Shown: piece by piece, positions 1 through 35,809 of the stretch
Layout of the letters: every line of letters starts with the position of its first letter
How positions within the stretch are numbered: position 1 is the first letter of the stretch
Virus record (IMG/VR): IMGVR_UViG_3300044448_000545
Location: 1 to 35,809 of that record
DNA length: 35,809 nucleotides
DNA from: a virus
Lineage: Duplodnaviria; Caudoviricetes
Reading direction: 5' to 3' (one strand)
Notes under the pieces: model-generated
Seen by the model: the letters and a program-made list of their open reading frames with translations, nothing else
Databases searched by the model: none
Told to the model about the DNA's origin: nothing
Translations under genes and position numbers: made by a program

Positions 1-432
1 AAAAATAAAATAGAATCAGGTGATTTAGTGTTAGTATCTGACTCTAGCAAATCAAATGCAACAAAATCTGCTACAATAGACCAGCTGTCAGCTTATATTG
101 TACCTAGTATTAATATTTATGACTCTTACACAGCGTTGTTAAACCAGACAGGTACCAATGCTCCTGTAGCTACTGTACTGTCTAGTAATTTAACGGGTAC
201 ATTAACTTGGGCGCGTACTGCTCAAGGAACTTACACGTTAACAGCTAGCGTAGCTACTTTCACAAATGCAAAAACAATAGTATTTGTAAACCCAGGTTCA
301 AATTTAGGAAGTCTAATTACTTGGACAAGAACAAGTGACACTGTTCTAACAATACAATCACACACTACTACCGGTCAGGCTTCAGACGGCATTATAGCTG
401 ATGGATCTTTTGAAGTAAGAATATACACGTAA
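1..432 (+). CDS. Virion structural/fibre-associated protein, 5'-truncated
   Basis: The frame is open from base 1 (KNKIESGDLVLVSDS...ATKSATIDQL), so the GTG at 28 is probably internal. The D-L-x-x-x-S...TKS motif resembles the N-terminus of the next ORF. The C-terminus is Thr-rich and beta-like. Confidence 0.75.
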   Translation, partial: KNKIESGDLVLVSDSSKSNATKSATIDQLSAYIVPSINIYDSYTALLNQTGTNAPVATVLSSNLTGTLTWARTAQGTYTLTASVATFTNAKTIVFVNPGSNLGSLITWTRTSDTVLTIQSHTTTGQASDGIIADGSFEVRIYT

Positions 433-439
433 AAAACAC

Positions 440-778
440 ATGGCAATAATATACTCTTATCCACTTGTAACCGTTCCAGAACCAACAGATCTTTTTATTA
501 TAAGCAAGACTATTGAAGATGAGAATAGAATAGAAACCAAGAGTATAAAATTCGAGGATTTACAAAAAAGCATTACAGGTGATAAAACTTTTGTGTTCAC
601 CCAAGGTGTTGCTGCTAATTTTTGGGATATAACACATAACTTAAATAAATTTCCTTCTGTGCAAGTGGTAGATACAGGTGAAAATTCTATATTAGGATTT
701 CAAATAAATTATGTAAATAACAATAGATTAACACTTACCTTTATAGTACCTTTTGCAGGTAAAGCATTTTTAAACTAA
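440..778 (+). CDS. Small virion structural protein (fibre/collar-associated)
   Basis: 112 aa. C-terminal FVFTQ...WDITHNLNKFPSVQVVD...FAGKAFLN beta domain of the kind seen in phage fibre-associated proteins. Confidence 0.7.
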   Translation: MAIIYSYPLVTVPEPTDLFIISKTIEDENRIETKSIKFEDLQKSITGDKTFVFTQGVAANFWDITHNLNKFPSVQVVDTGENSILGFQINYVNNNRLTLTFIVPFAGKAFLN

Positions 779-782
779 AAAC

Positions 783-2144
783 ATGGCAATAGCATTTTTA
801 AACAACATAACATTCTCTGGTGGAGCTCAAGCTGAAAAACTAAGATTAGAGAATGCAGGTACTAACCCATCAAATCCAAATGAAGGGCAATTATACTTTA
901 ATACATCAGATGATGTTGTTAAGGTATATGCTAACGGTGCTTGGGTAGAAGTAGGTGGTGGTGTAGAGTCATTAACAGCTGGAACTTACTTAACTAATGC
1001 TGGAACCGCAGCGGCTGTAGTTTTAAACCACGATGCTACAACTAGAACAAATACTACTAGTGTTACTTCACCTGCTTATGGTGGAACTTTTACAGCTGTA
1101 GATAGTGTAACTACAAATGCGACAGGACACGTATCAGCTGTAAACCTTAAAACTGTTACGTTTCCAGCAGCTGAAGACTACACATGGACAGCTGCAGCGG
1201 ATACCGGTGGCAATAGAATTATACAAAGCGGAAACACGATTGATTTTACAGGTGGAACAAATATAAATACAGCTAATGTTTCAGGTGAAACTAGATTTCA
1301 TTTAGATGATAGCATTACTCTAGCTGGTACGCTTACTGTAAACGGTACAGGTCAATCGAGCTTCGGTGGCCAGGTAACAGTACCAACCACGCCAAGTGCT
1401 GGAACTGATGCCGCTTCTAAATCTTATGTAGATAGTTTAGTTTCTGGAGGCTTAACTTTTAAAGGTGGGTTTAATGCTGGAACTGGTGCTATTGACGGAG
1501 GCGGTAACTTAACAACTGGAGCTTCTAGAGTTGCTGTTGCTATTGGTGATTACTACGTTGTAACAACCGCTGGTAGTTTCTATGGTTCTGTTGCATTAGA
1601 TGTTGGTGATTCTGTTATAGCTAAACTAGCTGCCGCGCAAGGAACATCTGATATAAATGACTGGGTAATTGTACAGGGTGATGAAGGTGTCACAACATTT
1701 TCTAACAGCAATGGTGGTACCTATGTAAATTACGGAACAACAAACTCCGGAGCTATAGGTGCTGTTGATATTGGTGATGTAGATTTAACAGCTGTCGACG
1801 GTACCTCTGATACTACTACAAGATTCTTATCTAAAGATAACACGTGGGACGTTCCTTCATATACAGCTAGTGGTGCTTCTGGTAAAAAAATTGTACTTAA
1901 TAGCGCGCTAGCGTATGTATCAAAAGCAGATGCTGGTGGTATAAGAACTTTTACAGTTGACGTATCAAACGCGGCTGTATTTGGTTCTGGTTCTACAGCT
2001 ATTAATGTTAAATGCGAAGTTATAACAGCTGCCGGTCAAACAGTGTATGCAGATATAACAAGATCTTCTGCTAATTTAAATGTAGCTTTTATAGGCACAC
2101 CAGCGGATTCAGCTTATGAAGTATTACTTGCATACGTAGGTTAA
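783..2144 (+). CDS. Tail fibre/spike-like structural protein
   Basis: 453 aa, Gly/Thr/Ala-rich. Contains EGQLYFNTS, DAASKSYVD and GDYYVVTTAG...DVGD motifs typical of phage fibres. Confidence 0.75.
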   Translation: MAIAFLNNITFSGGAQAEKLRLENAGTNPSNPNEGQLYFNTSDDVVKVYANGAWVEVGGGVESLTAGTYLTNAGTAAAVVLNHDATTRTNTTSVTSPAYGGTFTAVDSVTTNATGHVSAVNLKTVTFPAAEDYTWTAAADTGGNRIIQSGNTIDFTGGTNINTANVSGETRFHLDDSITLAGTLTVNGTGQSSFGGQVTVPTTPSAGTDAASKSYVDSLVSGGLTFKGGFNAGTGAIDGGGNLTTGASRVAVAIGDYYVVTTAGSFYGSVALDVGDSVIAKLAAAQGTSDINDWVIVQGDEGVTTFSNSNGGTYVNYGTTNSGAIGAVDIGDVDLTAVDGTSDTTTRFLSKDNTWDVPSYTASGASGKKIVLNSALAYVSKADAGGIRTFTVDVSNAAVFGSGSTAINVKCEVITAAGQTVYADITRSSANLNVAFIGTPADSAYEVLLAYVG

Positions 2145-2161
2145 TAATAAAATAAAATTAA

Positions 2162-5098
2162 ATGGCAATACAATTCCTTAATAATGTCGCGGTAGATACT
2201 AACGTTCTATTTGTAGATACAGTAAACGATAGGGTTGGGATTGGGACAACTTCGCCTGACACTTTTTTGCATATTGATTCAGCTTCAACAAACAATGTAC
2301 CGTTGAAAGTTGAGTCAGGTGCATCAAGTTGTTTTGTTCAATTTATGGACACCGGAACAACTGCTAATTTTAAAGTAAGGGTTGGTTCAAGTGGTGATAA
2401 ATTGCTTTTATGGGCGGGTGGTTCTGAACGACTGCGCATCAATTCCTCAGGCAACGTCGGGATCGGAACGACTAGCCCTAGTCAGCCTTTAGAAGTTGCA
2501 GGTAACATACAAGCTACAGGCACAAGGTCTATATCTGCTCAATATGATTCTAATCATTATATGAGACTTGAAGCTAATTCTTCAGGTGGTATTTTAAAAG
2601 GTACAGATGGTGGAGTGGAAACAGTTCTAGTTAGAACTTATGGTGATTCATATTTTAATGGCGGCAACTTCGGTATCGGAACGACGAGTCCTGGGCATTT
2701 ATTAGAAGTTCGCGGTACTGCAGATGCTTTAAGCGTTGGCGATGATTCTAATACAAATACTTACGCTAGATTTGCTAATGATAGAACTTATTTTGGTTAT
2801 TTAAGTAGCGGAAATGCTTTTATGCAAGGCGGCGGTAGTAAAGGTATTTCTTTTCATACTGGATCTAGCACATTAGGTGCTAATGAAAGAATGCGTATCA
2901 ACACTACCGGCGACGTCGGGATCGGAACGACAGCCCCTGGGAATAAATTAGATATTGTAAGCGGATATAACAACGGAGTTAGAATATCTGGGGAAGGCAC
3001 TGTAAACAATTGGATGGATATTAAAATCTTAAATTATGTTACTGAAGCTCAGGCAGCATCTTTTACTGATTCCAACCATATTTATACAACGAACCCAACA
3101 AGCGGAACGGCTTTTCCCTTTACAGAATATGGTGCTTTAGTTATTGAAGGAAGAGATGATGCAAGCAATACCGGAATTGCATTAAGAACAGGTAACGGCA
3201 GCGGCCAAGAAACAAGATTAGCAATTTTAGGCAACGGCAACGTAGGCATTGGGACGACTAGTCCATCAAATAAGCTTGATGTTAACGGGATAATAGAAGC
3301 TGATAAATTAATATTACCCACTGCGGGTACTACCGGGGCTGGCACAGTTACAACACCTGCTGGTAAACTTGATATTAGAAGCGACAGTACCTTTTCTAAT
3401 TCTGCTATTGTAGCACGCGGAACAACAAACCAAAACCCTGTGTTAGCCTTTTATAGGCCAACTGGTAGCGCTGCCACTTCATATCCTTGGTGGCTTGAAG
3501 CTAACGGAAGTACTTTTCAAATTAAAACAGGAAGCGCTGCTAATATAGGTTCTGAATCTGTTTCTGCAAAAGTAACTATTAATAGTTCTGGCAGCATAGG
3601 GGTTGGAACGACTAGTCCTGTACAAAAAGTGCATATTGACGGAGGTTCTTCAAACTCTTATTTACACTTTTCAAATACAGACACAGGTGCAACCTCAAGT
3701 GATGGATCTGATATTGGTATTACTGGTGAGGAAGATTTAATTGTTTGGAATAGAGAAGCTACAAACTTGAGATTTGCAACTTCCGGGACTGAGCGCGCGC
3801 GTATTTCTAATAATGGCAGCTTTGGGATCGGAACTACTTCGCCTACTTCGCAGCTTTCAAATACAAATATTAATCCTACAGACGCAGCAGGTATAGGGAA
3901 TAGCGGAACTGCATTAACTTGGAGATCAGGCAATCAAGGTTATGTAGGAACATTTGACAATTCTAATGATAGCACTGTTTCTAACGGGCTATTAGTAAAA
4001 ACGTCTAACACTGGCACAGCATCATATATTGCAAAATTTGAAAGCGGCGGTGTTAATAAAATGTCGATTAGGTCTGATGGCAACGTAGGTATTGGAACGA
4101 CGAGTCCTGCTGAAAAACTTGACTTAAACGGGACTTCTATACTTAGAGGTTTAGTTAATATAACTACAAGCGGTGAGATGTTAAGGTTAAATGACACAAA
4201 TTCGTCAGGTAACCCATATATGAGTTTTTACCAAAATGGCACTAGAAGATCTTTTATACAGCACGCTGATAACGGCGATTTCCTTAAATTAGCAAGTGAG
4301 TATGGCGGTATTAGTTTCTTTACAGGAACAGGAGGTACTGAAACTCAAAAAATGACAATACTGTCTGGCGGCAACGTCGGGATCGGGACGACTAGTCCTG
4401 CATATTTACTTGATGTAAACGAAGATGATAACGTCTCAGCGTTTCGTGTTACAGGCGGTGGAGGCGGAGCGGCAATAGCTAGTTTTGTAAGAGATGTAGG
4501 GGCTACTGGTTCTTCAGTAAATATAAATGCTCAAAGTAATTTTCCTCAAATACAATTAGTTAGTACAGGTAACACTTTTTCAGTAGGTGTAGATTCCAGT
4601 GGTAATTTTAAAATATCAGATAATACGGCTATTGGAACAAATGATAGGATTACAATAGACAATACTGGCAACGTTGGGATTGGGACGACGAGTCCTTCAT
4701 TCCAGTTAGAATTATCAACTGACTCAGCGGGAAAACCAACGTCTAGCGCTTGGACTATAGTATCTGACGAAAGAGTAAAAACGAATATACGAACTTACGA
4801 AACAGGACTTCAAGAGCTATTGCAAATAAAGCCTAAAGTTTTTGATTACAATGGCAAAGCAGGGTTTGACACTGAAGCTAAAAACAATATTGGCGTTATA
4901 GCACAGGAGATAAAAGATATTATGCCGGAAACGGTTAAAAAGTATAATGCCAAGCTAAATGAAGAAGACAAAGAAGATACAGAGCTTTACAATTTTGACA
5001 CTCACGCATTAACTTTTGCATTAATAAACTCTGTAAAAGAGTTAAATGCTAAAATAGAAAACTTAGAAGCAAAAATACAAATATTAAAAAATAAATAA
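2162..5098 (+). CDS. Modular tail fibre with GNVGIGTTSP repeats and C-terminal intramolecular chaperone (Peptidase S74-like)
   Basis: 978 aa with ten G[ND]VGIGTT[SA]P-type repeats. From about 4763: SDERVKTNI...IGVIAQEI...PETV...coiled coil, the auto-cleaving chaperone signature. Confidence 0.9.
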   Translation: MAIQFLNNVAVDTNVLFVDTVNDRVGIGTTSPDTFLHIDSASTNNVPLKVESGASSCFVQFMDTGTTANFKVRVGSSGDKLLLWAGGSERLRINSSGNVGIGTTSPSQPLEVAGNIQATGTRSISAQYDSNHYMRLEANSSGGILKGTDGGVETVLVRTYGDSYFNGGNFGIGTTSPGHLLEVRGTADALSVGDDSNTNTYARFANDRTYFGYLSSGNAFMQGGGSKGISFHTGSSTLGANERMRINTTGDVGIGTTAPGNKLDIVSGYNNGVRISGEGTVNNWMDIKILNYVTEAQAASFTDSNHIYTTNPTSGTAFPFTEYGALVIEGRDDASNTGIALRTGNGSGQETRLAILGNGNVGIGTTSPSNKLDVNGIIEADKLILPTAGTTGAGTVTTPAGKLDIRSDSTFSNSAIVARGTTNQNPVLAFYRPTGSAATSYPWWLEANGSTFQIKTGSAANIGSESVSAKVTINSSGSIGVGTTSPVQKVHIDGGSSNSYLHFSNTDTGATSSDGSDIGITGEEDLIVWNREATNLRFATSGTERARISNNGSFGIGTTSPTSQLSNTNINPTDAAGIGNSGTALTWRSGNQGYVGTFDNSNDSTVSNGLLVKTSNTGTASYIAKFESGGVNKMSIRSDGNVGIGTTSPAEKLDLNGTSILRGLVNITTSGEMLRLNDTNSSGNPYMSFYQNGTRRSFIQHADNGDFLKLASEYGGISFFTGTGGTETQKMTILSGGNVGIGTTSPAYLLDVNEDDNVSAFRVTGGGGGAAIASFVRDVGATGSSVNINAQSNFPQIQLVSTGNTFSVGVDSSGNFKISDNTAIGTNDRITIDNTGNVGIGTTSPSFQLELSTDSAGKPTSSAWTIVSDERVKTNIRTYETGLQELLQIKPKVFDYNGKAGFDTEAKNNIGVIAQEIKDIMPETVKKYNAKLNEEDKEDTELYNFDTHALTFALINSVKELNAKIENLEAKIQILKNK
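2228..4696 (+). repeat. Ten in-frame ~30-bp degenerate direct repeats (consensus GGCAACGTCGGGATCGGAACGACTAGTCCT)
   Basis: Copies start at 2228, 2450, 2663, 2909, 3236, 3590, 3815, 4079, 4370 and 4667. Spacings are 213-354 nt, all multiples of 3. Confidence 0.9.
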
Positions 5099-5100
5099 AA

Positions 5101-5445
5101 ATGGCAACAGTATATAATTGGAACTGTAAAACAGTAGACGTGCACCCAACAGAAGGTAGTGAAACAGATGTAGTGTATAATGTACACTGGATAGTAACTG
5201 GAGTTTCAGACGAACTTGATCCACAAGGAAATCCATATCAATCAACTAGTATCGGTACGCAGACTGTACCTTTAGATTCTGAAAGTGAATTTATTCCTTT
5301 TGAAGATCTAACAAATGAAATAGTAGTTGGTTGGACTCAAGATGCTATGGGTGAAGAGTTAGTAACTTCTATAGAAACTGGTATACAGCAAGCTATTGAT
5401 TTAGAAATAAATCCAACTTCTGTAACTATGACAATAGCAGATTAA
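5101..5445 (+). CDS. Acidic fibre-associated protein (possible fibre assembly chaperone)
   Basis: 114 aa directly after the fibre gene. YNW...DVVYNVHW...FIPFEDLT...VVGW pattern recalled from proteins downstream of fibre genes in aquatic phages. Confidence 0.65.
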   Translation: MATVYNWNCKTVDVHPTEGSETDVVYNVHWIVTGVSDELDPQGNPYQSTSIGTQTVPLDSESEFIPFEDLTNEIVVGWTQDAMGEELVTSIETGIQQAIDLEINPTSVTMTIAD

Positions 5446-5462
5446 GTAAAAATCACTAAAAC

Positions 5463-5477
5463 CAAGTGAGTATATAA
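5463..5477 (+). promoter_or_regulatory. Putative phage promoter motif CAAGTGAGTATATAA
   Basis: Intergenic. 13/15 identical to CAAGTGATAATATAA at 28338-28352. Confidence 0.45.
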
Positions 5478-5483
5478 AATATA

Positions 5484-5501
5484 CCCGGCCAGGGAAATGG
5501 C
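5484..5501 (+). promoter_or_regulatory. Compact predicted H-type pseudoknot in 5' leader
   Basis: CCC(5484-86)/GGG(5492-94) and GCCA(5488-91)/TGGC(5498-5501). GC island in an AT-rich spacer. Confidence 0.4.
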
Positions 5502-5532
5502 AAACCAAATAGTAATTTAAAAACCAAAACCA

Positions 5533-5823
5533 ATGACACTATTTTACCAGACTCAATCGTGGGCTAGTCAACCACAAGTAAATGAAGAAACCATTAATCT
5601 TTGGAAGCATGTATCTGAAAAGAAACACTGGCGTATAGTCCAGCTACCAAACGGTTTCTACCAAACAGAATACCTAGATCCTAAAAAAGAAGATTCTTGG
5701 ATCGACGTAACGAGACGCGAAACCCTCGAAGGAGCTGAGCAAGCAATAGATGCATCGATATCGCACTATGAAAAAAAGCTTGGTTACTTACGCGGACCAC
5801 AAGTCGTTAAGACGTTTGAATAA
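5533..5823 (+). CDS. Hypothetical protein upstream of groEL
   Basis: 96 aa, globular-looking (WRIVQLPNGFYQTEY...WIDVTRRETLEGAE). A/C-rich leader. Confidence 0.8.
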   Translation: MTLFYQTQSWASQPQVNEETINLWKHVSEKKHWRIVQLPNGFYQTEYLDPKKEDSWIDVTRRETLEGAEQAIDASISHYEKKLGYLRGPQVVKTFE

Positions 5824-5855
5824 ATAAAATAATATAATCTAATCAAATCAAATAA

Positions 5856-7412
5856 ATGTCAGACGCTATAGTTAAAAACCTTAACTTTGGTAAGGAAGCC
5901 CGAACCAATGTATTTAAAGGTATTGATAAATTGACACAAGCTGTTAGCTCCACACTCGGGGCTAGCGGCAAATGTGTTATACTGGAAGATAACACCGGTC
6001 AGCCAGTAATTACAAAAGACGGTGTAACAGTTGCAAACTCTATTATACTTAGAGACCCAGTAGAAAATATGGGTGCTACGCTTTTAAAGGAAGCTGCTAG
6101 AAAAACCGTCAAAGAAGCTGGCGATGGAACAACAACGGCTACGGTACTAGCGCACTCAATCTTAACAGAGGCTTACAAAGTACTAGACAAAGAAGGTTCT
6201 AGAAAAATGAAGAACGGTATAACGTCCGCTGTCGATAAGGTTATAAAACACCTTGACAAAAACTCTGTTAAAGTTTCTGGGAATATGATAGATCAAGTAG
6301 CAACAATATCTACAAACAATGACTGTGAGCTAGGCCAGATTATAGCTAATGCTTTCCGCGGTGTAGATGAAACTGGTATTGTTACAATGGAGAAAACAGT
6401 TGAAAGCAAAACTAAAGTAGATATAGTAGATGGTGTTGAATATGATAAAGGCCTTACAAATATGGCGTTTGTTACTAGTAAATCCTCTAAAACTGCTGAG
6501 CTTGAAAACCCACTGATACTTCTTGTAGAATCACCAATTGAAAGTATTAGAAAAATACAAAGCGTACTGGAGTACGTTATAAAAAATAACAAAGCATTAC
6601 TTATTGTTGCTGACTGCGAGCCTGCTGTTATATCAGCGCTAGCGATGAACAAGAACAAAGGTAATATAAAAGTAAATGTAATCAACTCACCTACGTACGG
6701 TATCAATAAAAAAGATATGTTATCTGATTTAGCCTTGCTTACTGGTGCTACAGTTATAAACGAAGATCTTGGTGATGATGTAGATTTAATCACGCCAGAT
6801 ATGCTAGGTACTTGCATTAAAACAGTTACAACTGAATTAGATACAATATTCCAAGTTAATCGTGATAACGAAGAGGTTGATGCGCTTATCGAAGAAATTA
6901 AAAAAGAATTAGTTAAGTCTACTAACGCAGCTGATATAATCAGATTAGAAAAAAGATTATCAAGACTGTCTGCAAAAGTAGCTGTTGTAAAAGTTGGTGC
7001 AAATTCAGAGATCGAGCTTAAAGAAAAAGCTGACAGGGTTGAAGATGCTATATGTGCTACAAAAGCAGCTATCAAAGAAGGTATAGTAGCAGGCGGTGGT
7101 ATCGCGCTTTTAAACGCGTCAACTGCTGTAAAACCAAAAGATAAAAGCGAAGAAGTTCTTTTAAAAGCCATACAAGCTCCGTTTAAAACTATACTTAAAA
7201 ACGCTGGCATTGAAACGTATGATATGCCTAAGGTAAAAGGCAAAGGATTAGATGTGGTTACAGGAAATATGGTAAGTATGATTAAGTCAGGTATTGTCGA
7301 TCCTTTGCTAGTTACCAAGTCTGCGCTTAGAAACGCGGCGTCAGTAGCTACTACTATTCTTTCAACAGATTGTGTAATTAATAATTTAAGGGTAGATGAA
7401 GGCGATAGGTAA
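5856..7412 (+). CDS. groEL: Phage-encoded chaperonin GroEL (Cpn60)
   Basis: Motifs ITKDGVTVA, AGDGTTTATVLA and RVEDAICATKAAIKEGIVAGGG. 518 aa, with no GGM tail. Confidence 0.97.
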   Translation: MSDAIVKNLNFGKEARTNVFKGIDKLTQAVSSTLGASGKCVILEDNTGQPVITKDGVTVANSIILRDPVENMGATLLKEAARKTVKEAGDGTTTATVLAHSILTEAYKVLDKEGSRKMKNGITSAVDKVIKHLDKNSVKVSGNMIDQVATISTNNDCELGQIIANAFRGVDETGIVTMEKTVESKTKVDIVDGVEYDKGLTNMAFVTSKSSKTAELENPLILLVESPIESIRKIQSVLEYVIKNNKALLIVADCEPAVISALAMNKNKGNIKVNVINSPTYGINKKDMLSDLALLTGATVINEDLGDDVDLITPDMLGTCIKTVTTELDTIFQVNRDNEEVDALIEEIKKELVKSTNAADIIRLEKRLSRLSAKVAVVKVGANSEIELKEKADRVEDAICATKAAIKEGIVAGGGIALLNASTAVKPKDKSEEVLLKAIQAPFKTILKNAGIETYDMPKVKGKGLDVVTGNMVSMIKSGIVDPLLVTKSALRNAASVATTILSTDCVINNLRVDEGDR

Positions 7413-7656
7413 GAACTTAATTATAAAAATACACAAAGAAGCTTCTACTAAAACAAAAGGTGGACTGCTTCTAGCTGATATGCACAGAGAAGATATACGC
7501 TATAGAAAAGCCGATGTATTAAACACTGGAAATGAAGTAGTGGGTGTTAAAGACGGTGATCAGATATATTTTGACCGTCACGCTGGGCATGGTATAGAAA
7601 TAGATAAAGAAAAGTTTCACGTTATAAAACTACAGGACGTTGTTGTAATACTATGA
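7396..7656 (+). CDS. groES: Co-chaperonin GroES (Cpn10)
   Basis: MKAIGKNLII...TKGGLLL...VKDGDQIYF...GIEIDKEKFHVIKLQDVV matches the GroES pattern. Overlaps the groEL end by 17 nt. Confidence 0.9.
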   Translation: MKAIGKNLIIKIHKEASTKTKGGLLLADMHREDIRYRKADVLNTGNEVVGVKDGDQIYFDRHAGHGIEIDKEKFHVIKLQDVVVIL

Positions 7657-8102
7657 GGCGAAGACTAGAGGCTAGCGATATTAAAGATTTAAACATTTTA
7701 AAACACTATCGGATAATTCGCAAATGGGCTTGTAGAAATAACGGTTTAAACGATGCAGAACTAGAGCTTTTAATATACTTAGACTGCATGGACCATTTCA
7801 CTAAAAAAGATTTTGAAATGGGTTGTTACTCATTTAGCTGGGATAATAGAAGATGGAACAGGCTTCTGAAAGAAGGTTGGATAGTAGTATGGCGTGAAAG
7901 AAACAGGACAACGCAGAAGTATAACATATATAAAGTTTCGTTTAAATGTAAAAGGCTAATCAACACTATGTATAAGATTATGGTTGGCGAGGAAGATATT
8001 CCAATTAGTGAAAGACGAAACAAGATAATGCGCGGACAGACGTATACTGACAAAGTATTAATCACTTCTGTGTATAACGTAAATAAAGATAAAGAAAGAT
8101 AA
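7653..8102 (+). CDS. Basic protein, possible winged-helix DNA-binding regulator
   Basis: LNDAELELLIYL...RWNRLLKEGWIVVW...YKVSFKCKRLI resembles a MarR-like wHTH. ATGA overlap with groES. Confidence 0.55.
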   Translation: MRRRLEASDIKDLNILKHYRIIRKWACRNNGLNDAELELLIYLDCMDHFTKKDFEMGCYSFSWDNRRWNRLLKEGWIVVWRERNRTTQKYNIYKVSFKCKRLINTMYKIMVGEEDIPISERRNKIMRGQTYTDKVLITSVYNVNKDKER

Positions 8103-8103
8103 T

Positions 8104-8391
8104 ATGGACAATAAAAATCCTTTAAAATTGATTGACCCATTAACTGGTATGGAGATGACACCGCAACCACCTATGCCAGCAAATCAAATGGGTACGGCTA
8201 AACCTATGTTTAACCAAACTACTCAAGACGTGGCTAATCAAGTATATGGAAGTTTAGATCAAAGACAAATGTCTATGCCACAGCCACCTATGTTTATGAG
8301 CGCTAAACAAGAAAAAGCTTTTGGTCCTGGCAGTGAAGTATATGAAAGTGGTAACACTGCTATATATGAAGGTTTAAAAGAAAAAGAATAA
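8104..8391 (+). CDS. Hypothetical Pro/Met/Gln-rich low-complexity protein
   Basis: 95-aa ORF tightly packed in the operon. Confidence 0.7.
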   Translation: MDNKNPLKLIDPLTGMEMTPQPPMPANQMGTAKPMFNQTTQDVANQVYGSLDQRQMSMPQPPMFMSAKQEKAFGPGSEVYESGNTAIYEGLKEKE

Positions 8392-8401
8392 ATAAATAAT
8401 T

Positions 8402-8605
8402 ATGAATCACACAATAAGTAAATTACTAGGTAAGCCCACGTTAGAAGGCCAAGTAGGTGAGTCTCATGTTTGGGATGGGCCATTAGATACCACTGGTTTT
8501 CCAATGGGTAGTGGCAGCAGTTCAGGTATCACAGGTATGCAAGTAAAAAAATACCCTTGCAAATACCAAGCTGGACCTATAACCATGAGAGCAAAAGGAT
8601 TGTAA
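8402..8605 (+). CDS. Hypothetical Gly-rich small protein
   Basis: 67 aa, operonic spacing, A-rich leader. Confidence 0.7.
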   Translation: MNHTISKLLGKPTLEGQVGESHVWDGPLDTTGFPMGSGSSSGITGMQVKKYPCKYQAGPITMRAKGL

Positions 8606-8606
8606 G

Positions 8607-8762
8607 ATGAGTTTTAATGATTTTAAACTTTACGCTATAAATACAACTACATTAGGAGTAACAACGTTTACTAGGATAGAGATGGGTTTGAAATTATTGC
8701 TTTTAGTAGTAACGATCGGTTATACATTACATAAATGGATGCAGCTTAAAAATAAAAAATAA
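8607..8762 (+). CDS. Small membrane protein, holin-like (not in ORF track)
   Basis: MSFNDFKLYAINTTTLGVTTFTRIEMGLKLLLLVVTIGYTLHKWMQLKNKK (51 aa). Hydrophobic helix plus basic C-tail, upstream of the endolysin. Confidence 0.7.
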   Translation: MSFNDFKLYAINTTTLGVTTFTRIEMGLKLLLLVVTIGYTLHKWMQLKNKK

Positions 8763-8800
8763 TGAATTGTATATTTTGTTTTAATTGCGGCTTATGCTAA
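8762..8800 (+). CDS. 12-aa Cys-rich micro-ORF MNCIFCFNCGLC
   Basis: The ATG overlaps the upstream TAA (TAATG). Its last codons overlap the endolysin ATG at 8794 (ATGCTAA). CxxCxxCxxC spacing. Confidence 0.5.
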   Translation: MNCIFCFNCGLC

Positions 8801-9156
8801 GATACTTCACTTATGAAGAGTTCGATTCGCCTGACGTGCAGGGTAGCGGGCAGATGATGAGTAAAGATCTTATACTTATACTTGAAAGCGTTAGAGAGCA
8901 ATTAGGCGAACCTGTTATTATAACTTCAGGTTATCGTACTCCAGCGCACAACCAACAGGTAGGTGGGAAACCTAACTCATCTCATTTAAAAGGTCTAGCG
9001 GCTGATATAGCTTGCAAAGACAGTAAATACAGGTTTGAACTTGTAAGAGAATTAATGGAACACGGTATAGACCGTATAGGTATTGGTGATACTTTTATTC
9101 ATATAGATATTGATGATGATAAATCACCTGATGTAATCTGGACATATGGCAACTGA
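8794..9156 (+). CDS. Peptidase M15A-family Zn peptidase (probable endolysin)
   Basis: SGYRTPAHN...GGKPNSSHLKGLAADI...FIHID Zn-ligand motifs. ATG 8794 is preferred over TTG 8785. Confidence 0.9.
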   Translation: MLRYFTYEEFDSPDVQGSGQMMSKDLILILESVREQLGEPVIITSGYRTPAHNQQVGGKPNSSHLKGLAADIACKDSKYRFELVRELMEHGIDRIGIGDTFIHIDIDDDKSPDVIWTYGN

Positions 9157-9415
9157 TAAGAAAACGCTTAAGTGCAACAAACCTCGGCGCACGCCAGATC
9201 ACAAAACTAAATCACATATAGTTAGAGCTTGTTCTGCAGGCAAAGAAAAAATAATACGCTTTGGTCAGCAAGGCGTAACAACAGCGGGTAAACCAAAGAG
9301 TGGTGAGTCTGCAAAGCAAAAAGCACGACGTGCTAGTTTTAAAGCTCGTCACGCAAAGAACATTAAAAAAGGTAAAATGTCCGCCGCCTATTGGGCCGAC
9401 AAAGTAAAATGGTAA
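9146..9415 (+). CDS. Basic conserved phage protein (IRFGQQG...RRASFKARH...SAAYWA type)
   Basis: 89 aa and very basic. Motif pattern recalled from a widespread viral DUF family. Function unknown. Confidence 0.8.
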   Translation: MATDKKTLKCNKPRRTPDHKTKSHIVRACSAGKEKIIRFGQQGVTTAGKPKSGESAKQKARRASFKARHAKNIKKGKMSAAYWADKVKW

Positions 9416-9417
9416 TT

Positions 9418-9669
9418 ATGCACAAAGGACACTACGGACAGTATACTGGTAATGCTAAGTGGTCAAAAGATCACGCGCACACTAAAGTAACTAAAGAAAA
9501 CTACGACGCTACTAAGAAAGACGACGAAGCACATATGCATTATCTTAAAGAAGATGTGTTGTATGATGCACATCACGGGGGTAGTGACAAGCAAATGACA
9601 GATGACGAGAAACATATTTCAAAGTTAGCTGGCGATTTAAAATACGATAACAAAAAATTTAAAAAATAG
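9418..9669 (+). CDS. His/Asp/Lys-rich hypothetical protein
   Basis: ATG 9418 lies just after the upstream stop (the track start is TTG 9391). Many His residues, plus DDEAH and DDEKH motifs. Confidence 0.7.
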   Translation: MHKGHYGQYTGNAKWSKDHAHTKVTKENYDATKKDDEAHMHYLKEDVLYDAHHGGSDKQMTDDEKHISKLAGDLKYDNKKFKK

Positions 9670-9674
9670 AAATT

Positions 9675-9983
9675 ATGCCAAAAGGATATGGATATGGTGG
9701 TGAATCCACTATGAAGAAAAAAGGTGCAGCGCCTAAAATGAAAGGATCAATGATGCATATGGGTCATAGCCCAGCAGAGATGGGTCATTCACCTATGAAG
9801 ATGCAAGGTTCTTGGATGTCAAAGCACTCAAGTTCAGCACTCCATATGGGTCATTCACCTATGAAAATGGAATCTGCCAAACAAGAAAAGAAAAACTTAA
9901 TGCAGGATATGCCTATAGACAAAAGAGCTTCTGCAATGAATATGGGTCATAGCCCAATGAAAGCTTATCACACAAAGAAATAA
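9675..9983 (+). CDS. Met/His-rich low-complexity protein with MGHSP repeats
   Basis: Four MGHSP units begin at 9759, 9780, 9846 and 9942. Confidence 0.75.
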   Translation: MPKGYGYGGESTMKKKGAAPKMKGSMMHMGHSPAEMGHSPMKMQGSWMSKHSSSALHMGHSPMKMESAKQEKKNLMQDMPIDKRASAMNMGHSPMKAYHTKK

Positions 9984-9984
9984 A

Positions 9985-10006
9985 ACAGAGAGGACTGTAC
10001 AAACCT
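9985..10006 (+). promoter_or_regulatory. Compact predicted H-type pseudoknot in intergenic leader
   Basis: ACAG(9985-88)/CTGT(9995-98) and AGG(9991-93)/CCT(10004-06), followed by a nearly G-free A/C-rich AACATT-repeat leader. Confidence 0.35.
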
Positions 10007-10047
10007 AGCCAAACACAAACACTAACATTAACATTAACATAAACAAA

Positions 10048-10344
10048 ATGGCAAATTACATTAAAATTAAAGCAATCGACATAGACGGCGGTTCAACAAA
10101 CGGTTCAGATATATTAATCGGTGACATCGTTTATGTAGCTCAAGGAGCAGCAAATGGAACAGGTAGCGCAGATACTTGGAGCGTTATGACTAGCGCTGGT
10201 AAAAGCTACACATTCACTACTACTGGAAAAGGTTTAGAATGGGCTAATCAAGCTATTTCAGCTGTAACTGCAAATCCAGGAGGACCTTTAGCAATTGTAC
10301 AAAATAGTACAGGCGTGAAAATAACTGCTATAGCAGGAGCATAA
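10048..10344 (+). CDS. Small Gly/Ala/Thr-rich protein, probable virion decoration protein
   Basis: 98 aa with structural-protein composition and a long dedicated leader. Confidence 0.7.
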   Translation: MANYIKIKAIDIDGGSTNGSDILIGDIVYVAQGAANGTGSADTWSVMTSAGKSYTFTTTGKGLEWANQAISAVTANPGGPLAIVQNSTGVKITAIAGA

Positions 10345-10345
10345 T

Positions 10346-10501
10346 ATGAAGTCTAGAGGTTTAGGAGACAGCATAGAGAAGTTTACTAAAGCTACTGGAG
10401 TAAAAACTGTAGTAGATAGAGTCGCAGAGGGTTTAAATATCCCCTGCGGCTGTTCTGCTCGTAAAGAATGGTTTAATAAAAAGTTTCCTTATAATAACTA
10501 A
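10346..10501 (+). CDS. Small phage protein with GLGD...CGC motif (not in ORF track)
   Basis: MKSRGLGDSIEKFTKATGVKTVVDRVAEGLNIPCGCSARKEWFNKKFPYNN (51 aa). Fills the gap exactly, with TAATG coupling to the next gene. Confidence 0.85.
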   Translation: MKSRGLGDSIEKFTKATGVKTVVDRVAEGLNIPCGCSARKEWFNKKFPYNN

Positions 10502-10812
10502 TGGCATTTAAACTGGACAAACCACCTTATTCAGGTGATAATACACCTATCTACCGAGTGAATATGGAAGATGGAGTTCTTGGTAAAGCTAATAATAATG
10601 GAACTATAATCTTAAGACAAGGCATGACGCCTGAACAAGAAGATGAAGTTATTGATCACGAGATGGTTCATATAGATCAAATGAATAGAGGTGATCTAGA
10701 TTATGACGATCAGTACGTATACTGGAAGGGTAGAAAAATACCTAGGTCTAGTATGAAAGAAGGGGCAAAGAATTTGCCTTGGGAAAAAGAAGCTTACGAT
10801 AAAACAAAATAA
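10501..10812 (+). CDS. Small zincin-like metallopeptidase
   Basis: HEMVH (HExxH) plus a downstream PWEKEAY motif. Confidence 0.75.
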   Translation: MAFKLDKPPYSGDNTPIYRVNMEDGVLGKANNNGTIILRQGMTPEQEDEVIDHEMVHIDQMNRGDLDYDDQYVYWKGRKIPRSSMKEGAKNLPWEKEAYDKTK

Positions 10813-10822
10813 AACAAAGAAA

Positions 10823-11335
10823 ATGGCATATAAAAAAAGCCCCGCTTCTTTCATGAAGCATAAAAGTAATGCTGTAGGGTATATGGCAGAAGGATCAGCG
10901 GCTCACATGCATGGAGATCCAGACACGCCACACACGGATAAAATGTCAACTTTAGCAACAGCTAAATCTAAAGCGGCTAAATTGCGTAGTCAAAAAAAAT
11001 CCGATAGTCTTAGCTATGCTAAAGATCTAGAAAAACAATTTAGAAGCAAAAGAGGGCAGCTTGATGCTGCTGGCGATAGGCAGTTAATGAAAGATGTTAA
11101 AAAACGAGCAACTGAAGTTTTTGATTTTGATATAATAGAACCTACTGAAAAATTTCCAAAAACAGGTGTAAGCGTAAAAGAAGGAACATATTTAGGTTCG
11201 GGATATATTGCAGATGGTAAAGAACGAGGATTTGGTAGTGGTATGACTGTTTCTGAATTAGCTAAAGATAAGCCACGTTCTGGTTTTGAGCAAACAAAAG
11301 CAAAAAAGATTTCTAAATTATTAGGCTTAAATTAA
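10823..11335 (+). CDS. Basic hypothetical protein
   Basis: 170 aa, Lys-rich, with a low-complexity N-terminus. Confidence 0.7.
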   Translation: MAYKKSPASFMKHKSNAVGYMAEGSAAHMHGDPDTPHTDKMSTLATAKSKAAKLRSQKKSDSLSYAKDLEKQFRSKRGQLDAAGDRQLMKDVKKRATEVFDFDIIEPTEKFPKTGVSVKEGTYLGSGYIADGKERGFGSGMTVSELAKDKPRSGFEQTKAKKISKLLGLN

Positions 11336-11345
11336 TGCTAATATA

Positions 11346-11747
11346 ATGAAAAAAATTCTTCAACTCATAACTGGAGGTCTCATTAAAGATGTTGGTAAAG
11401 TTATAGATAACTTGACAACTACAGATGAAGAAAGACTTGCGGCTAAGCTAAAAATTGAAGAGTTGCTAGAGCAAGCAGATAAAGATGCTCAAGATCAAGT
11501 AACAGCTAGATGGGAATCGGATATGAACTCTGATTCTTTCTTGTCTAAAAACATACGACCAATGGTACTTATATATCTTACTGTTGTATTTACTATACTA
11601 TCTTTTTTCGATGGTAATGTAGGTGAATTTAAAATAGCAGAGCAATATGTACCGATATTCCAGTCGTTACTTATAACAGTATACGGCGCTTATTTTGTAG
11701 GTCGCACGTGGGAAAAATCAAAAAAAATAAATAACCAACAAAAATAA
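11346..11747 (+). CDS. 3TM holin (GTA-type holin-like)
   Basis: RWESDMNSDSFLSKNIRP, two clear TM helices and a GAYFVGRTWEK ending. Confidence 0.8.
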   Translation: MKKILQLITGGLIKDVGKVIDNLTTTDEERLAAKLKIEELLEQADKDAQDQVTARWESDMNSDSFLSKNIRPMVLIYLTVVFTILSFFDGNVGEFKIAEQYVPIFQSLLITVYGAYFVGRTWEKSKKINNQQK

Positions 11748-11752
11748 AAACT

Positions 11753-12046
11753 ATGGGATCATATGGAACTCAGCCAGATTTTATAACAGAAGCAGCTGCT
11801 GTAACACCTAATAATACTATCAATGCAACAACAAAGCTTAATAGCTCTGCACTGTGGGTTGGTACTGGTGGTGATGTTACAGTTATATTAGCTGGAACAG
11901 TAGGAGCTAGCGGTTCTGGATTTCCAGTAGCAGGCCAAGCGGTAGTATTTAAAGGAGTTCAAAATGGAACTTATCTACCGGTAATAGTAGACTACGTTTT
12001 AGTTACAGCTTCAAACGCCGCAAGTGATATCGTGGCTTGTAAGTAA
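11753..12046 (+). CDS. Head spike-base-like protein (RcGTA Rcc01079-like)
   Basis: AAAVTP...ALWVGTGGDVTV...FKGVQNGTYLPVIVDYV...ASDIVA pattern. Confidence 0.7.
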   Translation: MGSYGTQPDFITEAAAVTPNNTINATTKLNSSALWVGTGGDVTVILAGTVGASGSGFPVAGQAVVFKGVQNGTYLPVIVDYVLVTASNAASDIVACK

Positions 12047-12097
12047 TTTTACAACAAATAGTGTAACTATCAATATATAATAATTAAATTAAATCAA

Positions 12098-12364
12098 ATG
12101 GCAAAAATTACAGATAAACAACTAGAATTAGTTGTTAAACAACAAGAAGAACTTGGTGGTTTAATAAACCAAATAGGTGCTTTAGAAGCTAACAAACATT
12201 CATTGCTTCATAAAATAGCAACTGTAAACGAAGGTATAGAAAAAACTAAACAAGATCTTGAGAAGGAATACGGTAATATAAGTATTGATCTTACAACAGG
12301 TGAATATACTATTATAGAAACTGAAGAAGAAGAAGATTTAGCTGTAGTTAAATCAGAAGACTAA
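12098..12364 (+). CDS. Small coiled-coil protein
   Basis: Heptad pattern, then LEKEYGNISIDLTTGEY. AATYA-repeat leader. Confidence 0.8.
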   Translation: MAKITDKQLELVVKQQEELGGLINQIGALEANKHSLLHKIATVNEGIEKTKQDLEKEYGNISIDLTTGEYTIIETEEEEDLAVVKSED

Positions 12365-12365
12365 A

Positions 12366-12593
12366 ATGGATTCTGTTATAAGAAAAATCAGCATTGGTTC
12401 TGATTATAAAAATGATGCTATGCACTACTCTGTGGGCCAACAAGTTTATGGTGGCCACGAGATTGCATATATTTTATTTGATGGTCAAGATAGTTCTTAT
12501 AATATTCATATAAAGAAAAACAACGAGGTATTGCCATGGAAGAAGTTTAATTCTAACATGGCTATATCTGTTGAGTATGATTTAGAATATTAA
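12366..12593 (+). CDS. Conserved hypothetical protein
   Basis: 75 aa (IRKISIGSDYKNDAMHYSVGQ...WKKFN...VEYDLEY). TAATG coupling to the next gene. Confidence 0.8.
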   Translation: MDSVIRKISIGSDYKNDAMHYSVGQQVYGGHEIAYILFDGQDSSYNIHIKKNNEVLPWKKFNSNMAISVEYDLEY

Positions 12594-13198
12594 TGAAAAG
12601 CGTATACGATTTTATTATAAAACCTATTGGTAAGGTTTATGATAATTCTATAGATGTAGATGGCAAAGAGCTTTTGCTAAACACTAGTATTGAAAAACAT
12701 AAGTTTGTAAATAACAAAGCTATTGTTATTTCAACGCCACTTGCTTTTGATACGCCTATAGAAGAGGGTGATGAAATTATAGTTCACCATAATATCTTTA
12801 GAAGGTATTATAATATAAAAGGTAAAGAGGTTAATAGTAGTAAATACTTTAAAGAAGATCTTTACTTTTGTCAAGTAGATCAAATATATTTATACAAAAA
12901 AATATACAAATGGTATGCGTTTGCTGATAGATGCTTTGCTATGCCACTTGAAAATAATAACGATCTAGAGCTCGATAAAGAGCAAAAGCTTATTGGTATA
13001 CTAAAGTATGGTAATAAGTCCTTAGAAGCTAAAGGAATAAACGAGGGAGATACTGTAGGCTTTACACCTAATAGTGAGTTTGAGTTTATTGTAAATGACC
13101 AGCGGCTTTATTGTATGAAATCAAATGATATTGTAATTAAGTATGAGCACCAAGAAAACCAAGTTGAATATAATCCAGGCTGGGCAAAGAGCAGTTGA
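12593..13198 (+). CDS. Tandem GroES-fold protein (second, divergent co-chaperonin-like)
   Basis: Two GroES-like halves: DFIIKP...IEEGDEIIV and DRCFAMP...INEGDTVGF...EFIVNDQRLYCMKSNDI. Confidence 0.65.
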   Translation: MKSVYDFIIKPIGKVYDNSIDVDGKELLLNTSIEKHKFVNNKAIVISTPLAFDTPIEEGDEIIVHHNIFRRYYNIKGKEVNSSKYFKEDLYFCQVDQIYLYKKIYKWYAFADRCFAMPLENNNDLELDKEQKLIGILKYGNKSLEAKGINEGDTVGFTPNSEFEFIVNDQRLYCMKSNDIVIKYEHQENQVEYNPGWAKSS

Positions 13199-13415
13199 GG
13201 AATTAATTAAGGTAGCTAAAGAACCTATTGTAGATTCAGATGATGACATCTCGGCTGATCGTTTAAAGAACGCGGCTGCAACAAAAAAGTTAGCTATATT
13301 CGATGCGTTTGAAATACTTAACCGCATTGAAGAAGAAAAAAACATGCTTGAAGATAAATCAAGTAATAGTAAACAAAAATCCTTTCAGGGTTTTGCAGAA
13401 GGTAGATCTAAGTAA
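13143..13415 (+). CDS. Putative terminase small subunit/packaging accessory protein
   Basis: 90-aa helical protein, TAATG-coupled to TerL. Assignment is positional. Confidence 0.5.
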   Translation: MSTKKTKLNIIQAGQRAVEELIKVAKEPIVDSDDDISADRLKNAAATKKLAIFDAFEILNRIEEEKNMLEDKSSNSKQKSFQGFAEGRSK

Positions 13416-15619
13416 TGCACGGCCAAAACTTATTTACTGTACTTACAGATCACGTAAAACCTCACGTGCTTAAAAGAAATAACAAAAGCAAAAAGTGGGA
13501 GTATGGCTACAACAAAGAACACGACATAGTCGTTATAAGTAAGACAGGTCAAATAGGTGATATATACGAAATACAAAACCTTAAAATAGCATTACCACCT
13601 TTTAAAGGTAAATTAAATAAGGATAAAGACAAATGGTCTAGAGAAGAATATCCTAAAGAATTAAATAAAATAAAAAGTGTATTTGAGTGGAATAAATACC
13701 CGGAGCACTTTAAAGAAAGATGGTATGAGTATATTGACGAAGAGTTTAAGCGTCGTGATGAAGGTCACTGGTTCAATAACAAAGGTGTTGCTACTTATCT
13801 TACTGGCACTCATTACATGTACTTGCAGTGGAGCAAGATTGATGTTGGGGCAGCAGACTTTAGGGAGTCAAACAGATTATTTTTTATATTCTGGGAAGCT
13901 TGCAAAGCAGACACAAGATGCTACGGCATGTGCTACCTTAAAAACAGAAGGTCTGGTTTTAGCTTCATGGCATCAGGGGAAATTGTTAACCTTGCAACAA
14001 TATCAAGCGATGCAAGATTCGGTATCTTATCAAAATCAGGGGCTGATGCTAAAAAAATGTTTACCGACAAAGTAGTACCAATATCAATTAACTATCCTTT
14101 CTTTTTTAAACCAATACAAGACGGTATGGATCGTCCTAAAACAGAGCTTGCCTACAGAGTACCAGCTTCAAAGCTAACTCGTAGAAAGCTAGATCAAGGC
14201 GAAACACCTGAAGAAGTTGTAGGGCTTGACACTACTATCGACTGGAAAAATACAGGGGATAACAGCTATGATGGTGAAAAACTAAAACTGCTCGTGCACG
14301 ATGAATCAGGTAAATGGGAAAGACCTGATAACATATTAAACAACTGGAGGGTTACAAAAACAACTCTTAGATTAGGTAGCAGAGTTGTAGGTAAATGCAT
14401 GATGGGTTCTACAAGTAACTCTCTTGATAAAGGAGGTGAAAACTTTAAAAAATTATACAATGCATCAGATGCCACTAAAAGAAACCGCAATGGACAGACT
14501 AGCTCAGGACTATATTCTTTGTTCATACCTATGGAGTGGAATTACGAAGGATTCATTGATACTTATGGACACCCTGTCTTTGATACGCCGGCAAAATCAG
14601 TTGAAGGTGCAGACGGGTTACAAATTGAAGTAGGTGTTATAAATCACTGGCAAAACGAAGTTGATGGTTTAAAAGGTGATCAGGATAGTTTAAACGAATA
14701 CTATCGTCAGTTTCCCAGAACTGAGCAGCATGCTTTTAGAGATGAAACAAAAGAGTCTTTATTTAATCTAACTAAGATATACGAGCAAATAGATTACAAC
14801 GAAGAGTCTGATAATTTTAAACTAATAACAAGAGGTAACTTTGTTTGGCAAGGTGGTATCAAAGATACCATTGTTAATTTTATGCCAAATAAAAACGGTA
14901 GGTTTTTAGTTTCTTGGGTTCCACCTATAGAATTACAAAATCGTGTAATAATAAAGAATGGAGTTAAATATCCCGGCAACGAGCATTGCGGTGCTTTCGG
15001 GTGTGACTCATACGATATATCAGGTACAGTAGATAATAGAGGATCTAACGGAGCTCTTCACGGGCTTACAAAATTCTCTATGGAAAACGTACCGGCTAAT
15101 ATGTTTTTTTTAGAATATATATCAAGACCTCCAACGGCTGAGATATTCTTTGAAGATGTACTAATGGCATTACACTTTTACGGTATGCCAATATTAGCAG
15201 AAAATAACAAACCAAGACTTTTATATTATTTAAAACGTAGAGGTTACAGAGCTTTCTCAATGAACAGACCAGATAAATTAAAACTGTCTGTAGCAGAAAG
15301 AGAGATAGGTGGAATACCTAACTCATCAGAAGATATTAAACAAGCTCATGCCGCTGCTATAGAATCTTATATAGAAGATTATGTTGGGCTTAAAGAGACT
15401 ATGTATGGTGATATGTATTTTCAAGAGACTTTAGAAGACTGGTCTAAATTTAATATAAACAATAGAACAAAGCACGATGCTTCGATAAGCTCTGGCTTAG
15501 CTATTATGGCTTGTAATAAAAATAGGTATACACCTATAAACGTAGTTAAAAAAAATGTTGTTCCTTTGGGCTTCAAGAAGTTTGATAACCAAGGTAGTAT
15601 TTCAAAAATAATAAAATAG
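13415..15619 (+). CDS. terL: Terminase large subunit
   Basis: Walker A variant LKNRRSGFS, Walker B LLVHDESGK, coupling motif GSTSN, and RNase H-like nuclease motifs FGCDSYD, LAENN and HDASI. Confidence 0.93.
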   Translation: MHGQNLFTVLTDHVKPHVLKRNNKSKKWEYGYNKEHDIVVISKTGQIGDIYEIQNLKIALPPFKGKLNKDKDKWSREEYPKELNKIKSVFEWNKYPEHFKERWYEYIDEEFKRRDEGHWFNNKGVATYLTGTHYMYLQWSKIDVGAADFRESNRLFFIFWEACKADTRCYGMCYLKNRRSGFSFMASGEIVNLATISSDARFGILSKSGADAKKMFTDKVVPISINYPFFFKPIQDGMDRPKTELAYRVPASKLTRRKLDQGETPEEVVGLDTTIDWKNTGDNSYDGEKLKLLVHDESGKWERPDNILNNWRVTKTTLRLGSRVVGKCMMGSTSNSLDKGGENFKKLYNASDATKRNRNGQTSSGLYSLFIPMEWNYEGFIDTYGHPVFDTPAKSVEGADGLQIEVGVINHWQNEVDGLKGDQDSLNEYYRQFPRTEQHAFRDETKESLFNLTKIYEQIDYNEESDNFKLITRGNFVWQGGIKDTIVNFMPNKNGRFLVSWVPPIELQNRVIIKNGVKYPGNEHCGAFGCDSYDISGTVDNRGSNGALHGLTKFSMENVPANMFFLEYISRPPTAEIFFEDVLMALHFYGMPILAENNKPRLLYYLKRRGYRAFSMNRPDKLKLSVAEREIGGIPNSSEDIKQAHAAAIESYIEDYVGLKETMYGDMYFQETLEDWSKFNINNRTKHDASISSGLAIMACNKNRYTPINVVKKNVVPLGFKKFDNQGSISKIIK

Positions 15620-18037
15620 ATGATTTATACTAATTCTAGTAGCACTTTTCCAAGTCAGGTAGTACCAGACGCAGAGAAAAAGACTTATGAATATGGTTTA
15701 GCCGTAGCGAAAGCTGTGGAAGACGAATGGTTTAGAGGAGACAGAGGAACTGGAAACGGTGGAAGATTTGGAAACAACTGGTCTAGATTTAATGATCTAA
15801 GACTTTATGCTCGCGGAGAGCAAAGTGTAGCTAAATACAAAGATGAATTATCTATAAATGGTGATTTGTCTTATCTTAATTTAGACTGGAAACCAGTAGC
15901 TGTATTATCTAAATTTGTAGATATTGTAGTTAACGGTATGACAGATAAAGGTTATGAAATAAAATCTTTTGCTTCAGATCCGTATGCTATAAAACAAAGA
16001 ACTGACTTTGCTTTTAATGCTTTGCGTGATATAGAAAATAAAGAAATGATTGATCAGCTTAACGCTGCTACTGGTCAAAACTTTTACGCATCGCCTGATC
16101 CTCAAGAATTACCTGTAAATAAAGAAGAACTAGATCTTTATCTTCAATTAAATTATAAGCAAGCTATAGAAATAGCTGAAGAAGAAGTTATTAGTAACGT
16201 ATTTAATTATAATAAATATGATGAAACTAAAAAACGATTAGCTTACGATTTAACAGTGTTAGGTATTAGTTGTGTTAAAACTAATTTTAATCTAGCTAAT
16301 GGTGTGACTGTTGATTATGTAGATCCAGCTAATTTAGTTTATTCTTATACCGACGATCCTAACTTTGAAGATATATACTACGTAGGGGAAGTTAAAAGTT
16401 TATCTCTTGAAGAAATTAAAAAACAATTTCCTTACTTAACTCAATCAGAGTTAAAAGAAATACAAGAATATTCAGGCAATAATAATTATAGAAGTAATTT
16501 TTATAATTATGATTACGACAGAAACTTAATACAAGTATTATATTTTGAATACAAAACTTATCAAAATCAAGTATTTAAAATAAAACAAACAGATCAAGGT
16601 CTTGAAAAAGCTCTTGAAAAAGATGATTCATTTAATCCGCCTGAAACTGACAACTTTAATAAAGTACATAGAGCTATAGAAGTTTTATACAGTGGCGCTA
16701 AAATTCTTGGTCAAGAAAAAATGCTTAAATGGGAACTAGCTAAAAACATGACTAGACCTTATAGCGATCAAACTAAAGTTGAAATGAATTATGCTATATC
16801 TGCTCCTCGTATGTATAAGGGCAGAATAGAATCATTAGTAAGTAAGTGTATTGGTTTCGCCGATATGATACAGCTTACGCATTTAAAATTACAGCAAGTA
16901 CTATCACGTATGGTACCTGATGGTGTTTATGTTGACGTAGATGGATTAGCTGAAGTTGATCTTGGTAATGGTACTAATTATAACCCTGCAGAGGCTTTGA
17001 ACATGTACTTCCAAACTGGTAGTATTGTTGGTAGAAGTTTAACGCAAGATGGTGATCCTAACAGAGGTAAAGTACCAATACAAGAATTACAAACATCGTC
17101 TGGAATAAGCAAAATACAAGCGCTTATACAAACGTATCAGTATTACCTGCAAATGATTAGAGACGTGACCGGGCTTAACGAAGCTAGAGATGGTAGTCAA
17201 CCAGCTAAAGATTCATTAGTTGGTTTACAAAAACTAGCCGCAGCTGCATCTAATACAGCTACTAAGCATATACTTCAGTCTTTAATGTATTTAACAATAC
17301 GCTCAGCTGAAAATATAAGTCTGCGTGTTGCTGATATGCTAGAGTTTCCACTACTTAAGCAGTCTTTAATGAGCTCTATAAATCAATTTAATGTATCTAC
17401 ATTATCTGAAGTAGATAAGCTTAATATGCACGAATTTGGTATATTTTTAGAATTAGAACCAGATGAAGAAGAGCAAGCAGGTTTAGAACGCAATATACAA
17501 ATAGCATTACAAGGAGGCCAAATTGGTTTAGAAGATGCTATAGATATAAGAGAAATAAAAAACTTAAAGCTAGCTAATCAGTTTTTAAAATATAGACAAA
17601 AAATAAAAGCAGAGCAAGCTCAACAAGCTCAGTTGGCCAATATACAAGCTCAAGCAAATGCTAATGCTGAATCTGCAGAAAGAGCAGCGTTAGCTGAAAC
17701 TCAAAAACAACAAGTTATTAACGAGCAGAAAGTTCAACTAGAACAAGCTAAGTCGCAGTTTGAAATACAACGCATGCAAACTGAAGCTCAAATTAAACGC
17801 GGTTTAATGAGTGAAGAATTTAACTTTAACATGCAGTTGGCAAAAGCTAGAGCTGATGTTGAAAAAGCTAAAGAAAGTGAAATAGAAGATCGTAAAGACG
17901 AGCGTGCTAGAATTATAGGTACGCAACAATCAGAAATGATTTCACAGCGTCAAAACGATGAACTACCTAAAAACTTTGAGTCATCTGGATTTGACTCACT
18001 AGGAGGATTTGGACTTGAAGAGTTTGAGCCTCGTTGA
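15620..18037 (+). CDS. Portal protein
   Basis: 805 aa after TerL. YLQMIRDVTGLNEARDG motif and a long C-terminal Gln/Ala coiled coil (barrel). Confidence 0.88.
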   Translation: MIYTNSSSTFPSQVVPDAEKKTYEYGLAVAKAVEDEWFRGDRGTGNGGRFGNNWSRFNDLRLYARGEQSVAKYKDELSINGDLSYLNLDWKPVAVLSKFVDIVVNGMTDKGYEIKSFASDPYAIKQRTDFAFNALRDIENKEMIDQLNAATGQNFYASPDPQELPVNKEELDLYLQLNYKQAIEIAEEEVISNVFNYNKYDETKKRLAYDLTVLGISCVKTNFNLANGVTVDYVDPANLVYSYTDDPNFEDIYYVGEVKSLSLEEIKKQFPYLTQSELKEIQEYSGNNNYRSNFYNYDYDRNLIQVLYFEYKTYQNQVFKIKQTDQGLEKALEKDDSFNPPETDNFNKVHRAIEVLYSGAKILGQEKMLKWELAKNMTRPYSDQTKVEMNYAISAPRMYKGRIESLVSKCIGFADMIQLTHLKLQQVLSRMVPDGVYVDVDGLAEVDLGNGTNYNPAEALNMYFQTGSIVGRSLTQDGDPNRGKVPIQELQTSSGISKIQALIQTYQYYLQMIRDVTGLNEARDGSQPAKDSLVGLQKLAAAASNTATKHILQSLMYLTIRSAENISLRVADMLEFPLLKQSLMSSINQFNVSTLSEVDKLNMHEFGIFLELEPDEEEQAGLERNIQIALQGGQIGLEDAIDIREIKNLKLANQFLKYRQKIKAEQAQQAQLANIQAQANANAESAERAALAETQKQQVINEQKVQLEQAKSQFEIQRMQTEAQIKRGLMSEEFNFNMQLAKARADVEKAKESEIEDRKDERARIIGTQQSEMISQRQNDELPKNFESSGFDSLGGFGLEEFEPR

Positions 18038-18070
18038 AAATAAAATCCTTTAATTTTATACTATTATATT

Positions 18071-19264
18071 ATGTCAGAAGAAGTAAAACAAGAAGGAGAG
18101 TTTAAAATAAAAACCCCTTCAAAGCCTAAAAATTTAGGTAATAACACAAGTGAACCTATTAAAGTTAACATGAAAGAACCTTTAGTAGAAGTAGAATCAA
18201 ACGTTACCAAAGTAGTGGTACCAAACGAAGATAAAGAAGATGCCGTTCAAACACAAGAGACAAATGATAGCAATGCTATTATCGAAGAGCCCAAAGACAG
18301 TGGCGACAGCAAAGAAGTGGTTGAAGAAGTACGGACCTCCAGTGAAGAAGTAGAATCTCCTTTAACTGTAATTGAAGATACTGAAGAAGAACAAGATCAA
18401 CCTGAAGTAACTAAAGAAGTAGAGCAAGCTGTACAAGAGCAAAGAGTTTTACCTGAAAATATTGAAAAGCTAGTTTCTTTTATGGAAGAGACTGGCGGTA
18501 CTGTAGAAGACTATGTTAGGCTTAATGCAGATTATACCAATGTTGATAGTAATACTTTAATTAAAGAATATTATAAACAAACTAAACCACATTTAGATTC
18601 AGAAGATGTAAGTCTTTTATTAGAAGACTTTGATTACGATGAAGATATAGATGAACCAAAAGATATACGCAAAAAGAAAATTGCGTTTAAAGAGGAGGCT
18701 GCAAAAGCTAAAAACTTTTTAGAAGATCTTAAGAATAAATATTACGACGAAATCAAGTTGAGACCCGGAGTAACTCAAGATCAACAAAAAGCAACAGACT
18801 TTTTCAACCGATACAACGAAGAGCAAGAAGCTGTGCAAGCAAAGCATAAGGACTTTATAAGCCGTACTAAAAATTTATTAAATAATGATTTCGAAGGTTT
18901 CGATTTTAAAGTTAGTGATAAAAAATTTAGGTATGGTATTAAAAATCCAACACAGGTGGCTGATGCACAATCTGATATTACAAACTTCATTAAGACGTTC
19001 TTAAATGATAAAAATGAAATAACAGATACTAAAGGTTACCACAAAGCTTTATACGCAGCGCGAAATGCTGATACCATAGCACAACATTTTTACGAGCAAG
19101 GCAAAGCTGATGCTATTAAAGATGTTATGGCTAAATCTAAAAACATAAGTAATGAACCTAGGCAAACTGCCTCTGGTGATGTATTTGTTAATGGGTTAAA
19201 GGTAAAAGCAATTAGCGGTCTTGATTCTTCAAAATTAAAAATCAAAACTAAAAAATTTAACTAA
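18071..19264 (+). CDS. Capsid scaffolding protein
   Basis: Acidic, disordered N-terminal third and helical C-terminus. Lies between portal and MCP. Confidence 0.75.
   Translation: MSEEVKQEGEFKIKTPSKPKNLGNNTSEPIKVNMKEPLVEVESNVTKVVVPNEDKEDAVQTQETNDSNAIIEEPKDSGDSKEVVEEVRTSSEEVESPLTVIEDTEEEQDQPEVTKEVEQAVQEQRVLPENIEKLVSFMEETGGTVEDYVRLNADYTNVDSNTLIKEYYKQTKPHLDSEDVSLLLEDFDYDEDIDEPKDIRKKKIAFKEEAAKAKNFLEDLKNKYYDEIKLRPGVTQDQQKATDFFNRYNEEQEAVQAKHKDFISRTKNLLNNDFEGFDFKVSDKKFRYGIKNPTQVADAQSDITNFIKTFLNDKNEITDTKGYHKALYAARNADTIAQHFYEQGKADAIKDVMAKSKNISNEPRQTASGDVFVNGLKVKAISGLDSSKLKIKTKKFN
18240..18353 (+). CDS. Nested +1-frame basic 37-aa protein MPFKHKRQMIAMLLSKSPKTVATAKKWLKKYGPPVKK
   Basis: ATG 18240 with A-rich context, TAG 18351-53. 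Resembles small MPFKS..Q...AK[KR]W phage proteins. Confidence 0.55.
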   Translation: MPFKHKRQMIAMLLSKSPKTVATAKKWLKKYGPPVKK

Positions 19265-19278
19265 CTAAATAATAAATT

Positions 19279-20736
19279 ATGGCTTTAACTCCACAATTTG
19301 GTAGTTTAGTCCCAACTTCAACTCAACAGTTGTTGCCGACAAACTACCTACAATTTAACACAGGTGCTGGCGAAGATTTCGCACAACAGTTTTTACCTGA
19401 GATTTACGAACAAGAAGTAGAGCGTTACGGAAACCGTACACTATCTGGATTCTTGCGTATGGTTGGCGCAGAGATGCCAATGACATCTGACCAAGTTATT
19501 TGGTCTGAACAAAACCGTTTACACATTGCTTATGATAGCTGTACGCTGCCTGGTGGTGGTGTTATACGAGTAGCCCCTGCGGCTGGCGCAGCTACAGTTC
19601 AAAATGTTATTTCTGTAAATGATACAGTAGTAATTTTAGACACTGTAACTGGTGCTGAGCAAAAAGGTATCGTTACAGCTTCTGTACAAGCAGTTGTTGG
19701 TGGTGCTAATGGTGACATTACTGTTACTACTTGGGCAGGCGGTGTTGGTGGTGCTGGACTAACTTCTGGTAGCATCAAAGTATTTGTATATGGTTCTGCT
19801 TATGCAAAAGGAACTAGCATGCTTTCTGGTGGTACTGTTGCTGCTGGAACTCAACCTAGAATTTCTGTTACTCCACAGTTAACTCAATTTTCTAACTCTC
19901 CAATCATTATTAGAGACCAATATGTTATTAGTGGTTCTGATATGGCACAAATTGGTTGGGTGGAAGTTGCTACTGAAGACGGTACTTCTGGATATCTATG
20001 GTATTTAAAAGCTGAATCTGAAACTCGTTTACGTTTTGAAGATTACTTAGAAACAGCTTTAATTGAAGGCGAACTAAGTACTATTGGCGCGGGTGCTGGT
20101 GTTGGTTCAGGTCTTGTTCCTGGTACTCAAGGTTTATTCGCTGCTATTCAAGCTCGTGGTAATGTAGAAGTAGGATTTACTGCTGCTGCTGGACTAGATG
20201 AATTTGATGCGATTCTTAAAAACCTAGATACTCAAGGAGCTATTGAAGAAAACATGTTGTTCTTACAACGTCAAACTTCATTAGACTTTGACGATATGCT
20301 ATCTGCAATTTCAGCTGGTGGTGCTGGCGGTACTGCGTTTGGTCTTTTCGAAAATTCTGAAGAAATGGCATTGAACTTAGGATTCTCTGGATTCCGTAGA
20401 GGTTCTTACGATTTTTATAAGACTGATTGGAAATATCTAAATGACGCTTCTACTCGTGGTGGTGTTACTGGAATCAACTCTATCGAAGGTGTATTAATTC
20501 CTGCTGGAACAAGTACAGTTTACGATCAGATTCTAGGAAGCAACATCCGTCGTCCGTTCTTACACGTACGATATAGAGCTTCACAATCTGATGATCGTCG
20601 TATGAAGTCTTGGCTAACTGGTTCTGCTGGTGGTGCTTTTACCTCAACTCTTGATGCAATGGAAGTAAACTTCCTATCTGAAAGATGTTTGGTAACTCAA
20701 GCGGCTAACAACTTTGTATTATTCAAAGGAGTGTAA
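19279..20736 (+). CDS. Major capsid protein
   Basis: 485 aa after the scaffold, with highly biased codon usage, followed by a terminator. FSGFRRGSYDFYKTDWKYLND and ANNFVLF motifs. Confidence 0.88.
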   Translation: MALTPQFGSLVPTSTQQLLPTNYLQFNTGAGEDFAQQFLPEIYEQEVERYGNRTLSGFLRMVGAEMPMTSDQVIWSEQNRLHIAYDSCTLPGGGVIRVAPAAGAATVQNVISVNDTVVILDTVTGAEQKGIVTASVQAVVGGANGDITVTTWAGGVGGAGLTSGSIKVFVYGSAYAKGTSMLSGGTVAAGTQPRISVTPQLTQFSNSPIIIRDQYVISGSDMAQIGWVEVATEDGTSGYLWYLKAESETRLRFEDYLETALIEGELSTIGAGAGVGSGLVPGTQGLFAAIQARGNVEVGFTAAAGLDEFDAILKNLDTQGAIEENMLFLQRQTSLDFDDMLSAISAGGAGGTAFGLFENSEEMALNLGFSGFRRGSYDFYKTDWKYLNDASTRGGVTGINSIEGVLIPAGTSTVYDQILGSNIRRPFLHVRYRASQSDDRRMKSWLTGSAGGAFTSTLDAMEVNFLSERCLVTQAANNFVLFKGV

Positions 20737-20745
20737 TCACTTATT

Positions 20746-20790
20746 AATATCTGGGGCTACTTAACCGTGGCCCCAAATATTATTTTTTTT
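20746..20790 (+). terminator. Rho-independent terminator after MCP
   Basis: TGGGGCTAC-TTAACC-GTGGCCCCA stem-loop with AATAT/ATATT extension, followed by a T8 tract. Confidence 0.85.
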
Positions 20791-20812
20791 AATTATTTAA
20801 TTTTATTATATC

Positions 20813-21640
20813 ATGGCTAAAGAAGCTAAAGCAGTAGAAACAATTGAGGTTGCACCTCAAAAAACAGTTAAGGCTAAAACTGTAGAACAAAAACCAAGTA
20901 AACCTGAGTGGGAAATTAAAGATCGTATATATTATTTAACAGGTGATAAATCTCCTTTAACTTTAAAAATTCCAGGTAGACACACTAAAAAACATGCGTT
21001 ACTATATTTCGATAATGCTACAGGTAAGCAAAGAGAAATTAGATATGCAACAAACCAAGATTCACCACTTGTTGATGAACAAAAAGGTGAAGTAACTTTA
21101 GGTCACATTATGTTTAGAGACGGATCATTAAACGTACCTAAACAACAACAAAACCTACAAAAATTACTTTCATTATACCACCCTTTAAAAGGTAGATTAT
21201 ACGAAGAGTTTAGTGCTGTTCAAGAAGCAGAAGATGAACTTGATGTTATCGAATTGCAGATCGATGCGCTTAATGCTGCTAAGGCTATGGATATAGATCA
21301 AATAGAAGCTATTATGCGTGTAGAGGTTGGTTCTAAAGTATCTCAGATGAGTTCTAAAGAACTTAAACGTGATTTGTTATTATTTGCTAAAAACAATCCT
21401 AAACTGTTTGTAGAATTAGCAAATGATGAAAATGTACAACTAAGAAATGTAGCTATTGTAGCTTGTGAAAATGGTATTATTTTACTTTCACAAGATCAAA
21501 GAACATTTACTTGGGGTAGCAATGGAAGAAAATTAATGAATATACCGTTTGATGAAAACCCATACTCAGCAATGGCTGCGTGGTTTAAAACAGACGAAGG
21601 CGTAGAAGTCTATAAATCAATAGAGAAAAAACTTCTCTAA
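20813..21640 (+). CDS. Conserved hypothetical protein after MCP
   Basis: 275-aa well-formed ORF with its own T/A-rich leader. Confidence 0.8.
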   Translation: MAKEAKAVETIEVAPQKTVKAKTVEQKPSKPEWEIKDRIYYLTGDKSPLTLKIPGRHTKKHALLYFDNATGKQREIRYATNQDSPLVDEQKGEVTLGHIMFRDGSLNVPKQQQNLQKLLSLYHPLKGRLYEEFSAVQEAEDELDVIELQIDALNAAKAMDIDQIEAIMRVEVGSKVSQMSSKELKRDLLLFAKNNPKLFVELANDENVQLRNVAIVACENGIILLSQDQRTFTWGSNGRKLMNIPFDENPYSAMAAWFKTDEGVEVYKSIEKKLL

Positions 21641-21680
21641 CGTGTAATAATATATCAGGGCGTGTAATGCGCCCTGTATA
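21641..21680 (+). promoter_or_regulatory. Promoter-like motif (GTGTAATAATATA) followed by GC-rich hairpin
   Basis: CAGGGCGT-GTAAT-GCGCCCTG (21656-21676) is followed by A-rich rather than T-rich sequence. CGTGTAAT occurs twice, 20 nt apart. Confidence 0.45.
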
Positions 21681-21696
21681 TAAATAAAAAAAATCA

Positions 21697-22473
21697 ATGG
21701 CAATAAACGTAGATACAGTATATAAAACTGTCTTGTTGATATTAAACAAAGAACAGCGTGGTTATATGACGCCTGATGAGTTTAATAAAATTGGTTCTCA
21801 AGTCCAGTTAGAAATATTTAAAAACTATTTTAACAGCTTAAACCAACAACTAAGAGTTCCTCAAGCTGATATAGACTATGCAGATAGGCATTTAAGTATT
21901 GATGCAGATATATCTATATTTGAAACGTTTGGCAACGCCACGTATAATGCTGTTGGATCTTACTGGGAATTACCTACAGTAGATACATATAGCAATAATA
22001 TTATTTATAGCGGTAATACGTTAGCCGCTAATCAAGTTTATTTCTACGAACTTGGAACCGTAGTATATAATAACGAATACGGTAAATCAATAGAGTTACA
22101 AAGACTACAACGTAACGAATTTTATAACATTCAATTATCTCCTTTAACAGAGTCTACAAAAAGTTTTCCTACTTATCTTTATGAAAACCAAAAGTTGTAT
22201 GTGCGACCTACTACTATAACTAGTACTAATCAATCTATAACTGTTAACTTTTTAAGAACTCCTAAAAATATTACTTGGAACTATTCTACAGGCGGACAAG
22301 GCCAATACATTTTTAATGCTAATGGTTCTCAAAATTTTGAATTATCAAATCCAGAACAAACAGAAGTTATTACTAAAATATTATTTTATGCTGGTGTAAT
22401 TATAAGAGATCCTCAAATAATACAAGTTGCAGCTTCTCAAATACAAAAAGAAGAAGCAAACTCAAAAAGCTAA
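21697..22473 (+). CDS. Head-tail adaptor/ring protein
   Basis: VLLILNKEQRGYMTPDEFN..Q N-terminus and YLYENQKLYVRP...VNFLRTP pattern of podoviral ring proteins. Positional support. Confidence 0.65.
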   Translation: MAINVDTVYKTVLLILNKEQRGYMTPDEFNKIGSQVQLEIFKNYFNSLNQQLRVPQADIDYADRHLSIDADISIFETFGNATYNAVGSYWELPTVDTYSNNIIYSGNTLAANQVYFYELGTVVYNNEYGKSIELQRLQRNEFYNIQLSPLTESTKSFPTYLYENQKLYVRPTTITSTNQSITVNFLRTPKNITWNYSTGGQGQYIFNANGSQNFELSNPEQTEVITKILFYAGVIIRDPQIIQVAASQIQKEEANSKS

Positions 22474-22476
22474 CAC

Positions 22477-23700
22477 ATGGCATTACTTACAGAAAACAAT
22501 AGACAGTATTACGAAGGCGCACAGTCATTTACAGCTGATGCAGGCGGGACAGTTGGGCAAAGTTTTACAACTACATTTAATACAGATTTAATTTTTAAAT
22601 CTTTTAACCCGCAAGATGTAATTTATGCTCAAAATAATTTTAAATTATACAGTAGTACTACAGGCGCTGCTGGTAGTTACTCCGAATTTACATCTGCATA
22701 TACTGTTTCTGGTAATACTATAACTGTAACAGGAGCTTTAGCTGCTAATTTAATTTTAGTTGTACAACTTAAAAAATTAGATGGTGGTAACTATGGTAAT
22801 TTAATAACTGATAAAGCTTTTGGAACTACCGTTGAAGATAATTACGGATCATATTCTTATATAAAACTAAACGAAGTTATAAATAATTTTTTAATAGCTT
22901 ATGTAGGGGCTGGAAAATTAATACCAAGTGTAAAACGTACTGATATTATTTTTCATGCAAAACGCGCATTACAAGAGTTTAGCTACGACACGCTTAAAAG
23001 TAAAAAGTCGCAAGAACTTACTATTCCTAAAAATTTAAGCGTACCCTTACCGCAGGATTACGTTAATTATGTAAACATATATTGGGTAGACCAAGCGGGT
23101 CGTCAGCATATTATAATGCCTACCAACAACTTACATCAAAGCCCTACAGAACTACCTGTTCAAGACACTAGCGGGGTTCCTATTCAAGATAATTTTGACG
23201 ATAATATAGAAACAGGTAATTCTATTATAGACGACAGGTGGGCTACTAACAATTTAGATAAAGAAACAAATTTATTAAATGATTCTTTTGCAGCTGCTGA
23301 GTTTTTTAATGATTACATTGGTATGGTTGGGTACGGCCAGCAATATGGATTAGAACCTCAGTATGCTAATATGAACGGTTATTTTAATATCAATGATAGA
23401 ATAAATAAAATATCTTTTTCTAATAACTTAGTTGATAAAATAATAAACTTAGAATATATATCAGATGGTCTTTCGAGTGATTTAGATACTGAAATACCTA
23501 AGATGGCTGAAGAAGCTATGTATGCTTATATTATTCATGCTATAATTTCTACAAGAATAAACCAGCCTGAATATATAGTACAAAGACTTAAAAAAGAAAA
23601 GTCTGCAAAACTACGTAACGCTAAAATACGTTTATCTAATATTAAGCTAAACGAGTTCGTGCAAGTTATGCGTGGTAAATCTAAATGGATAAAACACTAG
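22477..23700 (+). CDS. Second tail ring/tubular protein with N-terminal beta insertion
   Basis: AKRALQEFSYD...VPLPQDYVNYV...LEYISDG...EEAMYAYI motifs. Confidence 0.65.
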   Translation: MALLTENNRQYYEGAQSFTADAGGTVGQSFTTTFNTDLIFKSFNPQDVIYAQNNFKLYSSTTGAAGSYSEFTSAYTVSGNTITVTGALAANLILVVQLKKLDGGNYGNLITDKAFGTTVEDNYGSYSYIKLNEVINNFLIAYVGAGKLIPSVKRTDIIFHAKRALQEFSYDTLKSKKSQELTIPKNLSVPLPQDYVNYVNIYWVDQAGRQHIIMPTNNLHQSPTELPVQDTSGVPIQDNFDDNIETGNSIIDDRWATNNLDKETNLLNDSFAAAEFFNDYIGMVGYGQQYGLEPQYANMNGYFNINDRINKISFSNNLVDKIINLEYISDGLSSDLDTEIPKMAEEAMYAYIIHAIISTRINQPEYIVQRLKKEKSAKLRNAKIRLSNIKLNEFVQVMRGKSKWIKH

Positions 23701-23706
23701 AATTAA

Positions 23707-26700
23707 ATGGCTGAAGTTAAAAATGCTTTCATTAAGTCTAAAATGAATAAAGACTTAGATGATAGACTAATACCTAATGGCGAATATCGCGACGCGCAGA
23801 ACGTGCAGATTAGTAAATCACAAGGTCCTGATGTAGGTGCTTTGGAAAGTGTTTATGGTAATGAACTGACTAAAAACTTTGCGTCGGCATTAAAAACGCC
23901 TACAGCTACAGTAGATCCAAATATAAAATGTATTGGTAATTTTGTAGATGATTTTAATAATATTATTTATAGTTTTTGGACAGACAATACCGGTGAAATA
24001 TTAAATGGAGCTAATGGCACGCCTAATATACCAAATGGTTATTTACCCGTAGGAGCTATAGGTAGTTTGGCTATAGTAGCTGCTGGTACTGGTTATACAG
24101 TAGGTGACGAAATTAGTGTTGATGGAAATTTTGGAGCTTCTGGTTATAACGCTAATGTTACAGTTGCTTCTGTAGATGGAAGCGGAGGAGTAACAAACGT
24201 TGATATTAATTTTCCTGGACAACTTTTTCAAAACGGTTTAGGTAATAACTCTACAGGTTTAGCTAACGGTTTGATTTTAAAACTTACAGGTTTATTAGGT
24301 AATAATTTTATAACTTCTTACAGTCCTCAGAGTGGTGCTTTTAGGGTAATAGCTACAGGAAACTTTTTAAACTTTTCTCAAAAAAATCCTATTATAGGAG
24401 TTAATTTGTTAGAAAACTTATTATTCTTTACAGACAATAGAAACCAACCTAGAAAAGTAAACATAACAAGAGGAGGTAATACTCCAGCTGCAGCTACTTA
24501 TTATACTACAGAAGATCAAATATCTGTAGCTAAATATAATCCTTATGAACCAATACGACTTTACCAATTAAGTGCGTTAGCAGCTGCAAAGGCTACTGCT
24601 ACGGGCGCTGCTTCTAATGTAAGTACTATAAGCGTAACGTCTATATCTGGTAATATAAAAGTAGGGCAATTAGTAACAGGTTCAGGAGTTTTACCAAATA
24701 CTTTTGTTTCAGGATTTTCAAGTCCAAGCGTTACGTTTAACAAGCAACAAAATTTTAGCAGCACTACACTTACGTTCACAAGTTACGAAACTGCTATGAA
24801 AGACGTGGTAAGTCCTAACATTCCTCTTGCTACTAGCGGAACCACTAACCCGTATTTAATAACAAATTATACAGGTGATGTAGATTTTTTAGAAGATAAA
24901 TTTGCTAAGTTTAGTTATAGATTTAGATTTGATGATGGCGAATATTCTATATTTGCACCTTTTACTCAAACAACTTTTATACCTAAACAAGATGGTTATT
25001 TTATAAACAATAATGAGCAGTCAGCCATAGAAAGCACTGTAGTTCAGTTTATGGAAAACAAAATTAACTATATACAGTTAAATTTACCTTTACCATCTAG
25101 CGGTGCTACACTTGTAGATACTTTTAAAATTACAGAAGTAGATATTTTATACAAAGAATCAGATTCTTTAGCTGTTCAAGTTATAGAAACTTTACCTGTT
25201 AGTAGAGTCGTTGCAGGCGCTGCGTCTACTAATATTTTTACATACAATTATTTAGGTACTAAGCCTTTTAAAACTTTACCAGAAGATGAGTTAATACGTG
25301 TGTTTGATAAAATACCAGTAAAAGCATTTAGTCAAGAGCTTGCTAGCAATAGAGTTATATATGGTAATTTCCAAAACAAACATACACCGCCATCTAGTAT
25401 AAACTACCAAGTTGCTACAAATGAAAAATTTGAAATACAAAATTTAAATAGCAATAAAGGTGTAGTTGCTTACCCAAACTCTTCATTAAAAGAAAATAGA
25501 AATTATCAAGCTGGTTTTGTTTTATCAGATAGATTTGGTAGACAATCATCTGTTTTGTTATCTACAAATGATTCAGATACATTAACTGCTAACGGTTTTG
25601 GTGCGTCAACTGTTTTTAATCCTTATCAAACCCCTGGAAGTTCTATAACTTGGAGAGGTGATTCTTTGAAAATAGAAGTTTTATCTGAAATAACTAGTGG
25701 TATAAATGGAAATGATACTACTAGTAATTCTGATGTTAGAATTGCTAATCCAGAAACAGGTGAACCTGGTCTTTATAATAATTTTACTACTGATTATGAT
25801 TACAATCCTTTAGGTTGGTATAGCTATAAAATTGTAGTACAACAAAAAGAACAAGAGTATTATAACGTATATTTGCCTGGTATAGTTAAAGGTCCTTTAG
25901 ATACAACAGGAGGAACTGCGTTTGAACAATTGACAAGTCAAACAACTTTGTTTAACGATAATATAAATAAAGTTCCTAGAGATTTATCTGAAGTAGGGCC
26001 TGATCAACGTCAGTTTAGAAGTTCTGTGCAATTATTTGGTAGAGTTCAAAACACAACAGCTGGTGGTGCTTATAGCACTGTAGGTAACGAGCAGTACAAT
26101 CCTAATATTAGTGCTACAGACTTAGTACCACAAAGCATAACTGTAAACGTAATATCAGATTTAAAAGATTTATTTGATGTTGATGGTGTAATTCCTCCAG
26201 TGACAACCACTACAACTGGCGCGGTTAACATATTTTACGACGCTTCATCAAATCCTCTTATAGGTAAAATGATTAGTACAAAAGCAAGTGGTATAGGTAC
26301 AGCGCAAGGAGCTGGACAACCTTATCCTCAAATGAATCAATTAGCAATACTTGAAACAGAACCTGTTGAAAGCAGATTGGATTTATTTTTTGAAACAAGC
26401 ACTGCTGGGCTAATATCTGTTTTAAACCCACAGGTTAATAACAATCAAGGCGCTAGTAATTTTAATGCTTGGAATTATTTGCAAACAGAAGCTATGGCAT
26501 CTGCTAGTACAATTGTAAACGCTTCTACTACAGCACCTTATACTGGTTATTTTTATCCTCAAACAGCTTTAGGAGTTCAAATACCTACATATACTATTAG
26601 TAATTTTAAAGTATTAAAAAGCGGTGGGTCTAATATTACTAGTAGATTTACTTTAACTAAAAGTACTATAACAGTAGGTGGTTCACCAAAAGACGTGTTA

Positions 26701-28332
26701 AGACTTACTACTAACGACGTGTTTTATTACGCCCCTGGTTCTAGCGCTACAGAAAATTACACTTTTAGTGTTGACGTAACTGATGCGGCAGGTATAACTA
26801 ATACTATAGTAAAAACTGGAAACTTAACAAACATAGCTCCTACTATAACAAATTGCACAACGCCCGTTACTATAGGCGCTGGTGATACTACGGTTAAAAC
26901 ATTTGCTGCTGTTAATGGTGCTATTGCAGCTACTGGTCAACAAGCTAGTGATTTGGTTTGGTCTATACAATCGCAACAACAAAATGGCTTAGACGTTACT
27001 GTGTTCAGTATAAATAGCTCTGGCTTATTGACAGTTTCAAATGGCATAGGCGCTTATGATGTAACTGTAAGAGTGATTGATGCGGGTGGAACAGCTGGAT
27101 TTTTAACTGCTGATTGTACTTTTGTTGTAAATGTAGGTGTGCCTCCAGTTGATAGTAATTTTAACCAAGGAATAACATTAGAAGCTTTTGATGGGGAATA
27201 TAATCTTTTAGCTTTTGTAGATAGTGACACTGATGTAACTGATAGTTCATTACTAGCAACACCTCCCGTGCCAAAGATATATTCTTTCACAACTCTAGTT
27301 CCAGGGTCTGGATATACAGACACTACTGATTTATCAACTACTGTTTTGCCTTTAGGTGGTACTGGTTTAAAAGTAAACCAAGTTTTAGCAGGTGGCGCTA
27401 TACAGAGTTTATCTGTAGAAGAAGCTGGTAGTGGTTATTCTTTAAATGACATAATAACAGTTGTTGAAGGTGCTAATACTACTGGTGGTGCTACAATAAA
27501 TGGTATACCTTTTTCTGCTTCAGATCCTACAGTTGCAACTAATTTTTTATGTACATCACCATCTAACAAATATACTCAAACAGGTAATATATATGTTAAA
27601 AATAATTTAAAAGGAGCTTTAACACAAGGTCAATTCTTTGTTAGTATGTCTGTTTTTAATGCTGATGTGAGTTCAACAGTTGCTTTAGTTAACGCTCCAG
27701 TTGTTCAGTATAGAGCTAATAGTAGTGCTACTTGGATAAACGCTACAGATGTTAACGGTGTAAGTTCTAATCTTAATGGACAGTGGTTGGGTATAAAAGG
27801 TGGTATGACTAGCAATACTGGTCCTACTACCGCTGGTAATTTTGAAGTTACAAATAGCGGTAGTTCAAATCAAACTGGTACTAAAATACAAGTATTCGGT
27901 GTTGGAGGTTCTAGTAATGGCGCTGGAGAATATAGAATTATACAACCAAACCTTAATGGTACTAATCTTCAATATCCTAGTTGTAGTGGCAGCGTAAGTT
28001 CTTCTACAACAATGACAACTGAAGTTGGTGATGCTAATTACCCTCAAATAGGCACAGGTCCGCTTTATTATGAGTATAAAATATCTGCAGTTGGCGCAAA
28101 TTGTTCTAGTAGCATGCCTACAACTGTTTACGCTAGAGAAAGAATAACTAAATACGTTACTCAACTATATAGCAACACTAGCTTAACACAGGTAAAAACA
28201 TTAACAAGTGGTACTTACAGATTCCAAAGACCGTCTGTAAACTTAGAACAAAATAAAGACGGTGCTTATACAGCTACATTTAACGCTTCTGGACTTAGAA
28301 CAACAGCGTCAAGTCCTTGTGTATATACTTAA
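23707..28332 (+). CDS. Tail nozzle/stabilization (muzzle-like) protein, N-terminal part with accessory beta domains
   Basis: SKMNKDLDDRLIPNGEYRDAQNV N-terminus, LLFFTDNRNQPRKVNI, FSYRFRFDDGEYS and NRVIYGN. Gly/Thr-rich Ig/cadherin-like C-terminal extension. Confidence 0.75.
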   Translation: MAEVKNAFIKSKMNKDLDDRLIPNGEYRDAQNVQISKSQGPDVGALESVYGNELTKNFASALKTPTATVDPNIKCIGNFVDDFNNIIYSFWTDNTGEILNGANGTPNIPNGYLPVGAIGSLAIVAAGTGYTVGDEISVDGNFGASGYNANVTVASVDGSGGVTNVDINFPGQLFQNGLGNNSTGLANGLILKLTGLLGNNFITSYSPQSGAFRVIATGNFLNFSQKNPIIGVNLLENLLFFTDNRNQPRKVNITRGGNTPAAATYYTTEDQISVAKYNPYEPIRLYQLSALAAAKATATGAASNVSTISVTSISGNIKVGQLVTGSGVLPNTFVSGFSSPSVTFNKQQNFSSTTLTFTSYETAMKDVVSPNIPLATSGTTNPYLITNYTGDVDFLEDKFAKFSYRFRFDDGEYSIFAPFTQTTFIPKQDGYFINNNEQSAIESTVVQFMENKINYIQLNLPLPSSGATLVDTFKITEVDILYKESDSLAVQVIETLPVSRVVAGAASTNIFTYNYLGTKPFKTLPEDELIRVFDKIPVKAFSQELASNRVIYGNFQNKHTPPSSINYQVATNEKFEIQNLNSNKGVVAYPNSSLKENRNYQAGFVLSDRFGRQSSVLLSTNDSDTLTANGFGASTVFNPYQTPGSSITWRGDSLKIEVLSEITSGINGNDTTSNSDVRIANPETGEPGLYNNFTTDYDYNPLGWYSYKIVVQQKEQEYYNVYLPGIVKGPLDTTGGTAFEQLTSQTTLFNDNINKVPRDLSEVGPDQRQFRSSVQLFGRVQNTTAGGAYSTVGNEQYNPNISATDLVPQSITVNVISDLKDLFDVDGVIPPVTTTTTGAVNIFYDASSNPLIGKMISTKASGIGTAQGAGQPYPQMNQLAILETEPVESRLDLFFETSTAGLISVLNPQVNNNQGASNFNAWNYLQTEAMASASTIVNASTTAPYTGYFYPQTALGVQIPTYTISNFKVLKSGGSNITSRFTLTKSTITVGGSPKDVLRLTTNDVFYYAPGSSATENYTFSVDVTDAAGITNTIVKTGNLTNIAPTITNCTTPVTIGAGDTTVKTFAAVNGAIAATGQQASDLVWSIQSQQQNGLDVTVFSINSSGLLTVSNGIGAYDVTVRVIDAGGTAGFLTADCTFVVNVGVPPVDSNFNQGITLEAFDGEYNLLAFVDSDTDVTDSSLLATPPVPKIYSFTTLVPGSGYTDTTDLSTTVLPLGGTGLKVNQVLAGGAIQSLSVEEAGSGYSLNDIITVVEGANTTGGATINGIPFSASDPTVATNFLCTSPSNKYTQTGNIYVKNNLKGALTQGQFFVSMSVFNADVSSTVALVNAPVVQYRANSSATWINATDVNGVSSNLNGQWLGIKGGMTSNTGPTTAGNFEVTNSGSSNQTGTKIQVFGVGGSSNGAGEYRIIQPNLNGTNLQYPSCSGSVSSSTTMTTEVGDANYPQIGTGPLYYEYKISAVGANCSSSMPTTVYARERITKYVTQLYSNTSLTQVKTLTSGTYRFQRPSVNLEQNKDGAYTATFNASGLRTTASSPCVYT

Positions 28333-28337
28333 ATAAT

Positions 28338-28352
28338 CAAGTGATAATATAA
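28338..28352 (+). promoter_or_regulatory. Putative phage promoter motif CAAGTGATAATATAA
   Basis: Occupies most of a 22-nt intergenic gap. 13/15 match to 5463-5477. Confidence 0.45.
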
Positions 28353-28354
28353 TA

Positions 28355-30013
28355 ATGGGTGCAATAATCGAAGTAGATTACTACAATACTTTTATTTTAA
28401 AAAAGACTATAACATCAAGCGCGTTAGATTGGAACGGTTCGTTTGGTGTTCCGCCTGGTGTTGACGGTGGTTATCCTGTAATATCCGCGGCTACTACTCA
28501 AGCAGATAGTTGGGCTATAGAAGAATCACGTATTAGAGGTGGTTATAACAATACAACCGTAGAGTTAGGACCAAGAGCTTTTATAGTAGAAGACGAACCT
28601 AATTCTTCTATAAGATTTAATAGTCTTATATATTCTGGTATTTATAATTCTACTACAGGTGTAAATGATACTAACGTTTTTTCTGTAGGTGATGATATAA
28701 CTAAATCAGCTGACCCAGCAAACGGTAGTATACAAAAGCTATATGCTGAAGATACAAATCTTATTATATTCCAAGAAAACAAAGTTAGTAGAGCTCTTAT
28801 AGATAAAGACGCTATATATACCGCTGAAGGTAGTACATCTATATCAAATATAAACACTACTATAGGTACTATACAACCTTTTACAGGTAATTTTGGTATT
28901 AGCCAAAACCCAGAAAGCTTTGCTGTGTATGGGTATAGAAAATATTTTACAGACAAAGACAGAAATGCTGTAATGAGATTGTCAAGAGATGGTCTAACTG
29001 AAATATCTAATTACGGTATGATAGATTATTTTAGAGATCAATTTGATAATTTAGATCAAACAAATGATTTACCTGGTAAAGCTTTAGGTAGTTGGGATAT
29101 ATACAACAAGCAATATGTATTATCTTTACAACAAAACCCAAATGCTAACAACCCTACGTTTAACACACTTAGTTTTGATGAGCAAGTTTTAGGGTGGCCT
29201 AGCTTTTTTACATACGAACCTGATCAGGCTATTAGTATTCAAAGCGATTTTTATACTTTTAAAGATGGATCTTTATATAAACATTACGTAGATAATTTTA
29301 ATGCTGCTACAGGTCTGTATGATAGAAATACTTTTTACGGCGTGTCAAGTAATTCTTCTATAACGTTTGTGTTTAATCCTAAGGTAAGCATGTCAAAAGT
29401 ATTTAAGACTGTAAACTACGAAGGATCTAGCGGTTGGAAAATTAGTGAATATAAAGCTAGCAGATCTTTTGATTTAAACGATACTGCTAACGTAGTTTTA
29501 AGTAACGCTGCGGGTCTTTATGAAGAGCAAACTATACAAGAGGTTATTATAACAAACGCAGGCGCGGCGTATGGCTTAGCAAACAACGTTAGTGTTGCTA
29601 CAACTGGAGCTGGTACAGGTTTCTCTTGCAACATAACGCAGGTGTCTGGCGCTGGCGCTATACAATCGGTTGTTATAAATCAAGTTGGTACTGGGTATAA
29701 AAACGGTGAAAACCTAACGGTTTCTGGCGGTAACGGCGCAGCTGTGTTGCAAATTAATAGTGTTAATACTTCAGTTTATAACGCTGGTTTCTACTTAAAA
29801 GAAGGTAAGTACTACGCTAGCATAGTTAATTCTAGTCCAGCTACAGCCGGTGAGGTTGTGTTTGGTGATGATATGACTGGTGTTAAAGGTTATTACGCTG
29901 TTGTTAAAATAGAAACAGGAAAAGTAAATGTTAATCAAAATATTGTAGACGCTAAAACACAGCCAATGGAATTATTCGCGGTTTCATCTGAGTATGTTGA
30001 ATCAGCTTATTAA
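28355..30013 (+). CDS. Tail nozzle/stabilization protein, C-terminal part
   Basis: GSIQKL...LIIFQENKVS...FGISQNPESFA...YFTDK...GWPSFF...KVFKTVNYEG...KEGKYYA beta-propeller-like motifs. Confidence 0.75.
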   Translation: MGAIIEVDYYNTFILKKTITSSALDWNGSFGVPPGVDGGYPVISAATTQADSWAIEESRIRGGYNNTTVELGPRAFIVEDEPNSSIRFNSLIYSGIYNSTTGVNDTNVFSVGDDITKSADPANGSIQKLYAEDTNLIIFQENKVSRALIDKDAIYTAEGSTSISNINTTIGTIQPFTGNFGISQNPESFAVYGYRKYFTDKDRNAVMRLSRDGLTEISNYGMIDYFRDQFDNLDQTNDLPGKALGSWDIYNKQYVLSLQQNPNANNPTFNTLSFDEQVLGWPSFFTYEPDQAISIQSDFYTFKDGSLYKHYVDNFNAATGLYDRNTFYGVSSNSSITFVFNPKVSMSKVFKTVNYEGSSGWKISEYKASRSFDLNDTANVVLSNAAGLYEEQTIQEVIITNAGAAYGLANNVSVATTGAGTGFSCNITQVSGAGAIQSVVINQVGTGYKNGENLTVSGGNGAAVLQINSVNTSVYNAGFYLKEGKYYASIVNSSPATAGEVVFGDDMTGVKGYYAVVKIETGKVNVNQNIVDAKTQPMELFAVSSEYVESAY

Positions 30014-30022
30014 ATAAAAATT

Positions 30023-30829
30023 ATGGAACAATTATTAGAAATATTACACAACGTCTGGTACGGACCAGATGTGATTGGTCTTAACTACGGTTTAGGTCCA
30101 TTAGCTATTGCTGGTATTGCTTCTACTGGCTCTAGCGTGCTTGGCGGTATATTTGGTGGTATAGGAGCTGGCAAAAGAGCTAGGCGCGCGGCAAGTGAAA
30201 AAAGAAGACTACAAGGTAAATTAGAGGGTTTAGAAAATAGTAGACAACCTATTATAAATCCTTATAGTGATGTTACTTCGCTGCAAGGTTTTATTACTGA
30301 TACATCTAATATTGTTTCAAATCCATATGCTAATTTAAGTGTAGCTACACAAGCAGCTGAATTCCAAGCTGAAGAAGCAGATATAGCTTTAGCAAATACT
30401 CTTGATACTCTTATGGCTACTGGTGCTAGCGCGGGTGGCGCAACGGCTCTTGCTCAAGCTGCTTTAAAAAGTAAACGAGGTATATCAGCGGATATTGAAA
30501 GACAAGAAGCTCAAAACGAACAGTTAAAAGCTCAAGGACAACAAGTTCAAGAACGTCTTCAAATGGCTGAAGCACAGCGTGTTCAAAGAGCTCAAATGGG
30601 TGAAGCAGGGCGTATACAACAAGCAGGTGTTTTAGGTAAAGAGTTTGTTTATGGTCAAAAAGAGCGTAGAGAAACAGAGAAAATGAATAGAATTCAAGCT
30701 CAAATAACTGGGCAAGCGCAGCAAGAAGCTAACTATAGATCGCAACAAGCTTCTATGTTTGGTGGGGCTATGAATACAGTCGGTAGCGCTGGAATGACTT
30801 TTTTAGCTCAAGGTTTAAAACAAGAATAA
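30023..30829 (+). CDS. Ejection/pilot-type internal virion protein
   Basis: Gly/Ala hydrophobic N-terminal segment, then Gln/Ala-rich coiled coil. First of three post-tail genes. Confidence 0.6.
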   Translation: MEQLLEILHNVWYGPDVIGLNYGLGPLAIAGIASTGSSVLGGIFGGIGAGKRARRAASEKRRLQGKLEGLENSRQPIINPYSDVTSLQGFITDTSNIVSNPYANLSVATQAAEFQAEEADIALANTLDTLMATGASAGGATALAQAALKSKRGISADIERQEAQNEQLKAQGQQVQERLQMAEAQRVQRAQMGEAGRIQQAGVLGKEFVYGQKERRETEKMNRIQAQITGQAQQEANYRSQQASMFGGAMNTVGSAGMTFLAQGLKQE

Positions 30830-30833
30830 TAAC

Positions 30834-32366
30834 ATGGCAAACTTACCAAAATTTTCAGGCAAATACACTACAGCTGGAGCTTATGAAAGACCTCAAACTG
30901 TTTTAGATAAATCAGGTTTTATATATGCTAAAACTTTGTCTGACTTAGGGCAGGGTTTTAATAAAGCATTGCAAGGTGTTTTTGATAAGCGTAACGCTGA
31001 AGCTTTACAAGCTAGAAAAAACGAAGAAGAAAACTATAAGTTTCAAACACAGCAGCAGCAACAACTGATTAATCAGCTGGCTAAAGCTGGTATTAACAAT
31101 GATTCGCTATACAAGCTTGGCTTTGACCTTATTAGCGCTAATTCTAAATTAAGGTTAGATATCAAGCAAGCGCAAAATCAAGAAGATCGTACTAAGTATA
31201 TGAATCAACAAGCTAGAGTTATGCGTAAACTTGGTGAATATCAAGGTCTTATAGCGAGTATACAAGACTCTACAAGCACATATAGCTCTGATGTTATTGA
31301 AAATCCTTCTAAAGTTGGTAATCAAGGTGGTGTAGCTACGGTAGGTACTGATTCAAATAAAAATTATAACCTAGGTATGCCGGCACTTACTGGTACTACT
31401 AAAAACGGTACTTCTGAATATTATCTTGATAAAGATATGAATTTTAGAATAAGGCTTACTAGTGATCAAATATCTAAGCAAACAGAAAAAGGTTATATAG
31501 ATGAAGACGCTGGTTTGTTTTTATCTTTCGACCCTCTTACAGTGCCTAACATAGATAAAGAAATAAGCGACATGCTTTTAGGTGCTAAAATTACAGACAA
31601 AAATGGTAACATATCTCAAGAATATGTAGACATAAATAACGCTAAGTTTGTAACTAACGACCAAGGCACTATGCGTTATGCTGTAGAAGCAACTAACGTA
31701 GCTGGTGCTATGGCTGTAACTCAAAATGCTAGAAACGCTATGATAGGTTCTTACTTGCAGGATCCACAAAAAGCTCAGATTATTTATCAACAAATATTTG
31801 GTAATAACGAAAAGCTAGAAATAGGTGGCGGTAGCGAGAGCAGTATGTTTACAACTGAGTCAGAAAGAAAGTTTGTCGCTGCGTTTGATCAATACTTCGA
31901 AGCTCTTATACCTCAAACTAGAATAGGTAAAGCTCAAGCCATTACAGAAAGAAAAGCAACTGAAACAGCTAAAGAAATATCTGAATTAGCGCCACAGGTT
32001 TATACAGATATATTTAAAAACCCAGAGTCTTATTTTAAAAATAAAAAAATAGGTGGTAAAGACGTATTGAAAGTAAATGTTTTACCAGGATCTGTGCCAG
32101 CTGGTGGTGGTGAAGTTTATCCTGTTATAGAATTAGGCTACAAGTCTGGTAGTAAAGTAGATGGAGAAGAACAAACTATATTCACTACTGATATGTCTTT
32201 TGATCTTAGTGATCCAGCTAGAGTTAGAGCTTTAATAGACATGCTTCCAGAGGGTGCTAGTATGAAAAAGGAACTAAGAAAATTAGTAGGTGATGATCCT
32301 ATAGAAAGCGTATCTATAGAAACGTTTGAGCAAACCCCACCTATTTATAAAGGTATTTCTCTTTAA
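30834..32366 (+). CDS. Internal virion (ejection) protein, putative
   Basis: 510 aa with a helical Gln-rich N-terminus. Positional assignment. Confidence 0.55.
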   Translation: MANLPKFSGKYTTAGAYERPQTVLDKSGFIYAKTLSDLGQGFNKALQGVFDKRNAEALQARKNEEENYKFQTQQQQQLINQLAKAGINNDSLYKLGFDLISANSKLRLDIKQAQNQEDRTKYMNQQARVMRKLGEYQGLIASIQDSTSTYSSDVIENPSKVGNQGGVATVGTDSNKNYNLGMPALTGTTKNGTSEYYLDKDMNFRIRLTSDQISKQTEKGYIDEDAGLFLSFDPLTVPNIDKEISDMLLGAKITDKNGNISQEYVDINNAKFVTNDQGTMRYAVEATNVAGAMAVTQNARNAMIGSYLQDPQKAQIIYQQIFGNNEKLEIGGGSESSMFTTESERKFVAAFDQYFEALIPQTRIGKAQAITERKATETAKEISELAPQVYTDIFKNPESYFKNKKIGGKDVLKVNVLPGSVPAGGGEVYPVIELGYKSGSKVDGEEQTIFTTDMSFDLSDPARVRALIDMLPEGASMKKELRKLVGDDPIESVSIETFEQTPPIYKGISL

Positions 32367-32383
32367 TAATTAAATAATATAAT

Positions 32384-35300
32384 ATGAACGAAGAGCAAAT
32401 TGCAGAATTAAAATCTTTGGTTGATGAGTTAACAACTCAAGGTTTATCTACAGAGCAAATACAAGCTAGTGTTGATCAACGTAAAGCTGAGTTTGCTAAT
32501 GCTGTAGAAGTTACAGACGAAATACAAGAGACTGTAACTGAGGGAAAGACAAGCGATGTTGCAACAGTGGATGCGGCTGTGACATCGGAACCGGACACAG
32601 CATCCGAGAGTACGGAATCAAAGCCGGACGATATTTTATCGGGATTAGAAGAAATTAAAGACGTACGCGAAATAGATAAACGTATTGATAAAATAACATC
32701 TACAAAAGCAACTAAATTTTTTGAAGCAGGAGAAATAAGTCCTTTAGATTCTCCAAAAAGAATAGCTCAATATAAAGAGTTAATCAATAGAAGAAATAAT
32801 ATAATAGGTGATGCTTATAAACTAGGTCAAACTCAGACTTACCAGCAAAAAGACTTTGATCCTATGAGTCCTAGTAAAAAAGTTATTGAAAGAGAAGGAG
32901 CTCCAGAAGGAGGAGCTAAACTAGCTTACGTTCCTTTTACAGTAGATGGCGAGGTAGTTGGTACAACAATGGAACCGCTTGCATTTGAAGAGGTGATAGT
33001 AACTGCTCAACAATATAAAGAGCGCGAAAGACAAATACAAAGTGAAGCTTATATTAATTTTCTAGAACAATCTGGGTTATCAACAGAACCACTATCCCGT
33101 GAAGAGTTTGAAGCTGAAAAAGAAAAAGAAGGTGATATAACAGAAATAAAAACTACGCCTTACAGAGGCTTAGATTTACTTCAATCTTTTGAAAACATAG
33201 GAGCTTCTTTATCTGGGCTTCAACAAACAGCACAAGAAAAAGAAAATTTTAGAAATCAATATGAAGATTATCTTTCTTTTATGAAAGACAAAAAAGTTGA
33301 TGTAAAGCGTGAAGTGCCGGGTTTTTTTTCTAGTAGATTTGCTGATGTTTCCAATTTATTAACACAAGTAGGTGGGACAGATGATAGAGCTCTTTTAAAT
33401 CTAGCTTATATTACTAATTCTATATCTTCTGATACTTATCGAAACGTATTTGGCGTAGAGTTAGGCGATAGATTAAAAAAAGAAGCAGTTAAAAGTCTTA
33501 GTAATATAGATAATAAAATGAATTATTTAAATTCATTAACGCTAGATACTCCTACTTTTTTAGATATTGCACCAAAAGAAAGTTTAACTAGTAATGCTTT
33601 AACGGGTTTGTCAGCTGGGCTAACAGCTTTAAGTAGTTTTGCAGCAACCGCTGCTACAGCTATACCTACAAGTGGTACGGCTATTTTTAGTGACATGGCT
33701 GCTAATAATATTAAATCTTTTAATGATGCAAAAGCAAGAAGCAAAGGTATTACAGTTGAGGAATTAGCTTTAAGAGGCGAAACAGAAGTTGTAACACCTA
33801 CTGGTTTAGCCGTTATAGGTGGTTTTTTAGAAAAAGCTGGTTTGAAAGGTGTTCAAAGAAAAATATCTGCTATGCCTCCTGGTGCTATGCAAGCTGTTTT
33901 TAATTATTTTAATTCTGGAAATAGAGAAGGTATTACAGAATATGCACAGGGTTTATTAGAAGCTTATAATTTAGCTTTAGGTGAAGGTAAATCAATAGAT
34001 GAAGCTATTGATATAGTAATCAAAGAAATGACTTCTCCAGAAAGCCTTAATAGATATTTATCGGGTTTTGCTGGTGGAGCAGGTGGTTTAGGATCTGGAA
34101 GAATAATGAAAGCTATAGGCGCTACAAGAACACCATCAGAAAACAAAAGAGTATCTAGCCTTATAAATAAATTAAACGAACTAGAAAATAGTAAGTATAG
34201 AAAAAATTTAAATGCTGATGATATTGCACAAATAAACACAGCGCAAGAGACTATAAGATTTGATTTAAGAGATATAGTACTAAATGAAGTTGATTTAGTT
34301 GGATCTTTAACAGAAGCTCAAATTCAACAAGTAGATATAGCCTCTGATTATTTAACTTCTTCTACTAGTAGAATAAACGAAATAGAAGCTAGTGATAAAT
34401 ATAGCGAGCAAGACAAAAAAAATATTATAGCTAGTATAAATCAAAAAAGACAAATAGCTAGTGATGTAATATATGACATACGTAATGAAGCGGAAAAATT
34501 AGAAGCACAAGTATTTACTATAAAAGATTTATCTAAGTTTGTTAAAGGTGTTAAAGTAGAGGAAGCTAAAGATGATGCTGAAGCTTTAAAATTTGTTGAT
34601 GAAAATAATTTAGAAATAAAAGCTTCTACGGAGCAAGGCTATATACTACAAAATCCTGAAACAGGAGAGCAGACAATAGTTATAAATAAAGAGACCGCTC
34701 AAAACCAAAAAGCTGTAAACGTAGCCGCTCATGAATTTTTACACGCTATATTATATTCTACAATAAAAAATAATCCTAAGGCAGCTACAAATCTTGGTAA
34801 ATCTCTAATGGCTGAGTTAAATAAAATAGACATAGACCAAATAGAAGATAGTGACTTTAAAAAACGTATGAAGCAATATGCTGAAAAACCTATTGACCAA
34901 CAAATGGAAGAGGCTATTACGTTGTTTTCTGATGCTTTAGTTACAGGGGATATAAATTTTAAAGAAAATATAGCTACTAGAATAGGTGATAAATTTCGTA
35001 GACTTGCTCAAAAGTTTGGTGTTAAAATAAAATTTAACAATGGTAAAGATGTATATAACTTTGTAAAAGATTATAACAAAAGTATTGAAAAAGGTGAATT
35101 ATCTATAGCTCAAGTACGGGCAGCTGCTGAAGGTGTTGAAGGTGAATTAGTTACACCAGTAACAGAACAGCGAGCTGACGAACAAATAATTAAAGAATCA
35201 AGATCTGAAGAAGCTTCTAATCGTGTTCAAGAAATATACGATCAACAAGGCGAAGCTGGTGCTTTTGATATTATAGAACAGTTTAAACCTATTACAAGTA

Positions 35301-35809
35301 GAATAGTAGAGCGTAGAAGTGAAGCACCTGGCTTTGATCGTCAATTACTTACAGATGAAATAGAAACTGGTCAGCGAGGTATTATAGATCTTATTAAAGA
35401 ATATGATCCAGAATCAGGTGTACCGTTAGCAGCTTATATAAATAAGTTTTTACCAGCTCGAGCTATTGAAGCATCGAAAAGAGTTCTTGGTGAAGAGTTT
35501 ACAGAAGATGTCACTGAAGCAAGAGGTGTTGTGGCTGAAGAGGTTGTGACTGAAACCGCTATTAAACCAGAGGCAAAAACCATTGATCCGTTCAGGATTA
35601 TGCCTAATGTAAGAGAAGCTGCGGTAACAGAAGTACAAGAAAGTATTGCAGATAAAGACGTAGACGTTACAGAGGTTACATATAAGGAGCTTAAAGACGT
35701 TGCGCCATACCAAACAGTGGCAGACTTTTTTAACATACCTGTAAGCCGAATAAAAAATCCTAAAGATAATTTGCGTAAGTTAGATGACGTGGCAAATATA
35801 CAGCGTTGG
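32384..35809 (+). CDS. Giant multidomain internal virion/ejection protein, 3'-truncated (not in ORF track)
   Basis: ATG 32384 (MNEEQIAELKSLV...). The frame appears open for 1142 codons to the window end. Contains Gly/Ala hydrophobic segments, EGITEYAQ, HEFLH (34730-34744) and a sigma-r2-like segment (35270-35482). Confidence 0.85.
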   Translation, partial: MNEEQIAELKSLVDELTTQGLSTEQIQASVDQRKAEFANAVEVTDEIQETVTEGKTSDVATVDAAVTSEPDTASESTESKPDDILSGLEEIKDVREIDKRIDKITSTKATKFFEAGEISPLDSPKRIAQYKELINRRNNIIGDAYKLGQTQTYQQKDFDPMSPSKKVIEREGAPEGGAKLAYVPFTVDGEVVGTTMEPLAFEEVIVTAQQYKERERQIQSEAYINFLEQSGLSTEPLSREEFEAEKEKEGDITEIKTTPYRGLDLLQSFENIGASLSGLQQTAQEKENFRNQYEDYLSFMKDKKVDVKREVPGFFSSRFADVSNLLTQVGGTDDRALLNLAYITNSISSDTYRNVFGVELGDRLKKEAVKSLSNIDNKMNYLNSLTLDTPTFLDIAPKESLTSNALTGLSAGLTALSSFAATAATAIPTSGTAIFSDMAANNIKSFNDAKARSKGITVEELALRGETEVVTPTGLAVIGGFLEKAGLKGVQRKISAMPPGAMQAVFNYFNSGNREGITEYAQGLLEAYNLALGEGKSIDEAIDIVIKEMTSPESLNRYLSGFAGGAGGLGSGRIMKAIGATRTPSENKRVSSLINKLNELENSKYRKNLNADDIAQINTAQETIRFDLRDIVLNEVDLVGSLTEAQIQQVDIASDYLTSSTSRINEIEASDKYSEQDKKNIIASINQKRQIASDVIYDIRNEAEKLEAQVFTIKDLSKFVKGVKVEEAKDDAEALKFVDENNLEIKASTEQGYILQNPETGEQTIVINKETAQNQKAVNVAAHEFLHAILYSTIKNNPKAATNLGKSLMAELNKIDIDQIEDSDFKKRMKQYAEKPIDQQMEEAITLFSDALVTGDINFKENIATRIGDKFRRLAQKFGVKIKFNNGKDVYNFVKDYNKSIEKGELSIAQVRAAAEGVEGELVTPVTEQRADEQIIKESRSEEASNRVQEIYDQQGEAGAFDIIEQFKPITSRIVERRSEAPGFDRQLLTDEIETGQRGIIDLIKEYDPESGVPLAAYINKFLPARAIEASKRVLGEEFTEDVTEARGVVAEEVVTETAIKPEAKTIDPFRIMPNVREAAVTEVQESIADKDVDVTEVTYKELKDVAPYQTVADFFNIPVSRIKNPKDNLRKLDDVANIQRW
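32542..32605 (+). other. Predicted -1 programmed ribosomal frameshift signal (G GGA AAG + 5-nt spacer + H-type pseudoknot)
   Basis: The heptamer 32542-48 is in the correct phase. Stem 1: CGATGTTGC(32554-62)/GTGACATCG(32579-87). Stem 2: GGATGC(32569-74)/GCATCC(32600-05). Confidence 0.65.

Follow-up and report, generated by a model that had tools for sequence, protein, structure and literature searches.

We analysed a virus record of 35.8 kb, here called the window (the whole stretch of 35,809 nucleotides), whose genes include those for a terminase, a portal protein, GroEL and GroES, a protein of 397 amino acids (aa) and a likely capsid protein (Table 1). The virion structural protein listed after the 397-aa gene is, judged by its size and position, likely the major capsid protein. 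The phage GroEL gene (5856-7412, PF00118) is followed directly by a small GroES-like gene (7396-7656, identified by eye), a GroES-family gene of 201 aa (12593-13198) precedes the terminase gene, and an antisense ORF of 341 codons within groEL (6293-7318, minus strand) is probably a codon-bias shadow. Also present are a cluster of small basic genes (9146-9415, 9675-9983 and 10823-11335, with net charges of +21, +11 and +12; the product of 9675-9983 has repeated MGHSP units), a tail fibre with an S74 chaperone domain (2162-5098), and a crAssvirus muzzle C-terminal domain (28355-30013, PF25729).

Table 1. Features of the window that bear on the nested gene; the host gene is the longer ORF that contains it.
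Feature	Positions	Strand	Remarks
Terminase large subunit	13415..15619	+	phrog_6681, E = 1.7 × 10−161
Portal protein, directly 5′ of the host gene	15620..18037	+	phrog_6547, E = 2 × 10−137
Host gene, 397 aa	18071..19264	+	likely scaffold, by position and predicted architecture
Candidate internal translation-initiation region	18219..18239	+	A-rich, no Shine-Dalgarno motif, weakly folded
Host codons 57-94, overlying the nested gene	18239..18352	+	acidic, predicted disordered
Nested gene, 37 aa, MPFKS-type small phage protein family	18240..18353	+	+1 frame of the host ORF; ATG at 18240, TAG ending at 18353
Virion structural protein	19279..20736	+	phrog_13704, E = 8.8 × 10−86
Start of giant gene, running off the contig	32384..35809	+	1,142 aa seen

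Family scans with the 397-aa host protein gave no family match. Its gene lies between the portal and capsid genes, and its predicted model combines an acidic, disordered part (residues 1-124, with pLDDT < 50 over residues 20-94) with long helices (residues 129-357), as is characteristic of prohead scaffolds; judged from gene position and predicted architecture, the protein is likely a scaffold. The best structural matches of the model are uncharacterised proteins of Cellulophaga phage phi18:3 and other Bacteroidota phages, named scaffolds match it only at E > 0.6, and a fold search against the PDB gave no match, which is not proof of a new fold. The closest cultured relatives of the gene are found in Elemovirus, a genus of Flavobacterium phages (35% identity, 68 of the 70 matching records), where the gene order around it is the same as in the window and where the homologue in elemo phages is annotated as 'structural protein'. 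From these relatives, the shared gene order and the representation of the window DNA in seawater metagenomes, we infer that the bacterial host belongs to the Flavobacteriia.

Within the acidic, disordered part of the host protein, the +1 frame of the same strand contains a second ORF with its own start and stop, lying wholly inside the longer one. A first-pass annotation of this DNA had proposed a hidden basic gene at this place, and the peptide it gave is identical to the translation obtained here; the A residues at positions −3 and −6 of the ATG are likewise present. That annotation had also remarked on an excess of host codons ending in C or G, which is borne out by the count: 14 of the 38 host codons over the nested gene have such an ending (GC3 = 0.37; the value is 0.20 outside the nested stretch of the host gene and 0.21 across 11 other genes); these bases are the second positions of nested Pro, Ala, Ser, Thr, Trp, Gly and Arg codons. 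The 37-aa peptide contains 11 K/R and no D/E (pI 10.96), has neither Cys nor a signal sequence, and is predicted to form a helical hairpin (helices at residues 6-13 and 18-31; AlphaFold pLDDT 83.5).

The region upstream of the nested ATG resembles the window's own gene starts, which are similarly A-rich and without a Shine-Dalgarno motif, and it is predicted to be weakly folded (−2.4 kcal/mol, compared with a median of −6.6 kcal/mol). The start-site score of the nested ATG is moderate (1.2, compared with a median of 2.3 for true starts) and 25 of the 416 internal ATGs score at least as high (25 of the 283 that lie in +1 frames). This region is likely to act as an internal translation-initiation region, with support that is only moderate because Glu and Asp codons supply many of the A residues. 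Four runs, all in the form of assembled contigs, were compared with the window; RNA-library contigs of relatives cover the nested site, one spanning positions 17900-18692 with 57 differing letters (X16, record 17) and one spanning 18110-18296 (X15, record 11); being assembled contigs, they carry no information on strand, level or translation, and DNA may have been present. When the host protein was synonymously recoded with phage codon usage (20,000 trials), a +1 ORF of at least 37 codons starting with ATG appeared somewhere in 39% of the trials and at the exact nested site in 3%. In the window alone, the nested ORF is not beyond chance; it is its conservation in relatives that places it beyond chance.

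Searching with the scaffold gave 80 loci. At the same place as in the window, 72 of them have a +1 ORF of 36-53 aa that begins with MP[FL]; another 7 are full-length scaffolds from which it is missing, and 1 further locus is incomplete. In 27 distinct coding sequences of the window subtype, the third-position entropy of the host frame is 0.21 in codons 57-93, compared with 0.78-1.08 elsewhere, and synonymous variation is 0.036, compared with 0.22-0.32 elsewhere. In the same 27 sequences, the +1 frame has 0 stops in 971 codons of the nested stretch, compared with 0.07-0.14 per codon elsewhere. Conservation of the ATG and frame and suppressed synonymous variation in scaffold homologues were two of the checks that the first-pass annotation had named, and both came out in favour of the nested gene. 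In a synonymous-variation scan, the portal and capsid genes have no comparable dip (lowest values 0.28-0.29, compared with 0.14 in the nested stretch). A spanning tree was built from 43 distinct regions of scaffold-selected loci of the window subtype (49 loci including the window; the edges are not fully independent), and on it 182 changes were peptide-silent and 21 were scaffold-silent (expected share 0.46); other subtypes were excluded from this tree because of indels. In a larger set that includes peptide-selected loci, 426 changes were peptide-silent and 52 were scaffold-silent. These substitution patterns indicate purifying selection on the nested frame, which in the overlapping stretch protects the peptide rather than the scaffold, and we consider the nested ORF to be almost certainly a real gene. 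The high nucleotide conservation of the nested stretch could also be explained by an RNA or DNA signal, with no protein made and the open frame a side effect; however, the variation is concentrated at the third positions of the nested frame, indels among the nested-peptide subtypes preserve that frame, and annotated free-standing genes encode the same peptide, so that a signal of this kind has next to no probability.

The peptide belongs to a large family. At E ≤ 0.001, a profile of 24 nested peptides matched 2,249 clusters in a set of 1.84 billion proteins, and the module stands at the start of the protein in 132 of 150 among the matches listed. Members are either short basic proteins (median net charge +11 for 58 proteins) or the N-terminus of long low-complexity proteins. 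The family pattern consists of an N-terminal MP[FY]xSxxQ, an A..W...Y hairpin and a basic tail; the window peptide follows it, with its subtype having His instead of Ser5 and additional residues between the helices. A profile of free-standing members matches the window ORF at E = 1 × 10−4, and intermediates connect the subtypes. The first-pass annotation had noted a likeness to small free-standing phage proteins of the form MPFKS..Q..A..W and had asked for stand-alone homologues. Such homologues exist in Streptomyces, cyanobacterial and other phages: the copies of phage 023Pt_psg01 (URG13095.1) and of the Streptomyces phage FlowerPower (gp48, which has an Ala/Lys-repeat tail) are annotated, and those in the GenBank records of P-RSP2, S-CBS2 and C75C1 (L164:6001, L249:4001 and L166:5001) are unannotated. 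The carriers span phages of Bacteroidota, Actinobacteria and Cyanobacteria, and across them the N-terminal MP is invariant and the aromatic residues are conserved. Matches in Mycobacterium and Pseudomonas phages are candidates only, and a match in Gordonia phage Eyre was rejected because it has no start codon.

With free-standing members as query, the 80 best viral loci comprised 33 nested in this scaffold family and 47 that were not, and with the nested profile 79 of 80 loci were scaffold-nested and 1 was unparsed. A single-pattern search of prokaryote genomes, one per species, gave 45 loci (44 in metagenome bins and 1 in a Prochlorococcus record), of which 8 were scaffold-nested, 3 nested in giant ORFs, 33 free and 1 judged to be chance; this distribution fits a phage-borne gene. 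Locus L403 had been flagged as nested and was counted as chance (71% GC, with a dissimilar host frame). The nearest library family to the MPFKS-type peptides is PHROG 1375, of unknown function, which is matched by 40 of 50 free-standing members (best E = 4 × 10−7) and 4 of 24 nested ones (best E = 6 × 10−4), with the match beginning at profile position 17, and which may be a related family. The window peptide had no match to PHROG 1375 at E ≤ 1, nor to any other PHROG.

Searches of Pfam, NCBIfam and the PDB found no relative of the peptide family that would give it a function. The Pfam matches of the window peptide (Ponericin, E = 0.029, and DUF1391, E = 0.035) were taken as chance, NCBIfam gave nothing beyond 3 single weak matches for 50 free-standing members, and a PDB sequence search with the peptides returned only look-alikes among beta-propeller repeats. 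Fold searches with the peptide model found no match (best E of 2 with Foldseek, best Z of 3.9 with VIA), which again does not prove a new fold. In the ESM Atlas only hypothetical proteins were found, below 0.9, and DUF3008, present in 14% of the members of one row, is a weak lead. A tblastn search of cultured phages gave 3 chance matches for the window peptide and none for the L017 peptide, and full-text literature searches, made with topic words and not with the peptide letters, found no paper on the MPFKS-type peptide or its nesting.

The nested gene also occurs inside a second, unrelated host gene. In elemo, no copy is nested in the scaffold, and the gene for gp18, a 'structural protein' of about 3,700 aa, contains an unannotated 42-aa family member in its +1 frame at codon 1221 (L247:7001-7129; NC_055853.1, 52379-52507), which 68 elemo records match. 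Manatee Spring phage (MW202828) likewise has a family member nested in a giant gene and a scaffold without a copy. Among 80 pattern matches with full flanks, 70 were in the scaffold, 6 in a giant ORF, and 4 were free or cut. Comparison of the giant-gene copies of elemo and locus L316 shows that the peptides are identical at 39 of 41 residues and the host frame at 31 of 41, with 1, 1 and 10 differences at the first, second and third nested codon positions, a pattern which indicates that selection favours the peptide in the giant-gene host as well. Seven near-complete genomes (five viral contigs, 93-100% complete and picked as copy-bearing, together with elemo and Manatee Spring) contain exactly one match each, in the scaffold in 4 and in the giant gene in 3, although a divergent second copy could escape detection. 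In the window, the 1,142-aa part of the giant gene has no copy. In genome G004 the giant gene is split into two ORFs of 2,014 and 844 codons with overlapping ends (L380:8782-17324).

The subtypes of the nested peptide are scattered over the scaffold tree (144 cores), and one Cys-bearing subtype is found in both scaffold and giant-gene hosts, both of which point to exchange of the cassette. Marine scaffolds without the nested gene are placed among its bearers on the tree; three that were aligned are 23 residues shorter at the site, and a fourth is rearranged. Genome G001 (about 49% complete, so that half of it is unseen) has a copy neither in its scaffold nor in its complete giant gene of 2,805 aa, which suggests that the nested gene may be dispensable.

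The first-pass annotation had called the ORF an overprinted gene. A real and conserved nested gene is indeed present, but its birth from the spare frame of the scaffold does not agree with the free-standing homologues or with those in other hosts. A de novo overprint is expected to be the younger of the two frames and to have no homologues outside the overlap, which is not what is found here. On that reading, the free-standing copies would be escapees or look-alikes; acidic Glu repeats do yield Lys-rich +1 frames for free, and the overlap is old within this phage group. However, members close to the consensus stand alone in unrelated phages, where stops interrupt the other frames; a single subtype sits inside two unrelated host genes; and the two most distant scaffolds, those of elemo and Manatee Spring, lack the nested gene. 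These distributions already largely refute de novo overprinting, which we regard as very unlikely, and they make it highly probable that the nested gene was captured and not born in place. Since copies of the small gene are also found free of the overlap and within a second, unrelated host, it is most likely the host-frame text that is the by-product.

Under capture, a pre-existing small gene would have been taken up by the scaffold as an in-frame cassette. Its Lys codons (AAG and AAA), read one base earlier, would become Glu-rich host text, so that the only effect on the host would be a lengthened acidic linker. A disordered linker of acidic character would tolerate such text, which would have allowed the gene to be absorbed. 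Later, scaffolds would have exchanged the cassette with one another, other lineages would have received it in giant virion genes, and some would have lost it. A broader proposal is that Bacteroidota phages keep this widespread single-copy gene as a mobile cassette that moves among the acidic linkers of unrelated structural genes, which would thus host hidden microproteins, and that the peptide founds an overlooked class of head-internal or ribosome-binding proteins. Such hitchhiking would be possible because basic peptides, read one base back, give a harmless acidic linker. We hold this proposal tentatively, as plausible yet less likely than not; if it is true, the acidic linkers of scaffolds and giant proteins are landing sites for hidden microproteins.

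A different relation between the two frames would be a programmed −1 frameshift, with the nested frame supplying an alternative N-terminus for a shorter scaffold. In locus L201 (3859-5044) the peptide is fused in frame to the C-terminal part of the scaffold, giving 347 aa, and a handful of comparable chimeras exist among database proteins (P0001, P0010 and P0021). However, the L201 junction is confined to one contig in the viral collection and to 1 of 204 scaffold cores; contig indels do occur, as an unrelated frameshift at this place in L317 shows; the position of the nested stop varies (36-53 aa); no conserved slippery heptamer was noticed by eye; and the nested gene is also present in unrelated hosts. 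Frameshifting is therefore scarcely probable.

Embedded genes are known from other phages. In lambda and other phages with two-component spanins, Rz1 is a small +1-frame gene that can lie wholly inside the larger Rz, over a flexible linker; passages of PMC6139136 describe the pair as often missed by annotation, as also occurring overlapped or separated, and as forming one complex, and report no family found to join embedded and separated forms. The nested gene described here is like Rz1 in its complete enclosure, its +1 frame and its position over a linker of the host protein, and unlike it in that peptides of near-identical sequence occur both free-standing and inside two unrelated hosts (compare PMC6139136, in its treatment of Rz/Rz1). 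It has no Cys, signal sequence, membrane anchor or lysis cassette, and its host is a soluble head-module gene between the portal and capsid genes. In phiX174, gene D is the scaffolding gene and gene E encodes the lysis protein, which is usually taken as a de novo overprint. Gene E lies entirely within gene D, as stated in a passage of 10.1101/2020.06.10.143693, and to that extent resembles the small gene encoded within the likely scaffolding gene here. Unlike gene E, the nested gene here is older, widespread, soluble and basic. For E. coli there is a general proposal that genes are remodelled out of frame (PMC8788219).

As to function, we propose that the product is a late, head-associated DNA-binding peptide comparable to the J/VP8 proteins of microviruses, a reading to which we give slightly less than an even chance. 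Ribosomes initiating internally on the late transcript of the head genes would make the peptide, its conserved aromatic and hydrophobic hairpin would dock on a fixed surface, its variable K/R tail would neutralise nucleic acid after the manner of J/VP8, and the basic helical peptide would bind DNA within the phage head. The residues conserved in the family are P2, F3, Q8, A24, W27 and Y31, and the C-terminal tail is basic and variable. All nested hosts with good support are genes of the head module or giant genes of a virion module. Among 31 free-standing loci, 17 have any named neighbour: 11 adjoin a gene with a head, connector or tail name, 6 have only neighbours with non-virion names, and the other 14 have none named. 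Complex prediction for the peptide with the likely capsid protein scored 0.00 in two runs, which speaks neither for nor against. J/VP8 of the Microviridae, as described in PMC11281519, is a K/R-rich protein of about 38 aa with a hydrophobic anchor and a basic DNA-binding part, which lines the capsid interior of ssDNA phages and anchors via a C-terminal aromatic residue. The window peptide is similarly shorter than 40 aa and strongly basic, and unlike J/VP8 it has its conserved part in an N-terminal hairpin, a basic and variable C-terminus, and a tailed dsDNA phage as carrier, with terminase and portal genes. No sequence match was found between J/VP8 and the nested peptide, and J/VP8 would be a functional analogue only.

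Since the family occurs in phages of very different hosts and capsids, a target in the bacterial cell fits as well as DNA does. The peptide might target a conserved cellular machine, for instance the ribosome or RNA polymerase, in the late phase of infection, with the site in a structural gene serving late bulk synthesis. The invariant MP and conserved aromatic residues across phages of three bacterial groups suggest a single target, and small basic peptides with such features are typical ribosome binders. A second basic nested ORF that follows the first in some scaffolds also points in this direction. On the other side, no family that binds ribosomes or polymerase was matched (1 of 50 members against Ribosomal_S17, E = 0.027), the second ORF had no ArfA match in a Pfam scan of 6 members, and the module also opens long low-complexity proteins encoded in virion modules; we consider a host target fairly unlikely. 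Another possible role is that of a head-assembly tag or cofactor for the procapsid, portal or prohead protease, which in the long fusions would act as a leader that brings cargo into the head and is cut off at Gly-Gly. The usual position of the module at the start of the protein agrees with this, GG occurs at positions 30-42 in 29 of 42 proteins longer than 100 aa (6.4 would be expected from the remainder of these sequences), cleavage there would release a peptide of about 35-37 aa, and free-standing copies often adjoin portal, GroES or scaffold genes. However, the GG fusions are not independent, because they are largely one look-alike group, the cleavage is putative, capsid and portal proteins differ greatly across the carrier phages, and the free peptide has no cargo. 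An assembly tag is thus rather improbable, more so than a host target. Several of the long low-complexity proteins that start with the module (P0015, P0023, P0046, P0105 and similar ones) have GG at about 35-37, further GG repeats and a GG.A.LW C-terminus, and are possibly protease-processed virion polyproteins.

In textbook cases, an embedded phage gene either works together with its host gene, as in Rz/Rz1, or is regarded as born in place. Here an apparently older, independent gene lies inside the floppy linkers of two unrelated structural genes, where it dictates the sequence. Because the nested gene sets this sequence, conserved acidic motifs in these scaffolds and giant proteins would be shadows of another gene, which bears on annotation and on the interpretation of conservation. 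The family comprises thousands of clusters. Because elemo and Flavobacterium sp. BAL314 are a cultured pair and elemo has an unannotated nested copy, expression, virion location and function are directly testable.

Further small +1 ORFs were observed in some of these genes. The second basic ORF of some scaffolds is about 39 aa long, has an HRNKKKY motif and is absent from the window; it was seen at L032:3275-3391, L033:3284-3400 and L108:2021-2137 and in L143-L145, L157, L287, L293, L304 and L332, and its only Pfam match is a weak one to DUF7230 (E = 0.009-0.08 in 4 of 6 members). The elemo gp18 gene has a second basic +1 ORF, of 40 aa, at codon 883. A 26-aa +1 ORF at scaffold codon 107 is common to four close relatives (L023, L024, L025 and L031), which may be a chance feature shared through kinship.

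Follow-up and report, generated by a model that had tools for sequence, protein, structure and literature searches.

The DNA analyzed here (the window) is a 35,809-nt stretch of a Caudoviricetes virus, IMG/VR record IMGVR_UViG_3300044448_000545. It carries groEL, terminase, portal, capsid, ring-like, and muzzle-like genes, with a Pfam crAss_MUZ_C match in the muzzle-like gene. The virion module closes with three genes encoding 268, 510, and >1142 residues, an order that matches phi38:1, phi18:3, elemoA, and Panino; in phi18:3, the three genes in the matching positions are annotated as structural by MS/MS. The capsid protein is 36–48% identical to those of the Flavobacterium elemo phages, Maribacter phage Panino, and the Cellulophaga phages phi38:1 and Calle, and the phage is therefore, by similarity, a short-tailed phage infecting marine Bacteroidota. 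Capsid similarity likewise relates it to Pervagoviridae/Elemovirus and does not imply membership in the crassviruses. As with the cargo genes of crassviruses and of T7 and P22, a muzzle-like gene is followed by three cargo-type genes (PMC10172136), and because of this gene order and precedent we label the last of them, the giant gene, an ejection (cargo) protein gene, with a virion location suggested by synteny. It is a large gene that closes the virion module after the portal, ring, and muzzle genes, as podoviral ejection-protein genes do, and it encodes a zincin-like HEXXH domain (aa 743–883). No PHROG match was obtained for the giant gene, and the 15 window proteins scanned gave no match to a tail-tube or tape-measure family.

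Near its 5′ end, the giant gene contains a −1 frameshift cassette (Table 1). Codons 53–55 of the giant ORF read GAG GGA AAG, which places the heptamer in X_XXY_YYZ phase, and a shift there yields GK followed by DKRCCNSGCGCDIGTGHSIREYGIKAGRYFIGIRRN up to the TAA, for a product of 55 + 36 = 91 aa. The original prediction, made from the letters of the window, had described the heptamer and its phase, a 5-nt spacer, two crossing stems, the preceding TGA, the lack of an ATG, and the 91-aa product, and every one of these elements is present exactly as described; from the heptamer to the TAA, the −1 frame lacks GTG and TTG as well. Stem 1 had been drawn with 9 bp, including two G-U pairs; this core (32554–62/32579–87) exists and is extended to 10 bp by A32563–U32578. 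Stem 2 can gain one further U-G pair. The description of the patch as GC-rich and atypical in its codons also holds, with a GC content of 47.9% vs 33.2% in the rest of the gene (GC3 41% vs 20%), and with GCG, GTG, TCG, CCG, TCC, and ACG each making up 2–9% of their synonymous families in 15 large ORFs. One of four public DNA runs compared contains the identical stretch unbroken and may come from the source sample. Contigs from RNA runs span the cassette with identical heptamer and stems; being contigs, they are silent on expression and slippage.

Table 1. Coordinates of the cassette, the giant gene, and its upstream neighbors in the window
Feature	Position	Strand	Remarks
Two upstream context genes	30023..32366	+	268 aa (hydrophobic Gly/Ala-rich N terminus) and 510 aa; probable smaller ejection proteins
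Giant ORF, probable ejection/cargo protein	32384..35809	+	>1142 aa, runs past window end; third and last gene following the muzzle-like gene
Shared N-terminal module, 55 aa	32384..32548	+	Net charge −9; two predicted helices, ~aa 3–18 and 23–45
TGA closing the −1 frame immediately 5′ of the slippery site	32539..32541	+	Read from the sequence
Slippery heptamer G_GGA_AAG	32542..32548	+	In phase; commonest site among relatives (38/91)
Spacer ACAAG, 5 nt	32549..32553	+	Read from the sequence
Pseudoknot stem 1	32554–32563 / 32578–32587	+	10 bp, two G-U; 6/10 pairs changed on both sides, 91% of cells paired (22 chosen relatives)
Pseudoknot stem 2	GGATGC 32569–74 / GCATCC 32600–05	+	2/6 pairs changed on both sides, 98.5% of cells paired (22 chosen relatives)
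−1 frame tail, 36 aa	32549..32658	+	Basic; TAA 32656–58; Cys at 32557–62, 32572–74, 32578–80
Conserved C-terminal motif YGIKAGRYFIG	32611..32643	+	−1 frame; predicted β-hairpin

Taken alone, this genome gives mixed evidence. The heptamer shows no enrichment (2 occurrences vs 2.85 expected), the nested-only fold of the cassette is ordinary and uninformative (z 0.13), and a search of Rfam returned no family for the cassette (best E 4.6). The pseudoknot score of the cassette, computed with our own stacking score, is the top value among 69 in-phase heptamers by a narrow margin (−29.4 vs −29.1), and when the giant's frame was synonymously re-coded 1000 times, 23 versions scored as well. Just 2 of the 1000 leave the −1 frame open for 36 codons, and the cassette is the longest −1 open stretch among 75 in-phase heptamers. 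The cassette is thus moderately unusual in its own genome, and the case for it rests on conservation in relatives.

All seven loci found through the N terminus of the giant protein retain GGGAAAG. For a set blind to the motif, the 268-aa neighbor protein was used as bait and the best 80 of 123 loci were taken; 10 of these were too short to reach the start of the giant gene, and among the 70 informative loci from these best 80 the cassette is present in 49, absent in 20, and represented in one (L150) by a site and structure with a decayed tail. The original prediction had named homologues as a comparison that could refute it, and they keep slippery codons, a 4–7-nt spacer, and covarying stems. 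In an alignment of 22 relatives selected for their likeness to the window, 94% of the cells are paired and both partners have changed in 8 of the 16 pairs; none of 500 shuffles reached as high a value, and slid alignments pair at 22–50%. In distant loci, the two stems are built anew from unrelated sequence, again with a spacing of 4–7 nt. An RNA model detected 16 of the 18 positives held out from it and none of 18 negatives or of 6 cultured relatives with an A-run at this place, and the RNA signal and the peptide, as judged from these genomes, disappear together.

The routes of access to the −1 frame were compared across 113 loci, consisting of 112 relatives and the window. A long A-run is missing from 92 of them, and 91 of these contain a candidate slip site: GGGAAAG in 38, AAATTTT in 10, GGATTTT in 10, AGTAAAG in 7, and others. 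A pseudoknot that beats at least 19 of 20 shuffles was found in 82 of the 91, a pass rate that is inflated because the best-scoring site of each locus was chosen by the same stacking score that was used in the test. Three sequence hallmarks of a programmed frameshift, namely an in-phase X_XXY_YYZ or A_AAG site, a covarying structure 5–9 nt downstream, and a conserved alternative frame with no start of its own, are all found at this cassette.

The other 21 loci have a run of nine or ten A residues (A10 in 19), and a pseudoknot passing the same test is found in 3 of them. The path from slip site to motif has a median of 8 codons in the A-run loci vs 22 otherwise, and none of the 21 has two or more Cys. 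The cultured phages phi38:1, Calle_3, elemoA, and Gundel_1 have an A10 at the corresponding place, followed in the −1 frame by a basic, aromatic, Gly-containing stretch that is only loosely motif-like. At least nine A residues with no downstream stimulator, the arrangement associated with transcriptional slippage, were scored at 21 of the 113 loci; the window itself has a different arrangement. In dnaX, the tau and gamma products arise by a ribosomal shift in E. coli and by transcriptional slippage in Thermus thermophilus (PMC5009743), and because of the Thermus analogy we consider that the A-run class probably uses polymerase slippage, with ribosomal slipping on A_AAA_AAA as the alternative. 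The decoding route thus appears to have been switched within one phage group. As in dnaX, there would be a long and a short product of one gene and a switch of route across lineages; dnaX differs in being a cellular gene whose gamma product stops one codon past the shift, with no new domain. An obligatory shift considered for Pachyviridae and Panino was judged likelier to be a homopolymer error.

The family motif at the tail's end is aromatic-G-hydrophobic-x-hydrophobic-G-R/K-aromatic-F-F/I-G, written YGIxIGRYFFG. Over 45 distinct loci (two were lost to the search pattern), the entropy by −1 codon position is 0.78/0.61/1.25, so that third positions vary most, and the three Gly columns fix GG and vary in the third base, a position that falls second in the 0-frame codon. 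The 33 motif bases of 36 sequences give pN/pS values of 0.41 for the −1 frame, 1.68 for the 0 frame, and 1.42 for the +1 frame. Close pairs, which are not independent of one another, show 59 changes that leave the −1 product unaltered while altering the 0-frame product, vs 8 of the reverse kind. The loci used for these measures were anchored on the motif, which favors a −1 result, yet 70% of the motif-blind set qualifies. Residues G25, G29, F32, and G34 are invariant in 81 rows, in part by construction of the scan. At the C-terminal motif, it is the −1 frame and not the 0 frame of the giant that is under protein-level selection.

A scan of IMG/VR DNA for the motif alone, blind to slip site and structure, matched an estimated ~620 stored stretches; 120 were listed, of which 118 are distinct. 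Among these listed distinct viral matches, 117 of 118 fall in the −1 frame of a long ORF, with a start codon visible 42–105 codons upstream in 112 and the DNA ending before the start in 5; the remaining match is laid out alike and has an early stop in the 0 frame. A free-standing gene for the tail was found in none of the 118. In a set of 46 loci, a start codon (ATG/GTG/TTG) precedes the motif in its own frame in only 3, and a stop codon follows 3–9 codons past the motif. When cellular genomes were scanned with the motif pattern, the matches listed were mostly unrelated in-frame proteins (97 of 120), and one match, on a Flavobacteriales assembly contig, is a true cassette.

These observations bear on the notion that the shift is a ribosome sink that lowers the level of the giant protein and that the short product is waste. 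The early position and truncating outcome are what a sink would have, and sinks of this sort have been suggested in other phage genes, for example, lambda cI (PMC5009743). A sink, however, needs only a nearby stop, yet this −1 frame is open as far as a motif kept by purifying selection at a cost to the 0 frame, and the motif outlasts a change of access mechanism. The selection signal, as read from aligned sequences, largely refutes the sink, which we regard as very improbable, and the short protein is likely to be functional. Slippage had originally been proposed either to set the stoichiometry of the giant protein or to produce a small partner sharing its N terminus; because the −1 tail is under protein-level selection, the partner half of that proposal is favored and a role in stoichiometry only is disfavored.

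The same data weigh on the possibility that there is no recoding in this phage and that the locus is a conserved RNA or DNA element, a gene with its own non-AUG start, or a site of polymerase slippage. The structure is real and might serve transcription or stability, but the codon-phased variation, the in-phase heptamer, and its fixed distance from stem 1 argue for decoding by the ribosome. A non-AUG start is opposed by the stop before the site and the lack of a start codon after it, and polymerase slippage, probably used by the A-run relatives, is opposed by the fact that GGGAAAG is not a homopolymer run. There are also 16 database proteins that have the N-module and tail in one frame; the 10 of these that were examined are single-member clusters, 9 of them on one contig, with the change of frame at varying places, and they therefore fit sequence errors. 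An absence of recoding is, of all the readings considered, the one with the faintest prospect. The cassette is real and conserved, and its product is very likely expressed.

A quick tree of 114 rows, from which the 21 A-run loci are omitted (none has a marker match in the DNA compared), places the cassette-negative loci in ~5 separate clades among the positives; five changes are needed, at least three of them forced by well-supported branches. Because the negatives sit among the positives, their scatter reads most simply as repeated loss of the cassette. A profile of the tail peptide detects all 16 of the positive records searched; it found both positive controls and no match elsewhere in 19 records with a negative or decayed locus, only 5 of which are at least 90% complete. 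Since 20 of the 70 relatives lack the cassette and the peptide is not relocated in those records, the short product would seem to be dispensable. A comparison of gene presence and absence in 11 positive vs 6 negative genomes revealed nothing that co-occurs with the cassette and so identified no partner. Searches by tblastn with the tail and the 268-aa protein against cultured phages gave nothing meaningful, and a loose pattern scan, using the heptamer and one half of stem 2, was set aside, as its matches were mainly due to chance.

The short product would be composed of the N-module, a linker, and the predicted hairpin motif. A single-sequence model of the N-module has a pLDDT of 78–88 over aa 1–40 and a low-confidence linker beyond. 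N-modules have a median length of 49 aa and form 57 clusters in 112 loci; they are sometimes doubled and are interchangeable among relatives. Profiles of the N-module have matches confined to the starts of giant genes, and Pfam gave no match above cut-off for it. The tail has a median net charge of +6 (81 rows) and, in a model of a 68% identical relative (pLDDT 62 overall), is predicted to form a hairpin with strands at 19–28 and 31–40 and a pLDDT of ~71–77. The tail has no usable match in Pfam, NCBIfam, PDB sequences, the fold library, or the ESM Atlas, and for this reason its function can be approached only through its physical character.

Cysteines make up 14.9% of the linker codons (261/1757) vs 3.9% in the background. 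The original prediction had allowed that they could be a by-product of the 0-frame codons, and in part this is so: re-coding the 0-frame protein with the codon usage of the genome gives a mean of 4.2 Cys, and Cys-free pseudoknot cassettes exist among the relatives. Yet the C-x-C pattern is found in 76 of 91 pseudoknot-class loci vs 26 expected. The four-ligand pattern [CH]C-x2,3-C-x-C occurs in 19 of the 91 and is absent from all 21 A-run loci and from some pseudoknot loci. A metal site is likely in many lineages but would be an accessory, with the cysteines optional. The prediction had mentioned a Cys-rich partner; the conserved core is instead the C-terminal aromatic/Gly motif, which it had not singled out.

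With the slippery heptamer, the pseudoknot signal and its covariation, the spread among relatives, and the selection on the −1 tail in place, we favor, at a probability of about 0.8, the explanation that a fraction of ribosomes shift to −1 and release a 91-residue protein that would be a small adaptor for the giant protein. The decoding step is its firmest part: it is highly probable that the ribosome is held up by the pseudoknot while tRNA-Gly and tRNA-Lys sit on GGA-AAG, that both tRNAs re-pair on GGG-AAA, and that 36 new residues are added up to the TAA. In E. coli, G_GGA_AAG is described as highly shift-prone (PMC5009743); the host ribosomes here would be those of Bacteroidota. In the 0 frame, the same DNA would encode merely an acidic linker. 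Both products would bear the same N-terminal binding module, and the short one would end in a cationic aromatic β-hairpin, often after a C-x-C metal site that could dimerize it. The hairpin may take hold of a membrane or of a hydrophobic groove in the prohead as the shared module ties the protein to the giant or to a common partner; in this way the short protein would help to position the giant cargo during head assembly, with the shift rate setting the ratio of the two products. This assembly-adaptor role, given a real product, is put forward tentatively, at somewhat less than even odds. We chose it because lambda gpG/gpGT follows such a logic, because the tail is constantly fused to the module, and, as a weak point, because the phi18:3 ORF with the N-module has no MS/MS note, unlike its three neighbors.

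The main rival to the adaptor is that the short protein is packaged and co-ejected, its cationic hairpin entering the host envelope and helping to start an entry channel. Basic-flanked hydrophobic Gly/aromatic hairpins recall membrane-active peptides, and the hairpin here is of this kind, with basic flanks around it. The N-module held in common with the cargo protein makes the same packaging route possible, and the patchy loss of the cassette fits the finding that crassvirus cargo sets differ by lineage (PMC10172136). On the other hand, the hydrophobic strands, at ~6 residues, would probably not reach across a bilayer. Subject to detection limits, the lack of an MS/MS note in phi18:3 also counts weakly against a place in the virion. 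Co-ejection is, on balance, rather unlikely. Alternatively, the protein could act at the host inner membrane late in infection, as a lysis helper or a superinfection block, with the sharing of a gene coupling timing only. Its tail is small, cationic, and hydrophobic, the 57 N-module clusters in 112 loci would allow the tail to be the sole active part, and the tail is dispensable in several clades. A role independent of assembly, however, needs no linkage to the N-module, and the tail is always fused to the N-module of the giant and never a free gene in the 118 listed matches, which argues against this alternative and makes it quite improbable. A fuller and more speculative form of the adaptor reading, which we rate as possible but doubtful, is that a fourth protein of the ejection module is hidden in the 5′ linker of the giant cargo gene, made up of a swappable targeting module and an overprinted cationic β-hairpin, and that it loads or pilots the giant by anchoring it to the membrane and was kept while the access route switched between pseudoknot and A10 slippage.

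The cassette resembles several known systems in kind. In E. coli copA, the shift takes place on an A_AAG-type site with a pseudoknot, and CopA(Z) is essentially the freed N-terminal domain. The copA shift is an efficient early −1 frameshift that gives a functional 70-aa CopA(Z) vs the 834-aa protein, with a common N terminus (PMC5009743, PMC6771820). Like copA, the cassette provides an early −1 shift in a long gene and a short product with a shared N terminus; unlike copA, it lies in a phage structural gene rather than a transporter gene and adds a selected, overprinted 36-aa domain, whereas few or no new residues follow the shift in systems of the copA and dnaX type. The slippery site of lambda gpG/gpGT is GGGAAAG. 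Both lambda products begin with the same binding part, one of them gains a further binding function from its −1 tail, the proportion between them is important, and the virion contains neither (PMC5009743); the same source names G_GGA_AAG as the g-t site of HCTV-5. The proposed likeness is of two products with one N-terminal module, a −1 tail adding a second part, and the same G_GGA_AAG. The gpG/gpGT shift, however, lies near the 3′ end of a small gene upstream of the tape-measure gene in long-tailed phages and extends its product, whereas the cassette lies near the 5′ end of a giant gene in a short-tailed phage, truncates, and has a pseudoknot. The gene order here is portal, capsid, ring-like, muzzle-like, and cargo-type genes, rather than a place between the major tail protein and the tape measure, and no sequence similarity to gpG/gpGT or TAC families was found with Pfam for the module and tail or with PHROG for the giant. 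In the α-carboxysome, csoS2A/B arise by a truncating −1 shift in a shell-associated cargo organizer, and the two forms are proposed to partition cargo (PMC5009743); that shift differs in lying two-thirds into the gene and adding only 3 residues. Frameshifts in virion genes are described for T7/T3 gp10B, phage A2, and Listeria A118/A500, and bacterial ribosomes use pseudoknots (PMC5009743); these capsid and tail frameshifts differ in producing C-terminal extensions, often Ig-like domains. The mechanism is therefore known in kind, truncating early like copA and adding a second part like G/GT, and the cassette is a member of neither. What is new is that it lies in the 5′ linker of a cargo gene in a podovirus, that the domain it adds is overprinted and under selection, and that its route seems to have switched within one phage group. 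A literature search, with most subscription journals outside its reach, found no description of such a cassette. The word "frameshift" has 0 occurrences in the main texts of PMC8776804, PMC11590407, PMC10172136, and PMC13288928, and appears once in the main text of PMC7886860, on RNA polymerase genes.

Little is understood of the means by which podoviruses keep count of their large ejection proteins, pack them, and put them in order; in seawater, phages like phi38:1 are common. Hundreds of genomes (~620 IMG/VR stretches matching the motif pattern) carry no annotation for a protein of this type. The family supplies ~90 natural bacterial frameshift pseudoknots of independent sequence together with an apparent A-run switch, and it is open to test through cultured relatives and a public proteome, which covers phi38:1-infected Cellulophaga baltica and free virions (PXD066074/MSV000098485, named in PMC13288928); a stop can be placed in the −1 frame without altering the giant protein, which gives a single-codon handle on the hidden product. 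If the more speculative form of the adaptor reading is true, a large and abundant group of Bacteroidota podoviruses would possess a fourth ejection-module protein, with a hairpin of no known fold family, that every gene caller has missed. The cassette would then be to short-tailed phages what the G/GT rule is to long-tailed ones, and it would give direct access to the counting of ejection proteins and their packing into heads.

In five cultured phages (phi46:3, phi13:2, phi19:3, phi18:3 and Panino), the slippery run of the cassette is deposited as A9, which places the ORF of the giant, probable ejection or cargo protein in the −1 frame relative to the N-module, the N-terminal part common to this protein and the predicted short frameshift product. 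Because the giant ORF and the N-module differ in frame, annotation of these phages shows two genes; the third frame holds a WFFG-containing peptide. A homopolymer under-call is a more likely explanation for the A9 run than an obligatory shift, as Gundel_1 has an in-frame A10 with an offset equal to that of phi13:2, Panino was sequenced by Nanopore only, and a split giant gene is seen in 0 of the 118 distinct viral matches of a motif-only DNA scan of IMG/VR. The IMG/VR entries for the A9 phages are the same four assemblies only.

Coordinates of the regions with A9 runs in the cultured phages and of features of the window
Feature	Coordinates	Strand	Remark
Region with A9 run, phi46:3	L243:21119-21450		deposited sequence
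Region with A9 run, phi13:2	L245:4119-4400		deposited sequence
Region with A9 run, phi19:3	L246:6056-6380		deposited sequence
Region with A9 run, phi18:3	L247:2995-3320		deposited sequence
Region with A9 run, Panino	L208:31586-31800		deposited sequence
Unlisted 51-aa ORF, C-G-C motif	window 10346-10501	+	common to 9/17 compared genomes
Phage groEL and small neighbours	window 5856-7656 and 12593-13198		Pfam and PHROG matches for groEL
341-aa ORF antisense over groEL	window 6293-7318		
Zincin-like HEXXH domain in giant protein	window 34610-35030		Pfam Peptidase_M78, E 2e-5

The −1 frame tail varies among relatives. The hidden frame of Panino (L208:31640-31860) contains the W-F-x-G half motif twice, and at several marine loci (L137, L144, L165, L166) extra Cys-containing inserts separate C-x-C from the hairpin motif. 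At L150:7584-7800, a possible intermediate of loss, an A_AAG site and C-x-C are retained, the hairpin motif has decayed and the RNA model match is weak (E 0.036). At L268 (match at 3001), the motif is intact in an A-run cassette and the 0 frame ends 42 codons further on; this giant gene is broken or built differently. A complete cassette also lies on a 10 kb contig (L369, CBDEVQ010000081.1) binned with a Flavobacteriales genome assembly, a hint as to the host group.

The range of the N-module is wider than that of the frameshift, since the 'IVQRMIDAGEPEENI' module also opens genes of GC-rich phages without any cassette (L222, L224-L229, L231, L233, L234), apparently no kin of the cassette phages.

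Elsewhere in the window, an NCBIfam search of the 51-aa ORF gave no match. The small genes beside groEL occupy the position of groES-like genes in cultured relatives, and the antisense ORF is probably a by-product of codon bias. Speculatively, trimming of the N-module could be the task of the HEXXH domain, acting as a protease.

In 16 proteins from the databases (P0002-P0017), 58-131 aa long, the N-module is fused to the tail in a single frame, with the frame change placed differently among them; all 10 of the 16 that were looked up are singletons. These proteins are probably sequence errors, and they still illustrate how products joining N-module and tail would appear.
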